This document shows, piece by piece, positions 1-64,000 of a stretch of 64,000 bases of DNA. The stretch is from a virus. The stretch's first letter is position 1, and each line of letters opens with the position of its first letter. Location of the stretch: IMG/VR virus record IMGVR_UViG_3300021426_000096; one strand, 5' to 3'. The notes beneath the pieces are model-generated. The model was not told where the DNA came from. It saw only the letters and a program-made list of their open reading frames with translations, and made no database searches. The translations under genes and the position numbers were made by a program.

Positions 1-66
1 CATTTCAGGATCAATAACATCCTCATCAATGCAAGAAAAATGTTTAACAAATAAAAAGTAATTAAT

Positions 67-345
67 ATGTTTGGACTTATTTTAGCACTTATTGCAGTAA
101 TCTGTTGTACTGCTGCATCTATTATGGATTTTGTCAATGAGCAATATGGACTGGGTATTCTCTTTGCTTTCCTGGCCATTCTTAATGGTATCTTTTTAGT
201 TGAAGATATTAAGAAACTCAATGCTCCAAAGGAACTCCATAGGGAACAGATTGAAAATGTTGTGAAGTATGATATCGATTCCACAACTGTCATAAATGGT
301 ATTGATACTACCAAGACTTATACAATCTATTATTATAAGTATTAA
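67..345 (+). CDS. small membrane protein
   Basis: 92-aa ORF with two hydrophobic helices (LILALIAVICCTAAS, GLGILFAFLAILNGIFLV). Confidence 0.45.
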   Translation: MFGLILALIAVICCTAASIMDFVNEQYGLGILFAFLAILNGIFLVEDIKKLNAPKELHREQIENVVKYDIDSTTVINGIDTTKTYTIYYYKY

Positions 346-348
346 GAT

Positions 349-801
349 ATGAGACCTGAAAATAAGAATATATTACAAAAAGGTGTGAATGCTCTCAAAG
401 CACTCCACTTTAATCCAGAAAACATTATGGTGACTGGAAGTGTTGCCCTTGACATTCTTGGGTTACTTCCTCCAAACAGAATCTCACATGATGTTGATTT
501 TATCATCAAGACAGATGACACAACCTGGAAATGTATGAAACTCATTGAGGCAATGAATAATCCAGAAGAGGATAATATGAATAGTTATCCCGGAAGGAAG
601 AACATGATTTTTCTCAATGTAGATGGAACAATCATCAACATATGGAGACATACTACTTATAATTATGATTGGTCTACCATTAAAGATTCTGAAACTGGTG
701 TAATGGTTGCTTCAGTAAATCACATCATAAGGGCAAAAAAAGAATATGGAAGACCCAAAGACTTTTTGGACATCAATGAAATTGTAAAAAACCTATTATG
801 A
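349..801 (+). CDS. minimal Pol-beta-fold nucleotidyltransferase (uncertain subfamily)
   Basis: MVTGSVALDILGL...SHDVDFII matches the GS-x(n)-D-x-D nucleotidyltransferase head motif; 150 aa. Confidence 0.4.
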   Translation: MRPENKNILQKGVNALKALHFNPENIMVTGSVALDILGLLPPNRISHDVDFIIKTDDTTWKCMKLIEAMNNPEEDNMNSYPGRKNMIFLNVDGTIINIWRHTTYNYDWSTIKDSETGVMVASVNHIIRAKKEYGRPKDFLDINEIVKNLL

Positions 802-1049
802 ATAAGATAAATCCTAATGAAAGTGATTTTGTAAAAGATAAAAGAAAAAATCACTGTAAAGGATGTATGAATGAAAATGGATATTGTTCAGCATGTGAAG
901 TCCTTAACTGTTGGTTAAGAAAAACATATCTTCCCGAAGGAGAATGGTCCAGAGCAAATATGGATGACATAACCTGGAAGAATGTAAATGAACTTTCCAA
1001 TGAAGTTGATAAGAAAATAATGAAAGAACTTTCAAAAGATGAAGTTTAA
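798..1049 (+). CDS. Cys-rich zinc-finger small protein
   Basis: CKGCMNENGYCSACEVLNC; ATGA overlap with the upstream stop. Confidence 0.45.
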   Translation: MNKINPNESDFVKDKRKNHCKGCMNENGYCSACEVLNCWLRKTYLPEGEWSRANMDDITWKNVNELSNEVDKKIMKELSKDEV

Positions 1050-1254
1050 GTTCAATGGAGGACACGGTGCCATCCTTTGTGAAAGATGTGGTGTCATCCT
1101 CAAACAAGGAAAAGATATCCCAGAGTATGTCTGGGAAGCAGTAAAGAATGGGACAGTGAAAGACCTGCCCGGGATGTACTGTGAGGACAACTGTGAGAGA
1201 AGTAAAATGATTCTTGGTGACCTCTATACTGGTGACACAAAAGATGTTGAGTAA
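1039..1254 (+). CDS. zinc-ribbon small protein
   Basis: CERCG...MYCEDNCE Cys pairs; 71 aa. Confidence 0.45.
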   Translation: MKFKFNGGHGAILCERCGVILKQGKDIPEYVWEAVKNGTVKDLPGMYCEDNCERSKMILGDLYTGDTKDVE

Positions 1255-1266
1255 TAATCAGAAAGT

Positions 1267-1686
1267 ATGAATAAAAATTTGAAATGTGACCATAAGGACA
1301 GGATAAGACTTGACCTTGTTTCAGGAAATCCCAACTGGTGTCTTGCTCTTGGAGAAAATGGTGGGACAAGGATTACAGATAACAAACTTTGGGGATTTGG
1401 TAGAACTGTACACTCCATTACCATCTCCAGGGAAAGATTGAAACACCTCATTGAAGGAAAGGACAAAGTGACTTTTCAGTTTGTTGACTATGGCAGTAAA
1501 GGGGTTTATCTTGATGGTGTCAGGATTAGTGCAACAGGTAAGAAGACTGATTATGATTCCTATATTAAACTGAAAGAAGAACAACAGAGATTATTGAATA
1601 AGTGCTGGTCTAAAAAGAGATACAATGCTTTATGTGATGACACTTGGTTTGTTGTTAAAACTAAAAATATTAAAGAACTGTTATAA
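1267..1686 (+). CDS. hypothetical protein
   Basis: 139-aa ORF in the compact + strand series. Confidence 0.5.
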   Translation: MNKNLKCDHKDRIRLDLVSGNPNWCLALGENGGTRITDNKLWGFGRTVHSITISRERLKHLIEGKDKVTFQFVDYGSKGVYLDGVRISATGKKTDYDSYIKLKEEQQRLLNKCWSKKRYNALCDDTWFVVKTKNIKELL

Positions 1687-2492
1687 TGTATTTCAAAAAT
1701 CTAAAAGAAAAGTGCGAATTTTATCGTTCACTCACAGATTATAAGTTGATGCCAAACTCTTATGTTCTGGTTATGGTGGATGGTCACTGTTTCAGCAGAC
1801 TCATCAAGAATAAGTTTAAGAAACCTTTTGATGACAAGTTCATCCAGATGATGAATGAAACTGCCAAGTATCTATGTGAGGAGGTTCAGGGTGTCAAATT
1901 TGCATACACCCAGTCTGATGAGATTTCTCTTCTCATCACTGACTTTGAGACTCCTACCACAGACTCTTACTTCAGTTTCAGACTCTGTAAGATGCAGTCA
2001 CTCATTGCAGCAGCGGCCACTGCCAAGTTCAACCAGATGTACTACAAACTGGTTGATGGTGTGAAGGATGTACCTCTCTGCACCTTTGACTGTAAGGTAT
2101 GGACTGTTCCAAATGCCAATGAAGCATATGCCTGGTTCCTTTACAGGCAGAATGACTGTATCAAGAACTCAAAGGCACAGACTGCACAGACCTATATCCC
2201 TCACAAGCAACTGGTTGGTCTCACAGCAGATGAGATGATAACCAAACTCAAGAATGAGCAGGGTATTGACTGGTATGAGTTTGAAAATGGTAAGAAGTTT
2301 GGTAGACTCATCAAGAAAGTGGAGACTCCTATGGAGAAGGATCTTCCAAATGGTCAGCATGTCAAGTTTGTAAGGAATGTATGGACTCCTGTCTCTATGA
2401 CTGACATGAAAGAGGATGCATCACCGGTGAGGGAACTGATACCAGTGTTCCAGAGTCCTGTTTTAAGTCTTAATGATATTTTAGGAGAATGA
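1686..2492 (+). CDS. Thg1-like protein (tRNA-His guanylyltransferase family 3'-5' nucleotidyltransferase)
   Basis: Aligns with the Thg1 core by eye: SYVLVMVDGHCFSRL..FKKPFD (YVVVRLDGRNFHRF..FAKPND), AYTQSDEISLL (AYGQSDEYSFV), CTFDCKVWTVP (PGFDGRVVVYP), WFLYRQNDCIKN (WRQADCHINN). Confidence 0.8.
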   Translation: MYFKNLKEKCEFYRSLTDYKLMPNSYVLVMVDGHCFSRLIKNKFKKPFDDKFIQMMNETAKYLCEEVQGVKFAYTQSDEISLLITDFETPTTDSYFSFRLCKMQSLIAAAATAKFNQMYYKLVDGVKDVPLCTFDCKVWTVPNANEAYAWFLYRQNDCIKNSKAQTAQTYIPHKQLVGLTADEMITKLKNEQGIDWYEFENGKKFGRLIKKVETPMEKDLPNGQHVKFVRNVWTPVSMTDMKEDASPVRELIPVFQSPVLSLNDILGE

Positions 2493-2866
2493 TAATTGCA
2501 ATTGATTTTGACGGGACTTGTGTGAAGCATGCATATCCCAAGATTGGTGAGGACATTGGTGCTGTCCCTGTACTCAAAGAGTTTGTTAGACAAGGTCATA
2601 TGTTGGTACTCAACACAATGAGATCAGGTCAACTCCTGAAAGAGGCGGAACAATGGTTCAAGGACAATGGCATTCCGCTCTATGGATCCAACCATACACC
2701 TGGACAGGAATCCTGGACTGAATCAACCAAGGTCTATGCCCAACTCTACATTGATGATGCAGCACTTGGTTGTCCAACCAACTATGATGGAATCAACAGA
2801 CCTTATGTTGATTGGAGGACTATTGCTCAGGCATTTGGTTACAAGTATGATGAACTTCCTAAATAA
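2489..2866 (+). CDS. small HAD-superfamily phosphatase
   Basis: MIIAIDFDGTCV (motif I DxDGT), LNTMRSG (motif II), LYIDDAALG (motif IV DD); start overlaps the Thg1-like stop. Confidence 0.55.
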   Translation: MIIAIDFDGTCVKHAYPKIGEDIGAVPVLKEFVRQGHMLVLNTMRSGQLLKEAEQWFKDNGIPLYGSNHTPGQESWTESTKVYAQLYIDDAALGCPTNYDGINRPYVDWRTIAQAFGYKYDELPK

Positions 2867-2874
2867 TTTTAACA

Positions 2875-3528
2875 ATGGTTAACAGGTATTATAATTTGAT
2901 GCTTGATGTCATTGATGAACTCAAAGACATTGAGAACAGGAGGTTTGCAAACTCTATACTTAACAGAGTTCCTGATTACTTCTTCACTGTTCCTGCATCC
3001 TCATCTGGTAAATATCATCCCAAGAATGACCTGGGCGAGGGTGGATTGGTAAGACACTCAATCAGTGTAGTAAGGATGCTTGAACATCTTGTAGAACCAG
3101 AAGGATACTTTGATTTTGATGAGGAACAGCTTGACTGCCTCAAGATTGCTGCACTGTTCCATGACTGCATGAAGTCTGGTACACAGGAAGAGTATGAGAA
3201 GAACTCCTGCACAAAGTTCCTTCATCCACTCTATGCTGCCAACTTCATTATGACTGTTGCCATTGAATGTGGGTATCCTTATGAGAAGGCAATTTTCATC
3301 TATGATGCAGTCATTGCTCATATGGGTCAGTGGAACACCAACAAGAATGAGGTTGGTAGTAAACTTCCAACCCCAGTATCACCCGGACAGAGAATCCTTC
3401 ACCTGGCAGACTATCTTGCATCAAGGAAGGACATCAATATAACTGTTGAAGAGGATGATGATGAGAAACCAGATTCACCAGTGGAGACTGTTGAAACTGC
3501 AAATGAAGTTGTTGATGAAGGTGTTTAA
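2875..3528 (+). CDS. HD-domain phosphohydrolase
   Basis: SSGKYHP...LVRHS...AALFHDCMK...YDAVIAHMG give the H..HD..H..D metal ligand pattern. Confidence 0.65.
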   Translation: MVNRYYNLMLDVIDELKDIENRRFANSILNRVPDYFFTVPASSSGKYHPKNDLGEGGLVRHSISVVRMLEHLVEPEGYFDFDEEQLDCLKIAALFHDCMKSGTQEEYEKNSCTKFLHPLYAANFIMTVAIECGYPYEKAIFIYDAVIAHMGQWNTNKNEVGSKLPTPVSPGQRILHLADYLASRKDINITVEEDDDEKPDSPVETVETANEVVDEGV

Positions 3529-3550
3529 CCTTTGCGACGACGATGTACGA

Positions 3551-3584
3551 AAAAAGGAGAGTGAATAACTTCACCCTCCTTTTC
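3551..3584. terminator. bidirectional rho-independent terminator between convergent genes
   Basis: aaaaAGGAGAGTGAAtaacTTCACCCTCCTtttt hairpin flanked by A-run and T-run. Confidence 0.6.
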
Positions 3585-3587
3585 ATT

Positions 3588-3881
3588 TTAAGTACACTGA
3601 TTTTCTTCATCATATGGATCACTATCTGCATAATCCTCTCCTTTTGGAATTGGGTCTTTAAACCTTTTCTCAAACACACCTATACCCAAGAGAGCAAATG
3701 CACCAATCATCATAGTCATAATTGCTTCACCAAGCCAAACTGCCTGAACATCCCTGAATATACTTATTACAATAACTGTAAGAAGTGTAAGAAGTATCAA
3801 TACACCAAGCACACGCTTTGATGATATACGTCCATTGGCACCAGATAACATCGAGCCCCAAAAACTATTCTTCTTTTTCAT
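3588..3881 (-). CDS. small two-TM membrane protein (holin-like topology, speculative)
   Basis: Minus ORF taken from MKKKNSFWG; the upstream extension in the ORF table overlaps the + promoter. Two hydrophobic helices; only minus-strand gene in the first 45 kb. Confidence 0.4.
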   Translation of the reverse strand: MKKKNSFWGSMLSGANGRISSKRVLGVLILLTLLTVIVISIFRDVQAVWLGEAIMTMMIGAFALLGIGVFEKRFKDPIPKGEDYADSDPYDEENQCT

Positions 3882-3918
3882 ATTGTTATATATTTGTTTG
3901 AAATATTTATGAAAAAAA

Positions 3919-3950
3919 TTTGGATATATCAAAAAAATGTTGTATCTTTG
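3919..3950 (+). promoter_or_regulatory. Bacteroidetes sigma-A type promoter (-33 TTTG / -7 TAtcTTTG)
   Basis: TTTG 3919-3922, TATCTTTG 3943-3950, 20-nt spacing, ATG at 3978. Confidence 0.65.
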
Positions 3951-3977
3951 TAGTGTCAAATAGAAAGAATAAAGTTA

Positions 3978-4180
3978 TGACGAAAGAAGAAATTTTAAAT
4001 AAAGTAAGAAATATAACAACCACTACAGAAAGAAACAGTATGGGTTGTTCTGAGAACTGGTACAACTGGTTCTATGCTTTAAGGGAGACCTTTGGAATTG
4101 AGAAACTGGAAAAGATGTCAGAAGAGGAGTTGAATGACCTCTTGAAACTGGCAGAAGTATTAGCAGATGCATTTTATTAA
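3978..4180 (+). CDS. hypothetical protein
   Basis: Start set at MTKEEIL downstream of the promoter; the 5' extension in the ORF table runs through the promoter. Confidence 0.45.
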
Positions 4181-4195
4181 ACTGTACTAACTATA

Positions 4196-4468
4196 TTGTT
4201 GGATATGAAGACTGATAAAGAACTCTACCCTATCTTTCAGGTTGACACCTGTATCCAGTCATACTCCATTGAGTACACTCTGATTGGTGCCAAGGATTTG
4301 GAGGATCTCCTCCAGCATCTCCCCGACATCTTGAAAGAGATGGATAAACCTTACAAAGAAAGGAGACAGTTAATGAAGGAATACAAAACCTGGCCTCCTG
4401 AAATTATTGAAGGTGCTTACACAGACAATCCTTATGAACCTCTGTCCACCTTTGCCTATTATGAGTAA
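4196..4468 (+). CDS. hypothetical protein
   Basis: 90-aa ORF. Confidence 0.5.
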   Translation: MLDMKTDKELYPIFQVDTCIQSYSIEYTLIGAKDLEDLLQHLPDILKEMDKPYKERRQLMKEYKTWPPEIIEGAYTDNPYEPLSTFAYYE

Positions 4469-4471
4469 CTG

Positions 4472-4488
4472 ACGACTACGAACAACGA
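4472..4488 (+). repeat. RCGA-triplet intergenic motif (ACGA-ct-ACGA-aca-ACGA)
   Basis: Immediately 3' of the 4468 stop. Confidence 0.7.
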
Positions 4489-4505
4489 AAAAATACAGAG
4501 AGTTA

Positions 4506-4670
4506 TGTTTAACATTTTTGAAAAAGACATGAACACTGGTAAATCCAAGTTCTTTGTGAAGGTATCCAGCAGGAAAGAAGCAGAATCCCGGGTAAGGGAG
4601 ATGAATGCTGATTCCCTGTTTGAAGATAAGTTCTACTTCTTCAAGGAGGAAAATTCAAAAGATGAATAAC
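4506..4670 (+). CDS. small hypothetical protein (54 aa)
   Basis: ORF MFNIFEKDMNTGKSKFFVKVSS... below the 60-aa cut-off of the track; fills a gap. Confidence 0.3.
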
Positions 4671-4775
4671 TTCATACATATAATTTTTGTATTCTCCATT
4701 GTATGCTTTGGATGTGCTGTGTGGGTGTACTTCTATGCAAAAAACCATGACAAGCATTAAAAAAGTGTAAAAAAA

Positions 4776-4807
4776 TTTGGAATTATCATTTTTTTCTTGT
4801 ATCTTTG
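4776..4807 (+). promoter_or_regulatory. Bacteroidetes-type promoter repeat
   Basis: TTTG 4776-4779, TATCTTTG 4800-4807. Confidence 0.65.
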
Positions 4808-4827
4808 TATCAGAAAGTAATAATGAT

Positions 4828-5157
4828 ATGAAACAGACCAAAAAAGAAATTGAAGCAACACTTAGAAATAAGATTTGCAAACAATACACATCAAGGATTG
4901 ACAGCCTCAATGAAAAGATTAAGACGTTGAGTGAAAATCTTATTGATGAGAGGAAAAAGAGGATTGAAATCCAAAAGAAGTATGAGGAGATTGAGGATAA
5001 AGTCCAAAAGTATGAAGACTGGAACAGAAGACTCCAGGAATTTATGGATATGAATGAAGAGGACAGGGAACTTGCTTTTGCTGAAATGAAAACCAATAAG
5101 AAACTTGGTGAGTTTGCAGATATGTGCAAAAATCTTTTTGGAATTATTATGTTTTAA
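4828..5157 (+). CDS. coiled-coil protein
   Basis: Start MKQTKKEIE after the promoter; K/E-rich heptad-like sequence. Confidence 0.5.
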   Translation: MKQTKKEIEATLRNKICKQYTSRIDSLNEKIKTLSENLIDERKKRIEIQKKYEEIEDKVQKYEDWNRRLQEFMDMNEEDRELAFAEMKTNKKLGEFADMCKNLFGIIMF

Positions 5158-5172
5158 AAAAACAAAAGTATT

Positions 5173-5358
5173 ATGAATGACAAGCAACTTTTTATTGAGG
5201 TGTTCAAGAACTTCCAGGAGAACTACTATGGTCTGGAAATGAAGGGTACTCTTGTTTATTACAAGGGTGAAGCCCAGTTCAACACTGATGGATACAATCT
5301 CTGTTATAACCTCCTTCGTCTCACCAAGATGCTAGAAGAAGCTGGTGAACTGAAGTAA
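5173..5358 (+). CDS. hypothetical protein
   Basis: 61-aa ORF. Confidence 0.45.
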   Translation: MNDKQLFIEVFKNFQENYYGLEMKGTLVYYKGEAQFNTDGYNLCYNLLRLTKMLEEAGELK

Positions 5359-5373
5359 AAACCATAAATCATT

Positions 5374-5586
5374 ATGAAACTCATTTATGTAAAATCCACC
5401 GATGGGACTGAACACTATATCAATCCCATTCATGTAGAAGAGGTCAAGGTTGTCAAGTCTGATCTCAGCAAAGATTGGTGTATTGCAATCTCCAGTAATG
5501 GAAAGGTACACACAATCCTCTGTAAAACCCAGAAGGAAACTAATGAAAAACTGGCAGAAATCAAGTCTGCTATGGAATCTATCTAA
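5374..5586 (+). CDS. hypothetical protein
   Basis: 70-aa ORF. Confidence 0.45.
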   Translation: MKLIYVKSTDGTEHYINPIHVEEVKVVKSDLSKDWCIAISSNGKVHTILCKTQKETNEKLAEIKSAMESI

Positions 5587-5635
5587 TCAAAAATATTCCC
5601 ATCCTTGATTTCCACTTTGTTCGGATGGTGATGTG

Positions 5636-5663
5636 GTGGCCAGATGCAAGCTGGCCACTTTTT
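5636..5663 (+). terminator. rho-independent terminator
   Basis: GTGGCCAG-atgcaag-CTGGCCAC followed by TTTTT. Confidence 0.55.
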
Positions 5664-5677
5664 GTTATATTTAATGT

Positions 5678-6541
5678 ATGATAATACCTCCAATAAAGAT
5701 ACAGGGTAAGAAAACCAAACTGGTTCCAAGAATTATGGAGATTGCCCAAGAACAACTGGATGAGCATCCAGAGATTGACACCTGGGTAGAACCATTCCTG
5801 GGATCTGGTGTTGTTGCTTTCAACTGCCCAAACAGAATCAAGAATGTGATAGTGAATGACATCAATCCTCACATCATCAAGTTCTACAAAGGGATTGCAG
5901 ATGAGGTCATCACTCCTGAAAAAATAAAAGAGGTCTTCACTGAACACAGTAAGAAACTTCTCACTGGTGGGAATGACTACTACAATGAGGTCAAGAACAG
6001 GTTCAACCAGACCTTTGAAACAATGGACTTCCTCTTTCTTACCAGAACCGGGTTCAATGGTGTGATGAGGTTTAATGGTTCCGGAAAATGGAATGTTCCT
6101 TTCTGCAAACTTAATGACAGACTCTCAAACAAGGTAATAGATGAACTTTCCAGGTCCGTAGAAGAACTTTCTCATCTGTTTGGTACAAAGACCTTCACTT
6201 TCTATAACACTTCATTTGAGAAGGTTTTAGAGGTATCTCCTGCCAATTCAATTTTCTATTGTGATCCTCCTTACTATGGTTTACAGGTCCAGTACTTCAA
6301 AGGATGGGGGAAAGAAGATGAAATCAGACTCAACCAGATGTTAAAGGATAAGGTATTCATATATTCAACCTGGCTCAATGATGGTATCAAAGACAATCCA
6401 ATGATTGATGAGTATTGGAAGGACTTTGAGGTTGAGAGTAAAGCGCACAAATACAATGTGGCAGAGAAATCCAGTGAGAGAAACCAAGTGGTTGAAGGAA
6501 TAATATATAAAAAAGTTGACAATCCCTATTCCCTGTTTTAA
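5678..6541 (+). CDS. dam: DNA N6-adenine methyltransferase, Dam / D12 class
   Basis: EPFLGSGVV (FxGxG AdoMet motif), NPHIIKFYK, CDPPYYG (DPPY catalytic motif), FLTRTGFNG. Confidence 0.85.
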   Translation: MIIPPIKIQGKKTKLVPRIMEIAQEQLDEHPEIDTWVEPFLGSGVVAFNCPNRIKNVIVNDINPHIIKFYKGIADEVITPEKIKEVFTEHSKKLLTGGNDYYNEVKNRFNQTFETMDFLFLTRTGFNGVMRFNGSGKWNVPFCKLNDRLSNKVIDELSRSVEELSHLFGTKTFTFYNTSFEKVLEVSPANSIFYCDPPYYGLQVQYFKGWGKEDEIRLNQMLKDKVFIYSTWLNDGIKDNPMIDEYWKDFEVESKAHKYNVAEKSSERNQVVEGIIYKKVDNPYSLF

Positions 6542-6545
6542 CACT

Positions 6546-6562
6546 ACGACTACGATTTACGA
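6546..6562 (+). repeat. RCGA-triplet intergenic motif (ACGA-ct-ACGA-ttt-ACGA)
   Basis: 4 nt after the dam stop, upstream of promoter 6604. Confidence 0.7.
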
Positions 6563-6603
6563 AAGATGAAGAACAAAAAATTCTTCATCTTTTTTCATTT
6601 TTA

Positions 6604-6635
6604 TTTGGATAATTCAAAAAAATCCATTATCTTTG
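6604..6635 (+). promoter_or_regulatory. Bacteroidetes-type promoter repeat
   Basis: TTTG 6604-6607, TATCTTTG 6628-6635, ATG 6658. Confidence 0.6.
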
Positions 6636-6657
6636 TAGTGTAAAAAGAAAACAAGAT

Positions 6658-6981
6658 ATGAAGCACACTTACACAATCCTTCAACTTGATGATGAAAACA
6701 TCAATGTCCTCAAAGACCACAAACTCTTTGAGTCCTGGGATATGCTCAACAAGACTGCTGGTCTGAATAAGCATCAGTACAAGAAGGTGTATGATGGTGA
6801 GATTGAATGTGAAGGTCTCTGGTTAGTCCTTGAAGAACTCTTCAAAATCTTCAACACCAATCTTCCCGAAGATTATTCAGGAAGATCTATGTCTACCTCT
6901 GATATTGTCATCCTTGATGGTGTTGAATACTACTGTGATGACTATGGGTGGGTAAACATTGAAACTGGCAAGAAAATCTAA
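6658..6981 (+). CDS. hypothetical protein
   Basis: 107-aa ORF. Confidence 0.5.
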   Translation: MKHTYTILQLDDENINVLKDHKLFESWDMLNKTAGLNKHQYKKVYDGEIECEGLWLVLEELFKIFNTNLPEDYSGRSMSTSDIVILDGVEYYCDDYGWVNIETGKKI

Positions 6982-6993
6982 AAACACAACACA

Positions 6994-7500
6994 ATGAAAA
7001 AGATTAACATCAGGATTATGCTGATCCTTTTAGTTCTTGCGATTTCGCTGACCGCAAACTTCTATGGTGCTCTCACTATGAAGCATCTGAAGAATGAGAT
7101 GTCTGGAACTGTTACAGACAATGTGAATGTCTCTGTCCATGACACTCTCTCTGACTGGAACACTCTCCAACTGGCCATTGCTATGACTGAATCAGAGTTC
7201 AACCCCAAGGCCATTGGTACATGTAAGGACTATGGGATTTACCAGATCACCCCTATCTATGTGAAGGAGGTCAACCGACTCCTTGGTGAACAGATATACA
7301 CACACAACCAGGCCTTTGATATTGAGAAGTCTGTGGAGATGTTCAACATCTTACAGTCCTACAAGAATCCTAAACAGGATATTGAAAAAGCCATCTACTA
7401 TCACAACAAGGCATCTTGGTACAAGAAGAAGGTACTGAAGAACTATGAGACTGTGAAGAGGTATGAAGAGTTGAGGTATGTACTTAAAAATCAGATTTAA
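6994..7500 (+). CDS. lytic transglycosylase (SLT domain) with N-terminal signal-anchor; candidate endolysin
   Basis: MTESEFNPKAIG...DYGIYQITPIYV matches the SLT ES..NP.A / GLMQ(I) catalytic region; N-terminal hydrophobic segment. Confidence 0.65.
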   Translation: MKKINIRIMLILLVLAISLTANFYGALTMKHLKNEMSGTVTDNVNVSVHDTLSDWNTLQLAIAMTESEFNPKAIGTCKDYGIYQITPIYVKEVNRLLGEQIYTHNQAFDIEKSVEMFNILQSYKNPKQDIEKAIYYHNKASWYKKKVLKNYETVKRYEELRYVLKNQI

Positions 7501-7502
7501 TT

Positions 7503-7784
7503 ATGAAAACAGTAACAAGGCAAAAGATGGTAGACTACAATGTCTACATTGCAAAGGATGGCCAGGAGTTCACCTCTGAAAGAGCATGCCTGGATCATGA
7601 GAAAATACTTGATGGTACAAGAAAGGTATGTCCTGATTGTCATGGTCAGGGTTATCATGAAGGTAGATGGATTCCTGCATATGACAACTATGACATTGGT
7701 CATGTAGAAGGTCATTATGAACACAACACCTGTCAGACCTGTGGAGGCAAGGGATATCTGGATAAGAAAGTAACCTGGGAATAA
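7503..7784 (+). CDS. DnaJ-type CxxCxGxG zinc-finger protein
   Basis: CPDCHGQGYHEG and CQTCGGKGY repeats. Confidence 0.5.
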   Translation: MKTVTRQKMVDYNVYIAKDGQEFTSERACLDHEKILDGTRKVCPDCHGQGYHEGRWIPAYDNYDIGHVEGHYEHNTCQTCGGKGYLDKKVTWE

Positions 7785-7796
7785 AAATCAAACAAT

Positions 7797-8213
7797 ATGC
7801 AAAAGAAAATTAGACACTGGAAGGTCATCAAGTCTGAACTATCCTACAAAGAGGCAATGGATATTTTCAAAGCCCAAGCAATTCAGGGTAAACTCTATGA
7901 CAACCTATCTGTCCGTGTTGGAGACCGGCAGTTCTTCAAGGGTGAAGTCAATCCTGCAACCCAACAGTACTATCCTTCTGAACTCATCTATGACAACTGG
8001 GAGGTTCTGATTCCTGACACTGATGAAGAAACAAAGTGTGAGAAAATCCGCCAAATGGTAAAGGATTCCAGCTGCTCTGGTCTCACCAATGCCAAGATTG
8101 ACAATATGACTGTCCCTGAACTCTTCAAGAGTATTATGAATAATCTGAATGATGACCAGAAGTACAGGGTTCTTGTGGCCTTCTATGACCAGAAGATGTA
8201 CAAGAAAAACTAA
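7797..8213 (+). CDS. hypothetical protein
   Basis: 138-aa ORF. Confidence 0.5.
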   Translation: MQKKIRHWKVIKSELSYKEAMDIFKAQAIQGKLYDNLSVRVGDRQFFKGEVNPATQQYYPSELIYDNWEVLIPDTDEETKCEKIRQMVKDSSCSGLTNAKIDNMTVPELFKSIMNNLNDDQKYRVLVAFYDQKMYKKN

Positions 8214-8235
8214 TTAGAATAAACAGTTATAAAGT

Positions 8236-8460
8236 ATGATTTACAAACTTGCTATCGGCCTATTACTGCTGGCCACAGTACTCTACTACATTTTCTGTTT
8301 CCTGGAAATCTTTGAAGTGGTTAAGTTCACAGACAAGAACACCACCATCAAGATTCCCCAGATGTTCATCCCCTTCTATTACCTCCTTCACAATGACAAA
8401 CCTGTGAAGGAAGCACAAAAGAGGCACAGGGTAAAACCTATTATCAAGAATGACAAGTAA
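8236..8460 (+). CDS. small membrane protein
   Basis: LAIGLLLLATVLYYIFCFL helix. Confidence 0.45.
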   Translation: MIYKLAIGLLLLATVLYYIFCFLEIFEVVKFTDKNTTIKIPQMFIPFYYLLHNDKPVKEAQKRHRVKPIIKNDK

Positions 8461-8501
8461 TTAACAAATAATCTATTAACAATTTAAAAACCAAAAAAAT
8501 T

Positions 8502-9686
8502 ATGTTTGAACTTACTAAAGGTAAAGTGACCGCTATCATCTGCGGTGTGTTCGCTCTCATTGTCCTCTGCATGATGGGCAGTATCGGCGAGGATGTAAAG
8601 AATGAGAAGATTGTTGTCAATCAGTACCCCTTCTCTGGTAACATGGCATACTGGACCGAGCCTGGTTTCCAGTGGCAGTGGTTCGGTAAGACCACTGAGT
8701 ACTACAAGACCCAACAGTTCTGGTTTGGTGGTAAGGATGTGGATGGTGAATCCCATGGTAACCCCATCAAGGTAATCTTCAATGATGCTTCTGTCGGTTA
8801 CATCTATGGTTCCCTCCGTGTGGTACTACCTACTGATGTTGAACACCTCCGACTCATCCAGACTGCCTACAATGGAATGGATCGTCTGATGAATGACCTA
8901 GTTGCCCAGAATGTTGTGAAGGTTATCTATGCGTCTGGTCCTCTGATGTCAGCATTTGAGTCTTATGCAGAGAAGAAGAATGACATGGTATTCTACATTA
9001 CTGACCAGTTGACCTATGGTGTATACAAGACCACTATCCGTGAAGAGGATTCTGTTGACTCCTTCACTGGTGAGACCAAGAAGGTAAAGGTCGCATCGCT
9101 GGTCGCAGATGAGAATGCTCCTAATGGTTATGTCCGTTCTGAAAAGTCTCCTTTCACTTCCTATGGTGTGGTTATTGACCAGGTGTCCATCACTGAAATC
9201 ACTTATGATGAGAAGGTGAACCAGCAGATCCAGACCCAGCAGCAGGCTAATATGTCCATCCAGACTAAGAAGGCAGAAGCTCTGGCAGCCCAGCAGGATG
9301 CTATCAAGGCAGAGGCAGAGGGTAAGGCAGCAGCAGCCAAGGCCAAGTGGGACCAGGAGAGGATTAAGGCAACTGAGGTGACCAAGGCTGAACAGGAGAG
9401 GGAAGTAGCCCGTCTTGCGGCAGAGAAGGCTGAATTTGAGAAGAAGCGTGTGATTGCTGAAGGTCAGGCAGAGGCAGAGGCCAACCGCTTGAAGGTGGCA
9501 GCAGGTCTTACCCCCCAGGAAAAGGCAGAGTGGGATTACAAGACCAAGGTTGGTGTAGCAGAAGCCCTGTCCAAGACCGAGTGGCCTAAAATCGTGATGA
9601 ATGGTGGAGGCAATGGTGCCAATGGGGCTCTTGATGTCATCACCCTGGAGAGGATGAATGCTCTAGTTAAGTCTATGGCCAATTAA
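8502..9686 (+). CDS. SPFH / band-7 (HflC-prohibitin-like) membrane protein
   Basis: N-terminal TM, SPFH-like core, Ala/Glu/Lys coiled coil (QAEAEANRLKVAAGL resembles the HflK/C AEGEAEA region). Confidence 0.65.
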   Translation: MFELTKGKVTAIICGVFALIVLCMMGSIGEDVKNEKIVVNQYPFSGNMAYWTEPGFQWQWFGKTTEYYKTQQFWFGGKDVDGESHGNPIKVIFNDASVGYIYGSLRVVLPTDVEHLRLIQTAYNGMDRLMNDLVAQNVVKVIYASGPLMSAFESYAEKKNDMVFYITDQLTYGVYKTTIREEDSVDSFTGETKKVKVASLVADENAPNGYVRSEKSPFTSYGVVIDQVSITEITYDEKVNQQIQTQQQANMSIQTKKAEALAAQQDAIKAEAEGKAAAAKAKWDQERIKATEVTKAEQEREVARLAAEKAEFEKKRVIAEGQAEAEANRLKVAAGLTPQEKAEWDYKTKVGVAEALSKTEWPKIVMNGGGNGANGALDVITLERMNALVKSMAN

Positions 9687-9710
9687 GTAAGTACTATTAG
9701 CCTCCTTCAA

Positions 9711-9745
9711 AAGAGTCTATCCAAAAGGTAGACTCTTTTGTTATT
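9711..9745 (+). terminator. rho-independent terminator
   Basis: AAGAGTCTAtccaaaaggTAGACTCTT followed by a T-rich tract. Confidence 0.6.
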
Positions 9746-9790
9746 TTTATGGAGTATCCATAAATACTTATATAATGTATAGTCTCAAAA

Positions 9791-10054
9791 ATGGCTGGTA
9801 ATAATGAATCAATATCTTATATAAATTTAGGTGATGGTAATGAACATCCAATAGATGCTGTAACCATCAATGGTCAATCTCTACCAAATGAATCAGCATT
9901 CTTGCCATCTGTTTCTTCATTGGATAATGGTAAAGTATTAAGAGTGGTTGATGGGGCATGGGTTCTCATTGACCCCTCATTCATTTATTCTGGTGAAGGT
10001 AATCCAGACAACGCCAATGGTAACAATGGTGACTTTTATATAAAAACATCTTAA
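9791..10054 (+). CDS. tail-fibre N-terminal (virion-anchor) domain protein, 87 aa
   Basis: ESISYINLG..DAVTINGQSLPNES..PSVS..DNGKVLRVVDGAWVLIDPS is homologous to the first 70 aa of the giant minus-strand gene product; ends at TAA 10052-10054, in frame with the next ORF. Confidence 0.55.
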   Translation: MAGNNESISYINLGDGNEHPIDAVTINGQSLPNESAFLPSVSSLDNGKVLRVVDGAWVLIDPSFIYSGEGNPDNANGNNGDFYIKTS

Positions 10055-10063
10055 TCAAATATT

Positions 10064-12052
10064 TTGGCACAGTATATTAAAATAGGTGGGGTATGGAAAC
10101 CCATTGTTGGTGTTTATAAAAAGGTGAATGGATCCTGGGTTGAACAGGAGGTATATGCTTTTGAGAACACTGTTTATTTGTACAACTCATCAAAGATAGA
10201 TGTTGATGTGTTGTACATCATTGCTGATGACTCTTACACAGGTAAGCAGGCATATCTCATTGCCAAGCTCAACTCAACCAGGGTTTATCCAACATGGTCT
10301 ATTACATCAGGTGAACAGTATGCAACCATTAACAGTAATGGTAAACTGGATATAGAATCTGGTGCAAGTAATAACTCTGTGACTGTTCAGGCATCTTATG
10401 AGAATCTCATTGTTTCAAAAACCATTTCAGTATCCTATGACAACCAGTTGGTAATTGAATCACCTGATGTCATCACAGGTACAACAGGTAATGTGATTGC
10501 TGTTTACAACTCAACAGTTGTCAGTCCAGGTTGGACTATCATCTCTGGTGGTCAGCATGCAACTATTGATAGTAATGGTGAAATCACCATCATCAGTTCT
10601 GGTACGATACGAGTTCGTGCCTCTTATGACAACTACATCACAATGAAAGACATCAGACTTGAATATGATGCAACCAAGTCACAGCAGACTGTGGTGGATG
10701 AGTCTGGTACAATCACTACAACAGAGACAACCACCACCACTGATCCTGTCACTGGTACAACAACAGTTGAATCAATAGAGTCAGTTACCTATGAAGATGG
10801 TTCAACAGCCAACACAACATCTACAACAACTACCAACCTGGATGGTTCAACAACCACAACATCAGAAACAACCAATTCAGATGGTAGTTCTGTCAGCAGA
10901 GTCACATCAACATCAGCAGAAGATTCAGATGGTTCATACACTGTTGAGGAAAGTATAGAGATGACCAACCATGATGGTACTTCATCAGAGTCCTCATCAA
11001 CAACTGTCAATCATGAGGATGGTTCATCATCAAGTTCATCATCACTCATTATGTATGATGAAAATGGTGATGTGATTGACACCACCGAAACAACAAGTAC
11101 TACATCTGCACCAGACCAGGATGGTACAGTAACAACAGAAAGTACAACCACAGTAACAAATGCCGGAGGTACATCATCAGAATCAACATCAACATTGGTT
11201 GAAAGAACTGATGGTTCATCAACATCATCCACACAGTCAACAAATTATGATGAGAATGGTGATCCTACTGGTTCAATAACCAACACCACCAATATCTATG
11301 CAGATGGTTCATCACTGTCACAGACAACTAACTATGATGAGAATGGTGATCCAACCACAGGTACTAACTTTATGGGTGACACTGTCGGTAATGTGGATAT
11401 ACAGAGTCTGGAGTATGACTCCAATGGTGATCCTACTGTTACTGGTTATGTCATTGACACTTCTGCCAGTGATGGTGCTGGTAAAGACATCAATGCTGAT
11501 GGTGTTAACACTGACTACTATGCCTTTGATATCACTTATGGATTTGAACTCAATATTCACTTCACCATTAATTATTCTCAACAGCCTGCCAACCAGAATG
11601 AGAATCATCACAACATCCTTAATGCAAAGAGGGCAAGTCCATCTCCTTGGTATGGTTTCCAGTTGAGACAATCATCAACAAACAAGTATATACAATTAGG
11701 TGTACAGATGAATACTGGTAATAATCAAAATATAACAATCGAGGGTGTATCAACTGGTGTAACCAATGAAGGAGAGTTTGACTTGACTATTACTTATAAT
11801 CCTTTGGCATCTACCAATAAATTTGTATGTTATAATAACCTTACTGAATCAAATGTATATACAAAAAATGATACATTCCCAGACATAGAAGCATTAAAGT
11901 ACTTAAAGATAACAATTGGTTATGCAGTAGATGCAAATGGAGATCCTTACAGATACTCCAACATCAACTTGAAGAACTTCAGTGTATCCAGAATATATCC
12001 AACCTATGATAGTTCTGCATCTTGGGACACAAGTTCACAATGGGTATCATAA
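10064..12052 (+). CDS. tail-fibre-like protein with two Big_2 Ig-like domains, Thr/Ser-rich YDENGDP repeat linker and C-terminal beta-rich domain
   Basis: WSITSGEQYATINSNGKLDIESG..VTVQASY and WTIISGGQHATIDSNGEITIISSGTIRVRASY match Big_2; no ATG for 186 codons (track start is TTG), same frame as 9791..10054. Confidence 0.55.
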   Translation: MAQYIKIGGVWKPIVGVYKKVNGSWVEQEVYAFENTVYLYNSSKIDVDVLYIIADDSYTGKQAYLIAKLNSTRVYPTWSITSGEQYATINSNGKLDIESGASNNSVTVQASYENLIVSKTISVSYDNQLVIESPDVITGTTGNVIAVYNSTVVSPGWTIISGGQHATIDSNGEITIISSGTIRVRASYDNYITMKDIRLEYDATKSQQTVVDESGTITTTETTTTTDPVTGTTTVESIESVTYEDGSTANTTSTTTTNLDGSTTTTSETTNSDGSSVSRVTSTSAEDSDGSYTVEESIEMTNHDGTSSESSSTTVNHEDGSSSSSSSLIMYDENGDVIDTTETTSTTSAPDQDGTVTTESTTTVTNAGGTSSESTSTLVERTDGSSTSSTQSTNYDENGDPTGSITNTTNIYADGSSLSQTTNYDENGDPTTGTNFMGDTVGNVDIQSLEYDSNGDPTVTGYVIDTSASDGAGKDINADGVNTDYYAFDITYGFELNIHFTINYSQQPANQNENHHNILNAKRASPSPWYGFQLRQSSTNKYIQLGVQMNTGNNQNITIEGVSTGVTNEGEFDLTITYNPLASTNKFVCYNNLTESNVYTKNDTFPDIEALKYLKITIGYAVDANGDPYRYSNINLKNFSVSRIYPTYDSSASWDTSSQWVS

Positions 12053-12063
12053 CAATTTTTCCT

Positions 12064-12080
12064 GCGATGACGATATACGA
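12064..12080 (+). repeat. RCGA-triplet intergenic motif (GCGA-tg-ACGA-tat-ACGA)
   Basis: After the 12052 stop. Confidence 0.7.
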
Positions 12081-12082
12081 AT

Positions 12083-12116
12083 CACCTGCCCTTTAAGGGT
12101 GGGTGATTTTTTTTTG
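12083..12116 (+). terminator. rho-independent terminator
   Basis: CACCTGCCCtttaaGGGTGGGTG followed by T9. Confidence 0.5.
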
Positions 12117-12135
12117 CACTTTTTTGTAGAAAAAA

Positions 12136-12167
12136 TTTGGAATTGTCATTTTTTTCTTGTATCTTCG
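12136..12167 (+). promoter_or_regulatory. Bacteroidetes-type promoter repeat (variant -7 TATCTTCG)
   Basis: TTTG 12136-12139, TATCTTCG 12160-12167; a 165-nt leader precedes the sigma-factor ATG. Confidence 0.55.
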
Positions 12168-12210
12168 TAGTGGGAAATAAAATTAAAGATTATGTACAAT
12201 ATACTGTAAT

Positions 12211-12252
12211 CCTGTCAGTGACAATTTGTCATAAAACCTGACAACCTGACAA
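12211..12252 (+). promoter_or_regulatory. operator-like cluster in the sigma-factor leader: palindrome TGACAA-T-TTGTCA plus two direct CCTGACAA
   Basis: TGACAATTTGTCA 12220-12232; CCTGACAA at 12237 and 12245. Confidence 0.5.
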
Positions 12253-12331
12253 TGGTATAATTCTTGATAATTTAGTGAAAGAAATCAAGAACCAGGTAGT
12301 ATATATAAGTGTAACAAACAAAACAAAACAT

Positions 12332-13165
12332 ATGATCAACTACACCAACATCAATGAGAACATCAACATCTACTTCAAGGAGATTCGTAAGTTCTCTTCT
12401 CTCACCAGGAAGGATGAGATGATTCTGTTTACCCAGATTTCCAATGGAGACAAGAGGGCAGAGACAGAAGTGTTCAACAAGATGTCCAAGTTAGCAGTCA
12501 ACATTGCCAAGACATATACCTGTAACCCCGAACTCCTGGAGGATCTCATCCAGGAGGCCAATATGGGTATCCTTACTGCCATCAAGAAGTATGATATGGA
12601 TGCAGGTTACAGGTTCTCCTCTTATTCCCGTTGGTGGATGAAGGCATACATTGGTAAGTTCCTGGAAGAGATGGGTATTGTCCATCATTGTAACCCTGTC
12701 ATCATCAAGAAGGCCAACAAGATTCGGGAGCAGTTCTATATGGAAAACCATAGGGACATCTCCGAGTATGAACTGATGGATAAGCTTGAGGAGATGGGTG
12801 AGATTGTCAATGACATCTCCACCATCCTCAACATCACCAGTGTCAGGATTGATATGCCTGTGTCAGAGGATGATGTCATCACCAAGAAGGATATGGGTGT
12901 GTTCGCTGATCGCACCGCATCTACCAATTCCTTTGTGGAAGAGGAAGAGAATGAGACTCTCTCTTCTGACATTGCCAAGAGACTGGTCAAACTCACCCCC
13001 AGGGAGCAGCAGCTCATCCTGATGAAGTTTGGGTTTGTATCTGGATATGAGATGGATTACAAGTCCATTGCTGAAAAGTGGAATGAGGGTAAGTCTGAAA
13101 AGGAACAGCTCACCCAGGAAAGGGTTCGCCAGTTGGTGATTGGTGCTCTCAAAAAAATGAAGTAA
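12332..13165 (+). CDS. sigma-70 family RNA polymerase sigma factor
   Basis: Region 2: DLIQEANMGILTAIKKYD..GYRFSSYSRWWMKAYI (DLIQEGNIGLMKAV.KFD..GYKFSTYATWWIRQAI); region 4: LTPREQQLILMKFG...TQERVRQL. Confidence 0.85.
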   Translation: MINYTNINENINIYFKEIRKFSSLTRKDEMILFTQISNGDKRAETEVFNKMSKLAVNIAKTYTCNPELLEDLIQEANMGILTAIKKYDMDAGYRFSSYSRWWMKAYIGKFLEEMGIVHHCNPVIIKKANKIREQFYMENHRDISEYELMDKLEEMGEIVNDISTILNITSVRIDMPVSEDDVITKKDMGVFADRTASTNSFVEEEENETLSSDIAKRLVKLTPREQQLILMKFGFVSGYEMDYKSIAEKWNEGKSEKEQLTQERVRQLVIGALKKMK

Positions 13166-13166
13166 T

Positions 13167-13340
13167 ATGAGTAAAGACAAGAGTATGAGATACAGGGCTA
13201 TCTGTGCCAAGTGTGGTCAGCCCTTTGATTCCAGGAAAGGTATCCCCTTCCTCTTTGGATATGTGTGTTGTCCTGACTGTTATGAGAAGTACACCAGGTA
13301 TGCTACCCTGGAAGATTATGTAAGAAATGAATGTAAGTAA
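13167..13340 (+). CDS. zinc-ribbon small protein (57 aa)
   Basis: CAKCG...CCPDC; not in the ORF track (<60 aa). Confidence 0.35.
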   Translation: MSKDKSMRYRAICAKCGQPFDSRKGIPFLFGYVCCPDCYEKYTRYATLEDYVRNECK

Positions 13341-13342
13341 TT

Positions 13343-13843
13343 ATGTGTACACACTACATCCCTACTATGCTTCAGCAGAATGAAGAAGCAATCAGATTGA
13401 TCAAAGAGAATAAGACTATGGAGATGAAACCCATCATCTATAGTAATGACCGTAAGAACCTGTATGTTGCCTACAAGAGTGAGTACAAGGGAGTTAAGTA
13501 CTATATTGTTGCCGGCAGTATCCATCCCTGTGCCTATGTTATGTGTGATGAGAAGTTCATCCAGAATCACAAAACTGATTATGGTGGACTGGACTGCATC
13601 TGTGTGCATGGTGGTGTCACCTGGACAGGAGAGGTAGAGAGACTCCTGTGCCATCCTGAAGAGTACTCTGGTATGTGCTTTGGTTGGGATTATGGTCACC
13701 TGGATGACTGGGAGGGTTACTACACTGATGGGCAGAACCATATGTATGGTCATCACAAGTACACCACTATGGAGATTAAGGCAGAGTGTCTGGATGCCAT
13801 TGGTCAGTACCTGGAAGTATTGGAGAAGGATAAGAACAAATAA
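13343..13843 (+). CDS. hypothetical protein
   Basis: 166-aa ORF, His/Cys-rich. Confidence 0.5.
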   Translation: MCTHYIPTMLQQNEEAIRLIKENKTMEMKPIIYSNDRKNLYVAYKSEYKGVKYYIVAGSIHPCAYVMCDEKFIQNHKTDYGGLDCICVHGGVTWTGEVERLLCHPEEYSGMCFGWDYGHLDDWEGYYTDGQNHMYGHHKYTTMEIKAECLDAIGQYLEVLEKDKNK

Positions 13844-13844
13844 T

Positions 13845-14390
13845 ATGGAAGAGAAAGTAACAGAGTTCAACATCACTGTCCCCTGGTTGGAGAGGAAGAT
13901 TGTCAAGATCAACAAGGTTGGTAAGACTGAACTGACACTGGAACATTTTGATGAGAGGTGCTACCCATCCATTGACAATTTCAACTGTCCTTGGAGATTG
14001 TTGAGTAAAGAGGATAAGAATATCAAAAGATATGTGATTGGTAAATTCACAGATGTATGTGACAGATTGGAAATGAATGTCACTCCAGGCGTAGAGTACA
14101 TCTCTGATGAAAGGTCTAATAATACTCTCCACATAGAGGTCATTGGAATCAAGATAACTCCTGATACCAACAATGATGTCTATCGGAAATATGTCAATGA
14201 ACTGGGATATAAGAGATTTAACATCACCAGTCTCAATGAACGTTTTCCTGATGGGCATGGAGACTTTGAGTCTATTGACTATATCTATGATGAGAATGGT
14301 TACTTCCCCAAGGATGAAAATGGAAACAGTATCACCAAAACGTGGACTTACAGGTATGATAGTTATTACTATTTTTACAAAGAAATCTAA
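13845..14390 (+). CDS. hypothetical protein
   Basis: Start taken at MEEKVTEF two nt after the upstream stop; the longer 13680 start overlaps the previous gene. Confidence 0.5.
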   Translation: MEEKVTEFNITVPWLERKIVKINKVGKTELTLEHFDERCYPSIDNFNCPWRLLSKEDKNIKRYVIGKFTDVCDRLEMNVTPGVEYISDERSNNTLHIEVIGIKITPDTNNDVYRKYVNELGYKRFNITSLNERFPDGHGDFESIDYIYDENGYFPKDENGNSITKTWTYRYDSYYYFYKEI

Positions 14391-14392
14391 CT

Positions 14393-15034
14393 ATGAGAAG
14401 AGCGATTAAGAAGCCAAGAAAGAAGCAGGTCATCTTCACTTATATGATGACCATTGATAAAGTATACTCCTGGTTTCAAGAGCAGAAAAAGATTTACAAA
14501 TCATATCTCTATGGTGACTTCAATGGTGTGGAACTCAACTCTGATATGAGTGAGGATGAAATCTATCTTACTTACTTTGGCAGGACCAAGGAAGAAGAAC
14601 TCAAGTGCAGGGAAGAAGAACAAAGGAAAGCAGAAGAGGAAAGTATCCGGTTACATGAAGAACTGGAAGAGATAGAAAAGAAACACAAGGAATGGGCAGA
14701 GAAAACCTATGGATCAGTTGAGGCATATCACCAACATCTGATTGATGATCTCTGTCAACAGGGTGATGGGTTGATTCCAGATGATTTGAAATCAGATTGG
14801 AGAGGAACAGTCTCAAAAAATTATGATCAATTTGCCGTAAAGGAGGTTCTCCATTGTCTTGAGATATTGAAAGATAATGATGAGTCTGTCTTCCCTGAAT
14901 TGAAAGAGTACATAGACAGTTTCAATCACAGTGGTGCAGTTGCATGGTGGATTTTCAGTTGTATTGGTCACTATGGTGGTGAACCAGGAAAGAAATTGTA
15001 CAAATATTTAACAGGTAGAGATTATGAAGAGTAA
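14393..15034 (+). CDS. hypothetical protein
   Basis: 213-aa ORF. Confidence 0.5.
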   Translation: MRRAIKKPRKKQVIFTYMMTIDKVYSWFQEQKKIYKSYLYGDFNGVELNSDMSEDEIYLTYFGRTKEEELKCREEEQRKAEEESIRLHEELEEIEKKHKEWAEKTYGSVEAYHQHLIDDLCQQGDGLIPDDLKSDWRGTVSKNYDQFAVKEVLHCLEILKDNDESVFPELKEYIDSFNHSGAVAWWIFSCIGHYGGEPGKKLYKYLTGRDYEE

Positions 15035-15089
15035 CTTTACGGTTGCGATCTGCGAATAAAAAAAAATCTGCAAAAAAGTGTAAAAAAAT

Positions 15090-15120
15090 TTTGTAGTCTC
15101 GTTTTTTTATTGTATCTTTG
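15090..15120 (+). promoter_or_regulatory. Bacteroidetes-type promoter repeat
   Basis: TTTG 15090-15093, TATCTTTG 15113-15120. Confidence 0.6.
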
Positions 15121-15158
15121 TATCAAGAAAAGGAAACAAACTAAAAACAATACAAACC

Positions 15159-15773
15159 ATGAAGACCAATTACACTCACATGCTTGAATCTGACAAGATC
15201 CTCCACATCCTTGACCTTATGGGCGCTGTCTCCAAGGAGACTGGTGTCACCACTGAAGAGATGCTTGACAAAGCCATTGAAGAAGGTGCTACCAAGGACA
15301 TCTTCACTGATGGATGGCATGGTCACAAGGAAGGTGATCACCCCTGGTGGCTTCTCCTGGCTGCTATGTCCGGGACTGGTTCTGAGGAAGAGGTGGCCAA
15401 GTACAATGTACCCTATCTTCACAGGGAGAAGGTGTCAAGGAAGAAGAATGGTCGCAAGACCAATGTCTACATCTACTGGTATGATGAATCCTATACCCAT
15501 GAAGTGAACTTCACTGGGAAGAAATACCAGGAGAAGGTCCAGAAGGAAAAGGCCAGGAAGGAACTCCTTGACAGAATCAAGAATCTCCCTGGTTCCAAGG
15601 AGGAAGCTATGGTCCAGAAGGAGAATGATCCTGGTTATGTGAACATCTCTGGAAAGTACATCAAGAAGGAGTGGATGGTTTCACATCCTGATAAGGCCAG
15701 GATGTTGTATGGATGGTGGTTTGTCTCCAACCCTGACCAGTACAAGGATATCTTTGGTGAAGACTGGAAGTAA
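15159..15773 (+). CDS. hypothetical protein, GHPWW family (paralog of 39113..39796)
   Basis: DGWHGHKEGDHPWWLLLAAMSGTGS..VPYLHREKVSRKKNGRKTNVYIYW aligns with DYPRGRQDGHPWWPHTAVMMGVGS..EPYLHRNKMKKGNTRVRMYYW. Confidence 0.6.
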   Translation: MKTNYTHMLESDKILHILDLMGAVSKETGVTTEEMLDKAIEEGATKDIFTDGWHGHKEGDHPWWLLLAAMSGTGSEEEVAKYNVPYLHREKVSRKKNGRKTNVYIYWYDESYTHEVNFTGKKYQEKVQKEKARKELLDRIKNLPGSKEEAMVQKENDPGYVNISGKYIKKEWMVSHPDKARMLYGWWFVSNPDQYKDIFGEDWK

Positions 15774-15797
15774 TTTATTAACAATCAAATAACAGAT

Positions 15798-16013
15798 ATG
15801 GATAAGATTTATTTCATTGAGAATACTGTTGATGAAATGAGATCCAAGGTCTCTGGTTACTTCAAGTCTTATGAGGATGCCTATGAAGGTCTGAAGGAAT
15901 GTGCAGACTGGTGGAGAGAGAAAGGAACTGGAAAGATTTATGAAGTAACCTTTGGTCTCCATCAACAGAGGAAACTGGTCTATGACTCCTACAAGCAGGG
16001 TCCTGCCAAGTAA
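15798..16013 (+). CDS. hypothetical protein
   Basis: 71-aa ORF. Confidence 0.45.
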   Translation: MDKIYFIENTVDEMRSKVSGYFKSYEDAYEGLKECADWWREKGTGKIYEVTFGLHQQRKLVYDSYKQGPAK

Positions 16014-16016
16014 CAT

Positions 16017-16033
16017 ACGATAACGATTTACGA
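16017..16033 (+). repeat. RCGA-triplet intergenic motif (ACGA-ta-ACGA-ttt-ACGA)
   Basis: After the 16013 stop. Confidence 0.7.
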
Positions 16034-16076
16034 TATTTGTGGAACTGAAAAAAGATTGAAAAAAGTTCCCCAAATA

Positions 16077-16108
16077 TTTGGAATTGTCACAGAAAAACAT
16101 TATCTTTG
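16077..16108 (+). promoter_or_regulatory. Bacteroidetes-type promoter repeat
   Basis: TTTG 16077-16080, TATCTTTG 16101-16108. Confidence 0.6.
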
Positions 16109-16146
16109 TAATGTAATAAGAAATTAACCTCTAACACACAAAAGAC

Positions 16147-16401
16147 ATGAGCATCAAGAAAGTTACTAACGAAGAACTTCGTAAGATGATGATGGAAGGT
16201 CCGGTCACCTTCCAGTACAAGAAGAATGATGGGACTATCCGCCAGGCTGTGGGTACTCTCAAGTCCAGTCTTATCACCAAGAAACCGGCTGGTGGACAGA
16301 ACAAGGTAAAGGATGCTGGTTACTCCACCTACTTTGACATTGAGAAGGACTGGTGGAGGGCTTATGCAGAGTCCCGCCTTATTGGTGTGGTTGAACCCTA
16401 A
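16147..16401 (+). CDS. hypothetical protein, FQY(K/R)K...YFD(I/V)EK.(D)WRAY family
   Basis: Paralogous to the C-terminal half of 18241..18654. Confidence 0.5.
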   Translation: MSIKKVTNEELRKMMMEGPVTFQYKKNDGTIRQAVGTLKSSLITKKPAGGQNKVKDAGYSTYFDIEKDWWRAYAESRLIGVVEP

Positions 16402-16988
16402 TGCAAGAGCAGATGTCTGAACTTGTGAAAGATTCTATCTTTGGTGGTATCCTCATTGGGCTGGGTGCCTTTGGTTACCTGGCCCTTGGAGGAATCCCTG
16501 GGGCGATCATCTTCTCATTTGGACTCATTGGTGTTGTCCTTGGAGGATGTGACCTCTACACCGGTAAGGCAGGTGTCCTTAACAACCACTGGGAGATACT
16601 TTGTATCTGGTTCTTCAATGTCCTGGCCTGTGGACTCATTGGTCTGATGGTCTTGTATCTGGGCGGAGAACCTGTGGAGAGAGCGAAGGAACTGGTCGCA
16701 AATCGTCTCGCAGTAGATTATGGGAGAGTATTTGTCAAGGCCATTGGATGTGGACTCATCATTGATTTCTCCTGTTCCATTTACAGGGTGTCGAACAACA
16801 TATATGCCATCATCTTTGGTGTCCCTCTCTTCATCCTGTGTGGATTCTACCACTCCATTGCTGATGTGGTTTATATAGTGGCTGCCTGGAACTGGTCTGT
16901 TGATGTCCTCTGGTATTATCTTATGATTTTCCTGGGCAACTATGTAGGATGTAATGTAAAAAGATTTATTTCACTGATAATCAAATAA
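16401..16988 (+). CDS. polytopic membrane protein, possibly FNT (formate/nitrite transporter)-like
   Basis: 5-6 TM helices; LGGCDLYTGK and WFFNVLACGLIG loosely resemble the FNT signatures; shorter than canonical FNT. Confidence 0.3.
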   Translation: MQEQMSELVKDSIFGGILIGLGAFGYLALGGIPGAIIFSFGLIGVVLGGCDLYTGKAGVLNNHWEILCIWFFNVLACGLIGLMVLYLGGEPVERAKELVANRLAVDYGRVFVKAIGCGLIIDFSCSIYRVSNNIYAIIFGVPLFILCGFYHSIADVVYIVAAWNWSVDVLWYYLMIFLGNYVGCNVKRFISLIIK

Positions 16989-16993
16989 AGAAT

Positions 16994-17560
16994 ATGAACC
17001 AGACTATTATCATTGGCGTTTTTGCCTTTGAACCAAAAGAAAAGAAAGTCCCAAACTATGTAATCCCCCGTTACAACTTCTCTACAGGATCTCCTGATGG
17101 TGCATACCTGATTGGTGTCCCTTGTAAGGTGATTTCTGAACCTTACATCATCAAAAAGAAGAATGTCTTTGGTGAGATGAAGGACAGGGAGGTCTATGAT
17201 GTGAGGTCTATGGTGACCAACATCAAGTACACTATCCCTACTGGTTGGGCAGATGAGTATGACACCCTGGAGGAGGCCAACAAGCATGCTATCATCAAAG
17301 GAACTGAACATCCTTTCCCCACTGATCTCATTAGCAGGAAGTACTGGCCCCGTGACAACTCCTACATCAAGGACTCCCAGGGTAAATGGCATTCTCTCAT
17401 CAGGAAAGAGTGCAGAATTATCTCTGTCCCCTTCAAGGAGAAGACCTATGATGAATATCCTGTAGATGAAGACAAAGAGATGACATTCATCATGGTCATG
17501 TATGAAGGCAAGGTATACAGAGTTCTCTTTGAAGAATGGTCTCTGGTTGATCCCGAGTAA
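16994..17560 (+). CDS. hypothetical protein
   Basis: 188-aa ORF. Confidence 0.5.
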   Translation: MNQTIIIGVFAFEPKEKKVPNYVIPRYNFSTGSPDGAYLIGVPCKVISEPYIIKKKNVFGEMKDREVYDVRSMVTNIKYTIPTGWADEYDTLEEANKHAIIKGTEHPFPTDLISRKYWPRDNSYIKDSQGKWHSLIRKECRIISVPFKEKTYDEYPVDEDKEMTFIMVMYEGKVYRVLFEEWSLVDPE

Positions 17561-17577
17561 TAAAATTATCAAAACAT

Positions 17578-18177
17578 ATGAAGATTACTAATAAATTGGC
17601 AAAAGAAATGGGAAGTCTTCTCAAGAAGCAGGCTGCCCTTGCAAAAAAGACAGGAGTCAAGGTGATTCAGTCCAACCGTTTCAACCGTGACAGTGTTGTG
17701 GGTCATCTCATTGATGAGAACATTGATATGAACACCAATCTCCATGGTTGGGATGGTGTCCTGTCCAATGGGACTTATTTTGAGAACAAGAATATCAAAG
17801 CAGGTGTAAAGAGTGGAGCATCCTTTGGTCTCCGTCTCCAAGACACCTCCTTGGATAAGCTCACTGAACTGGAAGATGGTGTGTTCATTGCCAACTCCTT
17901 CTGGGACAATGGTGAACCGGCGTTCCTTATGATAGGAAACACCAGGAGTGTGAGTCATCACATCAATGCCTCCTACAATCCTCACTCCAGGAAGACCTCC
18001 ACTGTCAGTATGATGAACTGTATCAAGAATGGTTTCAAGATCGTGGCAGTCAACTACACCAAAAAGGAAGTCTGGGATACCATTTCCACCAAGTTCCCCA
18101 GCATCAGCAATATGATGTCCATCAATGACATCTGTACCAAGAAGGATCTTCCTGAACTGGTTGCAGAACTGTCCTAA
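17578..18177 (+). CDS. hypothetical protein
   Basis: 199-aa ORF. Confidence 0.5.
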   Translation: MKITNKLAKEMGSLLKKQAALAKKTGVKVIQSNRFNRDSVVGHLIDENIDMNTNLHGWDGVLSNGTYFENKNIKAGVKSGASFGLRLQDTSLDKLTELEDGVFIANSFWDNGEPAFLMIGNTRSVSHHINASYNPHSRKTSTVSMMNCIKNGFKIVAVNYTKKEVWDTISTKFPSISNMMSINDICTKKDLPELVAELS

Positions 18178-18240
18178 ATCCTGCGACTACGAAGTGGACA
18201 ATACCGTAAATATAGTATACAACTAAACAGCTTAATAACT

Positions 18241-18654
18241 ATGAGTGCATGGGGTGATATGATGAAAAGAGGTTCAGGTGAGGAAGAAAGAATAGAAGAT
18301 AAATCTATCTTCCTTGAAGTTACTGATGGTTTCAAACCTTCCACACTTGAAAATATGATGAAAGAGGGTATTGTTCACTTCCAATACAGAAAGAAACCCA
18401 AGAAAGGTCAGACAGTAGGTGAAATCAGAGATGCTTGGGGAACCAAGAATATGTCTGTTGTCTCCAAGATTCCTCACGGTGGAGACTGTCCACCAAAGAG
18501 AGTGGGTTATACCATCTACTTTGATGTGGAGAAGGCTGATTGGAGAGCCTACTGGGATGGAAATGTGATTGGTGCATGGAGTAAAGTATACACAGAAGAA
18601 GAGTTTCATAAAGAACTTGCCAAGGAATTGGAAGAAGAAACTCCCACAGAATAA
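18241..18654 (+). CDS. hypothetical protein (paralog family with 16147 and, N-terminally, 24719)
   Basis: MSAWGDMMKRGSGEE N-terminus shared with 24719 (MTAWGDMMKRGVGEG); C-terminus shared with 16147. Confidence 0.5.
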   Translation: MSAWGDMMKRGSGEEERIEDKSIFLEVTDGFKPSTLENMMKEGIVHFQYRKKPKKGQTVGEIRDAWGTKNMSVVSKIPHGGDCPPKRVGYTIYFDVEKADWRAYWDGNVIGAWSKVYTEEEFHKELAKELEEETPTE

Positions 18655-18682
18655 TGATCAATCCATTTGATCAATAACATCG
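18655..18682 (+). promoter_or_regulatory. palindromic operator-like site TGATCAA-N5-TTGATCA plus a 13-mer shared with window positions 9-21
   Basis: TGATCAATCCATTTGATCAATAACATC directly upstream of the 18710 gene. Confidence 0.35.
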
Positions 18683-18709
18683 ATGTTTAACCTTTAATTA
18701 TTTGTTGTC

Positions 18710-18949
18710 ATGAGAAAGAACAAGACTGTTCGTACTATTCTTCTTGACTTTGTTGAAGCAAACGGTCCTCAGACCTGGAATGACCTGAAGAAGGTTGTCC
18801 TTATCGCCTCCGGTCAGCCTCTCGACAGACATGAGTATGGCAGCTCCTACCTGGATCAGGTCTCTGGTTCATCTGTGTGCTTCCCTACCCGTAATGAGAG
18901 TCGCTATCTCGTCAAGAAGTCTGATGGTCTCTATCACCTTGTGAAGTAG
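18710..18949 (+). CDS. small putative DNA-binding (winged-helix-like) protein
   Basis: 79 aa, higher GC than its neighbours; lies between a palindrome and its own terminator; fold assignment is a guess. Confidence 0.4.
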   Translation: MRKNKTVRTILLDFVEANGPQTWNDLKKVVLIASGQPLDRHEYGSSYLDQVSGSSVCFPTRNESRYLVKKSDGLYHLVK

Positions 18950-18975
18950 ACTGAAAAAAGATGAAATTTTTTGAC

Positions 18976-19004
18976 CTCCTGGTGTAAAATCCCAGGAGGT
19001 TTTG
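18976..19004 (+). terminator. rho-independent terminator
   Basis: CCTCCTGGtgtaaaatCCCAGGAGG TTTTG. Confidence 0.6.
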
Positions 19005-19039
19005 TTATATTTACTATGTAAGTAATCAATGAATTAAGA

Positions 19040-19645
19040 ATGGATAAATTAAGTTATGCAATTGGTATGAGTATTGGTCAGAATATGATCAATGCAGGTA
19101 TTGACAATATTGAATTTGATGATTTCCTCAAGGGAGTGAAAGTCATCTTCAATGAAACGAAACCAGAGATTTCTGTGGAGTATGGTAACCAGATTCTTCA
19201 GACTTATTTTGAAAAGAAAAAGAAGGAAGAGGAGAAGAGACAGAAGGAGGAGAGTGAGAAGAGACTGAAAGAAGGTGAAGAGTTCCTCAAGAAGAACTCC
19301 AGAGAGGAAGGAGTGCAGGTGACTGCATCAGGACTTCAGTATAAAGTGATTTCCAAGGGGGATGGACAGCAGCCCGGTCCTCACGGCAGAGTGAAGTGCC
19401 ATTATGAGGGAAGGTTCATTGATGGACAGGTCTTTGACTCATCATATAAGAGAGGTGAACCCACAGTCTTTGGACTTGATCAGGTCATCCCTGGCTGGAC
19501 AGAAGGTCTGCAACTGATGAATGTTGGATCCAAGTATGAGTTCTACATTCCTGGAGATCTTGGATATGGTGAGAGAGGAATTCCTGGTCATATTCCTGGA
19601 AACACTGTTCTAATCTTCACAGTTGAATTGTTAAACATTGAGTAA
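19040..19645 (+). CDS. FKBP-type peptidyl-prolyl cis-trans isomerase (FkpA/FklB-like)
   Basis: GLQYKVISKGDG..P.....VKCHYEGRFIDGQVFDSSYKRGEPTVFGLDQVIPGWTEGLQLMNVGSKYEFYIPGDLGYGERGIPGHIPGNTVLIFTVELL matches the FKBP fold signature throughout. Confidence 0.8.
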   Translation: MDKLSYAIGMSIGQNMINAGIDNIEFDDFLKGVKVIFNETKPEISVEYGNQILQTYFEKKKKEEEKRQKEESEKRLKEGEEFLKKNSREEGVQVTASGLQYKVISKGDGQQPGPHGRVKCHYEGRFIDGQVFDSSYKRGEPTVFGLDQVIPGWTEGLQLMNVGSKYEFYIPGDLGYGERGIPGHIPGNTVLIFTVELLNIE

Positions 19646-19647
19646 TT

Positions 19648-20076
19648 ATGGAGATAAAAATCAATATAGATGAGTCCAAGTTCCAGGAAGTACTGGAAAA
19701 GGAACTAGCAGCCTTCTCCAATGAGGAGATACATGAAATCATGAAGGGTGCAATCAAAGAGTATCTCAACAAGGAGGAGGTTTTGAAAGATATGATTAAC
19801 AAACCACAGACTGATCGCTGGGGATGTTCTATCAAAGACACCAGTGTGTTACAGAAGTTTGTCAACAATGTGGATTTGTCTGACATCTTTGCAGAACCCA
19901 AGGAGAAGATCAAAGACATCATCTCCAATGATGAGACTCTGAAGAAAGCAGCAGTGGAGATTCTTGCCAATATATTCAAGGACAGGTTTATGAATGCCTT
20001 TACTCAAGATTATACTTTCTTGAACCAACTGGCAGACAGGGTGGCATATACATTGTCTTCAAGATCACAGCAGTAA
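19648..20076 (+). CDS. hypothetical protein
   Basis: 142-aa ORF. Confidence 0.5.
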   Translation: MEIKINIDESKFQEVLEKELAAFSNEEIHEIMKGAIKEYLNKEEVLKDMINKPQTDRWGCSIKDTSVLQKFVNNVDLSDIFAEPKEKIKDIISNDETLKKAAVEILANIFKDRFMNAFTQDYTFLNQLADRVAYTLSSRSQQ

Positions 20077-20109
20077 GTCATCATATGTCCAGATTCCAAC
20101 ATGTAATTG

Positions 20110-20176
20110 ACTAATCTGGACAATAATCTGGACAAAGTGTCTTGATTTTACTAATCTGGGCAAGTATCTGGACAAC
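20110..20176 (+). repeat. four direct copies of (TA)ATCTGGACAA (iteron-like)
   Basis: ATCTGGACAA at 20114, 20126, 20166; variant ATCTGGGCAA at 20154. Confidence 0.6.
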
Positions 20177-20185
20177 TTGATCTCT

Positions 20186-20202
20186 ACGATGACGATTTGC
20201 GA
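20186..20202 (+). repeat. RCGA-triplet intergenic motif (ACGA-tg-ACGA-tttg-CGA)
   Basis: Between the ATCTGGACAA iterons and promoter 20235. Confidence 0.7.
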
Positions 20203-20234
20203 CAAAAAGAAATTGAAAGATTTTTGAAGAAAAA

Positions 20235-20266
20235 TTTGGATATATCGGAAAAATGTATTATCTTTG
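20235..20266 (+). promoter_or_regulatory. Bacteroidetes-type promoter repeat
   Basis: TTTG 20235-20238, TATCTTTG 20259-20266. Confidence 0.6.
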
Positions 20267-20293
20267 TAGTGGAAACAAAAAGATAAACAAGAT

Positions 20294-20581
20294 ATGTCCA
20301 CCTTTGCAAACATCATCACCAACTGTGTGTTCTTTTTCGTCTTTGCCATCATTATGTTGGTATCCATCCTCATCTTCATCCAGGCGATTCTGGATCTCTG
20401 GGACAAGATTGGAAGGGATGTGTTCAGGAGTATCAATGATTGGTTCCGCCGCACTGATGCAGGTGCAAGGATGATCAATCTGAAGAATGGAATCACCATC
20501 CTTACTGATGATGAGTATGAAGAGATGCTCTATGGAGGGCAGATTAAGTACAATATCATCATTGATAATAAGGAGGAGTAA
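20294..20581 (+). CDS. small membrane protein
   Basis: CVFFFVFAIIMLVSILIFI helix. Confidence 0.45.
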   Translation: MSTFANIITNCVFFFVFAIIMLVSILIFIQAILDLWDKIGRDVFRSINDWFRRTDAGARMINLKNGITILTDDEYEEMLYGGQIKYNIIIDNKEE

Positions 20582-20586
20582 TTGAT

Positions 20587-20973
20587 ATGAGAATGAGTTT
20601 CTGGGAATCCATTAAACTGGCTCCGACATATGATCTCGTGTTCGCCGCCATTTCCATCATCCTTATCATTGGGGCGATTGTCTTCTTCACCTATGTGGGT
20701 ATCAAAGAACATAAGGCAAGGAAAGCTGTTGATGCCTTCATCTTTGAACACCTGGATAAGATTTCCAATATTCAGAATACTATCTATAAATGTAAGTATC
20801 TGGAAGAGTTTGATATGGTCAAGCGATGGGCGATCGCAAGCGCAGAGAATATGTATAATGAAATGGTCAGTATTTCAGAAAATGCTGGTCATGATGAAGG
20901 GAAAAAATTAGTATTAGATATTAAACATAGGCTTTCCATCAAAGAAGAGGAATTGTGTAAATCCGAACTTTGA
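20587..20973 (+). CDS. membrane protein
   Basis: FAAISIILIIGAIVFFTYVGI helix. Confidence 0.45.
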   Translation: MRMSFWESIKLAPTYDLVFAAISIILIIGAIVFFTYVGIKEHKARKAVDAFIFEHLDKISNIQNTIYKCKYLEEFDMVKRWAIASAENMYNEMVSISENAGHDEGKKLVLDIKHRLSIKEEELCKSEL

Positions 20974-21070
20974 TGATGTAGAAGAAAAGTTTTCGAGGCA
21001 GACTTTTTTCTGGGACACCCCAGGTTGCCAAAGAATACTTATGTTGTTTTCATGTTGTTATGTGTTTTTT

Positions 21071-21112
21071 GGGGTGTCAGAATGTTGTGAAATGTGCTGG
21101 CACCCATTTTTT
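21071..21112 (+). terminator. candidate terminator hairpin in a structured 155-bp gap
   Basis: GGGGTGTCAG...CTGGCACCC followed by ATTTTTTT. Confidence 0.35.
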
Positions 21113-21130
21113 TAAAAAGCAAGAACAGTT

Positions 21131-21367
21131 ATGAAAGATAAAATTGGATTAATATTATTACTGGTCTTTATGTTCTTTATGGAGGTTGTTCCTGCCATCT
21201 GGTATAGCAAGAAAGACAGGGAACTCATAGATTACATCAAAGAGAGAAACAAAGAGATGGAACAATGTGTCATCTTCTGTGAGGACAAGAATGATTCCTT
21301 ACAGTACCAGAAGTTCCTGGAAGCAGTAGAAGAAATTTATGGATATGATAGAGAAAACTTACAATAA
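21131..21367 (+). CDS. small membrane protein
   Basis: IGLILLLVFMFFMEVVPAIWY helix. Confidence 0.45.
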   Translation: MKDKIGLILLLVFMFFMEVVPAIWYSKKDRELIDYIKERNKEMEQCVIFCEDKNDSLQYQKFLEAVEEIYGYDRENLQ

Positions 21368-21689
21368 ACTTACCAAGATCGGTAAATGGATGGACAAGAA
21401 CAGTCTCATCCATAGGACTGTTGACAATATCAACAATGATCCTGAATGTGGTTGGTTGTTCCTGACCACTGTCCTCCTCCTTGGGGGATTTGGAGTGGCC
21501 TGTTGCCTCATTTGGTTCTATTTACTCATTGAGCAGGGAATGCCAATTGGGTGGATCATCTTCGACACCGCAATCGTGATCTTCTGTGGATGGGCTGTGG
21601 TCAAGTGTATTGTACCTATGTCCAAGGAGTGTTATAAAGAAATTGACAGAAAGAGAAAAGAACAAGAAAAGGACGTTCAAGAAAAATGA
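21339..21689 (+). CDS. membrane protein (start uncertain; could be 21390)
   Basis: Two TM helices; track start overlaps the upstream gene by 29 nt. Confidence 0.4.
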   Translation: MDMIEKTYNKLTKIGKWMDKNSLIHRTVDNINNDPECGWLFLTTVLLLGGFGVACCLIWFYLLIEQGMPIGWIIFDTAIVIFCGWAVVKCIVPMSKECYKEIDRKRKEQEKDVQEK

Positions 21690-22066
21690 TGTGTTCATTT
21701 TTTGTGAACAGCCCTAAAAAATTGAACAATATGTGGACTGAAAAAGAAATTAAAGACCTGAGGGGTCAGGCATATGATTTATTTAAGACAGAGATTCCCC
21801 TATCAGGTGAAATTGAAAAGATTCAGGTTTTCATCAACCAGAGTCAATATGGTTTCAGGAAGGCGAGTCCTAAACTGATCAAGACCATCAAGTCTGCCAT
21901 TGAGTGGATACCTAATTACTGGACGTTCCCTATGGAGATTGACATACCTGATTCTGTGATGGACATCATCCGCCAGCAGTGTACTGAAATGATGTATAGC
22001 AAGTGTGATGAACTGGCAACCCTCTGTAATTATCAACCTGACAAAATGGCAGAAGCAGAGGCCTGA
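21686..22066 (+). CDS. hypothetical protein
   Basis: 126-aa ORF; ATGA overlap with the upstream stop. Confidence 0.45.
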   Translation: MMCSFFVNSPKKLNNMWTEKEIKDLRGQAYDLFKTEIPLSGEIEKIQVFINQSQYGFRKASPKLIKTIKSAIEWIPNYWTFPMEIDIPDSVMDIIRQQCTEMMYSKCDELATLCNYQPDKMAEAEA

Positions 22067-22083
22067 CAGAATGACAGATTGTT

Positions 22084-22761
22084 ATGGAAGAGTATAACAC
22101 CAAATATCCCAGAACTTATCATGTTCCCTGGTCACCTGGGGCTACTTCTGATGACAAGAAGCAGCCCGATGACTGGTTCTATGCCTATGGATGGGCAGGG
22201 AGTGAGATAGTGATCACTGAGAAGTTAGATGGTGAGAATACAGCTTTCCAGAATGGAGATGTATACAGTAGGAGTCATGCTGTTCCTACCAGGTCTCCCT
22301 GGTCAAGGAATCTGTGGGACACTGATGGTCTCCTGTGGAAAGTGAAAAGTAAAATCACAGGAGATGAGATCATCTATGGAGAGAATCTCTATGGTGAACA
22401 CAGTATCCATTATGACAAACTGCCGGCATACTTCTTCGCCTTCGCATATCGTAGAGGAAATCATTGGTTTCCCTGGGATGATGTGGTGATGATGAGTGAA
22501 ATCCTGGATGTTCCCACTGTCCCGGTACTGTGGAGAGGGGTGATAGAGACTGAACCTCAACTGAGGAGACTGGCCGCACAGTTTATGGCAGAACCCTCCA
22601 CCTATGGTGACACCAAGGAAGGAGTGGTGATGAGGAAGGTTGAAGGGTTTGACAATGATGATTTCTCCAAGAATGTGGTCAAGTATGTCAGGGAGAATCA
22701 TGTACAGACTGACCAGCATTGGACAAGGAACTGGAAGAGAGCAGAATTGATAATAAAATGA
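22084..22761 (+). CDS. ATP-dependent RNA ligase, Rnl2-like / RNA_ligase family
   Basis: Motif I TEKLDGENTAF (KxDGxN adenylation lysine), motif IV EGVVMRKVEG, motif V NVVKYVREN; order and spacing as in T4 Rnl2. Confidence 0.6.
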   Translation: MEEYNTKYPRTYHVPWSPGATSDDKKQPDDWFYAYGWAGSEIVITEKLDGENTAFQNGDVYSRSHAVPTRSPWSRNLWDTDGLLWKVKSKITGDEIIYGENLYGEHSIHYDKLPAYFFAFAYRRGNHWFPWDDVVMMSEILDVPTVPVLWRGVIETEPQLRRLAAQFMAEPSTYGDTKEGVVMRKVEGFDNDDFSKNVVKYVRENHVQTDQHWTRNWKRAELIIK

Positions 22762-23288
22762 AGACATTATTCATACACCCGGCAGATCCATCAACCAGAT
22801 TCTGTGAAATCATTTACAAAGATTACCAGGATATGGATGATGTGACCATCATAACTGGTTCAAGGACTCCCAGATCCATCATCAAAGAGGAACTCAAGAA
22901 GAATGATAGGATAGTGTTTATGGGGCATGGTACAGAATCAGGTCTTCTTGATATATATGGTAACAGATATGTCATCACTTCAGAAGATCTTCAACTGTTC
23001 AGGGACAAACCTGTCATCTGTTATTGGTGTAATGCCAATATATTTGCAGAGAAGTATGACCTTAATGCATTTGCTACTGGTATGTTTGTATCAGAAATCA
23101 AAGAGGCAAGATGGTATAACCTGCCCTTGGATCAGAACCTCCTTGACAATTCCAATGAACTCTTCTGTAAGATTCTGTCAAGATGTGTGTTTGATGACCC
23201 CAAGACAATAAGAACCATCATTGAAAGAGGATATGTTGGTGACAATCCCATCATCAAGTTCAATAGACAGTGTATGGGATTTGAATAG
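22758..23288 (+). CDS. hypothetical protein
   Basis: Start at MKTLFIHP overlapping the ligase stop (ATGA). Confidence 0.45.
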   Translation: MKTLFIHPADPSTRFCEIIYKDYQDMDDVTIITGSRTPRSIIKEELKKNDRIVFMGHGTESGLLDIYGNRYVITSEDLQLFRDKPVICYWCNANIFAEKYDLNAFATGMFVSEIKEARWYNLPLDQNLLDNSNELFCKILSRCVFDDPKTIRTIIERGYVGDNPIIKFNRQCMGFE

Positions 23289-23309
23289 ATAATAATAAAT
23301 TAGATAATT

Positions 23310-23537
23310 ATGAATATTAATATTTTTAGACAGGAAGAGGGGAAGAAATTCCAAATCTCCTTTTCTGATGTTAACAGCAATGGACAGGAATTTGGAGGAT
23401 CCATCATCCTGGATGTTGAGGATGTGAAGATGCTCAATGAAAAGATATCAGAGGAACTCAAGAATCTGAACAAACCGGAAGAGGAGATTGTCTGGAATCC
23501 CAAGTCCCAGAGGCATGAGAAAGTAGTTAGAAAGTAG
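23310..23537 (+). CDS. hypothetical protein
   Basis: 75-aa ORF. Confidence 0.45.
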   Translation: MNINIFRQEEGKKFQISFSDVNSNGQEFGGSIILDVEDVKMLNEKISEELKNLNKPEEEIVWNPKSQRHEKVVRK

Positions 23538-23542
23538 ACATT

Positions 23543-23917
23543 ATGACCCAAGAAGAGATTAAAGAGTATGAAAGACTTGACTCCATCTTCCAGAATGATG
23601 CAATGAGAGTCAAGAAGATTCTCCTAGGATATGATGTGTATCGGGAACCCTGGTACAATTACATTGGATATGCCCATCACTTTGAGATCAGTGGAGAAGA
23701 AGTCCTATGGGAAGGGACTGATAATGATAATGATTCTGTCAGTGGTAGTTTCCCTGCCAAGTATCTGACAATGGATGAGGATGCTATCAGGAAAGAGTGT
23801 CAGGAAGCATCTGAAAAATATCACCAGGAGCAGAAGAAGAAAGAGCAGGAACGAGCGAAACGAGATCGTGAGTACAGATACAAAATGTATTTAGAACTGA
23901 AAAAAGAATTTAAGTAA
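23543..23917 (+). CDS. hypothetical protein
   Basis: 124-aa ORF. Confidence 0.5.
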   Translation: MTQEEIKEYERLDSIFQNDAMRVKKILLGYDVYREPWYNYIGYAHHFEISGEEVLWEGTDNDNDSVSGSFPAKYLTMDEDAIRKECQEASEKYHQEQKKKEQERAKRDREYRYKMYLELKKEFK

Positions 23918-23918
23918 T

Positions 23919-24356
23919 ATGAGTGAACTGAAATGGACAGATATCTGGCAGGCACCCTTCTGGTGTGATCGTTATGGATATGTGTGGAGTGCAGAAAACA
24001 TTATGACCTTCACTGTTGATGACCTGACAGAGGAGAATGACAAGTGGATACAGGAATTCTGTGCCAACCTTGTCAAGGCACTCAATGGTGAAGAGTGCCA
24101 GCAGTATGAGAACCTCCATATTGAGGATGGTTGTGATCTCTACTATGGTGACAGGATGATTGGATCCTTCAGGGGATGGGGTCATCTGACTGGTAGCGGG
24201 TCATCTGCATTGCACCTTTCTGAAGAGAAAGCAGCATCCATCCAGGACGAGTTGATCAATTATGTGATTGGAAAGATGTCCACTGGTTTTAAAAAGGTAA
24301 CTCACCAGGAACTGGAGAATCTCCGAATCCCTGTGTATGATAAAATGATAGAATAA
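23919..24356 (+). CDS. hypothetical protein
   Basis: 145-aa ORF. Confidence 0.5.
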   Translation: MSELKWTDIWQAPFWCDRYGYVWSAENIMTFTVDDLTEENDKWIQEFCANLVKALNGEECQQYENLHIEDGCDLYYGDRMIGSFRGWGHLTGSGSSALHLSEEKAASIQDELINYVIGKMSTGFKKVTHQELENLRIPVYDKMIE

Positions 24357-24706
24357 TGGACACATTAGTAGAAAAGATAAAGGACATTATCCTGGAGAAC
24401 AACTACTTTGACACCCTTGCCGGTCAGAGATTCCAGGAGTGGAATGGTGTCAATAGGTTCAGAGCAGTCATTGCCTTTGCTGGCAGATCCAAGGAGTTCA
24501 AGTCTTATGAACTTCACAATGCTGCATCTGACAGTGATGCCATCTATGTGACCCATTTGCTGTTGGATTACAATGACAACATCTTGGTGCAGATCAGTCC
24601 AGAGGATACTGATGACTTCAGTGTGATTCTCCGGCCTAATGTAGAACCCATTGATGACTTTGATGAGGAGATCATTGAAGAATGGGTGGATTTATTAACA
24701 TTTTAA
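24356..24706 (+). CDS. hypothetical protein
   Basis: 116-aa ORF. Confidence 0.5.
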   Translation: MDTLVEKIKDIILENNYFDTLAGQRFQEWNGVNRFRAVIAFAGRSKEFKSYELHNAASDSDAIYVTHLLLDYNDNILVQISPEDTDDFSVILRPNVEPIDDFDEEIIEEWVDLLTF

Positions 24707-24718
24707 AATTATTTAGTT

Positions 24719-25183
24719 ATGACAGCATGGGGTGATATGATGAAGAGGGGAGTAGGTGAAGGTATAAGAGGAGAAGATTTCTCACAAATCTACTACGACA
24801 ACGATGATGCGAAGAAACCAATAGTTGTTGAGGAGAAAGAGTATAAAAGTTTCTCTTATTTCATCTGCACTAATGGTGATTATCCTATCCTGGACATCAG
24901 GACAGATGGGCATGGTATATCTGTCTTCTCTGGATACAGTGTGGTCGCCCTGAAATTCCCTGACATTGGTAGTTATGAGTTGAAAAGGGAACTGTTGAAT
25001 GGTAATGAGACCAAGTATCTGTATGAGTTCAACAAGAATGGAGATTACATCCACAATACAGAGAACCAAACCAAAGATGGAGATGGTCATAAGTACACAG
25101 TCAAGGAACTGGAGGAATATGCAGAGAAATTCATTGACAGAATCATTGAATGTGAGGATGAGAAATTTAAGCACACTGATTAG
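24719..25183 (+). CDS. hypothetical protein (N-terminus paralogous to 18241)
   Basis: MTAWGDMMKRGVGEG. Confidence 0.5.
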   Translation: MTAWGDMMKRGVGEGIRGEDFSQIYYDNDDAKKPIVVEEKEYKSFSYFICTNGDYPILDIRTDGHGISVFSGYSVVALKFPDIGSYELKRELLNGNETKYLYEFNKNGDYIHNTENQTKDGDGHKYTVKELEEYAEKFIDRIIECEDEKFKHTD

Positions 25184-25319
25184 TGATGTGTCTGAAATTC
25201 ACTGACATAAGATGATCATGTAATGAACAGATATCTATAAATATAGTATGGTATATTATACAATAGACTGACGAACACGGACTGCGATAATAAAAAATTG
25301 CAAAAAAAGTTTAAAAAAA

Positions 25320-25351
25320 TTTGGAGATTTCGTTTTTTTGTTGTATCTTTG
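25320..25351 (+). promoter_or_regulatory. Bacteroidetes-type promoter repeat
   Basis: TTTG 25320-25323, TATCTTTG 25344-25351. Confidence 0.6.
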
Positions 25352-25386
25352 TACCAGGAAAGAATATATAATAAAACACAATAGCT

Positions 25387-26010
25387 ATGAAAGCCGTTAA
25401 AATTAGTAAAATCATTTGGAATCTTGATCATCTTAACCCCGCAGATAAGGGTAAGGCCAAAGCCAAGCTTCCTACTGCAAAAGGATTCCTTGCAAGTGAT
25501 GATTTTGAGGTTGTTGAGAAAGTTCCTAATCTTCTCAAAAAGAAATTCGGATATGACATCATCAACTTCAGTTATACAGAGGTCCATATTTCTGAAACCC
25601 TTGAAGCCCTCTTGAAGGCCTTTACTCCTAAGGGTGAGAAACCTGGAAAACTCTTCAATACCAAGGGTGAACTGTCAGATTTTGGTTCTGATTGCTATAA
25701 CAAGCTCATTGATTCCATCAATCGCCGTAAGGATTTGGAGGCAAAAGGCACTCCTGATGAGGATATGCCCAAGATTCTTGATAAGGTGATGTTCTCTATT
25801 GAGAAAATCACCGGTATGGACTGGGAAGGTACTTCCGCTGATGAGTTCAAAGCAGAAATTGACAGTATCCTCCAAACCAAGATCGAGGATTACATCAAAT
25901 CCAATGAGGTAAAGAAGGCACTCCGCAAAGAAGCCAAGAAATCCCTGAAAGATGAGATGAAGGCAATGGAAGATGAGGGTGATTCTGATTCTGATATTGA
26001 TGAAGAGTAA
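25387..26010 (+). CDS. hypothetical protein with acidic C-terminus
   Basis: 207 aa ending EDEGDSDSDIDEE. Confidence 0.5.
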   Translation: MKAVKISKIIWNLDHLNPADKGKAKAKLPTAKGFLASDDFEVVEKVPNLLKKKFGYDIINFSYTEVHISETLEALLKAFTPKGEKPGKLFNTKGELSDFGSDCYNKLIDSINRRKDLEAKGTPDEDMPKILDKVMFSIEKITGMDWEGTSADEFKAEIDSILQTKIEDYIKSNEVKKALRKEAKKSLKDEMKAMEDEGDSDSDIDEE

Positions 26011-26059
26011 TCCGCAATCCGCAATCGCCTGATGTTTGTTGCTTAATACTTATTAATAT

Positions 26060-26704
26060 ATGCCGACTGGATATACTGCATTTATTGAGAATGGAGAGGT
26101 GAAGACCGCCAAGCAGTTCCTCCACCTTTGTTTGAGGGCCTTTGGAATCTGTGTCAGAATGAAGGATGATTCCCTGGAAGTAGAGGATGACTATACCCAG
26201 AAGATCATTGATGGTTATCAGGCAAGCATTGATTACCATCAGGAACACCTGGATGAAGCCAAGAAGGATCTCAAAACTTATCAGGAGATGAGTGATGATG
26301 AGATGTGTGTCAAGTACATCCAGGAGACATCAGAGAGAATCAAGGATCTTCAGAAGAATATCACCAAGGAGTTTGTGGAGTATGGAGATTACCTGAGGAT
26401 TCAAGATCAAATCAAGAAATGGAACTGTGATGAGGAGTTCAGTGAGATCAAGGAATTTGCCCTTAACCAAATTAAGATTTCAATCCCTGATAATTCCTTC
26501 TATGAAGAGGAGTTGGCCAAGTGTGGCAAACCCACCAAGGAAGGATATGAGGAAAGGAGAGAAGAATATCGCAATTCGCTGATCAAGCATGCCCAGTGGG
26601 ATGTAGAGTATCACACCAATGAGATTGACAGACTCCTGAAATCCAAAGCAGATGCCCTGGCATTCTATCAGAGGTTTAAAAAAGAACTGGAAAAACTGAA
26701 ATAA
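26060..26704 (+). CDS. hypothetical coiled-coil protein
   Basis: 214-aa ORF. Confidence 0.5.
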   Translation: MPTGYTAFIENGEVKTAKQFLHLCLRAFGICVRMKDDSLEVEDDYTQKIIDGYQASIDYHQEHLDEAKKDLKTYQEMSDDEMCVKYIQETSERIKDLQKNITKEFVEYGDYLRIQDQIKKWNCDEEFSEIKEFALNQIKISIPDNSFYEEELAKCGKPTKEGYEERREEYRNSLIKHAQWDVEYHTNEIDRLLKSKADALAFYQRFKKELEKLK

Positions 26705-26705
26705 C

Positions 26706-27008
26706 ATGATCGGTACTACTGTAAAACAATCCAAGGAACTGTTGAAAGCAGGTGTTGCCAGTTCCACAGCAGATATGACTTATATCCTTAATCCAAAGGA
26801 TGGCGGATACACACTGATTGCCCAACCTCCCAAGTTTATGGAAGATATTCCCTGTTGGTCAATGGGGAGACTGTGGGAGATCTGTCAGGGAAGGAATATA
26901 GACCTGGAGTTCTTCACGGCTGGTGATTGTTTGGATACAGTCATTTCCACTATGGTGAAGGAGATTGTTAATGATATCAACGAAACCAAGAAATCTAATA
27001 TTAAGTAA
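26706..27008 (+). CDS. hypothetical protein
   Basis: 100-aa ORF. Confidence 0.45.
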   Translation: MIGTTVKQSKELLKAGVASSTADMTYILNPKDGGYTLIAQPPKFMEDIPCWSMGRLWEICQGRNIDLEFFTAGDCLDTVISTMVKEIVNDINETKKSNIK

Positions 27009-27010
27009 GT

Positions 27011-27451
27011 ATGAAGAGAAAAGAATATCATGAAATCTATGGCTTTCTGCCGGATTACATTGTTGACCGGTTCACTGAGTTTGACAAGCGTCGACTATTC
27101 ATTGAATGGTTGATGAGAAAACCCACTGCCACTGGTTGGTTCATCACCCGCAGTGTCGTCACCGCACTGGGAGATGGGTTTGTGGACTACATTCTGAAAG
27201 GGATCGTGAGTGACCTTGTTGAGGAAGGTACTCCTGTCACAAAGGAAACCCTTGTAGAGGAGCTCTCCACTATGATGGAGCATTTTGCTTCTGATTCCAA
27301 CTCCCTGGAAGAGTATGTCAGACTCTACAGGACTGAAGTACTGGGTCTGGATGACTATGACTTCAGTGAAGAGGCGGAAGAGAAGGAAAAGGAATCTAAC
27401 CATCCCAAGCAGCCGAGAGATTCCAATGGTCGTTTTGTAAAATCCAAGTAA
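27011..27451 (+). CDS. hypothetical protein
   Basis: 146-aa ORF. Confidence 0.5.
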   Translation: MKRKEYHEIYGFLPDYIVDRFTEFDKRRLFIEWLMRKPTATGWFITRSVVTALGDGFVDYILKGIVSDLVEEGTPVTKETLVEELSTMMEHFASDSNSLEEYVRLYRTEVLGLDDYDFSEEAEEKEKESNHPKQPRDSNGRFVKSK

Positions 27452-27454
27452 CTA

Positions 27455-27624
27455 TGAGTGACGATAAACTGATGAGAGTTCTCATCTTCATCCTTTGCTT
27501 TATGGTGAATGTTGTTCTCATGCTCACCATCCTTACAGGAATGCCTCTCCTTGGTCAGTTTGGAATCCTGATCATTGTTGACTTTGTTATCTATGGTCTG
27601 TCATATAAAGCAGAGATCTTATGA
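27455..27624 (+). CDS. small membrane protein (56 aa)
   Basis: MSDDKLMRVLIFILCFMVNVVLMLTILTGMPLLGQFGILIIVDFVIYG; below the track cut-off. Confidence 0.3.
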
Positions 27625-27896
27625 AGAATAAGTATCGAATCATCAAGATCTGGACAGACACTGTTGACCCTCTCACCAAGCAGGTCACTTCTTCTGACCC
27701 TATGTATGTTGTCCAGTACAAAAACTTCTGGTCACTGGGTAAGTGGAAGGATATGATGGATCTGGATGAGGACATCTTCTACTTCAATTACTTTGATGAT
27801 CTTGTGATGGCCAAGATTGCGCTTGAAGATTATCTTCGTAGGCGCAGATCTACCAAGATGGACAATTGTGAAACTGTGTATACTTTTGAAGAGTAG
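27621..27896 (+). CDS. hypothetical protein
   Basis: 91-aa ORF. Confidence 0.45.
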   Translation: MKNKYRIIKIWTDTVDPLTKQVTSSDPMYVVQYKNFWSLGKWKDMMDLDEDIFYFNYFDDLVMAKIALEDYLRRRRSTKMDNCETVYTFEE

Positions 27897-27902
27897 CAGA
27901 TC

Positions 27903-28442
27903 ATGAAATTGACAGACAAATATGTGTTCTTCTGGAAGGAACATCCGATGTGCAACTTCACCAAATGTAAGATAAGACTAGATGACCCGTATTTTGTAGC
28001 CCAAGATGAGGATCCACTAGAGTTCACATCTAGTGAGCAGTTGTTTATGTGGTTCAAGGCCAAGTACTTCAAGGATGAGGAGACAGCAGAGAAGATCTAC
28101 AAGAGTTCCTCTCCAGAGGAGGCCAGGCAACTGGGCAGACTGGTCAAGAATTATGATGACAGTAAGTGGGATGGAGTCAGAGTCTATTATATGAGGAAGG
28201 CAGTGACCTATAAGTTCCATCAGAACCCTAATCTCCAGGAGAAGCTCCTTGATGAGAAGTATGCTGGCAAGATGTTTGTTGAAGCTGCATACTATGACAA
28301 AATCTGGGGAATTGGGTTCAATGAGAATGAAGCGATAGGTAACGAGCAGAGATGGGGTCGCAATGAACTGGGCAAGATTCTGACAGCAGTCAGAAATACA
28401 CTGAAGTTGATGAAGGAATCAGGGAAATTTCCAAAAGTCTGA
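27903..28442 (+). CDS. NADAR (YbiA-like) domain protein
   Basis: Aligns with E. coli YbiA: F..C...FTSSEQLFMWFKAKYFKDEETAEKI..SSSPEEARQLGRLV..W...R...M..A...KF.QNPNL.EKLL.T....VEA...DKIWGIG......G.N.LGKIL..VR. Confidence 0.7.
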   Translation: MKLTDKYVFFWKEHPMCNFTKCKIRLDDPYFVAQDEDPLEFTSSEQLFMWFKAKYFKDEETAEKIYKSSSPEEARQLGRLVKNYDDSKWDGVRVYYMRKAVTYKFHQNPNLQEKLLDEKYAGKMFVEAAYYDKIWGIGFNENEAIGNEQRWGRNELGKILTAVRNTLKLMKESGKFPKV

Positions 28443-28490
28443 AAATCAAATTTCTATAAATACTATATATCCAAGATCTGTAATTAAATT

Positions 28491-29288
28491 ATGATGACTA
28501 TTGAGAATGCCATTAACAGACTGGAAGATATAGTATCAGGCTGTTACAAGAAGAAGTTCCCTAAATCAAAACTCAGAAGGAACACCGAAGAAGCAGTCAA
28601 GCTGATCAGGTTTGACTTTATGACTATGTCCAGGATTAACAATCCAAATGTGAAACTGGAATCCTTTACCAAGATAGTGGACATTGTCCTGGATGACACC
28701 CTGATGGCATCCAACAGTTCCCTGACTTACAAGGAGTACTGTAAGAACAAGGCTGAATCACACACCATCATGAAATACCCTGATGTCATTGATGAGTGTA
28801 TCAATTGTTGTGATGTAATTCAGAAGAGAATCTCTGAAGGAGCAGACATCATCAAGAATGACACAATGTCTGTCCAGAAGTTGTCCAAGAAGTATTACCA
28901 CAAGTACCTTTACTTCAAAGATGATCTTATCGGTTCACAGTATGTGTGGGTCAAGAACATCCACCTTGATGAGGAGGGTCACTTCCAGATTGATGGTGTC
29001 ATGCTTTACACTGATATCCAGAAGAGTATCTTTGGCTTAAAGGAGATAGAGAACTTCCCTGTTGAGGACTTCAATGACTTTGGAGATCCAAAGAATCCCT
29101 TCACCAAGTGTGAATACCTGGATGAAGCACTCAAGCAACCAATTGACAGGAGATTGAAGAGTCATATCGTCACACTTGATGAGGTAGCAGAAGACATATT
29201 GTTTGTCTTCACCTTGTTCAATGATATCCATCTTCCTCCGATGGGTAATCTGTTGAAGAGTATTAGGTCACATCAAAATTATAAGTAA
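28491..29288 (+). CDS. hypothetical protein
   Basis: 265-aa ORF. Confidence 0.5.
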   Translation: MMTIENAINRLEDIVSGCYKKKFPKSKLRRNTEEAVKLIRFDFMTMSRINNPNVKLESFTKIVDIVLDDTLMASNSSLTYKEYCKNKAESHTIMKYPDVIDECINCCDVIQKRISEGADIIKNDTMSVQKLSKKYYHKYLYFKDDLIGSQYVWVKNIHLDEEGHFQIDGVMLYTDIQKSIFGLKEIENFPVEDFNDFGDPKNPFTKCEYLDEALKQPIDRRLKSHIVTLDEVAEDILFVFTLFNDIHLPPMGNLLKSIRSHQNYK

Positions 29289-29561
29289 ATGAAAGCATAT
29301 CGTATTATTCGTAATGAGCATGAGAATGGGAAATCAACCTGGGGACTTCAGAAGCTGAAGAAATCCTGGTTGACTGGTAAAGATTACTGGGTCAATTATT
29401 GGTCAGACTCCTGGGAGTATGGTTGGTGCAGATCCGCTGACAAAGCTACTAGGTTCTGTACAGAAGAGGCTGCAATGAAAGTGCTCAATGATTTTCTAGG
29501 ATGTCTAGGCTGGGACATCACCAAAACTACTGTGGTGAAGGAATTCAAATATGAAGAGTAA
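29289..29561 (+). CDS. hypothetical protein
   Basis: 90-aa ORF. Confidence 0.45.
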   Translation: MKAYRIIRNEHENGKSTWGLQKLKKSWLTGKDYWVNYWSDSWEYGWCRSADKATRFCTEEAAMKVLNDFLGCLGWDITKTTVVKEFKYEE

Positions 29562-30351
29562 TATCAATACACTGATTATCCCTGATGTTCATGGCCGGAG
29601 CTTCTGGATGGATCCTGTGGTTGAGGTACTGGCCAATACTGATGCCAAGATTGTCTTCCTAGGAGATTACCTGGACCCGTATCCTGATGAGTGGGAAGAT
29701 GGTGTGGATTACAGGAGAGTCTCCATCCAACGTCTAGAGCAGATTCTTGAGCTCAAGAGACTTCACCTAGGGAGAATCGTTCTGTTGATTGGGAATCATG
29801 ATTGTGGATACTGTATCGGAGATGACATCTGTTCATCCAGGATGGACAGAAGGAATGCAAAAGAGATTGGTATCCTGTTTGAGGAGAATCAGGATCTGTT
29901 CCAATTGGCAGAGGAGACTGACATTGCAGGAAAGCACTTCATCTTCAGTCATGCCGGCATCCTGAAGGGTTGGGCTGACCGGGTCTGGGGTGAAGATGAG
30001 GTAGCAGGTCCTGCATTCAATGTGGTTGAGGAACTCAATGAGGCATGGAGGAGACAATCCTATGGAATCCTGAATTCCCTCGGCGATTACGATAGGTATC
30101 GTGGTTGGGGTGGATACCAGTATGGGTCACCAGTGTGGTCAGACATCAGATCCTGGATCTATGTGAAACCAGAGGATACATTTGGATACAATATTGTGGG
30201 TCATACCCAGTGTGGGTCACCGGTCATCCTGGACACCATTGCAGATCTGGACTGTAGAAAAGTATTCTATATAGATGACCAGGGTGAGATCAGAGACTTC
30301 ATCTCCGGAGAGAAGCAAGAGATGGGTGACCTGAAACCAGATGAATTCTGA
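29551..30351 (+). CDS. calcineurin-like metallophosphoesterase (PP-lambda / ApaH-like)
   Basis: IIPDVHGR (GDxHG), VFLGDYLD (GDxxD), LLIGNHD (GNHD/E). Confidence 0.65.
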   Translation: MKSNINTLIIPDVHGRSFWMDPVVEVLANTDAKIVFLGDYLDPYPDEWEDGVDYRRVSIQRLEQILELKRLHLGRIVLLIGNHDCGYCIGDDICSSRMDRRNAKEIGILFEENQDLFQLAEETDIAGKHFIFSHAGILKGWADRVWGEDEVAGPAFNVVEELNEAWRRQSYGILNSLGDYDRYRGWGGYQYGSPVWSDIRSWIYVKPEDTFGYNIVGHTQCGSPVILDTIADLDCRKVFYIDDQGEIRDFISGEKQEMGDLKPDEF

Positions 30352-30353
30352 AT

Positions 30354-30370
30354 GCGATGGCGAACTGCGA
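30354..30370 (+). repeat. RCGA-triplet intergenic motif (GCGA-tg-GCGA-act-GCGA)
   Basis: After the 30351 stop. Confidence 0.7.
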
Positions 30371-30374
30371 AAAA

Positions 30375-30406
30375 ACAGTGAACTGAAATTCACTGTTTTT
30401 TTTTTG
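30375..30406 (+). terminator. rho-independent terminator
   Basis: CAGTGAActgaaaTTCACTG followed by T11. Confidence 0.65.
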
Positions 30407-30424
30407 TAAAAAAGTGCAAAAAAA

Positions 30425-30456
30425 TTTGGTGGTTTCAAATAATTGTTGTATCTTTG
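30425..30456 (+). promoter_or_regulatory. Bacteroidetes-type promoter repeat
   Basis: AAATTTGGTGG...TTGTATCTTTGTAATGG. Confidence 0.6.
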
Positions 30457-30482
30457 TAATGGAAACAAAAAACAACAACACC

Positions 30483-30959
30483 ATGAAACCCAAAGATGTC
30501 AATCTCCTTATTGAGGAACTGAACTCTAAGATCAATCATTATGTTTATGAGCATGATCTCTTTGCAGGAGGATGCTGCTTCTCTGCCTATGCTCTTGCCA
30601 AGAATCTCCAGAGACTGGGAATCAAGTATAGGGTTGTCATTTTCCAGTATAAGGAAATCCTCAATGAGAGAGTCTTCACCAATGCCATCAATGGTTCTGG
30701 TGTATCCCATGTGGGTATTGAGGTGACCTATAAACATAGGAAAGTGATTATTGGTGATTGTTCTAACATCTACCGCTACTTCTACTTCACTGATGAGAAG
30801 TACAAGGTCAGGAAGTACTCTGACATCACCCCTGAAGAAATCCTGGAAGGTTATCAGAACAATGAGTGGAACTGGTGCTATGACAGAGCCTATAATGGTC
30901 CTCTGATGAGGGACATCAATCGCATTGTAGATCGTTTTATGAAAGAACACATTAAATAA
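30483..30959 (+). CDS. hypothetical protein
   Basis: Start at MKPKDV after the promoter; the track start is GTG inside the promoter. Confidence 0.5.
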   Translation: MKPKDVNLLIEELNSKINHYVYEHDLFAGGCCFSAYALAKNLQRLGIKYRVVIFQYKEILNERVFTNAINGSGVSHVGIEVTYKHRKVIIGDCSNIYRYFYFTDEKYKVRKYSDITPEEILEGYQNNEWNWCYDRAYNGPLMRDINRIVDRFMKEHIK

Positions 30960-30967
30960 GAAAATAT

Positions 30968-31204
30968 ATGAAAGCCTTTAATCTTGTAGGAATCGATGGA
31001 AATGCCTTCTCTGTGATGGGTTATGTACAGAGGGCGATGAGAACTGCTAAATTCTCCCAGGAGGAGAGAGACCAGTATCTCGCAGATGCGCAATCGTCAG
31101 ACTATAACCATCTTCTGTGTGTATCTGTGGAGATGGTTGAGAAAGTGAATAAGAAGCTCCGCCAGGAAGGTAAGATTGATGAAGAAGAAGAGGAGGAATG
31201 GTAA
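30968..31204 (+). CDS. hypothetical protein
   Basis: 78-aa ORF. Confidence 0.45.
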   Translation: MKAFNLVGIDGNAFSVMGYVQRAMRTAKFSQEERDQYLADAQSSDYNHLLCVSVEMVEKVNKKLRQEGKIDEEEEEEW

Positions 31205-31356
31205 TATGAAAGTTTACAACCAATCTGCTTTTATCCCGGACTTCCCTATCTGCATCAGTTCTTCCCACAGTAACATCTCCATGACATTGCAGGATGCCAA
31301 GAATCTGGCAGATCAGTTGAGAGAAGTAATCAATGACATTGAAAAGAAAAAGTAAT

Positions 31357-31563
31357 ATGACACAGAAAGAATTAGATAAATGGTTCAACAGCCTGGACTC
31401 CTTTGAGGTTGCCGAAATCTTCCCCAGTCTCTATGAAGAGGTGATGGAATCTGCTGATCCGGAAAGGAGTGACATCAACCACTTTGTCAAGGAGGCAAAA
31501 TCTGATTGGAAGGGTATGACCAAGGAGGAGAAGGAAAAGTATTACCATCTAGTGGAGGGTTAA
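31357..31563 (+). CDS. hypothetical protein
   Basis: Start at MTQKELDKW. Confidence 0.4.
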   Translation: MTQKELDKWFNSLDSFEVAEIFPSLYEEVMESADPERSDINHFVKEAKSDWKGMTKEEKEKYYHLVEG

Positions 31564-31581
31564 CAAAATCAATTTTATATA

Positions 31582-31848
31582 ATGGAAGTAAATTATATCA
31601 TACAACACCCTAACACCTGGATCCACCTTGGTGAGGTATCTGTGTACAACCACAACTACTACAGGAATCTTTCCACCGGTGAAACCATCCTGGAAGAGTG
31701 CAATGATGATGACCTGTTTGACTACTATCTAGTAGATGAGAACCTGAAAATCATCAGGTATCTAGGATCATATCTTTTCTATGAGTATGAGGAAGATGGT
31801 TGGATCTGGAATGGTTGTAGGGACATTCAATTGCATGAGGTGACCTAA
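31582..31848 (+). CDS. hypothetical protein
   Basis: 88-aa ORF. Confidence 0.45.
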   Translation: MEVNYIIQHPNTWIHLGEVSVYNHNYYRNLSTGETILEECNDDDLFDYYLVDENLKIIRYLGSYLFYEYEEDGWIWNGCRDIQLHEVT

Positions 31849-31851
31849 TAT

Positions 31852-31868
31852 GCGATAGCGAAGTGCGA
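31852..31868 (+). repeat. RCGA-triplet intergenic motif (GCGA-ta-GCGA-agt-GCGA)
   Basis: After the 31848 stop. Confidence 0.7.
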
Positions 31869-31902
31869 TGGTCTGAAATTCACTGAAAAAAGTGTAAATA
31901 AA

Positions 31903-31934
31903 TTTGGTAGTCTCATTTTTTTATTGTATCTTTG
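31903..31934 (+). promoter_or_regulatory. Bacteroidetes-type promoter repeat
   Basis: TTTG 31903-31906, TATCTTTG 31927-31934. Confidence 0.6.
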
Positions 31935-31957
31935 TAATAGGAAAAGAGAACAAGACT

Positions 31958-32368
31958 ATGTCCAAGTACAGCAGAACCCTGAAGAAAAAAGAACAGCTCA
32001 AACAGTTAAGGATTGAGAATCGTCGTTATGCTATGGAGAAGAAGGCAAAGATGTCTTCCATCAAGAATATCAAAGATGTGAGATCCAATCTGGATACCTT
32101 CCTTCTCTGGTGTGATGAATGTACGAACAACCAACTGTTCTATTATGATGGAATCCTTTCCTGCATGGGTTCTGATGGAATTGACCTTAATGAAAACAGA
32201 GTAGGACATGCTCCCATCAACAATCCTGTTGCCGTAGATACTGAACTCCAGGAAGAAGGATACTATGAAGATGACGAGGTGATGCTGGGACAATTTGATT
32301 ATCATGCTCCCAAGATCCACTACCTGGAATGGTTCAATAAGAAGTTCAATACCAACTATCAAAAATAA
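31958..32368 (+). CDS. hypothetical protein
   Basis: Start at MSKYSRTLKKK after the promoter. Confidence 0.5.
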   Translation: MSKYSRTLKKKEQLKQLRIENRRYAMEKKAKMSSIKNIKDVRSNLDTFLLWCDECTNNQLFYYDGILSCMGSDGIDLNENRVGHAPINNPVAVDTELQEEGYYEDDEVMLGQFDYHAPKIHYLEWFNKKFNTNYQK

Positions 32369-32549
32369 TGATTATGGATAAGAATGAACTTACTTGGATG
32401 GATCTCCAAATCATTGATGACATTCTTTGTGATATGGGGAAAGAGGGTCCGGAGTTATTTAATAAGCTTGGAGGTAATATGAACTATTACAAGGAGGTCC
32501 TCCGTAGGTTCAATGAACAAAAGAATAAAGAAAATAAATCGTAATCGCT

Positions 32550-32867
32550 ATGAACAGATATGTAATGGGATACTCCCAAGCAGATGGATGTAACATTATT
32601 GTCTTTGCTGATTCACAGGAAGAGGCAGAAGTCAAGTATGAGAATGGTGAGTTCACCCTTGAAGATGAAGAACCGGCTGATGAAGGCATTGATGTGGAAG
32701 ACCGTGTGGTCAGGGTCAACTGGGACACTGATGGGGAATCCCCCGAAGAGTGTGGTCTTCCTGAAGAGGTGACCATCCCCTGGTGGGTTCCTGATGAAGG
32801 AGTGGCAGACTATTGCTCCGACATCTATGGATACTGTGTTGAATCCTGGTTTAATGTGGAGGGCTAA
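32550..32867 (+). CDS. acidic hypothetical protein
   Basis: 105-aa, Asp/Glu-rich. Confidence 0.45.
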   Translation: MNRYVMGYSQADGCNIIVFADSQEEAEVKYENGEFTLEDEEPADEGIDVEDRVVRVNWDTDGESPEECGLPEEVTIPWWVPDEGVADYCSDIYGYCVESWFNVEG

Positions 32868-32871
32868 GACT

Positions 32872-33102
32872 ATGGCAAAGAAGAAGAAATCTGCAATGGA
32901 CGCCTATTGGGATGACATTGCAACCCTGGCCAAGTTGAGAGAGAAGATGTCTCCAGACAGGGAGATCTCCATCCCGGTGAGTCTGGCAGAAGACATCTGC
33001 CAATACTGTGAGAGTATGGCGATATACGACAAGCTCGCAGAGTATGGTGACTTCTACTACAAGTTGAAGATGATACTTGAAGAGAGTGACACTAAAGAAT
33101 AG
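32872..33102 (+). CDS. hypothetical protein
   Basis: Start at MAKKKKSAMD. Confidence 0.4.
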   Translation: MAKKKKSAMDAYWDDIATLAKLREKMSPDREISIPVSLAEDICQYCESMAIYDKLAEYGDFYYKLKMILEESDTKE

Positions 33103-33108
33103 ATCAAT

Positions 33109-33462
33109 ATGAGACACCCTAAAGTTTTCCATTGCAGGACCACCAAGACTGGTCCGACCACACCGGTGACAGTGAGGTTCACCAAGTACTCAAACAACAA
33201 CACCCTGGCAGTTCAACTGATCTGTGCCAAGGCTCCCTGGGAAACCTATGTCACCATCACTGTGAACCTGGGTGGATCTAATCCTTTTGCTGGTATGCAG
33301 TCTGATAAGAAAGCCTTTGTGGACACCAACAACTGTCCCTGGGTGAAGGAGTTCCTGGAAGACAACCATATTGCCAAATTCACTGGTTGGTCAGCACCTT
33401 CAGGATTCTGTGACTATCCTCTGTATGAGTTCTTCCCTGATGCAGTCTGGGAAGAGAAGTAG
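33109..33462 (+). CDS. hypothetical protein
   Basis: 117-aa ORF followed by a terminator. Confidence 0.5.
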   Translation: MRHPKVFHCRTTKTGPTTPVTVRFTKYSNNNTLAVQLICAKAPWETYVTITVNLGGSNPFAGMQSDKKAFVDTNNCPWVKEFLEDNHIAKFTGWSAPSGFCDYPLYEFFPDAVWEEK

Positions 33463-33482
33463 ATCTGACGTTCTGTCATCTC

Positions 33483-33517
33483 ACCACCTGACATTCTGTC
33501 GGGTGGTTTTTTTTTTG
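33483..33517 (+). terminator. rho-independent terminator
   Basis: CCACCtgacattctgtcGGGTGG followed by T10. Confidence 0.6.
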
Positions 33518-33551
33518 TTTTCCTGAAGTTCACCGAAAAAGTAAAAATAAA

Positions 33552-33583
33552 TTTGGAAAAATCAGAATGCTTTCTTTCCTTTG
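33552..33583 (+). promoter_or_regulatory. degenerate promoter-repeat copy with no ORF downstream
   Basis: TTTG 33552-33555, TTCCTTTG 33576-33583 (TA changed to TT); followed within 80 bp by another RCGA motif and a full promoter. Confidence 0.35.
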
Positions 33584-33672
33584 TAATAGAAAACATCAAA
33601 AAATATATACAACTTCCAACTGCGCTGACGATTGCGATAACCTGAAATTCACTGACAAAAAGTACAAAAAAA

Positions 33673-33704
33673 TTTGGTAGTTTAAAAAAAATGTTGTATC
33701 TTTG
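33673..33704 (+). promoter_or_regulatory. Bacteroidetes-type promoter repeat
   Basis: TTTG 33673-33676, TATCTTTG 33697-33704. Confidence 0.6.
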
Positions 33705-33736
33705 TAACAGAAAGAAATATTGTAAGAACAACTAAT

Positions 33737-34024
33737 ATGAACAAGATCCAGAATATCTGTAAGATGATGGAGGATGCCGGTCTACCGTTTGTGGATTTCT
33801 TTTACCACAAAACCAAGCCCACCATCCAGAAAGAGGGAATCAAATATAAAATCCTCTCCATTGACGATAATGAGGATGGTCGCATTCGCATCACTGGAAC
33901 TCCCAATTATGGTTGGTGCACCCAGACCTTGTATATGGATGAGACCTGGAACAAGAAGACCATTGACAAGATCACCAGACTGGTGAGGGAACAGTCTTAC
34001 AAGACAACTAATATTAATGACTAA
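33737..34024 (+). CDS. hypothetical protein
   Basis: 95-aa ORF. Confidence 0.5.
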   Translation: MNKIQNICKMMEDAGLPFVDFFYHKTKPTIQKEGIKYKILSIDDNEDGRIRITGTPNYGWCTQTLYMDETWNKKTIDKITRLVREQSYKTTNIND

Positions 34025-34035
34025 TCGCTATCGCT

Positions 34036-34254
34036 ATGAGAAAGATACTCTACTTGTTATTTGGGAAACCCAAGTACTACTATAACCCGACTCTGACCAA
34101 GGGTGATGGAGAGGATCCATTGTATATGGTCACTGCCTGTGAGTACTGGAGGGGAAAGAAGAGACCCGTCAAAGCCTTTGCTGGAAGGAATCCCATCAAG
34201 ATCCTCACCAAGGTCAGAGGATATGTTGACCGTATGAACCAAGATGTGAAATGA
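34036..34254 (+). CDS. hypothetical protein
   Basis: 72-aa ORF. Confidence 0.45.
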   Translation: MRKILYLLFGKPKYYYNPTLTKGDGEDPLYMVTACEYWRGKKRPVKAFAGRNPIKILTKVRGYVDRMNQDVK

Positions 34255-34688
34255 CAGACATCAACATCAAGAATCAGGTTGACCATCCTGTAATGGTTCT
34301 CCATCTCCTGGAAAGAGAGGATCTGGAATCCTTGAAGACCCAGCAGCTGATAGACATGCTCCGGTATGAGAAGATCCAATATGGAGGAGACTATGACTTC
34401 TGTGACCAGGTCTATGACAATGGATACAATACGCTCCAGTACAGGATGACAGAGTATGGACAGTATACCAGGGAGGAAGTCCAGCAGTACAGCAACTATG
34501 TTGAGGTGAAGAATTACCAGGAGAGCTCAGCCCTGTTGGAGTTCACTTATGCTGACAGGAATCAACTGAAAGAGATCCTCAAGAGTAGACCCCACATCCC
34601 TAACAAGATGGAGAGGAAGAATCTGACCCGGATGGAGATCCAGAAGAGTAAGGGTAAGACCAAGAGGAATATGAAATACAAACGATAA
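34251..34688 (+). CDS. hypothetical protein
   Basis: 145-aa ORF. Confidence 0.5.
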   Translation: MTDINIKNQVDHPVMVLHLLEREDLESLKTQQLIDMLRYEKIQYGGDYDFCDQVYDNGYNTLQYRMTEYGQYTREEVQQYSNYVEVKNYQESSALLEFTYADRNQLKEILKSRPHIPNKMERKNLTRMEIQKSKGKTKRNMKYKR

Positions 34689-34697
34689 CGATCGACG
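34681..34697 (+). repeat. RCGA-triplet intergenic motif (ACGA-ta-ACGA-tcg-ACGA)
   Basis: Spans the 34688 stop. Confidence 0.65.
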
Positions 34698-34699
34698 AT

Positions 34700-35116
34700 A
34701 TGGACATTAATGAAATCAGGCAGCGCATTGCAGAACTGGCCAAGGAAAAGGAACTCCTGGAAGGGAATCTCCAGGAAGCAATGGTCAATGCCATCCAGGA
34801 GATTGCCAAAGAGAATCCATATGATATCAAGAAGACATCAGGGTTCAAGATGATGACCATCTCCTCATCCCAACTAGCATCCAAACCCTGGTCTATGGAC
34901 TTCTTTGATTGGGAATCATCTGCGGCTGCGGTTCTGAAGTACCTGGAGAAGACACCCATCACCAACTGGAAGAAGAAGTTGGAGGAACTCCTGGAAACCA
35001 AGGGAGATGTAATTGAACTCAAGAGAAGAGGAACTGGTATCCTGGGATACAAAGGGATTGTCCAGCAGACACTCATTGACAGGAGGTTCATTGAGAAGAT
35101 TATTGAGAGGATATAA
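34700..35116 (+). CDS. hypothetical protein
   Basis: 138-aa ORF. Confidence 0.5.
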   Translation: MDINEIRQRIAELAKEKELLEGNLQEAMVNAIQEIAKENPYDIKKTSGFKMMTISSSQLASKPWSMDFFDWESSAAAVLKYLEKTPITNWKKKLEELLETKGDVIELKRRGTGILGYKGIVQQTLIDRRFIEKIIERI

Positions 35117-35120
35117 TCTG

Positions 35121-35137
35121 ACGACTGCGACATACGA
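35121..35137 (+). repeat. RCGA-triplet intergenic motif (ACGA-ct-GCGA-cat-ACGA)
   Basis: After the 35116 stop. Confidence 0.7.
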
Positions 35138-35170
35138 AATCTGAAATCCACTGAAAAAAGTTAAAATAAA

Positions 35171-35202
35171 TTTGGTGGTTTCAGATTTTTGTTGTATCTT
35201 TG
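35171..35202 (+). promoter_or_regulatory. Bacteroidetes-type promoter repeat
   Basis: TTTG 35171-35174, TATCTTTG 35195-35202. Confidence 0.6.
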
Positions 35203-35222
35203 TAATAGAAAAAGAGAGCAAT

Positions 35223-35402
35223 ATGAAACCCCAGAAGATAACCTGCACAGATTGCATCAACAAGTATTCTTGCCAAATGGGATTTCCTGCAAAACTCTGT
35301 CCTTACTTTGTTGGTAAGAAAGAAACATCTATTGATGAAAAAGTTGCCATCAGAAAAGAAGTTCAGAGGTTCAGGAAAAAAGTTGCAAAAATGTACAAAT
35401 AA
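35223..35402 (+). CDS. Cys-rich zinc-finger small protein
   Basis: CTDCINKYSCQ...CPYF; start after the promoter. Confidence 0.45.
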   Translation: MKPQKITCTDCINKYSCQMGFPAKLCPYFVGKKETSIDEKVAIRKEVQRFRKKVAKMYK

Positions 35403-35403
35403 A

Positions 35404-35435
35404 TTTGGTAGATTAGAAAAAATGTTGTATCTTTG
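35404..35435 (+). promoter_or_regulatory. Bacteroidetes-type promoter repeat, abutting the upstream stop codon
   Basis: TTTG 35404-35407, TATCTTTG 35428-35435. Confidence 0.6.
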
Positions 35436-35481
35436 TATCAGAAACAAGATAGATAATTAAACAAAATAAAAACCTACAATT

Positions 35482-35901
35482 ATGAGACACATCAGTACCA
35501 AGACTTCTGCCCGTTCCCCCAGAGCTAACTCCACCTTCAAGACCAGTGAGTCCAGAGAGACTTACAGGATGGTTGAGGAGATTCTTGACATTCTGACCAA
35601 GCAGGGCTTCAATGGGAAGTACCTCTCCACCAAGACCATTGTCAAGAGTGGTACCAGGAGAGGTTATTGCAGACCTTACTATGATGATGAGCGCATTGCT
35701 TGTGCCCACCCCTACTACAAGATCCTGTCAGAGATGACTGACCCTCAGTCTGTCCACTTTGTGAACAATCTGGAAGAGATTGAGACTGACAATGTGCTGC
35801 GCTATCGTCTTCGCACTGATGTGGTGAGGTCTTCCAAGACTGGCAACTGGAAGAGAGTGAGAGGATGTGAGAAGTTTTATGGACTTCCTGACAACAGGTA
35901 G
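35482..35901 (+). CDS. hypothetical basic protein
   Basis: 139-aa ORF; its stop TAG lies inside the first CTGACAACAGG repeat. Confidence 0.5.
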   Translation: MRHISTKTSARSPRANSTFKTSESRETYRMVEEILDILTKQGFNGKYLSTKTIVKSGTRRGYCRPYYDDERIACAHPYYKILSEMTDPQSVHFVNNLEEIETDNVLRYRLRTDVVRSSKTGNWKRVRGCEKFYGLPDNR

Positions 35902-35990
35902 TCTTTGGACAGTCTGACAACAGGTTGTCTATGGGTTGCCTGACAACAGGTTGTCTATGGGTTGCCTGACAACAGGCAACCCACCTCTCC
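35887..35990 (+). repeat. four tandem 26-bp units, each containing the palindrome GACAAC-NN-GTTGTC
   Basis: CTGACAACAGG at 35887, 35913, 35939, 35965; units 2 and 3 identical (CTGACAACAGGTTGTCTATGGGTTGC). Confidence 0.8.
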
Positions 35991-36034
35991 TCCTCCTGAA
36001 ATCCACTGAACAGTAATCTGAAATTCACTGACCT

Positions 36035-36253
36035 ATGACTGAACAGCAGAAAAGACAACTGGATAACCACAACAAGCAGGTGGTTAAGCATGTTATCATT
36101 GCCCTTGTGGAATCCAATATGGCAGACCCCATCAGGCTTTTGACTGACACCGATTATGCATCCCAGATGGTATCCACTTACCTGGAGGCATCCAACATTG
36201 TAAGGGAATCTATGAACCTTCCTCCTTTGGTCATCTATGACATCAAGGATTGA
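36035..36253 (+). CDS. hypothetical protein
   Basis: 72-aa ORF. Confidence 0.45.
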   Translation: MTEQQKRQLDNHNKQVVKHVIIALVESNMADPIRLLTDTDYASQMVSTYLEASNIVRESMNLPPLVIYDIKD

Positions 36254-36269
36254 CGACTGCGATTTGCGG
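36253..36269 (+). repeat. RCGA-triplet intergenic motif (ACGA-ct-GCGA-ttt-GCGG)
   Basis: Overlaps the 36253 stop. Confidence 0.65.
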
Positions 36270-36295
36270 TCAATTGCAAAAAAGTGAAAATAAAT

Positions 36296-36326
36296 TTGGA
36301 TAATTCAGAAAATTGTTGTATCTTTG
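36296..36326 (+). promoter_or_regulatory. Bacteroidetes-type promoter repeat
   Basis: TTTG 36296-36299, TATCTTTG 36319-36326. Confidence 0.6.
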
Positions 36327-36362
36327 TAATGAAGAAAGGAAACAACTAAAAAACCAAAGAAT

Positions 36363-36623
36363 ATGAAACTCATATTTGAAGACAACAACATCTCCTCCTC
36401 CATCAAGGACACTGTAAAGGACATCATTAAGAACTGCAAGGGTGGTGCTCTCCACAAGGGCATCCTGGTTGAGGAACTCTCTGAAGAAGACCTTGACCTC
36501 TATGATGACCCTGAAGGATTCATCCAGAAACATAAGGACACTGATGACATCTATATGGTGTATCAGAGTGTGGCAGGTGCCTGGAACCAACCTTTGACGA
36601 TGGTCGCTGTCGTAGAGTACTGA
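36363..36623 (+). CDS. hypothetical protein
   Basis: 86-aa ORF. Confidence 0.5.
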   Translation: MKLIFEDNNISSSIKDTVKDIIKNCKGGALHKGILVEELSEEDLDLYDDPEGFIQKHKDTDDIYMVYQSVAGAWNQPLTMVAVVEY

Positions 36624-36715
36624 CACAGCAAGACCCCCAGATATGGGCGAAATATCCAAAGCCAGACGAGAGCGGGAAGTGGCATAGTGAGGTGATGAGC
36701 TATTCCTCACATTAT

Positions 36716-36790
36716 GGTCTCATAGTTCAACGGATAGAACAGCAGTTTCCTAAACTGTAGATCTGGGTTCGATTCCCGGTGAGACTACCA
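36716..36790 (+). tRNA. tRNA-Arg (anticodon CCU), CCA encoded
   Basis: Cloverleaf GGTCTCA/TGAGACT acceptor, GTTC-AACGGATA-GAAC D arm, GCAGT-TTCCTAA-ACTGT anticodon arm (CCT), AGAT variable loop, CTGGG-TTCGATT-CCCGG T arm, discriminator A, then CCA. Confidence 0.8.
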
Positions 36791-36810
36791 AGTATTAAAG
36801 AACAGTAATT

Positions 36811-36990
36811 ATGAAATTCTGTAAGATTGCCCTGATTGTTCTCCTGTCCATCAAAAGTCTGAAGATGATTGTTGACACTTTCAATAACCTTGGTGATTCC
36901 GATCATCCCATGGAAGACATCCTCTCCACCCTGATTGTGATCACTGTAGGTTGGAGTCTCTACTATGGAGCAGGTATCCTTGATGTATAA
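36811..36990 (+). CDS. small membrane protein (59 aa)
   Basis: MKFCKIALIVLLSIKSL...LIVITVGWSLYY; below the track cut-off. Confidence 0.3.
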   Translation: MKFCKIALIVLLSIKSLKMIVDTFNNLGDSDHPMEDILSTLIVITVGWSLYYGAGILDV

Positions 36991-37050
36991 TATGAAATTA
37001 ACTGTTCAAAAACATATCTCTGGAATCACAGATTAGTCAAAAAAATAATT

Positions 37051-37428
37051 ATGAAACACAATTTCAAATACACCCTCTCATTGGACACCATCTCCATTAT
37101 GATAACTGGGTCTCCCAGTGATGAACTGGAAAAGCAGGATCAGGATATGGTGGTCAATGCCTTCACTGACATCAAGAATGGAATCATTAAAGAGGTGTCC
37201 AACTTCCTTCATTATGAAGAGACTTGTGATGAACTCATCCTAACTGTACCTACCTCCGCTCTCTATGATGTGACAAAGATTATCATCAACAACATCTCCC
37301 TGGCCAACACTGTCTATATGGATGACATCACATCCATCATACCATTGAGTGACATCAGGGAAAAGCTTGCCGGCACTGAAGTCCTGACAGATCTGGAAGA
37401 ACTCCTCAACTCTGAAGTAGAAGAATAG
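37051..37428 (+). CDS. hypothetical protein
   Basis: 125-aa ORF. Confidence 0.5.
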   Translation: MKHNFKYTLSLDTISIMITGSPSDELEKQDQDMVVNAFTDIKNGIIKEVSNFLHYEETCDELILTVPTSALYDVTKIIINNISLANTVYMDDITSIIPLSDIREKLAGTEVLTDLEELLNSEVEE

Positions 37429-37432
37429 ACAT

Positions 37433-37861
37433 ATGAAACACCTCATCTACATTGCGCTTGCGCTCATCGCACTCCTCTTCATCTCTTGTAGTGTGGATAC
37501 CAATTCACCCACCAAGGTGATGAACCATGACACCGGTATGAAGTTGACTGAAAACCTTGGAGTCTACTCCATCACCGGTCCCAAGGGAGTTCTCGTCCTC
37601 GGTGACATCAAGGAATCCCGTGACCTCCTGTGGCAGATGGAGAAATGCTTTGTTGCCACCAACCTGGAGTCACTCCTCACCATCACCATCAATGGTCAGA
37701 AGTATGAGGTGAAATCTGATGATCAAGGACTCTATATCATCAAGGTGGGACTTGGTGCTGTCAAGCTCCGCCAGTCTGATGTGAATCAGTTCCTCTACTA
37801 CCTGGAATCCAAGATTGCCAAGGATAAGACCAAGAAGATCTGGTCTGTTATCACTGAATAA
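37433..37861 (+). CDS. putative lipoprotein
   Basis: Signal peptide MKHLIYIALALIALLFISC with lipobox Cys. Confidence 0.5.
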   Translation: MKHLIYIALALIALLFISCSVDTNSPTKVMNHDTGMKLTENLGVYSITGPKGVLVLGDIKESRDLLWQMEKCFVATNLESLLTITINGQKYEVKSDDQGLYIIKVGLGAVKLRQSDVNQFLYYLESKIAKDKTKKIWSVITE

Positions 37862-37883
37862 ACCATTAATTAAATTATTTAAT

Positions 37884-38153
37884 ATGAAAAGAATTATCCT
37901 GATTTTTGCTGCACTCTTCTGCATTGTCCTGACTTCCTGCACCAAGCAGCAGGTGACCCGTCAGTTTGGAGGCCAGATGGAAATCAAGCTCCCGGCTGGA
38001 CAGGAACTGATGGAGGTGACCTGGAAAGACAATGACCTGTTCTATCTGACCCGCCCTATGGCCACCGACTACGTCCCTGTTACCAAGATCTTCCAGGAGA
38101 GCTCAGCCTGGGGTGTGATGGAATCCACTGTACTCTTCATTGAAACCCGCTAG
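37884..38153 (+). CDS. putative lipoprotein
   Basis: MKRIILIFAALFCIVLTSC signal plus lipobox; start at the second Met of the track ORF. Confidence 0.45.
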   Translation: MKRIILIFAALFCIVLTSCTKQQVTRQFGGQMEIKLPAGQELMEVTWKDNDLFYLTRPMATDYVPVTKIFQESSAWGVMESTVLFIETR

Positions 38154-38394
38154 TACTATGACAACAATCACTATCTTCATCCTGCCGGCCCTGGCCCTGG
38201 TCATCTACATCCTTCTTCTCCAGTGGATCTCCACTTCACTCAAGACCAGACACTCTGCCTTCTGGTGGATGTTCTTCCTGACCATCCCTCTGGGTGTGAT
38301 CATCACTCTGTTGCTGGACATCAAGGACAACACCTACCCTATGTATGAGGTGGACTCCACTGATGACCCTACCCAATATGACCATCTGCGGTAG
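38140..38394 (+). CDS. small two-TM membrane protein
   Basis: ITIFILPALALVIYILLL and WWMFFLTIPLGVIITLLL. Confidence 0.45.
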   Translation: MKPASTMTTITIFILPALALVIYILLLQWISTSLKTRHSAFWWMFFLTIPLGVIITLLLDIKDNTYPMYEVDSTDDPTQYDHLR

Positions 38395-38423
38395 CGCCAC
38401 CGCCAATTAGACCTATAACCTTT

Positions 38424-38948
38424 ATGAATGCCATTGCAGTCTACCACCATCCCCAAGAATGTGGATCCCCTTACCTCACCTTCATCTCCCAGGAGACAGG
38501 TGAGGTGGTGGAGACTGTTGACATCCCTGATGGGTATTATGACTCTGGACTCAAGACACTGGACATCTATACTCCTGTCTACTCCTTCACAGAACAGGTA
38601 AACCAATCACCCAAACCCACAGTGGACAATGTCAGGCTCAACTGTTCCTTCTACCCTAACCCCAAGAGGTATGTCTTCAAGGTGACCAAGGTGGACAACA
38701 TCAAGTATGACCCTAAGATCATACCCACCTGGACAGCAGATGTGCATGTTGATGCATGTACCCATACCACCAAGTGGCAGTACTCAACCAAGAGAGACTC
38801 ATTCAGAAAGCAGCTCCAGAAAGCAGGATTCAATATGAAACCCTGGACACTGACCAAGAGGATGAAGACTCCCTTTATGGACTTCCTCAAATCTGTTGCC
38901 TCCTCCTATAAAGATTACCATCTGGTCAACCTGATTCAGATTGGATAG
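38424..38948 (+). CDS. hypothetical protein
   Basis: 174-aa ORF followed by a terminator. Confidence 0.5.
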   Translation: MNAIAVYHHPQECGSPYLTFISQETGEVVETVDIPDGYYDSGLKTLDIYTPVYSFTEQVNQSPKPTVDNVRLNCSFYPNPKRYVFKVTKVDNIKYDPKIIPTWTADVHVDACTHTTKWQYSTKRDSFRKQLQKAGFNMKPWTLTKRMKTPFMDFLKSVASSYKDYHLVNLIQIG

Positions 38949-38951
38949 ACT

Positions 38952-38979
38952 CACAGTGATATTACTGTGGGTTTTTTTG
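38952..38979 (+). terminator. rho-independent terminator
   Basis: CACAGTgatattACTGTG followed by GGTTTTTTT. Confidence 0.6.
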
Positions 38980-39036
38980 TTTTGCGGTGGCGACCTGCGG
39001 TTTCTGAAATTCACTGAAAAAAAGTGTAAATAAATT

Positions 39037-39066
39037 TTGTAGATTAAAATCTTTTTTGTATCTTTG
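39037..39066 (+). promoter_or_regulatory. Bacteroidetes-type promoter repeat
   Basis: TTTG 39037-39040, TATCTTTG 39059-39066. Confidence 0.55.
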
Positions 39067-39112
39067 TATCAGAGATAAAGAAAGAAGTTAAACCAATAAA
39101 ATTATAAGTGAT

Positions 39113-39796
39113 ATGAATCCTCAGATGTTTGCTGCCACTGAAAATGAGAAGATTATGTATGTTGTCAATGATGTGCTTGGTGCCACCTCTCCCAAGACAG
39201 CTGTTGACATGAGAACCATTGTTGACAAAGGTATTGACCTTGGTCTGACCCATGATTACCCCAGAGGCAGGCAGGATGGTCATCCCTGGTGGCCTCACAC
39301 TGCTGTGATGATGGGTGTGGGTAGTCCCACTGCTGTGGAGAACTTTGAAGAACCCTACCTCCACAGAAACAAGATGAAGAAAGGGAATACCAGAGTCAGG
39401 ATGTACTACTGGGTTGACAAATCCCACAGACATGAGATGGTAACCAAGGATGCCAAGGCAACCAAGTATGGTGAATCCACTACAAATAAGGTACACATCC
39501 CCAGAGTCAAGGTGTCCACTGACCCTGCTCTTATGACCAAGGTATGTGACTACCTTGACAAGAAAGGATACAAGTATCTCTTTGGTATCCAGGGAAGCAC
39601 CCACATCCTCACTCTCAACCTGTGTGGTGAATACTTCCTTCACATCCCTGTCACCACTGAAACTGCTGACAGAGTACTGGGACTCATCCCTTACTTCTTT
39701 CACAGACCTGATTATGCCAAGGAAGAAATCCCTGGCGCATACATCAAGAAGAACTGGAAGCTCAAGAATATCTGGAACACCTGTACTTCCAAGTAA
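39113..39796 (+). CDS. hypothetical protein, GHPWW family (paralog of 15159..15773)
   Basis: See 15159; the 261-aa antisense ORF 39044..39829 is rejected. Confidence 0.6.
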   Translation: MNPQMFAATENEKIMYVVNDVLGATSPKTAVDMRTIVDKGIDLGLTHDYPRGRQDGHPWWPHTAVMMGVGSPTAVENFEEPYLHRNKMKKGNTRVRMYYWVDKSHRHEMVTKDAKATKYGESTTNKVHIPRVKVSTDPALMTKVCDYLDKKGYKYLFGIQGSTHILTLNLCGEYFLHIPVTTETADRVLGLIPYFFHRPDYAKEEIPGAYIKKNWKLKNIWNTCTSK

Positions 39797-39814
39797 ACCA
39801 AACACCTCCTTACC

Positions 39815-39852
39815 AAGAGACTCTCCCAACCAAGGAGGGTCTCTTCCATTTT
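39815..39852 (+). terminator. stem-loop terminator candidate
   Basis: AAGAGACTCTCCCaaccaaGGAGGGTCTCTT. Confidence 0.4.
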
Positions 39853-40407
39853 AACATGGTTGTCAGCCCGGTGGAGATTCTCCAGCAGCTGGACCTTGGT
39901 CCAGGACCTGATGACCATGGGTCACCAGCATGGGTCACTCCTATCCAACCACTCTCCATCTCCTCTCATCTCATTGCGACCTGCGCCAATCGCATCCAAA
40001 AATTTTTCCATCAGGATGTTTCATCTCCATCAGAGTTCTCATCAGGATAATTATCTCCTCATCTGATTCCACTCTTCACTCTTTTCTATACTATAGTCTT
40101 CTACTTCCAGGAATTCTTCCAGGAAAAGATCTACTTCTGTTAAATTTCCACCCCTGTATATTCATTTTCACCAAAAAACACCCAATTTCATCTTTTTCCC
40201 CAGTACAGATATTCCTGGAAATACTGTATTTCCCCATTTTTAACCAATATGACAAAATGTCAGAAAATCACCTTTTTTGACATTTTTCACAAGATCTGTC
40301 AAAATCACACTTTTCCACTTTTCCCCATTTTTCCAAAAAACCAAAAAATCACCTTTTTTCACTGCGATGGCGATTTTTGCAAAATACCCAATTTTCCCAT
40401 TTTCCCC

Positions 40408-40600
40408 AAAATGCCCATTTTTGGGATATCCTGGATTTTGGCTATTTTGGGGATATCCTGGAAAATGGGGTTTTCCAGAAAATGGCCATTTTTGGGGTTT
40501 TGGAGGATCTTCCAAAAATGGCCAATTTTGGGGTTTTTGGGAAAATGGTCAAAAATGGGGTTTTCTGGGGATACCCCCAAAATGGTGATTTTTGGACGAT
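40408..40600. repeat. degenerate 27-35 bp tandem units carrying CC(A/T)6GG boxes in both orientations
   Basis: CCATTTTTGG (40412, 40482), CCAAAAATGG (40512), CCAATTTTGG (40522), CCAAAATGG (40577); GGGATATCCTGG twice. Confidence 0.7.
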
Positions 40601-40905
40601 CACGATGTGCGACTTCCCCCACACGCACTATATGGAGGGGAGTATCTTACAAACTCCTGGGGAGTCTTTCTATATTTTTTTAATATATATATTTTGATAA
40701 TCCATTTTGTGTAATTTGTAAGTCATTGATTTTCAGTCTATTTCATATAAGTTATTGGTACACAAAGTGGAAGAAAATGGAAGAAAGTGGTAAATATAGT
40801 AAGTGGATGTCAGAAATTAAGGTAGATCACCCAAATTATATGCAAAATACAGACATTGTATGACCACTTTTGTTATATTTGTATATAGAGATATAATAGT
40901 AATAT

Positions 40906-41145
40906 ATGAAGAAGATCAAGATTGGTACATCCTCATTGCATGGGGACATATTGGAAGATTATGATAAGGCAAGAGCTTGTAATTTCTGTACTCACTTTTG
41001 TGGGTATGGGTTGCATGCTTGTTGTGGTCATTGTGATTATAAGGGTGAAGATATAGAGGGAGGATACATTGGTAATTATAGGAAGGTAGGAAAGGATTGT
41101 GAAGGGTTTGATTGTAGGAAAGAATTTCTTGTAGTGGAGGAGTAA
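40906..41145 (+). CDS. Cys-rich small protein
   Basis: CNFCTHFCGYGLHACCGHCDY; start of a lower-GC module with AGG/GGG/ATA-rich codon usage. Confidence 0.45.
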   Translation: MKKIKIGTSSLHGDILEDYDKARACNFCTHFCGYGLHACCGHCDYKGEDIEGGYIGNYRKVGKDCEGFDCRKEFLVVEE

Positions 41146-41324
41146 TATATGTTTAAGAACTGCAAGAACAAGTATGATGCCTGTGACAGGGCGATCACAT
41201 TCATATATGGTAAGGATTATTTGGACAGTCTTGGTGAGGATGAGTATCTTCGTCTTGTAAGGATTGCCAAGTTCTTGTTTGAATCTGGTATGAGATGGCA
41301 GAGAGATAATGGAAAGGAGGAAAT

Positions 41325-41519
41325 ATGATGAGAGATTATGTATTCCCTATTGGGATAGATAAGAATGGTAAGAAGTTCCAATGGGTTGAAGATTGGGATG
41401 TAATTGATTGTAGTGAGTGTTGTTTTTGGGAAGGGAGATGTATGTACAAGGAGCTTAACAACAACAAGAAGGGAGAATGTATAGGAACCGGATATTTCAG
41501 GAGGGTAGTGAGTATATAA
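41325..41519 (+). CDS. Cys-rich small protein
   Basis: DCSECCFWEGRC...GECIG. Confidence 0.4.
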   Translation: MMRDYVFPIGIDKNGKKFQWVEDWDVIDCSECCFWEGRCMYKELNNNKKGECIGTGYFRRVVSI

Positions 41520-41715
41520 GATAATAGTAATATATGGAAAAGGCATTAGAGTATCTTAACAGTCATATGATTGTGAAACATAGGAGGGAGACTGAATCTT
41601 CATCCATTGCTGACAGGTATAATTATGTTGAGTGGGATGAGTATTATGTAAGTAAGGAGGATGCTATCAAGGCGATTGAGATTGCATTGAGTGATATAAA
41701 ATAATAATTGGGTAT

Positions 41716-42228
41716 ATGTGTTTGTTTAGAAAGAAGGAAAAGAACAATCTTCCTATTGGGAAACTGGCTTTTTTTGATGGTAATAATGATTATGAGTTTG
41801 TTGATCTTGGGTTGAGTGTGAAATGGGCCAATAAGAATATTGGTTCAGAATATGAGGACAAGATTGGTACTTATTTCAATTATGATGAAGCGGAAGACAG
41901 GTATTATGATCTGCCCACTGTTGATGAGGTGAGGGAGTTGTTTGAGAAATGTAAGATCAAGTATGACAAGAAGAGGAATGGGTTCATTGTTGTTGGGGTG
42001 AATGGGAATAGGATATTCATTCCTGTGAGTGGAGAGAGGGATGGTAATGCCAGGTATGAAGGAGGATACTTCTGGACTAATAGTGATCATGAGGAAGGAT
42101 ATATGGAGGGGTATAAGTATTATGGTTGTGTCTATTTGAAGAGTAAGGTTCTGAAGAAGGTCAAGACAGAAGTGAATCTGTTGAAAAAGGATGGGTTCTG
42201 GATCAATGTGAGGGAAGTGGAAAGATAA
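41716..42228 (+). CDS. FISUMP / DUF1566-like (Fibrobacter succinogenes major paralogous) domain protein
   Basis: FVDLGLSVKWANKNIG...LPTVDEVRELFE...NGFIVVGVNGNRIFIPVSG.RDGNARYEGGYFWTNSD.EEGY...GCVYL follows the domain layout seen at the C-terminus of the 2153-aa protein (GWRLPTKDEWDYI...). Confidence 0.5.
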   Translation: MCLFRKKEKNNLPIGKLAFFDGNNDYEFVDLGLSVKWANKNIGSEYEDKIGTYFNYDEAEDRYYDLPTVDEVRELFEKCKIKYDKKRNGFIVVGVNGNRIFIPVSGERDGNARYEGGYFWTNSDHEEGYMEGYKYYGCVYLKSKVLKKVKTEVNLLKKDGFWINVREVER

Positions 42229-42246
42229 TAAAAAAATTAAATAATT

Positions 42247-42483
42247 ATGGAAATAGTTTCAACAACACCTCCAAGGAAAACCAAGGAAAAGAAGTATATG
42301 TTTGTGTGTAAAACTTGCCAAAAGGAAGAAAACGGATTTAATTACAGTAAGACCAAGTTCATTGCCGATTATCCAAAAGATTTCTTTACTGGTATCACAC
42401 TGGAATATTGTAAATGTCCTCTATGTGGAGCATTACATTCAAAATCTATTATAGCAAGACTCCGCTACCTGTTATATAAATAA
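42247..42483 (+). CDS. zinc-ribbon small protein
   Basis: CKTCQ...CKCPLCG. Confidence 0.45.
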   Translation: MEIVSTTPPRKTKEKKYMFVCKTCQKEENGFNYSKTKFIADYPKDFFTGITLEYCKCPLCGALHSKSIIARLRYLLYK

Positions 42484-42495
42484 GGAGGTTTAAAG

Positions 42496-42981
42496 ATGAA
42501 GAAGTTATTATTTATTTTCTGTTTATTGTTTTGTCTGTCTTGTAAGTGCCAGGTGGTGTCATCATCCATTGGTGATATTACCGACATTATGCTGTTGGAT
42601 CCTGTATGTGATGATGAGGAATTGGTTGGAGATCATTATATATGGGGTTATGTTGTCATTGACAGTACTGCATGTAATAAAGATATGAGTAATGGGATAA
42701 GCAGTATCATCAACAATCCTGATTATATATACTCATTGGATGAAGACACTGTATGTTATTGTGAGTTTTTGCCTGACATCTGTATAAGGTGTGAGAATGC
42801 GGATATTTTTATTGAGTTCAGTACATACAGTATATTATACAAGTTCTGTGATGGGAGTGAGGCTGATGATTATTATTTGAATATTGAGGGATACAGTAGA
42901 TTATTGGATTATTGTATTGAACTGTTTCCTGGAGATGATATATTGAAGGAGTACAAGAAAAAGTTGGAAAATATAAAATAA
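42496..42981 (+). CDS. putative lipoprotein
   Basis: MKKLLFIFCLLFCLSCKC signal plus lipobox. Confidence 0.5.
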   Translation: MKKLLFIFCLLFCLSCKCQVVSSSIGDITDIMLLDPVCDDEELVGDHYIWGYVVIDSTACNKDMSNGISSIINNPDYIYSLDEDTVCYCEFLPDICIRCENADIFIEFSTYSILYKFCDGSEADDYYLNIEGYSRLLDYCIELFPGDDILKEYKKKLENIK

Positions 42982-43373
42982 ATCATTATATTTGTAATAG
43001 GTATAATTGACAGATGTCTTGTTTGATCGTTGCTAAATACCGGGATGAAGTTGCCTGGGGTCGAGACTAACAGTAGAGGTGTTCACTGCTTTGGGGATGA
43101 TAACCAACTACCCTGTTACACAAGAGCTGAGACAAGGCGCTCTTATAGACAAAAGGATGTACGCAAAAGCAGATATGATACATCTGTCATTTTTTTAATA
43201 AGTTATAAATATGATTTGGATTTTGATAATTTTTATGTTGTATTCTCTGATTGGTGCATTGGTTTGTAACAAGATTAATGCATTATATGGGAGTGATGAT
43301 ATTGTTGAATTGATTGTTGATAGTATACTGATAGTCTTCTGGCCTATCACTGTAATGTGTCATTTTTTATTGG

Positions 43374-43856
43374 ATGATTAATATGATTAGTGAAAAGGAA
43401 AAGAGAAGATTGTTATTGATGGATCTTGGCATGCGCTTGGGTTATGGTGTAATGATATTGGATATACCTGCCAAGCGTGATGGCAAGATATTCATTTTAA
43501 GTACATTGGATGATTATCAGTATGACACTGATGAGGATTCTCATTATCAGAGTGTTTATAACATCCTGCCTTATCTCAGACCTATGGAGAGTATGACTAA
43601 AGAGGAGGCATCCGAGATGTTCAGACTGATGTATACTGACAGGAATCTAATCAGTGTGGATATTGAAAAGGATGGCATGAGGTTTGGTTATACCAAAGAT
43701 GGTGTATTCTGTCATGTGTTTCTTTTATTCAATGAGATTTACTCATTGAAGCAGTTGGATTGGTATAACAAGAAGATGTTTGATTACAGGGGTTTGATCC
43801 CTATGGGGATTGCCCTGGAAGCAAAAGAAGGAATGTATAATATAAAGGAGAAATAA
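43374..43856 (+). CDS. hypothetical protein
   Basis: 160-aa ORF. Confidence 0.5.
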   Translation: MINMISEKEKRRLLLMDLGMRLGYGVMILDIPAKRDGKIFILSTLDDYQYDTDEDSHYQSVYNILPYLRPMESMTKEEASEMFRLMYTDRNLISVDIEKDGMRFGYTKDGVFCHVFLLFNEIYSLKQLDWYNKKMFDYRGLIPMGIALEAKEGMYNIKEK

Positions 43857-43858
43857 TT

Positions 43859-44059
43859 ATGACACAAGAAGTACAGATACAAGTATTGGAGGATGTCATT
43901 AAGGTGCTTACCAATTCAGACACAATTGATGAAGCCCTTGATAAATCCTTACAAATCATAAGAGAAGAAAAAGAAAAGGTATATCAAGAGGAAATTCCAT
44001 ACTCTGCTTATGAAAGATTAGAGGTATATGTTGAAAATCTTAAAAAAGACTTAAAATGA
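43859..44059 (+). CDS. hypothetical protein
   Basis: 66-aa ORF. Confidence 0.4.
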   Translation: MTQEVQIQVLEDVIKVLTNSDTIDEALDKSLQIIREEKEKVYQEEIPYSAYERLEVYVENLKKDLK

Positions 44060-44538
44060 TCGCAGAAGATTTCGTTAGTTTAGAGACTGCCAAACTCCTG
44101 AGAGAGAAGGGGTTTAAGAAGTGGTGTTATAAATGTTATGGTACTGCTGTATATCATAAAGGAGTACCCATCAGTTTTGATGAGGAATGTGAACTGAAAG
44201 ATGAAGGACATGGAGATGAAATTGAATATGTTGAAGGTGGGCATCTTTATGATTTCGGGTGTAATAACAGTGAAAAGGAAACAAATTTATGGGCTGCACC
44301 AACACTATGGGTGGCAATGAAGTGGATAATGGAGAAAGGGTTTTACATCTTTGTCCCCCTGGAAATTGATTATGATGAGGATGAGAGAGGAACTAAGTGG
44401 TATCATAATGCTACATATTATCCTGAAATAAGAAGGGTCTCTGACGGAAAGATAATGTATGATGATGGCAGACTTTATGCAAAACCAGAACAAGCATATG
44501 AAGTGGCGATAAGGTATTGTCTTGAAAATCTGATTTAG
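44056..44538 (+). CDS. hypothetical protein
   Basis: 160-aa ORF; ATGA overlap. Confidence 0.5.
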   Translation: MIAEDFVSLETAKLLREKGFKKWCYKCYGTAVYHKGVPISFDEECELKDEGHGDEIEYVEGGHLYDFGCNNSEKETNLWAAPTLWVAMKWIMEKGFYIFVPLEIDYDEDERGTKWYHNATYYPEIRRVSDGKIMYDDGRLYAKPEQAYEVAIRYCLENLI

Positions 44539-44650
44539 TTATGAGTGAGGAAGAAAAACAGCTGCTGCTTAAAGACCTTTGTGGAAGATATCCATATGTG
44601 GCTTACCCTATAAGCAAAGGAAGGAATGTATAACAAATAAGTACTAAAAT

Positions 44651-45157
44651 ATGAAAAAAGAAATAGAAATACCGGAAGGTTATGAGGCCAGAATTGAAGG
44701 GAACAAGGTTGTAATTGAACCAAAGGAAAGTGAGGATGAGAGGATAAGGAAGATGCTCATTGAGCAAATGAAGAGATGGAAAAAATGTGCAGAGGATAAT
44801 AATGTTGAACAAGATGTCAAAGATGCTACTGATGCTATAGCCTACCTTGAAAAACATAAAGAACAGAATCTGGTAGAGTGGAGTGAGGAAGATGAGAAAA
44901 AATTAAAGACTGTCATATCTTTAATGAAGTCAAGCCGTGCGGTGGATCCGTTTTATGATAAGATGTACCTTGAAGGTTGGCTCAAATTACTTCCAGAAAG
45001 GTTTAATTCACAGTATCATTGGAAACCTAGTGAGTATCAGATGAAAGCTCTGAAAGATGTGATTGACAGAGTACTTTTGACTTGCAGACAACAGGTCCCA
45101 TTAGAATCACTCTACAATGACTTAAATAAACTATTTGAGAATGAAAATACAATATAA
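44651..45157 (+). CDS. hypothetical protein
   Basis: 168-aa ORF. Confidence 0.5.
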   Translation: MKKEIEIPEGYEARIEGNKVVIEPKESEDERIRKMLIEQMKRWKKCAEDNNVEQDVKDATDAIAYLEKHKEQNLVEWSEEDEKKLKTVISLMKSSRAVDPFYDKMYLEGWLKLLPERFNSQYHWKPSEYQMKALKDVIDRVLLTCRQQVPLESLYNDLNKLFENENTI

Positions 45158-45479
45158 ATCACGCAAACAAGATATAGAATCAGACAAGAGATATCTTTGT
45201 TATAGGATAGACCCTTCTGAATTATCATAGTGGGAAAGGATTTTTAAAAATCCTTGGAAGAGTGTTTTTACATCATATCGTATTGTATTCAAGTATGATA
45301 AGGATGTAAATGATTGCCTGTGTTTTTTATTTTCTTTAAAAGAGGCACAGGAAATTGTTAAAAAATATGATACCTATGAAAAATTAACTGATTTCTTGAC
45401 AGATGAATATAATAAGGCATCAGACAGATTTCATAGAGCCCAGGAAAACTATAATAATAATTGGACTTTTTAATATATT

Positions 45480-45665
45480 ATGAAGAAGACATATGTTGTA
45501 CCAAAATCTGATTTGATTGAAATTGGATGTGAAGGAATTATTGCAAGTAGTGGTAGTAGTGTTGATGAACATTATTGCAGGTGTGATGAAAACTGCGGAA
45601 TCTGGCACACTTGCTTGGATAGGCAACTGTATAAGACCTGCTTTGATAAAAAAAGAAAATATTAG
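45480..45665 (+). CDS. Cys-rich small protein
   Basis: 61 aa, HYCRCDENCGIWHTC; followed by a terminator. Confidence 0.35.
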   Translation: MKKTYVVPKSDLIEIGCEGIIASSGSSVDEHYCRCDENCGIWHTCLDRQLYKTCFDKKRKY

Positions 45666-45677
45666 TTGATTATGAAT

Positions 45678-45710
45678 AAAAAAGGAGACTCTTGATTGAG
45701 TCTCCTTTTT
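45678..45710. terminator. bidirectional rho-independent terminator between convergent genes
   Basis: aaaaaGGAGACTCttgattGAGTCTCCttttt. Confidence 0.7.
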
Positions 45711-45772
45711 CTGTATAGAATTGAGATTATGTGTTATCAACAACGGTCCAACCAGATGGGATACCATTCATA

Positions 45773-48700
45773 TTAGTTGTCAGCAAGTCGGACTGTCCAA
45801 TTAACAGGAATACCATTCTCATTAGTTGTCCAACCAGACATACCCGATTTCTTTACAAATGTACCAACAGAAGCAACTCCAGACACCCAACTAGTAGTAC
45901 AGGCGCCTGCAGATACACTTGTTGCAAGACATTTGATGTAATTAAGACTTCTACAATTTTGGAACATATATCTATAACAATATGTTACTAAAGTAGAAGC
46001 AAGGAGATCAGGCGCTGTAGTCAATGTAGTACAACCTTTAAACATACTATAATAACATGCATTAACCAATGTAGTTGCCGGAAGTGCAGGTGCCGTAGTC
46101 AATGCAGTACAACCTTCAAACATGCTACAATAACAGTATTGTTTGAGTGATTTTGCTGGGAGTTCTGGCGCTGTAGTCAATGCAGTACAGCCAGAGAACA
46201 TATAATAATAGCAAAAATCTGTCATAGAGGTTGCTGGAAGAGTTGGTGCTGTAGTCAATGCAGTACAGCCAGAGAACATATATGCATAACAATATTTAGC
46301 TAATGTAGTTACAGAGAGAGTTGGTGCAGTGGTTAAACTAGTACAATTTTGGAACATACAATAATAAGCCTGATATCCAACACTACTTGGCATTATTAAA
46401 TTCTTCGCAGATACCACAGGAGTTCCCTTAAACAAATAAGGTTGAGATTCATTGGTACTGCGATATATTGAAGATAAATTACCACCTACTTCAAAACTGG
46501 CAGTTGTTCCTTGGAATGAACTATATAAATCTACATTGTTATCATATATACCCGCTCCAAACTTGAACTGCACAATGTCTCCAGCAACAACACTGATGGT
46601 GGTTCCATTGTCAGAAGAAACAATATTTGTCCAGGTTCCACCATTTTTAGAATATTTCAATGTTTTTATGCCACCAGAATTATATGGATCTTCTGAAGTA
46701 TTTATACAGTAATACTTCCAAGAGATATTACCATCACTTGTTATCTCAAATGTGAGAGGTTCATTAGAATAATCAACTTCAGCAGTCCATCCAGTTGGGA
46801 TACCACTTGTACCAGTAGTCCATGAGGAACTCAAAACTTTTACAAATGTACCCGTTGCTGCAACTCCATCTACCCAATCTGTTAATCCTGAACTGTAGCT
46901 GAGGTCCGTAGCTGAACACTTAATATAATTCAAATTACTGCATCCCTTGAACATATAAGAATAACAATTACTTGCTAATACAGCAGCAGGAAGTACTGGA
47001 GCTGTTGTTAATCCGGTACAACCATAGAACATGTTACAATAACAGTATTGTTTGAGTGATTTTGCTGGGAGTTCTGGCGCTGTTGTTAATCCGGTGCATC
47101 CGTAGAACATACTTCTATAGCATGCCATAAATAAATTAGTAGCTGGGAGTTCTGGAGCTGTTGTTAACGATGTACAACCTTTAAACATACAATCATAACA
47201 GTATTGATTAAGTGTAGTAGCAGGAAGTTTTGGTGCTTTAGTTAAATTAGTACAACCTTCAAACATATTTTCATAACAACCCCATTTTAGTGATGTTGAT
47301 GGAAGAATAAGATGCTCCGCTGATATTAATCCATCACAATCAACAAACAAACATGCATATTCCAAATTTGATGCATCGGCGGACATAAAATCATCCCCAG
47401 CAGTTAACGACATTATGTTTCCATAAACATCTACTTGGATAGATGACGATTTTATGTAAAAATAATTATAATATGATGTGTTACCACCAACATAATTACC
47501 TTTAACTCTTACTTTATCACCGGTAAGAACATCAATAGAGCCAGCAGCATATTTATTTGGGGTTATTTTCTGCCATTCGCCATTATTTACAGAACAATAT
47601 ATTGGATAAGCAGTTGCACCATTATCATTAATTTTCCATGTGATTCTTCCACCGGATTTAACATCAAATGTAAGATACTGCTGTGTATACTCATATTCAG
47701 TTTCACTATAAACATTCCAGCCTGAAGGAATACCACTTGCCCCAGTTGTCCACGAATCTATATTGTCTGCTTTAACAAATGTGCCTGTTTCTGCTACTCC
47801 ATATACCCATTTACCTGTGCAACTATCAGCAGATATATCTATTGCAAGACATTTGATATAATTAAGGTTAGTACAACCATTGAACATATAATAATAACAA
47901 TATTTTGTCAATGTAGTAGCAGGGAGTTCAGGTGCTGTTGTTAGACTTGTACAATTAGAGAACATATATCCATAACAATAACCTACCAATGTAGTAGCCG
48001 GAAGCTCAGGTGCTGTGGTTAGACTTGTACAATTAGAGAACATATAAAAATAACAACATGTTGCTAATGTAGTAGCAGGAAGAACTGGTGCTGTAGTTAG
48101 ACTAGTACAACCATAGAACATATATTCATAACAATATTTTGTCAATGTAGTAGCAGGAAGAACTGGTGCTGTAGTTAGACTAGTACAACCATAGAACATA
48201 TATTCATAACAATAGTCTGCCAATGTAGTAGCTGAAAGCTCAGGTGCTGTTGTTAGACTTGTACAACCAAAGAACATACTGGAATAACAATAGTCTGCCA
48301 ATGTAGTAGCAGGGAGTTCAGGTGCTGTGGTTAGACTAGTACAGCCATCAAACATAGACCGATAACAATAATCAACTAATGTAGTAGCAGGGAGTTCAGG
48401 TGCTGTGGTTAGACTTGTACAACCAAAGAACATACCGGAATAACAATAACTCACCAATGTAGTAGCAGGGAGTTCAGGTGCTGTGGTTAGACTAGTACAA
48501 CCATTGAACATACCCAAATAACACCCAGTTGCTAATATAGTAGCAGGGAGCGTAGGTGCTGTTGTTAGACTAGTACAACCATTGAACATATACCGATAAC
48601 AATAGTCTGCCAATGTAGTAGCAGGGAGAATAAGGTTTTCTGCTGATAATAATCCAGTACAATTATAGAATAAATATGCAAACGTATAAGATGATGATAA

Positions 48701-50926
48701 TGCAATTAAATTAGAGAAATTATCACCACCAATCAAAGACATTATATTACCATCTGTATCAAATGTGGCTGTTCCGCCAAATGAATTAGTATATCCATAT
48801 GAGTCACGTGTTGAATAAGCTGAGTTATTACCCTTGAATCTCACTTTATCTCCTGTGACAACAGGTATAGATACACCTTCTGTTGTAGATGTTATATCCG
48901 TCCATTCACCATCATTCTTTGAATAAGATATGGTTTTTGCAGTGGCTGAACTGGAATTCATCTTCCAAGTGATATTACCACTTGATTTAATGTTAAATGT
49001 AAGATAATTTAAAGGTATATTAAAGATATCATTAGTACTATTACTAACAACTTTGATTTCATCACCAGGATCAAAACCCCTTGCTGTAAATGTTGCAATA
49101 TTATTTGTCACATTCACAGTCTCAATCTCTGTATTATTGACATAAAGTGTCAATGAATCACCATCATTGGTGTAACACTTGATAACCCTATTTTCATATT
49201 TCTCATAATCCTTTCCACAGATATGTACAAACTTATCTGTCTGGTTCCACCAAGCCTTATAAAGATAGAATGTATCTTTCTTTGTCCTGTGGTCTCTCTC
49301 AATAAGACCCTTGTTATTGAGTCTTCTCAACTCATCATCAGTATATGAGTTCTCACCATCAAGACATACTGTATAACCCTCATTTCTGTTGGACACAGCA
49401 ATATCAAAGAACTGCCATTCACTTGTAAACAACAATTGAGGGAAGTTCTTGATCGCTGCGATATGTCCTTCGTGAAGCCACATCTGGTATTCAATGTCAT
49501 GTCTCTCATGGTTACCCCTTGTTGTGGTAGACATATAGTTTTCAGAGTGGCAGTGTTGTGTACCACCACAACCATATTCAGAATAAGCAATAGGTCTGTC
49601 AGGCACATTGTTAAGACGGGTATTAAGTTGTGATGTTGGGTTATTTGAAGATGTGTTTGAATACCAACCAACATAGATATTACAACCATACCAATCCATA
49701 TCAGCACCACCAACAGTTGACCTTGGATTACTACTACTAGCATTAAGCACACAACCAACCATACGTTCAGTATCATATTCCTTGATGATGTCCCTGAAGT
49801 GTTCAAGTTTAGTACAGGCAAATGCTCCACCATCACTATCCATCTGTGCATTGAACTCATTACCAAGTCCCCAGAACATAATACAAGGGTGGTTATAATG
49901 CTGTGTAACCATATCATAATACTGATCTTCAAGATGGGTATAATAATCTTCCGGTTGTGTTGATTTGATATTATTCACCAATGGGACTTCTGTCTGTACA
50001 ATGATACCCAATCTGTCACACCAATCATATACCTCCTTTGGGTGTGGATAGTGTGCAAGACGGATGAAGTTACAACCAACCTCATTAATCATTGCAAACT
50101 CCTGTGTGTAATCAGCATCATCAAGAGCATTGGCCTTTTCTTCAAGGTCATCATGCATACATACACCCCTCAATAAGTATGGAGAACCATTGAGAAGGAA
50201 TCCTGTGTATGTTTCATTATTAGGAAGAGTATAATTATATACATATGAATAATACCTTATACCATATCCTCTCTGGAATCTATGATAAAGGTCACCATTC
50301 TTATAGATTTCAAGAGTAACATCATAAAGATGAGGATTAATCTTACCATTCCAAAGGGTAGGATTGGTGATAGTAGTAATGAATGACATCTCCTCACCAG
50401 TACTTGGTTTCTCATCATAGTAGTGATAGTTACTGTCATCATCATCAATCTTACATACAACTGTTGCTCCAACAGGAACACTGGTCTTGATAGTAAGTGT
50501 TGCTGCTGCTGAAGACACATTAGTTGCTGTTATATGGAAACCATCATATCCATAAAACATATCAGGCATCACTGGACTGGTTATGACCTTCACCTTACCC
50601 AATGTGGCATTGAAGTTAAAGTCTGCTGAACAAGGGGCAAGGGTGCTCCTGGTTGTATTACACAATATAACCTTTATCTCATTTTCACCTGCATGTACAT
50701 ATTCACTGATATCTGTGAAGAATGCATTATATCCTCCCCAGTGGGTTGTTACCTTTACATTATCAACATAGATATCTGCTGATTGGTCAGCATGCTGAAA
50801 CCACAAATAGGTTGGCTGAACCTTTGGCAGATTGATTGTTGTTGTAAATGTGTAATTACCCTTTGAATAAGATGATGAATGTCCATCAATTCTATTAACT
50901 GAATAAGGTACTGTTATATTACTCAT
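45773..50926 (-). CDS. giant modular protein: N-terminal GH2 glycoside hydrolase + beta-sandwich units + BspA-type LRR arrays (candidate tail fibre / depolymerase)
   Basis: First ATG at 50926 (the track start at 50971 is TTG and overlaps the upstream stop). GH2 acid/base HYNHPCIMFWGLGNE and nucleophile PIAYSEYGCGG; then repeated MF.GCTSLTTAPELPATTL..YCY 26-aa units and NYIKC...GIP.GW caps. Confidence 0.8.
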   Translation of the reverse strand: MSNITVPYSVNRIDGHSSSYSKGNYTFTTTINLPKVQPTYLWFQHADQSADIYVDNVKVTTHWGGYNAFFTDISEYVHAGENEIKVILCNTTRSTLAPCSADFNFNATLGKVKVITSPVMPDMFYGYDGFHITATNVSSAAATLTIKTSVPVGATVVCKIDDDDSNYHYYDEKPSTGEEMSFITTITNPTLWNGKINPHLYDVTLEIYKNGDLYHRFQRGYGIRYYSYVYNYTLPNNETYTGFLLNGSPYLLRGVCMHDDLEEKANALDDADYTQEFAMINEVGCNFIRLAHYPHPKEVYDWCDRLGIIVQTEVPLVNNIKSTQPEDYYTHLEDQYYDMVTQHYNHPCIMFWGLGNEFNAQMDSDGGAFACTKLEHFRDIIKEYDTERMVGCVLNASSSNPRSTVGGADMDWYGCNIYVGWYSNTSSNNPTSQLNTRLNNVPDRPIAYSEYGCGGTQHCHSENYMSTTTRGNHERHDIEYQMWLHEGHIAAIKNFPQLLFTSEWQFFDIAVSNRNEGYTVCLDGENSYTDDELRRLNNKGLIERDHRTKKDTFYLYKAWWNQTDKFVHICGKDYEKYENRVIKCYTNDGDSLTLYVNNTEIETVNVTNNIATFTARGFDPGDEIKVVSNSTNDIFNIPLNYLTFNIKSSGNITWKMNSSSATAKTISYSKNDGEWTDITSTTEGVSIPVVTGDKVRFKGNNSAYSTRDSYGYTNSFGGTATFDTDGNIMSLIGGDNFSNLIALSSSYTFAYLFYNCTGLLSAENLILPATTLADYCYRYMFNGCTSLTTAPTLPATILATGCYLGMFNGCTSLTTAPELPATTLVSYCYSGMFFGCTSLTTAPELPATTLVDYCYRSMFDGCTSLTTAPELPATTLADYCYSSMFFGCTSLTTAPELSATTLADYCYEYMFYGCTSLTTAPVLPATTLTKYCYEYMFYGCTSLTTAPVLPATTLATCCYFYMFSNCTSLTTAPELPATTLVGYCYGYMFSNCTSLTTAPELPATTLTKYCYYYMFNGCTNLNYIKCLAIDISADSCTGKWVYGVAETGTFVKADNIDSWTTGASGIPSGWNVYSETEYEYTQQYLTFDVKSGGRITWKINDNGATAYPIYCSVNNGEWQKITPNKYAAGSIDVLTGDKVRVKGNYVGGNTSYYNYFYIKSSSIQVDVYGNIMSLTAGDDFMSADASNLEYACLFVDCDGLISAEHLILPSTSLKWGCYENMFEGCTNLTKAPKLPATTLNQYCYDCMFKGCTSLTTAPELPATNLFMACYRSMFYGCTGLTTAPELPAKSLKQYCYCNMFYGCTGLTTAPVLPAAVLASNCYSYMFKGCSNLNYIKCSATDLSYSSGLTDWVDGVAATGTFVKVLSSSWTTGTSGIPTGWTAEVDYSNEPLTFEITSDGNISWKYYCINTSEDPYNSGGIKTLKYSKNGGTWTNIVSSDNGTTISVVAGDIVQFKFGAGIYDNNVDLYSSFQGTTASFEVGGNLSSIYRSTNESQPYLFKGTPVVSAKNLIMPSSVGYQAYYCMFQNCTSLTTAPTLSVTTLAKYCYAYMFSGCTALTTAPTLPATSMTDFCYYYMFSGCTALTTAPELPAKSLKQYCYCSMFEGCTALTTAPALPATTLVNACYYSMFKGCTTLTTAPDLLASTLVTYCYRYMFQNCRSLNYIKCLATSVSAGACTTSWVSGVASVGTFVKKSGMSGWTTNENGIPVNWTVRLADN

Positions 50927-50958
50927 ATATATTAATTTTTTTCCTTTATTATATTTAT

Positions 50959-57420
<6,462 letters not shown>

Positions 57421-57508
57421 AACAGTTTATTATTTTTATAAATTATATAAGTTATTTATGGGTTTTAGTAATTTTTGTTATTTTTGTATTAGGATAAAAG
57501 ATTAAATT

Positions 57509-58330
57509 ATGGGTAAGATTTTTAGTAAAGTAGATTATGGTAATGGTTCAAAATATTGGTTCTTCTTTAATAGGGTGATAGCCAAAAAGATGGATACCTG
57601 TTTCTATCTATTGAAGAAACCAAAAGAAGGTGAATATATAGGTGATGATTGGTATGCTGGTTGGCATGACTGGAAGTTTGACATCTCTTATGAAGAGTGT
57701 GGATATGATTCAGGAAATGCTGAATTGAATATTAGTATTCTGGGGTGGCATTCTGTATTCAAACTCCCATGGAAGAGTAAGAGATTTCCTGACGGCGATT
57801 GCGATGCACCAAAGTGGGGTATCGCAATTCATAATGCAACACTCTGGATTTATAAAGGTGGTAATGGAAACTGGGGAGGAGGATCCAAGTGGTGGACCTG
57901 GGACATACCATTCTGGACAAAGATACATGTAAGACATGATGTACAATGTAATGTTGGAGATTATGACAGTGACCCTACACTCATAATGGTACCTTATGAT
58001 AACCTGGAGAGATATGTTGATGATAAATATATTCCTCTTGAACAGAATGAACTGGTCTATAAGTACCACTATGATTACACAGACAAGTATGATGGTAAGG
58101 TCATTCCTTGTACTTTCTGGGTTGAAGAAAGGGAATGGAGACCAAAGTGGTTGACATGGACAGGAAGATGGAAAGAGGTTGACAGATATATTGAGATTGT
58201 TTTCTCTGATGAGGTTGGAAGTAGAAAAGGATCTTGGAAAGGTGGTTGTATTGGATGTAGTTATACACTCAAAGAAGGTGAGACCCCTATGGACTGCATC
58301 AAGAGGATGGAAAAAGAAAGAAGTTTTTAA
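57509..58330 (+). CDS. Trp-rich hypothetical protein
   Basis: 273-aa ORF, diverges from the giant gene. Confidence 0.5.
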   Translation: MGKIFSKVDYGNGSKYWFFFNRVIAKKMDTCFYLLKKPKEGEYIGDDWYAGWHDWKFDISYEECGYDSGNAELNISILGWHSVFKLPWKSKRFPDGDCDAPKWGIAIHNATLWIYKGGNGNWGGGSKWWTWDIPFWTKIHVRHDVQCNVGDYDSDPTLIMVPYDNLERYVDDKYIPLEQNELVYKYHYDYTDKYDGKVIPCTFWVEEREWRPKWLTWTGRWKEVDRYIEIVFSDEVGSRKGSWKGGCIGCSYTLKEGETPMDCIKRMEKERSF

Positions 58331-58331
58331 T

Positions 58332-58706
58332 ATGGAAAGTGAATACACCAAAAGAATCAAGAAAAGGATTGGTGAAAATGTAGATGGTAGGACAGATTAT
58401 TTTGACCTTGACCATGAACAAACTATAAATACGATTAAGGAAAAACTTGCTGCTGGCAATTTTTCCTGTACATTTTGGACATTTGAATGGGGAGAAAAAC
58501 AACTTGCACAGGTTGATGAAGAACTAACAAAAGAAGGTATTGTCCATTGCTGGGATGAAGTGATGGATGCCTTTGTCTGCTTCAACTCTGTTGAGGATAT
58601 GAAAAACTTCTATATAAAATTGAGGATTGAAACCCCAGTTGAGAAACTGAGAGAGATTGCAGAGAAAGGATATAATACACCAGTAATAAAATTCTTTAAA
58701 AACTAA
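58332..58706 (+). CDS. hypothetical protein
   Basis: Start MESEYTKRIKK immediately after the upstream stop. Confidence 0.45.
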   Translation: MESEYTKRIKKRIGENVDGRTDYFDLDHEQTINTIKEKLAAGNFSCTFWTFEWGEKQLAQVDEELTKEGIVHCWDEVMDAFVCFNSVEDMKNFYIKLRIETPVEKLREIAEKGYNTPVIKFFKN

Positions 58707-58740
58707 TGTGTCCAAAATCATACAATGAAAAATAAAAGTT

Positions 58741-58923
58741 ATGAATAAATTTGATATAGACTCATTATTGATAGGATTGTCAGTGATCATACTGATCCTT
58801 GGTATTGTCCTGAATTTTTCTGTCCTATTTATCATTGGAATAATTGGTACACTTGTTGTCAGTGTAATTGATTTTAACAAGATGCCTGTTCCAAGAATTG
58901 ATGATGGTGATTCTGATGAATAA
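58741..58923 (+). CDS. small membrane protein
   Basis: LLIGLSVIILILGIVLNFSVLFIIGIIGTLVVSVI. Confidence 0.4.
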   Translation: MNKFDIDSLLIGLSVIILILGIVLNFSVLFIIGIIGTLVVSVIDFNKMPVPRIDDGDSDE

Positions 58924-58944
58924 ATTATTAAATATCAATTAATT

Positions 58945-59223
58945 ATGAAGAATTATACTATTGGTACATTCCTTTATGGAATACCTTCTAATGAAGTAGT
59001 TGCGAGTTATCATCCAGAAGACCAGAGGGTATTCATCTATAATGGTTACACTTCTGGTGATGGATATGGTATGTTGATTGGATGGGAAGATGGCAAACTG
59101 GTACACAGTACAGGTTGGGGAAACTTCTGCTGGGGTGGTGATGTTCGTCTTGCCACAGAAGAAGAGATTAAACAGTTTATGAACCAGGTCTACAACAATG
59201 ATGCAATTCATTATAGAATGTAA
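58945..59223 (+). CDS. hypothetical protein
   Basis: 92-aa ORF. Confidence 0.45.
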   Translation: MKNYTIGTFLYGIPSNEVVASYHPEDQRVFIYNGYTSGDGYGMLIGWEDGKLVHSTGWGNFCWGGDVRLATEEEIKQFMNQVYNNDAIHYRM

Positions 59224-59397
59224 TGGGACTCTATTTTAAATGTCACAAATGTGGTAAATATTTCATTGACCAGCAGGGTGAAAATGAAATTGATTATGAA
59301 AAAGGACTGTATAGATGTCCTGAATGTGATACAACACTTTCAGTAGATTCTGATAGTGTTGAATATGATTATGACTTGTTCAATAAGAAATAATTTT
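59224..59397 (+). CDS. zinc-ribbon small protein (57 aa)
   Basis: CHKCG...CPECD; below the track cut-off. Confidence 0.3.
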
Positions 59398-59426
59398 GGA
59401 ATTATCAGAAAAAGCAATTATATTTG
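59395..59426 (+). promoter_or_regulatory. Bacteroidetes-type promoter (variant -7 TATATTTG)
   Basis: TTTG 59395-59398, TATATTTG 59419-59426. Confidence 0.55.
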
Positions 59427-59433
59427 TAGTACT

Positions 59434-60096
59434 ATGAAGACATACAAAGAATATTACCAGATTGGATTGAGTCATCACCTTGATTGGAAATCAAAACAGG
59501 ATGAAGAGTGGTGGAAAAATAAGAATGATTTTGGTTACCTTGAATTAAAAGGTGATTTTATTGAGACTGTCAAGTTCCTCTCCATTGATGAGAAGAATGA
59601 TGCATCACTGTTCATCAACACAACCAATGTGAAGAACAGTGAGTGGGGCATACTTTTTTCCATGCTTGGTCAGGCACTTGTTGACTGGTGTGTGGAGAAT
59701 GTAAGTTGGAAAAACCTCTGGTCTATACATTTTCAAATAAAAAGGTCTATTGATGAGAATGGTATGAATTTCTATGTTCCTACCATCTCTGTGGAAAATT
59801 TCAAGATAGAAAAGAACGGAAAGTTCAAATGGAAAAAGTCTGAAAAAGAAACCAATGAGAGGAAACTCAAGAAGTTTGAGGAATGTAATGATTTCCTTTG
59901 CAAACTTGTTGTGGAGTTCATTGAGAGTCATGGAGTTGATATTCCCAATGACTGGAATGATTTTAGTTTTGGACTTGACTCACTCTGTGAAAGTTGTAAG
60001 TGGGGCGAGTGGGTTTGTGCATCTGATGGTTATATGAATCTTGGTAACTACAATGTAGAAGAAGGGGAGTATGACCAGTTTGTAGAATGTATGTAA
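59434..60096 (+). CDS. hypothetical protein
   Basis: Start MKTYKEYYQ after the promoter. Confidence 0.5.
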   Translation: MKTYKEYYQIGLSHHLDWKSKQDEEWWKNKNDFGYLELKGDFIETVKFLSIDEKNDASLFINTTNVKNSEWGILFSMLGQALVDWCVENVSWKNLWSIHFQIKRSIDENGMNFYVPTISVENFKIEKNGKFKWKKSEKETNERKLKKFEECNDFLCKLVVEFIESHGVDIPNDWNDFSFGLDSLCESCKWGEWVCASDGYMNLGNYNVEEGEYDQFVECM

Positions 60097-60097
60097 T

Positions 60098-60409
60098 ATG
60101 GGAATGACATATACATATAGTACTGGAAAGATTGAAAGAGATTTTGTCCTGAAGAAGGTAGATGGTAATTGTAATGTGGACAAAGAACACAACAAACCCA
60201 TTGGTGTGATGTGCCAGACATGTCCACACTTCATCAAGATGGAGACCTTCTATCATTCTCCAAAAGACCAATACATCCTGAATCTTGATTCTTATGGTAC
60301 ATTTGTGTTCTGCAAATACTATAAGGAGGATGATGAGGGTACACAAGATGTACTCTATAAACTGTATAATGATTTCAAGCATGAAGCATTGTGTCACTTT
60401 GATGATTAA
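60098..60409 (+). CDS. Cys-containing hypothetical protein
   Basis: 103-aa ORF; CQTCPHF. Confidence 0.45.
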   Translation: MGMTYTYSTGKIERDFVLKKVDGNCNVDKEHNKPIGVMCQTCPHFIKMETFYHSPKDQYILNLDSYGTFVFCKYYKEDDEGTQDVLYKLYNDFKHEALCHFDD

Positions 60410-60414
60410 GTAAT

Positions 60415-60930
60415 ATGCCAGAAGAATTAGAACAAGCAAAACAAGAATATCTTGATAAGTACAAGATATATAAAGATAAGTATATCAACTGGTTAAAGGA
60501 ATCAAAAGGTACAATATTTAAAATAAATGTACCTCCTTCTTTTCATATGTGTGATGGTTTTGAAGGTGATAGTGGTACAACATACTATGGTGGATATTGT
60601 AAAATAATTGGAGAAAATGATGGTAATCCAATTTTAAGACATATGCATATGGATTTTGTTGTACATCAAAACCTACGATTCCCAGATCAAAAGATGTTGA
60701 ATTATGCAAGATATTATGTGAACATCCATAACTTCACAGGATATACATATGAATCTCTTATTGATGTTATTGACAGACCTGCTAACAAATCAGAATTGAT
60801 TCCATTCATAAAAGATATTATGGATGATGATTATGAATTAAGAGGTTATATGGTTGATTCAAAAGATATAGAAAACAATACACCTCCTTGGTGGAAAAAC
60901 CATTCAAAGGATGAAAAATATATAGGGTAA
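60415..60930 (+). CDS. hypothetical protein
   Basis: 171-aa ORF. Confidence 0.5.
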   Translation: MPEELEQAKQEYLDKYKIYKDKYINWLKESKGTIFKINVPPSFHMCDGFEGDSGTTYYGGYCKIIGENDGNPILRHMHMDFVVHQNLRFPDQKMLNYARYYVNIHNFTGYTYESLIDVIDRPANKSELIPFIKDIMDDDYELRGYMVDSKDIENNTPPWWKNHSKDEKYIG

Positions 60931-60931
60931 T

Positions 60932-61561
60932 ATGGAAAGATTAGAAGAATACAAACCAATTGGTTCAGACTCCACCAAGATATATGGATTCAGGTTTGGT
61001 AGATACAGATACCAGGTTGAACACTTTGACCATAACAAATGTAAGGACATTTCTCCCACAGATGATGGTAACACAAGAACCATCAAATCATTATACTACT
61101 GGGATACTTTTTGTGGGACCAGGATTTACAGATTTCTTGATTGGGAATATGAACATACTATTCACTCTGCAATCTTTTTTGATATTTATATTGAAAAAGA
61201 TAAACTGAAGGAAATGATTCTCAATGATGTGATTGATTGGAAACTTGAAGATCCATATGATTTCAAGGACAGATTCATTGAACCTAACAAATATGGTTGG
61301 AATTTCAGTACCCTCTTCCAATCAGAAAAAGAACAAATTAAACTTCCATATCCCGAATGTGAGAATCCTCTTGATATACACCCAAAATGTCCACACTGTG
61401 GTGGTGAACTTGATGGTTCTATCCTGGAGATAGAATGTTGTGAAGATATTTTCAATTCAAAAGGTGGATATGGATATGAGGGTGAACCCTGGGGATGTTG
61501 GGATGAGGTACACAGGTGTCCACATTGTGATAAGTTGTTTTATGTAAAAGAGGAATGTTAA
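60932..61561 (+). CDS. zinc-finger-containing hypothetical protein
   Basis: CPHCGG...CPHCDK pairs. Confidence 0.5.
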   Translation: MERLEEYKPIGSDSTKIYGFRFGRYRYQVEHFDHNKCKDISPTDDGNTRTIKSLYYWDTFCGTRIYRFLDWEYEHTIHSAIFFDIYIEKDKLKEMILNDVIDWKLEDPYDFKDRFIEPNKYGWNFSTLFQSEKEQIKLPYPECENPLDIHPKCPHCGGELDGSILEIECCEDIFNSKGGYGYEGEPWGCWDEVHRCPHCDKLFYVKEEC

Positions 61562-61712
61562 TATGAAACTCATAGAACTGAAAGTCAGGATTAGAGTACC
61601 TGATGATTATGAATGTGATTATCCATTTGATACTCTGATTGATGCCAATCACAGAGATGATATGGAAATATATGATGTTGAAAAGATTGATGAGTATGAT
61701 GATTAAAGAAAA

Positions 61713-61740
61713 TGGTAGGTAATTTTACCTACCATTTTTT
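61713..61740 (+). terminator. rho-independent terminator
   Basis: GGTAGGTAAtttTACCTACC followed by ATTTTTT. Confidence 0.6.
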
Positions 61741-61768
61741 GGAATTATCAAAAAAATTCATTATCTTT
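61737..61768 (+). promoter_or_regulatory. Bacteroidetes-type promoter repeat
   Basis: TTTG 61737-61740, TATCTTTG 61761-61768. Confidence 0.6.
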
Positions 61769-61789
61769 GTAATGTAAAAAGAAACAACT

Positions 61790-62050
61790 ATGACATTTGA
61801 AGAATTTTTAAATAAAGAAACACCAAAGGAAGGTGGATGTATGGTCTGTCTGGCAAAGTACCCAGAAAGCAAATTTGACCGTAATAAAAAGGACTTTGTC
61901 CCTGTAATGAAAGAAGAATATATGCTTGTTGAAAGATATAAAATTGCCAATGGTGATATGATCTATATCAACAAGAGGTTCTTCTATGACTATGACTTCA
62001 CCTGGGATGATAAAACACCTTGGGAAATTCTCTACAAGAAAGAAGCTTAA
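61790..62050 (+). CDS. hypothetical protein
   Basis: 86-aa ORF. Confidence 0.5.
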   Translation: MTFEEFLNKETPKEGGCMVCLAKYPESKFDRNKKDFVPVMKEEYMLVERYKIANGDMIYINKRFFYDYDFTWDDKTPWEILYKKEA

Positions 62051-62052
62051 TT

Positions 62053-62274
62053 ATGGGAAGATTATCTTATGAAGAGATGATAAAGGTATGTGATTCTCTA
62101 ACTGTATTGGAGAAACCTTATCAACCATATCCAACAATCTCAACCTGGTGGAGAACCGGGGAAAATGACAGGTATGCTTATGAAAGTAATTCTTGGACAG
62201 GAGATCACAGGATTATAGACAAGAAGACAAACAAAGAAGTTTGGAGTTATTACACAGATTTTTATACAGGATAA
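62053..62274 (+). CDS. hypothetical protein
   Basis: Start MGRLSYEEM. Confidence 0.4.
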   Translation: MGRLSYEEMIKVCDSLTVLEKPYQPYPTISTWWRTGENDRYAYESNSWTGDHRIIDKKTNKEVWSYYTDFYTG

Positions 62275-62275
62275 T

Positions 62276-62941
62276 ATGATTATAGACAACACAGAACAAA
62301 TCAAGAAACTCATTGCCGGTTGTGGTAAGGATGAGTTCTATATGCTCCAAATCATCCACAGGGTGAAAGATGGACATACTAAATATGAACCACAGGACAA
62401 GAAGTCCAGGGAACAGGTCATCAAGACTTACTTTGTGTCTGGTCCTGATTATCTTGACAAGAAGATGGAGGAGATTAAAGACCTCTGTCGGATGTTCAAT
62501 GCCCGGGCAATGTTCAACCTCAACAGGAAGTCTTGGAAACAGATTTCACTGAAGTCTCTTGAACTGATGGCTCAGGCAATTGGAAAGGAAGGATATGAAG
62601 AGAACTGGTGGAAACCAGTCAGGTCTGTTGTTGAATCTGCCTGTGGTCAGACTGGCGCTTGTGACAAGAACAAGACCTGGGTCCTGGATGTTGATACCAA
62701 GGATGAAAAAGAACTCACCTTGGTGAAAGGTATCATTGATATGTGTGAACCCTTTGACACTGAAAAGGTTGTTGATGTTCTTCCTACCATCCATGGTTAC
62801 CATGTGATTTCCAAACCTTTCAACAAGCAGAAGTTTATGGGTCTCTATGAGACTGCTCATAAAGCAGCCAATGAACCAGTTGAAGACATCATCAAGGATA
62901 ACAATCCTACTATCCTTTATGCTGAATCAAAAGATGAATAA
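62276..62941 (+). CDS. hypothetical protein
   Basis: 221-aa ORF; its stop overlaps the smpB start. Confidence 0.5.
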   Translation: MIIDNTEQIKKLIAGCGKDEFYMLQIIHRVKDGHTKYEPQDKKSREQVIKTYFVSGPDYLDKKMEEIKDLCRMFNARAMFNLNRKSWKQISLKSLELMAQAIGKEGYEENWWKPVRSVVESACGQTGACDKNKTWVLDVDTKDEKELTLVKGIIDMCEPFDTEKVVDVLPTIHGYHVISKPFNKQKFMGLYETAHKAANEPVEDIIKDNNPTILYAESKDE

Positions 62942-63392
62942 CAAACCTAACATATTCATAGACAACCGTAAGGCCAATTACAACTACTTCCTTCTGGATG
63001 AGTATGTTGCTGGGATTGTCTTGAAGGGATGTGAGATCAAATCCATCAGGGAGAGAGAAGCAAATATGTCTGACTCTTATTGTACATTCATTGACAATGA
63101 GTTGTATATTAAGAACTTACATATCTCCCCCTATAAGAATTCTGGATTTGCTTACAGTGATTATGACCCCAAGAGAGACAGGAAACTTCTTCTCACCAAG
63201 AGAGAACTCAGGAAACTCCAGAATGAAGTAAAGACAAAGGGTATCACCATTGTCCCAGTCAATATGTTTGTGAACAACAAATCTGGTCTTGTGAAACTTA
63301 CGATTGCGGTGGCGAAAGGTAAGCACACTTATGACAAGTCCCAGACCATCAAGGAAAGGGATTTGGATAGAGAAATGAAAAATGTTGAATAA
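62934..63392 (+). CDS. smpB: SsrA-binding protein SmpB
   Basis: Full-length alignment to bacterial SmpB: NRKANYNYFLLDEYVAGIVLKGCEIKSIR...NMSDSYC...PYK....F.....DP.RDRKLLL.KRELRKL......KG.TIVP.......G..KL.IAVAKGK..YDK...IKERD. Confidence 0.85.
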   Translation: MNNKPNIFIDNRKANYNYFLLDEYVAGIVLKGCEIKSIREREANMSDSYCTFIDNELYIKNLHISPYKNSGFAYSDYDPKRDRKLLLTKRELRKLQNEVKTKGITIVPVNMFVNNKSGLVKLTIAVAKGKHTYDKSQTIKERDLDREMKNVE

Positions 63393-63443
63393 TGGAAACA
63401 TTGATCCATCTATTGGTTCATTTCTAATTTAAAAAACTATTTT

Positions 63444-64000
63444 ATGGAATCTGATTTAATGATTTATAAGCCAAAACCTTGTGTAATTGTTGAACCAAAT
63501 ACTGAAATTATTAAACCATGTACAGCAGTTGATATGCATAGTGAATCTATGTCTTTTCAACAATATCTTGAATTATCTTTAAATAATCCACAAATTCTGG
63601 ATCTTCAAGATTGTAGTCTTCTTCAAGTTGTAGAAGAATGTATCAAACACAAATTAAGGATGCATCCTCATTATGCAGAACAGATGTCATGCTTACTTAA
63701 TAATCTTCGGTTAATTGAACAACAATTCAAGGTTGTACTCCAACCTATTCAAATATCTGATATCTTTTGGAATTACTTTATCAATTTCTGTCAAGAAAGA
63801 GGTCTTGCATCATCAACTATCAACACAATGATTAACCAGTTAAGAGCAATTCTTACCTGGGGTATGAAATATGGTGTAAAAGTTGTTCCTTCTTATAGGG
63901 ATGTTATCCTTCTCCGTGAAGCAAACAATGAGATTGCACTTACTGCTGATGATGTATCAAGGATTACATATTTTGATATTCAAAGGACTTATTCAAACAG
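63444..64000 (+). CDS. int: tyrosine recombinase / phage integrase, N-terminal part (truncated by window end)
   Basis: SAM-like core-binding region DIFWNYFINFCQERGLASSTINTMINQLRAILTWGMKYGV...; AT-rich codon usage. Confidence 0.55.
   Translation, partial: MESDLMIYKPKPCVIVEPNTEIIKPCTAVDMHSESMSFQQYLELSLNNPQILDLQDCSLLQVVEECIKHKLRMHPHYAEQMSCLLNNLRLIEQQFKVVLQPIQISDIFWNYFINFCQERGLASSTINTMINQLRAILTWGMKYGVKVVPSYRDVILLREANNEIALTADDVSRITYFDIQRTYSN

What the first reader, a model, noticed from the sequence alone, without database searches (positions are those of the whole stretch)
39797..40905. 1.1-kb gene-free, repeat-dense, strand-asymmetric region: candidate replication origin / module junction
In an otherwise tightly packed genome this stretch has no credible ORF and no promoter cassette. 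It runs from a GC-rich palindrome cluster (CTGGACCttGGTCCAG, TGACCATGGGTCA; 39880-39950) to a 450-bp polypyrimidine plus-strand tract with short direct repeats (TCATCAGGA x2, CTTCCAGGA x2) and the palindrome GGAAATA-ctg-TATTTCC (40216-40232). It then turns abruptly G+T-rich with an array of CC(W)6GG boxes. The purine/pyrimidine skew flips at about 40.4 kb, and three RCGA motifs are embedded. Iterons, an AT-rich unwinding element and a skew switch are the usual signature of a replication origin. Alternatively this could be a pac site or a recombination junction.
Basis: partly seen in the sequence, partly recalled or inferred. Interest (0 to 1): 0.65.

Follow-up and report, generated by a model that had tools for sequence, protein, structure and literature searches.

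The report
Phage non-coding nine-base repeat locus
The gene-free stretch is real: it is a conserved, non-coding, protein-binding-type DNA control locus of a family of uncultured rumen-type phages, built around about 50 strictly phased nine-base repeats and a near-invariant 100-base core. It could be a replication origin, but the evidence does not show that it is one.

Summary
Window 39797-40905 is the largest gene-free gap in the 64 kb, and its repeats far exceed chance: CC(W)6GG occurs 4 times against 0.04 expected.

Tools added three things.
- Positions 40167-40612 keep a strict 9.0-bp register of about 50 units, consensus CCAAAAATG in either orientation. This is unique in the window.
- The whole module recurs in about 11 further phage lineages from metagenomes, with fixed geometry: three CGA/CpG clusters, the array, a weak promoter, a near-invariant core (Box A, three RTGGAA at 10-bp spacing, GTGGATGTC), lineage-specific GATC tandem repeats, and then a C-poor small-gene cluster.
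- The core is 95-97% identical in contigs whose flanks are unrelated, so this is a true module junction.

No frame stays open across lineages. There is no Rfam match and no compensatory base-pair change.

The skew flip is conserved but local (about 1 kb on the left, 3-5 kb on the right). The AT-rich patch is not conserved, and no replication gene lies nearby. The origin reading therefore stays possible but unproven (about 0.35). Its rivals are an early-transcription control site, a genome-end, packaging or injection-stop region like the T5 iss, and a non-coding RNA.

I found no description of a 9-bp array of this kind.

The parts
39113..39796 (+). Left flanking gene (227 aa, unknown function). 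It marks the left boundary of the module.
   Evidence: Real gene with 16 homologues at 34-96% identity. No Pfam or PHROG family. AlphaFold2 pLDDT 77 with no significant PDB fold match. In L035, L044 and L029 an unrelated gene takes its place.
39815..39852 (+). Terminator-like hairpin: 12-bp stem, 7-nt loop, then TTTT. It ends the upstream transcription unit.
   Evidence: RNA fold -20.5 kcal/mol, z -3.9, with no shuffle folding as well. Equivalent hairpins follow the gene in L010 and L020.
39856..39945 (.). GC-rich cluster of short palindromes (CTGGACCTTGGTCCAG, GGTCCAGGACC, TGACCATGGGTCA). Its length varies between lineages.
   Evidence: About 90-140 bp here, about 450-500 bp in L009 and L020, absent in L010. 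GGWCCWGGWCC occurs in 9 of 13 lineages. No conserved ORF.
39976..39994 (+). CpG cluster 1 (GCGACCTGCGCCAATCGCA), a variant of the genome's intergenic triple-CGA motif.
   Evidence: Its position relative to Box A varies between lineages, from -905 to -690.
39940..40230 (+). Pyrimidine-rich, C-skewed spacer with short direct repeats and the GGAAATA-ctg-TATTTCC palindrome.
   Evidence: The stretch measured, 39940-40400, is 63% C+T, the window maximum. GC skew reaches -0.54. The strongly negative skew from -1000 to -500 is conserved in the lineages compared, -0.17 to -0.45.
40167..40612 (.). Array of about 50 units in a strict 9.0-bp register. Each unit is about 5 A/T then about 4 G/C, with consensus CCAAAAATG(G) in either orientation.
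   Evidence: Register shown. Power 58.7 against a window median of 3.6. The same 8.8-9.1-bp array, 315-460 bp long, occurs in 13 of 13 lineages. It occurs in nearly every locus that holds Box A and in none of the others; L004 lacks Box A because its contig ends first. Unit consensus and orientation split of about 70:30. C-type versus G-type units differ between the close relatives window and L034.
40250..40301 (.). TGACA/TGTCA dyads around AAAATCACC-TTTTTTGACA. A second AAAATCACC copy lies 81 bp (9x9) downstream at 40345-40364.
   Evidence: (family D3). Conserved in 9 lineages. The same 80-81-bp spacing occurs in L020 and L035.
40360..40381 (+). CpG cluster 2 (CACTGCGATGGCGATTTTTGCA), the left bracket of the core array.
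   Evidence: Lies at -361 to -316 relative to Box A in 11 of 13 lineages. Sequences.
40383..40596 (.). Core array of CCAAAAATGG-type dyads, including the four CC(W)6GG boxes and GGATATCC/GGATC palindromes. In this lineage the units are mostly G-type.
   Evidence: The distance between clusters 2 and 3 is about 215-235 bp in all lineages.
40597..40628 (+). CpG cluster 3: a perfect triple-CGA motif (CGATCACGATGTGCGA) plus CACACGCAC.
   Evidence: Lies at -131 to -96 relative to Box A in 13 of 13 lineages.
40647..40678 (+). P1, a weak Bacteroidota-type promoter-like site (TTAC/TTTG, about 21-23 nt including the invariant AACTCCT, then TATATTTT). It contains the small hairpin ACTCCTGGGGAGT (40653-40665).
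   Evidence: Alignment. TTTG is present in 8 of 13 lineages and TAnnTTT[TC] in about 9 of 13. It begins 34 nt after the triple-CGA motif, as the standard cassettes do. The hairpin is not conserved. AACTCC..TATAT is unique in the window.
40666..40716 (.). AT-rich patch (40-bp minimum of 10% GC).
   Evidence: GC is 20% or less in 8 of 13 lineages but 30-35% in L035, L009 and L020, so it is not a conserved feature.
40719..40747 (+). Box A, TAAGTCATTGATTTTCAGTCTATTTCATA: three TCA-centred 10-bp units. It holds the only minus-strand copy of the recurrent intergenic element CTGAAATTCACTGA.
   Evidence: Single copy in the window. Near-invariant in 17 metagenome loci plus L009, L010 and L020. Cassette element: 11 plus-strand copies and this single minus-strand copy.
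40766..40817 (+). Three RTGGAA(G)AAA repeats at 10-bp spacing (40767, 40777, 40787), then GTGGATGTCAGAAAT (40803-40817).
   Evidence: Offsets of 45-47, +10, +10 and +16 from Box A are invariant across lineages. Unique in the window. No compensatory change supports RNA pairing with Box A.
40825..40843 (+). GATC-containing unit (GATCACCCAAATTATATGC). There is one copy here; relatives carry 1-4 tandem copies of lineage-specific 21-45-bp repeats at this place.
   Evidence: (L035 family D2: 4 copies at spacings 21, 23, 48). Sequence diverges here between otherwise identical backbones.
40874..40881 (+). P2: a canonical Bacteroidota -7 box, TATATTTG, lying inside the conserved motif TTGTTATATTTG and 32 nt before the first gene.
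   Evidence: The only TAnnTTTG in the region on either strand. L035 has a full cassette promoter at the equivalent place.
40906..45157 (+). Right flank: a cluster of 12 small genes whose sense strand holds 8-11% C. It marks the right boundary, and its gene content is swapped between lineages.
   Evidence: G-rich right flank in all lineages with sequence there. No Pfam family above threshold.

Best explanation
**What it is.** The stretch is a single-copy, non-coding, multipartite cis-acting DNA locus. It is read by DNA-binding proteins, not as RNA or protein.

**Proposed mechanism (inferred).**
- A sequence-specific protein polymerises on the roughly 50 units of CCAAAAATG, one unit per 9 bp and in either orientation. 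Nine bp is shorter than the helical repeat of about 10.5 bp, so successive sites rotate by about -51 degrees. The protein coat, or the intrinsic path of the DNA, would therefore be a left-handed helix of about 63 bp per turn, not a planar bend.
- The array is bracketed by the genome's CGA motif.
- The array is followed by a near-invariant core of helically phased short repeats: three TCA units, three RTGGAA units and GTGGATGTC. A second, conserved factor would assemble there.
- Immediately to the right lie lineage-specific GATC-containing tandem repeats, an AT/TA-rich segment, and the promoter of a swappable C-poor gene cluster.

**Most likely function.** I think this assembly marks the phage's replication origin, or one of its origins, coupled to control of the adjacent early-type promoter. 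The conserved core would be the backbone part, and the variable repeats would be the specificity part that is matched to a protein encoded downstream.

**Shown:** the anatomy, its conservation, its single-copy status, its non-coding nature, and the mosaic flanks.
**Inferred:** protein binding, the identity of the binding proteins, and the replication function.
For: - Strict 9.0-bp register, unique in the window. It is present in all 13 lineages and strictly coupled to Box A.
- The unit has a sequence consensus and occurs in both orientations. Orientation flips between close relatives. That fits dyad-tolerant protein sites and does not fit RNA or coding sequence.
- Spacing within the core is invariant: 45-47, +10, +10, +16.
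- The core is 95-97% identical where the flanks are unrelated, and 69-75% identical between lineages whose flanking protein is about 60% identical.
- The core motifs are single-copy in 64 kb.
- Lineage-specific tandem repeats of 21-45 bp with GATC lie next to the core. They co-vary with the downstream genes, the layout of an iteron replicon.
- A negative-to-positive GC-skew switch at the core is conserved in all lineages.
- An AT-rich 40-bp segment of 10-28% GC lies right of the core in every lineage with sequence there.
- The array is more self-complementary than shuffles (z -1.8 to -7).
Against: - The skew switch is local, not replichore-scale. Part of it is simply the composition of the repeat units.
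- The AT-rich patch left of Box A is not conserved.
- No recognisable initiator, helicase, primase or polymerase gene lies in the window, in the 10 kb fetched to its left, or in relatives' loci.
- The window itself has only one GATC unit, not an iteron array.
- GTGGATGTC matches the DnaA box at only 6-7 of 9 positions, with the same mismatches in every lineage.
- The phase of the array relative to Box A is not conserved.
- A promoter-like site (P1) and a true -7 box (P2) flank the core. All the features could therefore serve transcription alone.
Confidence: 0.35

Rival explanations
1. The locus is only a transcription control region. The array would be an upstream architectural or silencing platform, a nucleoid-protein-like coat. 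The core repeats would be activator or repressor sites that time expression of the C-poor gene cluster from P1 and P2. The variable tandem repeats would be operators for a regulator encoded in the swappable cluster.
For: - The locus sits between a terminator and the first gene of a cluster that lacks the genome's standard promoter cassette. All 16 cassettes are elsewhere.
- The cluster has bare -7 boxes at 40874 and 42987.
- P1 lies at the canonical distance after a triple-CGA motif.
- Box A contains an inverted copy of the element found upstream of 11 ordinary promoters.
- Helically phased direct repeats upstream of a promoter are typical activator sites.
- A phage sigma factor is encoded at 12275-13165.
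Against: - A 30-bp near-invariant box and a 450-bp array are far more than known promoters need.
- The core motifs are single-copy, so they do not define a promoter class.
- In L035 the first gene has its own full cassette promoter about 300 bp beyond the core. The core is therefore not needed as its promoter.
- P1 lacks the consensus G and has non-optimal spacing in all lineages.
Confidence: 0.3
2. The locus is the genome-end region of a linear virion DNA: a direct terminal repeat, a packaging recognition site, or an injection-stop site as in T5. The C-poor small genes would then be the first DNA to enter the cell.
For: - The layout is: end of a long rightward transcription unit, then 1.1-1.6 kb of repeat-dense non-coding DNA, then small genes of unknown function. 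This matches the concatemer junction of phages that package with direct terminal repeats.
- It also matches the large untranslated iss region next to the T5 pre-early genes (10.1101/866236).
- crAss001, which shares an SPFH gene at 46% identity, packages with a 576-bp direct terminal repeat (PMC6235969).
- The locus is a single-copy conserved site with variable flanks.
- Many metagenome contigs end 40-530 bp to the right of Box A.
Against: - Contig ends are spread over about 500 bp and coincide with the point where strains diverge. They therefore look like assembly-graph breaks.
- Several contigs, including the 96-kb one, run straight through the region.
- No terminase gene lies within 64 kb, although phages with direct terminal repeats do not require one nearby.
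- No true DnaA boxes are present, unlike the T5 iss.
- Read-level data were not available.
Confidence: 0.18
3. The region encodes one or more long non-coding RNAs. One example would be a transcript running from the left, or from P1, through the array or the leader, as reported for long intergenic regions of the crAss-like phage phi14:2.
For: - phi14:2 has two long intergenic regions near early genes that are transcribed above the level of most genes (10.1101/2020.03.07.982082).
- The array is self-complementary.
- RNAalifold pairs Box A with the RTGGAA repeats on the plus strand only, at -7 kcal/mol.
- The triple-CGA motif, otherwise found just after stop codons, hints at plus-strand transcripts.
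Against: - No Rfam family matches at the gathering threshold. At relaxed thresholds only chance hairpin matches appear.
- None of the 16 predicted pairs shows a compensatory change, and 5 are invariant G-U pairs.
- Unit orientation (C-type versus G-type) flips between close relatives, which would rewrite any RNA.
- The small hairpin with a T-run at 40653-40685 is not conserved.
Confidence: 0.08
4. The array is a partition (centromere-like) site for a plasmid-like carrier state. It would be bound by a ribbon-helix-helix-type protein, as with the omega heptads or parC.
For: Arrays of short units in direct and inverted orientation are the hallmark of such centromeres, and this array has units in both orientations.
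Against: - No ParA, ParM or TubZ-like gene lies next to it, and no Pfam hit appears in the flanking genes.
- Fifty units is far more than known centromeres carry.
- No relatives were found in bacterial genomes or MAG contigs, as plasmids or otherwise.
Confidence: 0.04

Closest known systems
Injection stop signal (iss) region of phage T5 and relatives
   Same: Both are large untranslated regions of about 1-2 kb, dense in repeats and palindromes. Both have a conserved architecture across a phage group and lie next to a cluster of small early genes (10.1101/866236).
   Different: The T5 iss is defined by 8 DnaA boxes in a fixed arrangement and lies inside the terminal repeat. Here there are no true DnaA boxes and the position relative to the genome ends is unknown. 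The dominant feature is a 9-bp array that T5 lacks.
Iteron-type replication origins (lambda ori, P1 oriR, pSC101-type plasmids)
   Same: Both have a conserved host-factor or bent-DNA part, next to tandem direct repeats of about 20 bp whose sequence varies with the neighbouring gene set. Both carry GATC sites and an AT-rich segment and are single-copy. The comparison with these origins rests on my own knowledge.
   Different: No recognisable initiator gene lies nearby. The window has only one copy of the about-20-bp unit. The large array has 9-bp units, and there is no replichore-scale skew.
phi29 protein p6 nucleoprotein complex at genome ends
   Same: Both are long stretches read through a periodic signal by a multimerising phage architectural protein that controls both the origin and early promoters (PMC3100819). 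That the p6 signal is periodic is my own knowledge.
   Different: The p6 signal has a 12/24-bp periodicity, is largely independent of sequence, and gives a right-handed wrap (own knowledge). Here the period is 9.0 bp with a clear sequence consensus. No p6 homologue was identified.
Arrays of short repeats bound by ribbon-helix-helix proteins (omega heptads of pSM19035, parC of R1, parH of TP228)
   Same: Both consist of head-to-tail short units that work in direct or inverted orientation, forming a protein filament on DNA (own knowledge; orientation data).
   Different: Those arrays have 4-10 units of 7-11 bp and lie next to their par or regulatory operon. Here there are about 50 units of 9 bp and no such genes.
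Intrinsically curved A-tract DNA upstream of phage and bacterial promoters or in origins
   Same: Both have regularly spaced A/T tracts of 4-6 bp: 36 tracts in 470 bp here.
   Different: Curved DNA needs phasing of about 10-11 bp. Here the only spectral peak is at 9.0 bp, with none at 10-11. The predicted shape is a corkscrew, not a planar bend (inference).
Long transcribed intergenic regions of crAss-like phage phi14:2
   Same: Both are long non-coding regions beside early genes in a phage of Bacteroidota.
   Different: No sequence or architectural similarity could be tested, and transcription here is unknown. The comparative pattern argues against an RNA function.

Membership tests
Iteron-type replication origin | Tandem direct repeats of about 17-22 bp (iterons), 3 or more copies | tested here: inconclusive
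   The window has a single GATC unit (40825-40843). Relatives have 2-4 lineage-specific tandem copies of 21-45 bp at the same place.
Iteron-type replication origin | Adjacent AT-rich DNA unwinding element | tested here: inconclusive
   The patch has 10% GC at 40666-40716 here but 30-35% GC in L035, L009 and L020. A second AT-rich 40-mer (10-28% GC) lies right of the core in all lineages, but it overlaps promoter sequence.
Iteron-type replication origin | Cognate initiator gene in cis or nearby | tested here: not met
   No replication-protein family was found in the flanking genes or anywhere in the window, the 10 kb fetched to its left, or relatives' loci. Proteins of unknown function remain candidates.
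Iteron-type replication origin | Supports autonomous or phage-dependent replication; copy-number peak | not testable with these tools
   This needs read depth from infected cells or a plasmid assay.
Skew-defined bidirectional origin | Global minimum of cumulative GC skew with replichore-scale asymmetry | tested here: not met
   Within 64 kb there is only a local dip (3.98 to 3.58) on a curve rising from 0 to 5.8. In relatives the skew is about 0 beyond 1.5 kb to the left. The full genome was not available.
DnaA-box cluster (oriC-like, or T5 iss) | Several TTATCCACA boxes with 1 mismatch or fewer | tested here: not met
   The best candidates, xGTGGATGT and RTGGAAGAA, match 6-7 of 9 positions, with the same mismatches in every lineage.
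Intrinsically bent A-tract DNA | A/T tracts phased at 10-11 bp | tested here: not met
   There is a single peak at 9.0 bp and no peak at 10-11 bp.
Terminal repeat, pac or cos region | Read termini or a two-fold coverage step; identical sequence at both contig ends | not testable with these tools
   No reads were available. Contigs cross the region, and contig ends scatter over about 500 bp at the point where strains diverge.
Terminal repeat, pac or cos region | Neighbouring terminase genes (pac/cos types) | tested here: not met
   No terminase family was found in the window.
Structured non-coding RNA (any Rfam family, including ROOL/GOLLD) | Match to a covariance model, or compensatory base-pair changes | tested here: not met
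   The only Rfam match is the tRNA at 36716; in the region there are only chance hairpin matches far below threshold. None of 16 predicted pairs shows a compensatory change.
Protein-coding gene | A reading frame kept open across relatives | tested here: not met
   No frame is open in all lineages, and in three lineages all six frames carry stops. Stops are scarce only because of the composition. The GC-rich part has no conserved ORF.
Bacteroidota sigma-A promoter (-33 TTTG, -7 TAnnTTTG) | Both elements at a spacing of about 19-21 nt | tested here: inconclusive
   The pattern search finds 16 full cassettes in the window, none of them in the region. P2 has a perfect -7 box but no -33 element. 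P1 has TTTG in 8 of 13 lineages, a spacing of 22-24 nt, and a -7 box that lacks the final G.
Partition centromere (type Ib/II) | Short-repeat array next to genes for a partition NTPase and a centromere-binding protein | tested here: not met
   The array is present. No ParA, ParM or TubZ family was found in the neighbouring genes.

The most novel reading that the evidence does not exclude
The 9-bp array would be the loading track for a so far unknown DNA-coating protein. That protein would polymerise with a 9-bp step into a left-handed filament of about 63 bp per turn over about 450 bp. Bracketed by the CGA motifs, the filament would act as a physical gate at the head of the first-expressed gene cluster. 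The gate could pause DNA entry, or license replication and early transcription. This would be a new kind of phage cis element, functionally parallel to the T5 iss or the phi29 p6 sites but built on a different structural principle.
Probability: 0.2. Interest if true: 0.75.

Novelty: new variant of a known kind. Interest (0 to 1): 0.55.

Why it matters
Large uncultured phages of rumen and gut Bacteroidota have no mapped origins, packaging sites or early-control regions. This locus is a sharply defined, single-copy, deeply conserved cis element that could anchor such mapping.

- **A search tag.** The 27-nt Box A pattern retrieves family members from metagenomes.
- **A recombination boundary.** The locus marks where early-gene cassettes are exchanged.
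- **A testable target.** The 9-bp consensus units give a clean substrate for protein pull-down or DAP-seq.
- **An unusual structure.** A strict 9.0-bp register held over 450 bp in every lineage, while the unit sequence and orientation drift, is structurally unusual. My literature searches found no description of it. If a dedicated coating protein exists, it would be a new DNA-recognition mode.

Tried and rejected
- **DNA similarity to cultured phages:** none.
- **IMG/VR:** searching with the flanking protein found nothing. Searching with a 19-mer gave 9 loci that proved to be chance or unrelated matches.
- **GTDB genomes:** nothing by DNA pattern or by protein.
- **crAss001:** its largest gap in the 50-100 kb stretch examined is a tRNA cluster, not an analogue. 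Apart from the SPFH gene, and a PHROG-level phosphoheptose isomerase match, no membership of Crassvirales could be shown.
- **Coding hypotheses:**
  - The 144-aa and 64-aa ORFs called by pipelines are not conserved.
  - The apparent 'GPGPD' peptide comes from the DNA palindrome GGWCCWGGWCC, because the variable positions are the W positions of that palindrome.
- **RNA hypotheses:** Rfam finds nothing, and RNAalifold gives a structure with no covariation.
- **P1-like pac site with Dam sites:** GATC is not enriched in the window region (5 against 3.2 expected). It is enriched right of the core in relatives.
- **DnaA boxes:** rejected.
- **Planar A-tract curvature:** rejected, because the period is 9 bp, not 10-11.
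- **Giant hairpin or cruciform as the conserved feature:** self-complementarity is present but varies (z -1.8 to -7), and the arrangement of the halves is not conserved.
- **Flanking 227-aa protein as the binding protein:** the structure prediction gave no informative fold match.
- **MADS/CArG link:** the only hint is a sub-threshold K-box match (E 0.006), which I judged to be chance.
- **Walking the 96-kb contig:** one step to the left yielded only more accessory genes, so I stopped.
Full report
**Context**

The window is part of a large phage-like genome. It holds long runs of small plus-strand genes. These include a sigma factor (12275-13165), a Thg1-like enzyme, a D12 Dam-type methyltransferase and an SPFH protein. 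The SPFH protein is 46% identical to gp91 of crAss001. Also present are one tRNA-Arg, an Acb3-like protein, and two giant minus-strand genes with GH2 and BspA-LRR domains.

No replication or virion gene family was found in the 64 kb or among the genes called in the 10 kb fetched to the left. The genome is therefore larger than the 96-kb contig that carries it.

The host is probably a member of Bacteroidota. Sixteen copies of the promoter pattern TTTG-N17-23-TAnnTTTG occur, all on the plus strand, against 2.5 expected. There is no DNA match to cultured phages. No relatives were found in IMG/VR or in GTDB genomes.

**The observation**

It is correct in nearly every detail.
- 39797-40905 is the largest gap in the gene map.
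- The named palindromes and direct repeats are at the stated places.
- CC(W)6GG occurs 4 times here out of 6 in the window, against 0.04 expected. AAAATGG and CCATTTT are similarly concentrated.
- GC skew swings from -0.54 to +0.30 across 40.2-40.5 kb.
- The ten CpGs fall into three clusters, in a genome whose CpG observed/expected ratio is 0.21.

Four corrections apply.
- The tract is 63% pyrimidine, not a true polypyrimidine run.
- TCATCAGGA occurs once; the repeated word is CATCAGGAT.
- A perfect -7 promoter box lies at 40874.
- Gene callers did place ORFs of 64 and 144 aa here, but these ORFs are not conserved.

From 40167 to 40612 the sequence keeps a strict 9.0-bp register of about five A/T followed by about four G/C. 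Written in rows of nine, the columns line up for about 50 units without an indel. The spectral power at 9.0 bp is 58.7 for a 450-bp window. The window median is 3.6, and the next unrelated value is 8.5.

Thirty-six A/T tracts of 4 or more bases give a single peak at 9.0 bp and none at 10-11 bp. This is therefore not classical planar A-tract curvature. By geometry (inference), a 9-bp repeat on a helix of about 10.5 bp turns each successive site by about -51 degrees. That gives a left-handed corkscrew of about 63 bp per turn.

**Relatives**

The flanking 227-aa protein has homologues at 34-96% identity. Their contigs L009, L010 and L020 carry a homologous non-coding region. A 27-nt pattern from the most conserved block retrieved 17 more metagenome loci. 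In total there are about 11 distinct lineages besides the window.

All lineages share the same order and geometry.
- A terminator-like hairpin follows the left gene. In the window it folds at -20.5 kcal/mol with z -3.9.
- Next comes a GC-rich cluster of short palindromes of very variable length, including GGWCCWGGWCC.
- Next comes a C-skewed spacer.
- The 9-bp array follows. Its period is 8.8-9.1 bp and its length 315-460 bp in 13 of 13 lineages.
- The array contains TGTCA...AAAATCACC...TGACA dyads and two AAAATCACC copies 81 bp apart.
- CpG clusters lie at fixed offsets from Box A: -361 to -316 in 11 of 13 lineages and -131 to -96 in 13 of 13.
- A weak promoter-like site, P1, contains the invariant AACTCCT.
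- Box A follows.
- Three RTGGAA repeats sit at 10-bp spacing, then GTGGATGTC 16 bp further on. These offsets are invariant.
- One to four lineage-specific tandem repeats of 21-45 bp follow, each containing GATC.
- A TA-rich promoter segment leads into a G-rich, C-poor gene cluster.

The array is strictly coupled to Box A. Loci carrying Box A with the flank present have power 33-85, and every other locus, including 50 kb of crAss001, stays below 9.

**Nature of the element**

It is not protein-coding.
- Stop codons are scarce in all six frames simply because of the composition.
- No frame is open in all lineages, and in three lineages all six frames carry stops.
- The apparent 'GPGPD' peptide in the GC-rich part is explained by a DNA palindrome whose W positions vary.

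It is unlikely to act as a structured RNA.
- There is no Rfam family at the gathering threshold, and only chance hairpin matches below it.
- The only consensus structure pairs Box A with the RTGGAA repeats. None of its 16 pairs shows a compensatory change, and several are invariant G-U pairs.
- The array units switch between C-type (CCCCAAAA) and G-type (TTTTGGGG) even between the close relatives window and L034.

The unit has a real sequence consensus, CCAAAAATG(G). It is used in both orientations at about 70:30, in all 12 lineages examined. Orientation-tolerant, register-strict short units are what arrays of protein-binding sites look like. The arrays are also more self-complementary than shuffled controls (z -1.8 to -7).

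The phase of the array relative to Box A is not conserved. The array and the core therefore seem to act without rigid stereochemical coupling.

**Relation to the rest of the genome**

Ordinary intergenic spaces in this genome carry a long cassette.
- Within 4-13 nt of a stop codon lies a triple-CGA motif, CGANNRCGANNNRCGA, with 15 intergenic copies.
- Next comes CTGAAATTCACTGA, with 11 plus-strand copies.
- Next comes the promoter TTTGG-N20-TATCTTTG.

The region re-uses these parts in an unusual arrangement.
- Three CGA clusters bracket the spacer and the array.
- P1 starts 34 nt after the third cluster, as ordinary promoters do.
- Box A contains the only minus-strand copy of the CTGAAATTCACTGA element.
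- The core motifs are unique in the window.

**Module junction**

Within the group L035, L031, L036 and L040:
- The core from -90 to +105 is 95-97% identical.
- The array is 84-90% identical.
- The GC-rich part is 65-73% identical.
- Both outer flanks fall to the 52-58% seen between unrelated sequences.

The left gene is either the 227-aa family or an unrelated one. The genes and tandem repeats on the right differ. This also explains why so many contigs end 40-530 bp right of Box A: the assembly graph branches there.

**Is it an origin?**

For:
- The locus is a single-copy conserved cis element.
- It has helically phased repeats.
- Lineage-specific repeats of about 20-45 bp with GATC lie adjacent to a conserved core and co-vary with the downstream genes. 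This is the logic of iteron replicons.
- AT-rich segments are present.
- A negative-to-positive skew switch is conserved in all lineages.

Against:
- The skew switch spans only about 1 kb of non-coding DNA on the left and the C-poor cluster on the right. Further left the skew is about 0. In the window it is only a small dip on a rising cumulative curve.
- Part of the 40.4-kb flip is just the orientation of the repeat units.
- The AT-rich patch before Box A is not conserved.
- GTGGATGTC is not a DnaA box.
- No recognisable replication gene is near.

The same anatomy fits two other readings. One is an early-transcription control region: terminator, array, P1, operator-like core, P2. The other is a genome-end or injection-stop region like the T5 iss, in a phage packaged with direct terminal repeats as crAss001 is.

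I rank them as follows:

| Reading | Confidence |
|---|---|
| Origin coupled to early control | about 0.35 |
| Transcription control only | about 0.30 |
| Genome end, packaging or injection stop | about 0.18 |
| Non-coding RNA | about 0.08 |
| Partition site | about 0.04 |

The better-supported general statement is that this is a protein-bound, cis-acting DNA locus. I would put that at about 0.75.

**Comparison with known systems**

The closest analogues in function are the following.
- The T5 iss: a large untranslated, repeat-dense region, conserved and next to pre-early genes.
- Iteron origins.
- The phi29 p6 nucleation regions.
- Arrays of short repeats bound by ribbon-helix-helix proteins (own knowledge).

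The locus fails the defining tests of each family that could be run. It has no DnaA boxes, no 10-11-bp phasing, no neighbouring initiator or partition genes, and no Rfam model. Two literature searches for arrays with a 9-bp period or nonamer repeats in phages returned nothing relevant. I therefore class it as a new variant of a known kind, namely large cis-acting repeat regions of phages. The unusual structural element is the 9.0-bp register conserved over about 450 bp.

**Limits**

- No reads, no full genome and no expression data were available.
- The lineages come from a few rumen-type metagenome projects.
- Promoter assignments rest on consensus matching.
- The structural statement about a corkscrew is geometric inference.
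- The flanking 227-aa protein gave no functional clue.

Noticed in passing
window 3535-39017 and 59395-61769 (for example 35122-35202, 31853-31934, 38985-39066): A long intergenic cassette recurs on the plus strand. It starts 4-13 nt after a stop codon with a triple-CGA motif, CGANNRCGANNNRCGA (15 intergenic copies). CTGAAATTCACTGA follows (11 copies), then a TTTGG-N20-TATCTTTG promoter (16 copies). The genome's CpG observed/expected ratio is 0.21. The cassette may act as a mobile regulatory cassette that promotes gene shuffling, like the T4 PeSL elements (own knowledge).
   Followed up: partly
window 40906-45157: The sense strand of this cluster of 12 small genes holds only 8-11% C at all three codon positions, against 15-25% in other genes. 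GC skew reaches +0.65. The property is conserved in relatives. The cluster has only bare -7 boxes (40874, 42987), and several of its small products are Cys-rich. The cause is unknown: it could be selection on the RNA or DNA, R-loop formation, or single-strand exposure.
   Followed up: partly
window 36000-39796: Plus-strand genes with standard promoter cassettes nevertheless have negative GC skew (-0.05 to -0.14) and higher GC content (0.46-0.47) than the rest of the window (about 0.40). This suggests a compositionally distinct block just left of the locus.
   Followed up: no
window 39856-39945; L009 10040-10480; L020 4060-4580: This part is variable in length and GC-rich. It is packed with short restriction-site-like palindromes (GGWCCWGGWCC, CCWGG, TGATCA, CAGCTG, AGATCT) in a genome that otherwise avoids CpG. 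L009 and L020 have many GATC/TGATCA copies here, and the window has none.
   Followed up: partly
window 39113-39796: This 227-aa protein family has a strongly conserved N-terminal half (YPRGxxDGHPWWPHT...EEPYLHR...YWVD). It has no Pfam or PHROG family and no PDB fold match (pLDDT 77). Shorter paralogues of about 190 aa share only the N-terminal half.
   Followed up: yes
window 35880-36035: Tandem copies of CTGACAACAGGTTGTCTATGGGTTGC (three copies, about 27-nt period) lie inside or just after the ORF 35482-35901. Two CTGAAATYCACTGA elements follow, upstream of a promoter cassette and near the tRNA-Arg gene (36716-36790).
   Followed up: no
window 43859-44059: The 66-aa product has a sub-threshold Pfam match to the K-box of MADS-box factors (E 0.006, 17 bits against a cut-off of 30). 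This is curious given the CArG-like CC(W)6GG boxes, but it is most likely a chance coiled-coil match.
   Followed up: no
L015 587-650; L019 7478-7570: The 19-mer TAAGTCATTGATTTTCAGT also occurs in unrelated IMG/VR phage contigs, inside intergenic hairpin or repeat contexts. In L019 it occurs twice next to GCGGACTG hairpins. About 2 chance matches were expected and 9 were found, so some may reflect a shared short motif of phages that infect Bacteroidota.
   Followed up: partly
L009 10087-10318; L010 3765-3790; L020 4030-4055; L044 951-966: In several relatives a second copy of the right half of Box A ((A)CTTCAGTCTATTTC) lies near the left edge of the non-coding region. The module is thus bracketed by direct repeats 650-1200 bp apart. 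No clear copy was seen in the window.
   Followed up: no

What the first reader, a model, noticed from the sequence alone, without database searches (positions are those of the whole stretch)
40408..40600. Array of CC(A/T)6GG boxes in alternating orientation
At least six copies of CCATTTTTGG, CCAAAAATGG, CCAATTTTGG or CCAAAATGG fall within 190 bp, embedded in 27-35-bp degenerate tandem units (AAAATGGCCATTTTTGGGGTTTTGG...). GGGATATCCTGG also occurs twice. The units are too degenerate and lack unique spacers to be a CRISPR array. The motif is a bendable A/T tract flanked by CC/GG and is a likely binding array for an initiator or an architectural protein.
Basis: seen in the sequence. Interest (0 to 1): 0.5.

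Follow-up and report, generated by a model that had tools for sequence, protein, structure and literature searches.

The report
Phage non-coding nine-base phased array
About 440 bases between two gene blocks of an uncultured ~100-kb rumen/gut phage consist of roughly 48 nine-base units (a short A/T run plus a CCA/TGG core); the stretch does not encode a protein and keeps its exact nine-base rhythm in twelve diverged relatives while its letters change, so it is most likely a landing strip for many copies of a DNA-binding protein that controls the neighbouring genes, although no such protein has been identified.

Summary
The boxes exist, with five exact copies rather than six or more. They are a symptom of a larger feature. 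From about 40157 to 40600 the DNA alternates A/T runs with C or G blocks at a period of exactly 9.0 bp. Spectral power is 17.9 here and at most 2.1 elsewhere in the window. The feature lies in a 1.1-kb non-coding hub between + strand genes.

I recovered twelve sequence variants of the same locus from independent metagenomes. All keep the 9-bp rhythm and the array length (292-315 bp between anchors; length mod 9 is 7, 8 or 0 in 11 of 12). The central 240 bp, which contains the finding, falls to 62-72% identity, and C-type units swap with G-type units.

The 144-aa ORF that gene callers place here is spurious. Frames shift between relatives and variable sites show no codon-position bias.

The unit consensus is AWWWTGGSS. 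The same AAARTGG word forms conserved 10-bp-spaced direct repeats 150 bp downstream.

My best reading (0.35) is a cooperative protein-coating DNA array that gates a promoter-like element, resembling the omega/ParG/AbrB arrays. The main rival (0.25) is an abundant non-coding RNA. No binding protein, Rep or ParA was found. The function is unproven.

The parts
39815..39845 (+). Stem-loop AAGAGACTCTCC-CAACCAA-GGAGGGTCTCTT directly after the 227-aa gene. It looks like a terminator and marks the left edge of the non-coding hub.
   Evidence: Read from the sequence. It is conserved in relatives, and in L006 it follows the 174-aa gene, where the 227-aa gene is absent.
39850..40156 (.). C-rich, G-poor spacer carrying short 2-3-copy repeats: CATGGGTCAC x2, CATCAG x3, CTTCCAGGAA x2.
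   Evidence: C 11-22 against G 2-15 per 50 bp. Identity to relatives is 54-98%. No consistent ORF.
40157..40600 (.). The whole 9.0-bp phased array: about 48 units of an A/T run (mostly AnTm, with TpA avoided) plus a C or G block. The orientation-normalised unit is AWWWTGGSS.
   Evidence: Periodicity. Junction grammar. Unit consensus.
40247..40305 (+). Invariant block ATATGACAAAATGTCAGAAAAWCACCWTTTTTGACA-N17-TGTCAAAAT. It contains TGACA/TGTCA half-sites and a promoter-like TTGACA / 17 bp / TG-n-CAAAAT that points into the array. It is embedded in phase within the array.
   Evidence: Promoter scan. Identity to relatives is 92-100%, and only the middle of the spacer varies. Phase is shown.
40306..40362 (.). 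Sequence-conserved left units of the array, all C-type: CACACTTTT CCACTTTTC CCCATTTTT CCAAAAAAC CAAAAAATC ACCTTTTTT.
   Evidence: Identity is 77-100%.
40363..40600 (.). Fast-evolving part of the array, containing the finding (40408-40600). It holds the CC(W)6GG boxes, AAAATGG x6, GGGGTTTT x4, and GGATATCC/GGATCT 'punctuation' units every 27-63 bp.
   Evidence: It is the most diverged block (62-72% identity between clades, against 91-96% in the flanks for L008), yet the phase is kept.
40611..40681 (+). Conserved GC-rich block GACTTCCCCCACACGCAC. It includes an outer stem (40611-40617 pairing with 40660-40666), an inner hairpin and a T-rich tail (T7 at 40675-40681). It looks like a terminator or a structured 3' end.
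   Evidence: The outer stem is kept in 10 sequences; of the 7 changed cells, 5 are G.U-compatible one-sided changes.
40670..40760 (.). A/T-rich stretch, 76% A+T.
40764..40806 (+). Direct repeats of AAARTGG at 40764, 40774 and 40784 (10-bp spacing), plus AAGTGG at 40801, followed by TGTCAGAAA.
   Evidence: The cores are conserved in every relative that reaches this far, while the spacers between them vary.
40870..40905 (+). Promoter-like elements just before the 79-aa gene (ATG at 40906): TTGTTA-16-TATAAT, and the only TAnnTTTG motif in the hub (40874-40881).

Best explanation
The boxes are part of a ~440-bp non-coding DNA array of about 48 contiguous nine-base units. Each unit is an A/T run plus a CCA/TGG core, in either orientation.

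I propose that the array is coated cooperatively by many copies of one small DNA-binding protein, with one dimer per unit or per pair of units. Because 9 bp is shorter than the helical repeat, successive proteins would spiral around essentially straight DNA. This is how the ribbon-helix-helix proteins omega and ParG behave on their 7- and 8-bp arrays, and how AbrB behaves on TGGNA motifs spaced 9-10 bp apart.

The array encloses a conserved promoter-like element and ends at a conserved stem-loop with a T-run. It sits upstream of conserved AAARTGG direct repeats and of the promoter of a block of small orphan genes. The coat would therefore most likely gate, silence or insulate transcription at this module boundary.

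Shown: non-coding status; strict phase and length conservation despite sequence turnover; the unit core; the architecture of the hub.

Inferred: that a protein binds, which protein it is, and the regulatory outcome.
For: - Period is exactly 9.0 bp and is unique to this locus.
- The period is kept in 12 variants (power at the 9.0-bp period, P9, 8.7-14.7; null maximum 1.1). Length between anchors is 292-315 bp, and length mod 9 is 7, 8 or 0 in 11 of 12, while central identity falls to 62-72%.
- There are 20-32 TGG+CCA cores per array of about 34 units. The consensus unit is AWWWTGGSS.
- The boundary between a C/G block and an A/T run prefers CA/TG steps, and A/T runs are mostly AnTm with TpA rare.
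- The ratio of C-type to G-type units varies between relatives (TGG:CCA is 18:13 in the window and 6:19 in L008). Folding energy is in excess on both strands (z -1.7 to -6.0), which indicates palindromic duplex sites.
- The periodicity runs in phase through the promoter-like block, that is, upstream of any transcript start from it.
- AAARTGG: 18 of 43 window hits lie in the 1.1-kb hub (about 0.6 expected). These include conserved direct repeats at 10-bp spacing.
- The literature describes the same grammar. pSM19035 parS has contiguous 7-bp units in mixed orientation overlapping promoters, on straight DNA wrapped by a left-handed protein spiral (PMC9499535). The TP228 parH site has degenerate boxes with AT spacers, a tolerant geometry and no intrinsic bend (PMC3130281). 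AbrB sites have TGGNA pairs with 4-5-bp AT spacers in all four orientations, and long sites are covered by multiple motifs (PMC3738160).
Against: - No candidate binding protein was found. There is no RHH, AbrB, HTH, ParA or Rep family in about 110 window ORFs or in the neighbours.
- The gene next to the hub is not constant across relatives.
- At about 48 units, the array is several times longer than any known array of this kind.
- The + strand is C-rich in 8 of 12 variants, which is a strand bias that a purely duplex function does not need.
- The flanking promoter-like and terminator-like elements, and the G.U-tolerant stem, also fit a transcribed RNA.
- A 31-bp upstream insertion in three relatives breaks the phase with the upstream part.
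Confidence: 0.35

Rival explanations
1. The array acts as RNA. A promoter at 40277-40305 drives a ~370-nt non-coding transcript that runs through the array and ends at the stem-loop and T-run (40611-40681). Its many short hairpins or C-rich repeats would sponge or decoy an RNA-binding protein or a nuclease, or act in cis on termination upstream of the orphan-gene block.
For: - The -35-like and extended -10-like hexamers are invariant while the spacer between them varies.
- The 3' stem is conserved, its one-sided changes are mostly G.U-compatible on the + strand, and a T-run follows.
- The + strand is C-rich and G-poor in most variants.
- Folding energy exceeds that of shuffles.
- There is a precedent. 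In the crAss-like phage phi14:2, two long early intergenic regions give RNAs more abundant than most mRNAs, of unknown function (bioRxiv 10.1101/2020.03.07.982082).
Against: - The 9-bp phase continues upstream of the putative start site.
- The proportions of C-type and G-type units differ widely between relatives.
- The folding excess is equal on the - strand.
- There is no Rfam family match.
- The promoter-like motif is not of the Bacteroidota type, although gene starts suggest a Bacteroidota-like host.
- The same AAARTGG word recurs beyond the terminator-like element as phased direct repeats.
Confidence: 0.25
2. The hub is the phage replication origin. The AAARTGG direct repeats and the 9-bp array bind an initiator, and the adjacent A/T-rich stretch unwinds.
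For: - Three to four conserved direct repeats at helical (10-bp) spacing lie next to a stretch with 76% A+T.
- The same word is reiterated in the array.
- A promoter-like element could activate the origin by transcription.
- It is a large conserved non-coding hub in which many short repeats cluster.
Against: - No initiator, helicase, primase or polymerase gene lies within at least 30 kb on either side in the window or in the 10 kb beyond it.
- Classical iterons are 17-22 bp and helically phased, not contiguous 9-mers.
- GC skew here follows gene orientation and composition, and the local C-to-G switch is lineage-specific.
- The DnaA-box scan was uninformative.
Confidence: 0.12
3. The array has no function of its own. 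It is a slippage-prone low-complexity spacer that propagates by gain and loss of 9-bp units.
For: - It is the fastest-evolving block of the hub.
- It is built of homopolymer runs.
- No partner protein has been found.
Against: - Phase and total length are held over deep divergence, although single-base and 8-bp indels do occur.
- Lengths cluster at 0 to -2 mod 9 in 11 of 12 variants.
- A CCA/TGG core is retained per unit.
- The locus is found in every relative recovered, from many samples.
Confidence: 0.1
4. The array is a partition centromere of a plasmid-like prophage. It would be bound by an RHH or ParR-type centromere-binding protein and segregated by a ParA or actin-like ATPase.
For: The array grammar (contiguous short units, mixed orientation, overlap with a promoter) matches pSM19035 parS and TP228 parH (PMC9499535, PMC3130281).
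Against: - No ParA, ParM, TubZ or RHH gene is present in the 64-kb window or in the 10 kb upstream.
- There is no match in the plasmid collection or in bacterial genomes.
- Nothing indicates a temperate or plasmid lifestyle.
Confidence: 0.05
5. The region encodes a small repeat protein, namely the 144-aa ORF 40249-40683 that gene callers predict.
For: An ORF from the conserved ATG stays open through the array in 7 of 9 variants. In the other two it is interrupted once, near the end of the array.
Against: - The distance between the conserved anchors takes all three residues mod 3, so the most conserved 3' block is read in different frames.
- Variable sites fall 12/16/15 on codon positions 1/2/3.
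- Window and L006 are 97% identical in DNA but 52% identical as protein, because of an 8-nt indel.
- Stop codons are rare in all + frames by composition.
- No Pfam domain is recorded for any member.
Confidence: 0.03

Closest known systems
parS of plasmid pSM19035, bound by the RHH protein omega (ParB-pSM)
   Same: Contiguous short non-palindromic units without gaps, in mixed orientation. The arrays overlap promoter regions. Function depends on contiguity, and the DNA stays straight while the protein spirals around it (PMC9499535).
   Different: The pSM19035 units are 7 bp with a clear consensus (WATCACW), and there are only 7-10 per site. The omega and delta genes lie beside the sites. Here the unit is 9 bp with a loose consensus (AWWWTGGSS), there are about 48 units, and no RHH or ParA gene was found.
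parH centromere and OF operator of plasmid TP228, bound by the RHH protein ParG
   Same: Degenerate short boxes separated by A/T-rich spacers. There is no intrinsic bend despite the A/T runs. The geometry tolerates rearrangement, and the protein coats the site cooperatively (PMC3130281).
   Different: The period is 8 bp (ACTC boxes plus 4-bp spacers) over about 100 bp, next to parF and parG. None of these genes is present here.
AbrB binding regions of Bacillus subtilis
   Same: TGG-containing pentamers separated by 4-5 bp of A/T, giving a 9-10-bp period, in direct, reverse, inverted and everted arrangement. Long sites are covered by multiple motifs (PMC3738160).
   Different: The strict TGGNA motif is not matched: there are 0 bipartite TGGNA pairs in the window's array, because TGG is followed by G or C here. 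Gene starts lack Shine-Dalgarno sequences, which suggests a Bacteroidota-like host rather than a Firmicute. No AbrB-domain protein is present in the window.
Iteron-type replication origins of phages and plasmids (established knowledge, from memory)
   Same: Clustered repeats of one word next to an A/T-rich stretch in a conserved non-coding region. The AAARTGG repeats at 40764-40806 have helical spacing.
   Different: Iterons are usually 17-22 bp, few in number, helically phased and adjacent to the rep gene. The array here is contiguous 9-mers, and no rep gene is near it.
Long early intergenic regions of the crAss-like phage phi14:2 that give abundant non-coding RNAs
   Same: A long non-coding region among small early-type genes of a ~100-kb phage of a probably Bacteroidota host, with unknown function (bioRxiv 10.1101/2020.03.07.982082).
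   Different: No sequence relation was tested or known. The window is not shown to be crAss-like: only the SPFH protein resembles crAss001 gp91 (46% identity), there is no synteny, and the giant ORF is not the virion RNA polymerase.
CArG box, CC(A/T)6GG, of eukaryotic MADS-box factors
   Different: This is a coincidence of notation. No MADS (SRF-TF) domain appeared in any Pfam scan of the window's ORFs, and the boxes here are junctions of two 9-bp units.

Membership tests
RHH centromere/operator arrays (omega-parS, ParG-parH) | Contiguous short repeat units (7-8 bp) without gaps | tested here: met
   About 48 contiguous units at 9.0 bp. The period is 9 bp rather than 7-8.
RHH centromere/operator arrays (omega-parS, ParG-parH) | Units occur in direct and inverted orientation and the arrangement is flexible | tested here: met
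   CCA-type and TGG-type units are mixed, and their proportions differ between relatives.
RHH centromere/operator arrays (omega-parS, ParG-parH) | Defined recognition core (WATCACW or ACTC) | tested here: not met
   The unit consensus is AWWWTGGSS. AATCAC occurs only 3-4 times, and those copies are dispersed (read).
RHH centromere/operator arrays (omega-parS, ParG-parH) | Cognate RHH gene and partition ATPase gene adjacent | tested here: not met
   No RHH, ParA, ParM or TubZ family in the window ORFs or in the 10 kb upstream. About 21 kb of the contig was not seen.
RHH centromere/operator arrays (omega-parS, ParG-parH) | Protein binding and cooperative coating | not testable with these tools
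   This needs EMSA or footprinting.
AbrB-type binding region | Bipartite TGGNA/TNCCA motifs with a 4-5-bp A/T spacer | tested here: not met
   There are 0 bipartite matches in the window's array and 0-2 in relatives. TGG/CCA cores at 9-bp spacing are present, but the fifth base is not A.
AbrB-type binding region | AbrB/SpoVT-domain protein in the phage or host | tested here: inconclusive
   None was found in the window. The host is unknown, and the absence of Shine-Dalgarno sequences argues against a Firmicute.
Iteron-type replication origin | Direct repeats of one word with helical phasing next to an A/T-rich unwinding region | tested here: inconclusive
   This is met by the AAARTGG repeats at 40764/40774/40784 plus the 76% A+T stretch. 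It is not met by the 9-bp array itself.
Iteron-type replication origin | Initiator or replication genes adjacent | tested here: not met
   No replication family was found in the window. There is only a weak sub-threshold PriC-like hit at 4777-5154.
CRISPR array | Near-identical 24-48-bp repeats separated by unique spacers | tested here: not met
   The units are 9 bp, degenerate and contiguous. The higher-order 18/27/36-bp repeats are 82% identical at best.
Type III toxin-antitoxin RNA antitoxin (ToxI-like) | Promoter, tandem ~36-nt repeats and terminator, followed directly by a ToxN/AbiQ-type toxin gene | tested here: not met
   Promoter-like and terminator-like flanks exist. However, the repeats are degenerate, the next gene is 220 bp away, and neither it nor its neighbours match any family.
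Protein-coding gene (the 144-aa ORF 40249-40683) | Conserved reading frame and codon-position bias of substitutions | tested here: not met
Known RNA families (Rfam 15), tRNA/tmRNA | Match at or above the gathering score | tested here: not met
   Only sub-threshold hits to miRNA-like hairpins appeared.

The most novel reading that the evidence does not exclude
The element is a 'phase-coded' DNA. Selection acts on the 9-bp rhythm, the unit count and a minimal CCA/TGG core rather than on sequence. It builds a long (about 150 nm) nucleoprotein filament or decoy of a kind not yet described in phages. Examples would be a scaffold that titrates a host nucleoid or defence protein, or one that physically organises the boundary of a hypervariable early-gene cassette.
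Probability: 0.15. Interest if true: 0.7.

Novelty: new variant of a known kind. Interest (0 to 1): 0.45.

Why it matters
If the array is a protein-coating site, it would be the longest and most regular example of the contiguous short-unit grammar so far known from plasmid centromeres and global repressors. It lies in an uncultured ~100-kb rumen/gut phage lineage that is otherwise almost entirely unannotated. It also marks the conserved control hub in front of a variable block of orphan genes, which is the place to look for early or anti-host functions.

There is a practical consequence too. Public protein databases hold a small 'family' of 113-178-aa hypothetical proteins (P0001-P0010) that are translations of this non-coding array.

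Tried and rejected
- CRISPR: rejected on anatomy.
- tRNA/tmRNA and Rfam: nothing found.
- Protein-coding: rejected.
- Telomere or hairpin-end palindrome, and a G-rich R-loop origin: the C-left/G-right symmetry is specific to the window's lineage.
- Macroscopic curvature: 9-bp phasing should cancel A-tract bends. This is inference and was not computed.
- Strict AbrB TGGNA motif: absent.
- DnaA boxes: the 2-mismatch scan was uninformative.
- GATATC and GATC methylation sites: not enriched.
- TCCWGGA enrichment: a codon effect.
- ToxI-like antitoxin: no toxin gene.
- Homology searches: no DNA match in INPHARED phages or PLSDB plasmids. The anchors are absent from IMG/VR apart from chance coding hits and from GTDB genomes.
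- Generic S/W pattern scans of public collections: not possible, because the tool needs 14 fixed bases and fixed-C patterns do not even match the known variants.
- L001, an unrelated contig sharing AAAATGGCCATTTTTGGGG: it shows no 9-bp periodicity.
- L014, where the array is joined to an ArsR-like gene resembling a Ruminococcus MAG: probably a chimera or recombinant, and it does not establish a host or an att site.
- crAss-like affiliation: suggested by one protein and not confirmed.
- HMG-box-like ORF 31333-31560: only a 30-residue partial match.

Full report
OBSERVATION.
- CCW6GG occurs six times in the 64-kb window, about the chance number (6.1). Four of the six lie within 117 bp: CCATTTTTGG at 40415 and 40486, CCAAAAATGG at 40512 and CCAATTTTGG at 40522.
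- The 9-mer CCAAAATGG is at 40577. That gives five exact boxes, not 'at least six'.
- GGGATATCCTGG occurs exactly twice, 27 bp apart.
- Tandem Repeats Finder reports degenerate periods of 18, 27 and 36 bp, all multiples of nine.

WHAT THE SIGNAL REALLY IS.
- Coding A/T against G/C gives a spectral peak at exactly 9.0 bp. Power is 17.9 for the 440 bp starting at 40151. No window away from this region exceeds 2.1. None of about 250 kb of unrelated loci fetched later exceeds 1.5.
- About 48 A/T runs follow one another from 40157 to 40593 at a mean spacing of 9.0 bp.
- Each unit is an A/T run of 4-6 bases followed by 3-5 C or G. The runs are mostly A-then-T (149 of 271 across the first nine variants), and TpA is rare.
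- The boundary between a C/G block and an A/T run prefers the steps CA/TG (262) and GA/TC (162) over AC/GT (79) and CT/AG (39).
- Nearly every unit carries a CCA or TGG, 20-32 per array of about 34 units. After orientation normalisation the unit reads AWWWTGGSS.
GGCC is the opposite junction.
- In this genome the left half is C-type and the right half is G-type. This explains the impression of alternating orientation and the many inverted repeats.

SETTING.
- The array lies in a 1.1-kb gap (39797-40905) between + strand genes: a 227-aa protein ending at 39796 and a 79-aa protein starting at 40906.
- The window is part of a 96-kb contig from ENA sample ERZ12302851. The same 1.1 kb is 100% identical in three other samples, so it is not an assembly artefact.
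- The genome looks like a large phage. It has a sigma-70-family gene, a Thg1-like gene, a Dam-type methyltransferase, an SPFH protein, RNA ligases and one tRNA. Most ORFs are orphans.
- Gene starts lack Shine-Dalgarno motifs (11% against a 16% background). The SPFH protein is 46% identical to gp91 of Bacteroides phage crAss001. Both points suggest a Bacteroidota-like host. However, there is no synteny with crAss001, and the 2153-aa ORF is an LRR protein rather than the crAss virion polymerase.
- The genes to the right of the hub (40906-45157) are about 16 small orphans with a very strong GC skew of +0.3 to +0.58.

RELATIVES.
- Gene callers translate the array as a 144-aa ORF, so I used that pseudo-protein as a probe. 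I also scanned metagenomes for an invariant flanking 18-mer.
- Together these gave twelve distinct variants of the locus, in syntenic context.
- The hub contains blocks that are nearly invariant:
  (a) ATATGACAAAATGTCAGAAAAWCACCWTTTTTGACA-N17-TGTCAAAAT (40247-40305);
  (b) the next six to seven units (40306-40362);
  (c) GACTTCCCCCACACGCAC with a stem-loop and a T-run (40611-40681);
  (d) AAARTGG repeats at 40764, 40774 and 40784, plus AAGTGG at 40801.
- The stretch between (b) and (c) contains the finding and is the fastest-evolving part. Against L008 it is 64% identical, where the flanking blocks are 91-96% and the neighbouring proteins 88-89%.
- All twelve variants nevertheless keep the 9.0-bp peak (power 8.7-14.7; null maximum 1.1 for windows of similar size). 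They keep the phase, and they keep the distance between anchors: 314, 306, 315, 314, 305, 304, 306, 315, 292, 304, 305 and 295 bp. Length mod 9 is 7, 8 or 0 in 11 of 12.
- The variants share descent, so these are not twelve independent trials. Still, single-base and 8-bp indels are seen between close relatives, so the rhythm is not preserved merely because no indels occur.
- The split into a C-type left arm and a G-type right arm is peculiar to the window's clade. Most relatives are C-rich throughout (C 75-89 against G 38-54).

NOT CODING.
- The ORF from the conserved ATG stays open in 7 of 9 variants. However, stop trinucleotides are scarce in all + frames by composition.
- The anchor distance takes all three residues mod 3, so the most conserved 3' block is read in different frames.
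- Variable sites in the best-conserved 123 nt fall 12/16/15 on codon positions 1/2/3.
- Window and L006 are 97% identical as DNA but 52% identical as 'protein', because of an 8-nt indel.
- No RNA family matches.

HOW IT MOST LIKELY WORKS.
- The conserved properties are the phase, the number of units, contiguity, a minimal CCA/TGG core flanked by an A/T run, and tolerance of either orientation. This is the grammar of arrays that small dimeric proteins coat cooperatively.
- Three described systems use it:
  - The parS sites of pSM19035 have 7-10 contiguous 7-bp units in mixed orientation overlapping promoters, on straight DNA with a left-handed protein spiral (PMC9499535).
  - The parH site of TP228 has degenerate boxes with AT spacers, no intrinsic bend and a rearrangeable geometry (PMC3130281).
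  - AbrB regions have TGGNA pairs with 4-5-bp AT spacers in all four orientations, and long sites are covered by many motifs (PMC3738160).
- A 9-bp period is out of register with the 10.5-bp helix, so A-tract bends would cancel every seven units. I therefore expect a straight filament rather than a bent or wrapped one. This is inference.
- Three observations place the feature at the DNA level:
  - The rhythm runs in phase through block (a), upstream of any start site from its promoter-like hexamers.
  - The AAARTGG word is enriched about 30-fold in the hub (18 of 43 window hits).
  - The same word recurs beyond block (c) as conserved 10-bp-spaced repeats.
- Block (a) looks like a promoter (TTGACA, 17 bp, TG-n-CAAAAT) whose hexamers are invariant and whose spacer varies. 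Block (c) looks like a terminator.
- I therefore read the array as a coated zone that gates or insulates transcription at the boundary of the orphan-gene block. Confidence is 0.35. Binding, the identity of the protein and the outcome are all inferred.

RIVALS.
- Non-coding RNA (0.25). The promoter-like and terminator-like flanks, the C-rich + strand, the G.U-compatible one-sided changes in the 3' stem (5 of 7 changed cells) and the phi14:2 precedent of abundant early intergenic RNAs all fit a ~370-nt non-coding RNA. Against this reading, the phase extends upstream of the start, the proportions of C-type and G-type units differ widely between relatives, and the folding excess is the same on both strands (z -1.7 to -6.0).
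- Replication origin (0.12). It fits the AAARTGG repeats and the stretch with 76% A+T. There is no replication gene nearby, and contiguous 9-mers are not classical iterons.
- Neutral slippage (0.10). It does not explain the retention of phase and length.
- Partition centromere (0.05). It lacks any ParA or centromere-binding gene, and nothing indicates a plasmid lifestyle.
- Protein coding (0.03). It is rejected by the tests above.

COMPARISON AND NOVELTY.
- The array works like an RHH or AbrB-type coating site, but it fails their membership tests. It has no WATCACW or ACTC core, no bipartite TGGNA motif (0 matches) and no cognate gene.
- At about 48 units it is several times longer than the described examples (7-10 units, or about 100 bp).
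- I file it as a new variant of a known kind, the multi-copy short-unit protein-binding array, with its function unproven.

LIMITS.
- All relatives belong to one phage lineage.
- About 21 kb of the contig was not seen.
- The tools could not run collection-wide scans for generic 9-bp periodicity.
- No expression or binding data exist.

Noticed in passing
window 35887-35976; also 12219-12253: A 26-bp tandem repeat (3.5 copies, 89% match) has the palindromic core TGACAAC-AG-GTTGTCA. A CCTGACAA doublet and the palindrome TGACAATTTGTCA lie just upstream of the sigma-70-family gene (12275-13165). CTGACAAC occurs 9 times against 3.1 expected. This may be a shared operator word, and the hub's block (a) also uses TGACA/TGTCA half-sites.
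   Followed up: partly
window 40906-45157: This block holds about 16 small orphan genes at 34-37% GC, with an extreme GC skew (+0.3 to +0.58) caused by a C-depleted coding strand. Its gene content varies between relatives; L043 has only one gene before the convergent giant gene.
   Followed up: partly
window 40249-40683 and proteins P0001-P0010: Public gene calls translate the non-coding array into 'hypothetical proteins' of 113-178 aa. This spurious ORF family was useful as a probe for finding homologous arrays.
   Followed up: yes
window 45773-50971 and 50959-57420 (- strand): Two giant ORFs (1732 and 2153 aa) carry 78-bp (26-aa) tandem repeats. They have LRR_5/BspA-like and glycoside hydrolase 2 hits. 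The best PDB match is the LRR protein 4fs7, not the crAss-type virion RNA polymerase.
   Followed up: partly
L014 1-412 joined to the array at about window 40180: In one metagenome contig the array is joined to an ArsR-family gene that is 83% identical to one in a Ruminococcus MAG (RUG11231). The junction falls at the palindrome GCAGATCTGC. It is a chimera, a recombinant or an integration junction, and this is unresolved.
   Followed up: partly
window-wide: TCCWGGA occurs 47 times against 14.4 expected. Of the 38 genic sites, 29 sit in one codon frame ([F/L/I]-[L/Q]-[E/D]), so this is a codon-usage effect and not a regulatory word. Six copies lie in the hub.
   Followed up: yes
window-wide gene starts; 8502-9686: Shine-Dalgarno sequences are not used (9 of 79 ATG starts, against a 16% background), and the upstream regions are A/T-rich. 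The SPFH protein is 46% identical to gp91 of Bacteroides phage crAss001, without synteny. The host is probably Bacteroidota and the family is unassigned.
   Followed up: partly
window 31333-31560 (+): A 76-aa ORF gives a weak partial HMG-box-like match (Pfam E about 3e-4). A home-made HMG profile aligns only 30 residues around WKGMTKEEKEKYY. This is not convincing as an architectural protein.
   Followed up: partly
L001 1376-1445 (IMG/VR UViG 3300031994_002774): An unrelated viral contig carries AAAAATGGGTCATTTTTGGGGT and AAAAATGGCCATTTTTGGGGT in an intergenic region upstream of a 953-aa protein that has RdRP-like (PF05183) and HTH/sigma-region-4 hits. There is no 9-bp periodicity there.
   Followed up: partly
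window 39815-39845: A strong stem-loop (12-bp stem) lies directly after the 227-aa gene. In L006 the same hairpin follows the 174-aa gene and the 227-aa gene is missing, so the gene appears to have been gained or lost as a cassette bounded by this hairpin. The 227-aa protein has a 41%-identical paralogue at 15186-15506.
   Followed up: partly
window 36716-36790; 16147-16398; 4777-5154: There is a tRNA-Arg(CCT). Two WYL_2 (Sm-like) small proteins are present (one at 16147-16398, E = 1e-18). A coiled-coil ORF gives a sub-threshold PriC-like hit, and one of the 69 small ORFs scanned as a set (the output does not say which) gives a faint ocr-like (DNA mimic) hit.
   Followed up: no

What the first reader, a model, noticed from the sequence alone, without database searches (positions are those of the whole stretch)
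48976..50926. Intact GH2 glycoside hydrolase as the N-terminal domain of a giant LRR protein
The first ~650 aa of the 45773..50926 product have a GH2 layout: jelly-roll sugar-binding domain, Ig-like domain, then a TIM barrel. Both catalytic glutamates appear in signature contexts: acid/base in HYNHPCIMFWGLGNE and nucleophile in PIAYSEYGCGG. A catalytically competent beta-galactosidase, mannosidase or glucuronidase-family enzyme fused to BspA-type LRR arrays is an unusual depolymerase-like design. It could target a Bacteroidetes capsular polysaccharide or a host or mucin glycan.
Basis: partly seen in the sequence, partly recalled or inferred. Interest (0 to 1): 0.75.

Follow-up and report, generated by a model that had tools for sequence, protein, structure and literature searches.

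The report
Phage giant protein with glucuronidase-type enzyme
A very large virus of ruminant-gut bacteria encodes a 1,717-residue protein whose first 640 residues are an intact sugar-cleaving enzyme of the beta-glucuronidase type, joined to three sticky leucine-rich-repeat modules; this is probably a surface-glycan-trimming appendage, though its place on the virus particle is not shown.

Summary
The ORF 45773..50926 (-) is real: 1,717 aa, and called identically on an independent 96-kb metagenome contig. Residues 1-640 are a complete four-domain GH2 enzyme. E357 and E450 align with E413 and E504 of E. coli GUS. All seven residues of the published beta-glucuronidase rubric are present, as is the loop-8 Arg. 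All are invariant in 147 of 147 relatives. The AlphaFold model's top 40 PDB matches are all bacterial beta-glucuronidases. The enzyme is therefore a beta-hexuronidase type, not a generic galactosidase or mannosidase.

Residues 641-1710 form three paralogous modules: a beta-sandwich, 26-aa BspA/PARCEL repeats, and a cap. The upstream 2,153-aa gene has five more. The setting is a huge phage. Relatives lie on 360-435 kb viral contigs from ruminant guts. They form a discrete clade, at least 58% identical internally and at most 38% identical to anything else.

In relatives GH2 usually sits at the C-terminus of 1,000-2,000-aa proteins. One relative fuses the neighbour's N-terminal domain, LRR modules and GH2 in a single chain.

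GH2 uronidases act from chain ends, so "depolymerase" is unsupported. Virion attachment and substrate are inferred only. Rumen virome surveys already list GH2 as an auxiliary gene.

The parts
45773..50926 (-). Whole gene: a 1,717-aa GH2-LRR protein. ATG at 50926. The TTG at 50971 is an upstream alternative that overlaps the neighbour's stop.
   Evidence: ORF list. The identical 1,717-aa gene is called on an independent contig. Homologue P0001 starts MSNITVPYSVN. The N-terminus is hydrophilic and the GH2 fold starts at residue 3-4, so there is no room for a signal peptide.
50582..50917 (-). GH2 sugar-binding jelly-roll domain, about residues 4-115.
   Evidence: Pfam PF02837, 29 bits. Strands 24-116 in the AlphaFold model.
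50222..50539 (-). GH2 immunoglobulin-like domain, about residues 130-235.
   Evidence: Pfam PF00703, 29.9 bits. Model strands 131-233.
49241..50209 (-). GH2 TIM-barrel catalytic domain, about residues 240-562.
   Evidence: Pfam PF02836, E 4.1e-27. Alternating strand and helix pattern in the model. TM 0.82 to bacterial GUS structures.
49856..49858 (-). Codon of E357, the predicted acid/base, in WGLGNE. N356 precedes it.
   Evidence: Aligns to E. coli GUS E413 and N412. Invariant in 147/147. Codon checked.
49577..49579 (-). Codon of E450, the predicted nucleophile, in AYSEYG.
   Evidence: Aligns to E. coli GUS E504. Invariant in 147/147. Codon checked.
49307..49318 (-). N537-N-K539-G540, the NxKG motif that binds the C6 carboxylate of a uronic acid.
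   Evidence: Aligns to GUS N566, K568 and G569. N537 and K539 are invariant in 147/147. G540 is invariant in the 12- and 36-sequence alignments. Role of the motif from PMC12243196 and PMC12660308.
49016..49234 (-). C-terminal beta-sandwich of the GH2 unit, about residues 565-637.
   Evidence: Model strands 567-636 with pLDDT above 90. Aligned with the C-terminal domain of 6mvf and 7kgz.
47717..49006 (-). LRR module 1, residues 641-1070: a beta-sandwich (YLTF..ITWK), about 10 repeats of 26 aa, and a cap (NYIKC..GTFVK..GIPSGW).
   Evidence: Motif scan. Pfam LRR_5. A 78-bp tandem repeat of 9.7 copies at 47869-48628. Paralogue alignment A3.
46787..47677 (-). LRR module 2, residues 1084-1380, with 5 repeats.
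45797..46759 (-). LRR module 3, residues 1390-1710, with 5 repeats.
   Evidence: 78-bp repeats at 45974-46327.
50959..57420 (-). Upstream partner gene of 2,153 aa. It has an N-terminal domain, acidic ES/DS linkers, five modules of the same LRR type, Ig-like spacers and a C-terminal domain of about 250 aa. A 32-nt spacer separates it from the GH2 gene.
   Evidence: ORF. Modules. Pfam Fn3_assoc and CHB_HEX_C_1. Weak Lcl_C hit. Same gene pair in L001/L002. No open frame that would allow a frameshift fusion.
57196..57420 (-). N-terminal domain of the partner protein, residues 1-75. It is the candidate attachment domain.
   Evidence: 48% identical (E 8e-37) to the N-terminus of the 1,361-aa ORF in L023, which continues through two LRR modules into a C-terminal GH2. 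It has no match in any annotated phage.

Best explanation
The gene encodes a catalytically competent, retaining, exo-acting GH2 beta-hexuronidase, most likely a beta-glucuronidase. The enzyme is joined in one chain to three BspA/PARCEL-type LRR binding modules.

The gene belongs to a two-gene unit of a huge phage (genome about 400 kb) of ruminant-gut bacteria, probably Bacteroidales. Its partner is a 2,153-aa protein built from the same modules.

The most likely role is extracellular and particle-associated. The two proteins would form, or decorate, a long modular fibre. The LRR and beta-sandwich modules would hold the particle on a glycan-rich surface. The GH2 unit would clip terminal beta-linked glucuronic acid from a host surface polysaccharide. 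That could unmask or reach a receptor during adsorption, or destroy receptors on release.

Shown: the fold, the catalytic and specificity residues and their strict conservation, the modular anatomy, the phage setting, and the fusion with the partner's N-terminal domain in a relative.

Inferred: enzyme activity, the uronic-acid substrate, exo-action, presence in the virion, and the identity of the glycan.
For: Enzyme:
- Three GH2 Pfam domains score above their cut-offs.
- PDB phmmer gives 5.9e-68 to 6mvf, a beta-glucuronidase.
- The best NCBIfam model is 'beta-glucuronidase LacZ4', E 8.5e-82.
- E357/E450 align to GUS E413/E504, and N356, Y418, R514, N537, K539 and G540 align to GUS N412, Y468, R562, N566, K568 and G569.
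- These are the published GUS/hexuronidase markers.
- The ten counted active-site residues (the markers except G540, plus D128, H292, Y422 and W504) are invariant in 147/147 family domains that are only 54-89% identical overall. G540 is invariant in the 12- and 36-sequence alignments.
- The AlphaFold model has pLDDT 86.5 and pTM 0.89.
- The top 40 Foldseek PDB hits are all beta-glucuronidases, TM about 0.82.

Phage setting:
- The window holds PHROG hits and an Acb3 anti-CBASS gene.
- Relatives lie on IMG/VR contigs of 360-435 kb and beside phage-type genes.

Discrete clade:
- Representatives are 58-73% identical, and the next relatives drop to 38% or less.

Fibre-like or extracellular logic:
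- There is no signal peptide, whereas several of the nearest outgroup GH2s do have one.
- 68 of 146 relatives carry GH2 at the extreme C-terminus of proteins up to 2,069 aa, with Ig-like spacers.
- L023 joins the partner's N-terminal domain, LRR modules and GH2 in one ORF.
- GH2 is 89% identical to P0001, but the attached module is only 57% identical and differs in module number.
- In L013 the neighbours are an LRR_5 protein, a protein with YadA-head repeats and a match to phrog_3279 (tail fiber), and an Lcl_C-like protein.

Host: co-binned MAG labels are mostly Bacteroidales. A rumen virome paper assigns its GH2-carrying vOTUs to Bacteroidota hosts.
Against: - No homology ties either protein to a known virion component. 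PHROGs gives only an unknown-function family for the window proteins (phrog_9915) and nothing for seven relatives' N-terminal extensions. tblastn of the N-terminal domain and of an LRR module against 50,697 phage records finds nothing.
- The operon sits among small accessory genes, next to an anti-defence gene, and not in a recognisable structural block.
- In L025 a stand-alone GH2 lies among replication and recombination genes.
- 69 of 146 relatives appear as stand-alone enzymes, although some of these are fragments.
- Known phage depolymerases are endo-acting beta-helix trimers, whereas bacterial GUS enzymes are typically tetramers (established knowledge).
- Glucuronic versus galacturonic specificity cannot be read from these residues.
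- The score for the LacZ4 equivalog model is far below its cut-off, 275 against 950 bits.
Confidence: 0.55

Rival explanations
1. Auxiliary metabolic gene. The enzyme is made in the infected cell or released at lysis. Its role is to feed host metabolism by freeing glucuronic acid from plant, microbial or host glycoconjugates, with no role in the particle.
For: - Rumen virome surveys classify phage GH2 genes as AMGs.
- 69 of 146 relatives look like stand-alone enzymes.
- In L025 and L003/L004 the gene sits beside replication and metabolic genes such as topoisomerase II, RecA, PolB, SAM synthetase and ferritin.
- The window operon lies among accessory genes.
Against: - There is no signal peptide, so the enzyme cannot reach extracellular glycans before lysis. 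Cytoplasmic glucuronides would need a transporter, and none is seen nearby.
- Fusion to 1,000-1,400 aa of LRR and Ig-like binding modules, and to a conserved N-terminal domain in L023, is not expected of a metabolic enzyme.
- The binding part evolves much faster than the enzyme, 57% against 89% identity.
Confidence: 0.17
2. Lysis-released free adhesin-enzyme. It is not attached to the particle. After lysis it binds cell debris or neighbouring cells and strips terminal uronic acids. Progeny are then not trapped on dead cells, or competing phages lose their receptor.
For: - No homology to virion proteins was found.
- The GH2 protein of the window lacks the N-terminal domain that its partner has.
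- An exo-glycosidase suits receptor destruction (inference by analogy).
Against: - In L023 the N-terminal domain, modules and GH2 are one chain.
- In most relatives GH2 is the distal end of a giant modular chain, which is the layout of attached fibres.
- Nothing distinguishes this reading from the best explanation except attachment, and attachment is untested.
Confidence: 0.15
3. The GH2 unit has a different specificity, such as beta-galactosidase or an untried sugar, or it serves as a non-hydrolytic lectin-like binder.
For: - GH2 is multifunctional, and majority-rule prediction can fail (PMC12243196).
- Identity to characterised GUS enzymes is only 23-30%.
- The score is below the NCBIfam equivalog cut-off.
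Against: - Both catalytic Glu and all uronate-binding residues are invariant in 147/147.
- Subfamilies lacking uronidase activity lack the Arg, Tyr and NxK markers.
- All top fold matches are GUS.
Confidence: 0.08
4. The locus is bacterial, a Bacteroidales surface-protein gene, and not phage.
For: 35 related loci sit in genomes labelled as bacterial MAGs, mostly Bacteroidales.
Against: - Those contigs include the same 410,106-bp sequence that IMG/VR lists as viral.
- The flanks are dense small ORFs without Pfam hits, plus phage-type genes.
- The window holds PHROG families and Acb3.
- There is no signal peptide or anchor.
Confidence: 0.03

Closest known systems
Gut and oral bacterial GH2 beta-glucuronidases (GUS): F. 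prausnitzii FMN-binding GUS 6MVF, T. forsythia mL1 GUS 8DHE, B. uniformis GUS-2 5UJ6, E. coli GUS 3K46
   Same: - Same four-domain fold, TM about 0.82.
- Same catalytic pair and the full seven-residue GUS rubric plus the loop-8 Arg.
- Like the No-Loop classes, it lacks the long active-site Loop 1 of E. coli GUS. It has a 19-residue deletion in the alignment.
   Different: - Only 23-30% identical.
- Encoded by a huge phage, with no signal peptide.
- Fused to LRR modules.
- The FMN-site aromatic pair of 6MVF is not kept. F124 is variable across the family, and position 149 is Ser.
- Forms its own clade, at most 38% identical to everything else.
Phage tailspike and tail-fibre depolymerases (P22 endorhamnosidase, K1F endosialidase, Acinetobacter APK tailspikes)
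   Same: - The concept of a glycan-cleaving enzyme carried on a long modular receptor-binding protein.
- A conserved N-terminal part with shuffled distal parts.
   Different: - Those enzymes are endo-acting, mostly beta-helix trimers (established knowledge). This one is a TIM-barrel exo-glycosidase family.
- Virion attachment is unproven here, and there is no sequence link to any tail protein.
BspA-type LRR (Pfam LRR_5) / PARCEL-repeat surface proteins of Bacteroidota and Firmicutes (for example BACOVA_01565 4FDW, EUBVEN_01088 4H09, PcpA 4CP6)
   Same: - 26-aa repeat, Pfam LRR_5 at 81 bits, TIGR02167.
   Different: - No secretion signal or anchor.
- Each array is preceded by a ~100-aa beta-sandwich and closed by a conserved cap (NYIKC..GTFVK..GIPxGW).
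- The module is iterated eight times in two phage proteins.
'GH2 auxiliary metabolic genes' listed in rumen virome surveys
   Same: Phage contigs from rumen carrying GH2, with predicted Bacteroidota hosts. These probably include this clade.
   Different: Those papers give only a CAZy family label. They do not report subfamily, active-site analysis, fusion architecture or the huge-phage setting.
Viral receptor-destroying exo-glycosidases (influenza neuraminidase). This is a functional analogy only.
   Same: An exo-glycosidase that removes a terminal acidic sugar, possibly carried on a virus particle (inference).
   Different: No homology and a different fold. The role here is hypothetical.

Membership tests
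Glycoside hydrolase family 2 (GH2) | Three-domain core (sugar-binding jelly roll, Ig-like, TIM barrel) recognised by family profiles. | tested here: met
   PF02837 scores 29.0 against a cut-off of 28, PF00703 29.9 against 23, and PF02836 95.5 against 21. 123 PDB GH2 chains match at E<=1e-3. Fold TM is 0.82. dbCAN/CAZy itself could not be run.
Glycoside hydrolase family 2 (GH2) | Catalytic acid/base Glu and nucleophile Glu on the TIM barrel. | tested here: met
   E357 and E450 align to E. coli GUS E413 and E504. Both are invariant in 147/147.
GH2 beta-glucuronidase / beta-hexuronidase (GUS rubric) | Seven conserved residues: the NxKG motif, the two catalytic Glu, and the N and Y motifs. Also the loop-8 Arg. 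| tested here: met
   N537, K539, G540, E357, E450, N356, Y418 and R514 are all present. All but G540 were counted and are invariant in 147/147. G540 is invariant in the 12- and 36-sequence alignments.
GH2 beta-glucuronidase / beta-hexuronidase (GUS rubric) | At least 25% identity, or E<0.05, to a reference GUS of known structure. | tested here: met
   E. coli GUS gives E 7e-26 at 23% identity. 6mvf gives E 5.9e-68.
GH2 beta-glucuronidase / beta-hexuronidase (GUS rubric) | Measured hydrolysis of beta-D-glucuronides, and discrimination from galacturonides. | not testable with these tools
   This needs an enzyme assay. GH2_3 contains both activities with the same markers.
FMN-binding No-Loop GUS (6MVF class) | Aromatic residues at the positions of Tyr154 and Phe179 of Fp2GUS. 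| tested here: not met
   In the alignment, taking a tag offset of 23, these positions map to F124 and S149. Position 149 is non-aromatic. Position 124 is variable across the family, with only 3 of 147 having Phe. The offset is my inference.
NCBIfam NF050095 'beta-glucuronidase LacZ4' (equivalog) | Score at or above the curated cut-off of 950 bits. | tested here: not met
   It scores 275 bits, E 8.5e-82. This is the best-scoring model but far below the cut-off.
BspA-type leucine-rich repeat (Pfam LRR_5) | Profile match above the cut-off, and an LRR solenoid fold. | tested here: met
Phage tail fibre / tailspike depolymerase | Homology of some part to a known tail, fibre or baseplate-attachment protein. 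| tested here: not met
   PHROGs gives only unknown-function families and none for seven relatives' extensions. tblastn against phage records finds nothing. A neighbouring gene in L013 hits phrog_3279 (tail fiber) at 4e-7.
Phage tail fibre / tailspike depolymerase | Physical presence in the virion. | not testable with these tools
   This needs particle proteomics or EM.
Phage tail fibre / tailspike depolymerase | Endo-cleavage of a host surface polysaccharide. | not testable with these tools
   It was not assayed. Characterised GH2 GUS-type enzymes are exo-acting (established knowledge), so it is expected not to be met.
Huge (jumbo/mega) phage genome | Viral gene content, and relatives on contigs longer than 200 kb classed as viral. 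| tested here: met
   PHROG hits in the window. Acb3. Related loci on IMG/VR contigs of 218-435 kb, several of about 410-412 kb. PolB, RecA/UvsX and topoisomerase II beside relatives. The window itself is only 64 kb of a contig that is at least 96 kb.

The most novel reading that the evidence does not exclude
Huge phages of gut Bacteroidales display an active exo-beta-glucuronidase at the tip of giant LRR fibres and use it as a receptor-unmasking or receptor-destroying enzyme. This would be a bacterial-virus counterpart of neuraminidase. It would also mean that phage particles themselves carry part of the gut's glucuronidase activity, outside the catalogued bacterial 'GUSome'.
Probability: 0.3. 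Interest if true: 0.8.

Novelty: new variant of a known kind. Interest (0 to 1): 0.55.

Why it matters
Phage glycan-cleaving proteins known so far are endo-acting tailspikes. A strictly conserved exo-uronidase clade built into giant modular proteins of ~400-kb phages would add a different way for a virus to deal with surface sugars.

It would also give a concrete, assayable function to two of the largest genes of an uncultured phage group.

Beta-glucuronidases are studied intensively because they reactivate drug and hormone glucuronides. The atlases I read were built from bacterial reference enzymes and do not mention phages. A phage-borne clade would therefore be an uncounted source, at least in ruminants.

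The conserved enzyme paired with fast-changing LRR modules is also a ready-made system for studying how binding specificity is shuffled.

Tried and rejected
- Megablast of the gene and of window 1-25000 against 50,697 phage records found no match.
- tblastn of the partner's N-terminal 100 aa and of LRR module 1 against the same records found no match. Low-complexity masking may hide the repeats.
- tblastn of GH2 against phages found only matches of 30% identity or less, in unannotated human-faecal 'Bacteriophage sp.' records. These are not this clade.
- PHROGs on ten flanking ORFs and on seven relatives' N-terminal extensions gave no structural hit.
- The promoter and terminator scan of 45000-58500 gave counts no higher than in shuffled sequence, so it says nothing about operon structure.
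- A frameshift fusion of the two window genes is rejected. The GH2 frame has stops 15 and 20 codons upstream of the ATG.
- FMN binding is rejected on the two-aromatic criterion.
- A T9SS sorting tail in relative P0110 is only a weak Pfam hit on a 5.5-kb contig, so it was not pursued.
- Foldseek of the LRR module found nothing significant. The best hit for the N-terminal sandwich was CBM35, a uronic-acid-binding CBM family, at E 0.09. This is a lead only.
- Literature searches found nothing relevant for phage GH2/GUS, LacZ4, or LRR proteins in huge phages. The Lak megaphage paper mentions none of these features.


Full report
**1. The observation**

The ORF 45773..50971 (-) is present. The ATG at 50926 gives a 1,717-aa product. 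Exactly this product was called by an independent pipeline on a 96-kb metagenome contig, ENA ERZ12302851 NODE_238. The closest homologue also starts MSNITVPYSVN.

Pfam finds all three GH2 domains above their curated cut-offs, plus four stretches of BspA-type LRR_5. phmmer against PDB sequences gives 123 GH2 chains. The best is 6mvf_A at 5.9e-68, covering residues 3-613.

**2. Catalytic residues, tested rigorously**

I wrote out E. coli GUS from memory and verified it as identical over 603 residues to PDB 6lej_B. BLASTP and a 12-sequence MAFFT alignment place the window residues on these GUS residues:

| Window residue | E. coli GUS residue | Role |
|---|---|---|
| E357 | E413 | acid/base |
| E450 | E504 | nucleophile |
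| N356 | N412 | N motif |
| Y418 / Y422 | Y468 / Y472 | Y motif |
| W504 | W549 | |
| R514 | R562 | loop-8 Arg |
| N537-x-K539-G540 | N566-x-K568-G569 | NxKG motif |

The literature defines bacterial GUS by exactly these seven residues: NxKG, the two Glu, and the N and Y motifs (PMC12660308; PMC10162664). It separates GH2 beta-hexuronidases from beta-galactosidases by NxK, the upstream Arg and the loop-6 Tyr (PMC12243196).

I extracted 146 related GH2 domains and aligned them with the window's. They came from 120 database proteins and 29 fetched loci, of which 146 gave a long enough match. D128, H292, N356, E357, Y422, E450, W504, R514, N537 and K539 are invariant in 147/147. Y418 is present in 146, with one gap. 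Overall identity is only 54-89%. G540 was not counted in that census. It is invariant in the 12- and 36-sequence alignments.

An AlphaFold model of residues 1-650 has pLDDT 86.5 and pTM 0.89. It shows a jelly roll, an Ig-like domain, a TIM barrel and a C-terminal beta-sandwich. Its top 40 Foldseek matches in the PDB are all bacterial beta-glucuronidases, with TM about 0.82. The best NCBIfam model is 'beta-glucuronidase LacZ4' at 8.5e-82, well below its equivalog cut-off.

The enzyme is therefore a GUS-type beta-hexuronidase. Glucuronide and galacturonide specificity cannot be told apart from these markers.

Relative to E. coli GUS, 19 residues are missing in the Loop-1 region. This resembles the No-Loop and mini-loop classes that the GUS literature links to larger glycan substrates. 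That classification is approximate. The two aromatic residues used to recognise FMN-binding GUS are not conserved.

**3. The rest of the protein and its neighbour**

Residues 641-1070, 1084-1380 and 1390-1710 are three paralogous modules. Each has three parts:
- A ~100-aa beta-sandwich beginning YLTF..I.W.
- Five to ten 26-aa repeats of the form LPATTL..YCY..MF.GCTSLTTAP.
- A cap, NYIKC..W..GVA..GTFVK..W..GIPxGW.

The gene immediately upstream is 50959..57420 (-), 2,153 aa, separated by a 32-nt spacer. It contains:
- Five more modules of the same kind.
- Acidic ES/DS linkers.
- Fn3_assoc and CHB_HEX_C_1 Ig-like spacers.
- A distinct 75-aa N-terminal domain.
- A ~250-aa C-terminal domain with weak Lcl_C similarity.

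No reading-frame trick joins the two genes.

**4. The setting**

The window carries phage-family genes: a tRNA-His guanylyltransferase, a sigma factor and a methyltransferase. It also holds an Acb3 anti-CBASS gene directly upstream of the operon on the other strand, one tRNA and many small ORFs with no family.

Relatives of the GH2 domain, 55-89% identical, are found in three places:
- On IMG/VR viral contigs of 218-435 kb, several of about 410-412 kb.
- On metagenome contigs beside PolB, SAM synthetase, ferritin, topoisomerase II and RecA/UvsX.
- In 35 ruminant-gut 'MAGs', mostly labelled Bacteroidales. One of these is the same 410,106-bp sequence that IMG/VR lists as viral.

An exhaustive search of 1.84 billion cluster representatives shows a sharp gap. 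Family representatives are 58-73% identical to the query, and everything else is 38% or less. Several of the next-nearest proteins have classic signal peptides or lipoprotein boxes, and all that I checked keep NxKG. This fits capture from secreted bacterial GUS-type enzymes, which is my inference.

GC content of the operon (0.36-0.37) matches its flanks at 0.35. It is not a recent foreign insert.

**5. Architecture across the clade**

| Architecture | Relatives (of 146) |
|---|---|
| Stand-alone GH2 (some are fragments) | 69 |
| Long N-terminal extension, GH2 last | 68 |
| C-terminal extension, as in the window | 8 |
| Both | 1 |

The extended proteins reach 2,069 aa. Their extensions contain LRR modules and CHB_HEX_C_1/Fn3_assoc spacers but no PHROG family.

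In L023 a single 1,361-aa ORF runs from an N-terminal domain through two LRR modules and into a C-terminal GH2. That N-terminal domain is 48% identical to the one in the window's neighbour, E 8e-37. This is a Rosetta-stone link between the window's two genes.

Against its closest relative P0001, GH2 is 89% identical. The attached module is only 57% identical, and the number of modules differs. This pattern, a conserved enzyme with fast-changing binding parts, is the one seen in receptor-binding proteins.

In L013 the GH2 giant is flanked by an LRR_5 protein, a 1,138-aa protein with YadA-head repeats that also matches phrog_3279 (tail fiber) at 4e-7, and an Lcl_C/Fib_succ_major protein.

**6. 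What it most likely does**

Shown:
- An intact, strongly constrained GUS-type active site.
- Glycan- or surface-binding-type modules.
- No secretion signal.
- A huge-phage origin.
- A link to a conserved N-terminal domain.

Inferred:
- The two proteins form or decorate a long particle-borne appendage.
- The LRR modules bind a surface.
- The GH2 removes terminal beta-glucuronic acid from a host surface polysaccharide, either during adsorption or for receptor destruction.

The main weakness is that nothing ties either protein to a known virion component. The locus is also not in a recognisable structural block.

Three rivals remain open and are scored in the report: a metabolic auxiliary gene, a lysis-released free adhesin-enzyme, and a different sugar specificity. 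"Depolymerase" in the usual endo-acting sense is not supported, because characterised GH2 GUS-type enzymes are exo-acting (established knowledge).

**7. Comparison with what is known, and novelty**

The enzyme is a member of GH2 and passes the published sequence rubric for GUS. It fails the FMN-binding subclass test and the LacZ4 equivalog cut-off. The LRR part is a member of the BspA-type LRR family. Membership among phage tail fibres or depolymerases is not established.

Rumen virome papers already list GH2 among phage 'auxiliary metabolic genes', with Bacteroidota hosts. The bare presence of GH2 in rumen phages is therefore known.

I found no description of the following in the searchable literature:
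- The uronidase assignment.
- The discrete, strictly conserved clade.
- The huge-phage setting.
- The giant modular fusions.

I rate it a new variant of a known kind, of moderate interest. It would be higher if virion display is shown.

Noticed in passing
window 57509..58330 (+): A 273-aa protein matches Pfam PF25187, the CBASS inhibitor Acb3, at E 9.6e-35. It is transcribed divergently from the giant-protein operon. The same gene sits in the same place in relatives L001 and L002.
   Followed up: partly
window 1686..2492 (+), 12275..13165 (+), 5678..6541 (+), 8502..9686 (+): Phage-family hits: a tRNA-His guanylyltransferase (phrog_4717, 3e-59), an RNA polymerase sigma factor (phrog_351), a DNA methyltransferase (phrog_56) and an SPFH/Band-7 protein (PF01145). 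They mark the window as part of a large phage with its own transcription and tRNA-repair functions.
   Followed up: no
window 36716..36790 (+): A single tRNA-Arg (anticodon CCT), found by both ARAGORN and Rfam.
   Followed up: no
window 1..40000 versus 40001..64000: GC content drops from about 0.41 to about 0.35 near 40 kb, with a local peak of 0.47 at 38-40 kb. There, long ORFs overlap on both strands (39044..39829 - and 39113..39796 +). Few ORFs of 150 aa or more lie between 32.4 and 38.4 kb.
   Followed up: no
window 50959..51735 (-), C-terminal ~250 aa of the 2,153-aa protein: A distinct terminal domain with a DGWRLPTKDEW motif. It has only weak Pfam hits to Lcl_C (E 0.03) and Fib_succ_major (E 0.83). 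A separate 224-aa protein with clearer hits to both (2.5e-5 and 9.2e-5) lies downstream of the GH2 giant in L013.
   Followed up: partly
window 54597..54632 and the linkers of the 2,153-aa protein: A six-base tandem repeat (TTTCAC, 6 copies) encodes ESESES-type acidic linkers between modules. Similar GDSDSESD linkers occur elsewhere in the protein and in the L023 ORF.
   Followed up: no
L001 and L002, positions 1-715: An IS1595-family transposase (DDE_Tnp_IS1595) lies about 4 kb from the homologous giant-protein operon in the closest relatives. It is not seen at the corresponding place in the window.
   Followed up: no
P0267, P0269, P0270, P0274 and L024, L025, L031: Some GH2 proteins only 37-38% identical to the query also lack signal peptides. 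Their short N-terminal leaders (for example MKQIVRLTDKEKVILPVTAFEAVKDSDG) resemble those of the stand-alone phage-clade members (MKTIVINKSG..SPL.A.ES). GH2 uronidase-type enzymes may therefore have entered phages more than once.
   Followed up: no
homologue search with window 46787..47677: The sandwich + LRR + cap module is extremely widespread in metagenomes. All but 3 of the 8,000 scored candidates pass E<=1e-5. It occurs mostly as unnamed 400-520-aa stand-alone proteins, some on contigs of up to 398 kb.
   Followed up: no
L067 (P0110): One GH2 relative carries a weak match to the type IX secretion sorting domain (Por_Secre_tail). It is on a 5.5-kb contig. If the match is real, it would point to host-mediated surface display in some relatives.
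   Followed up: partly
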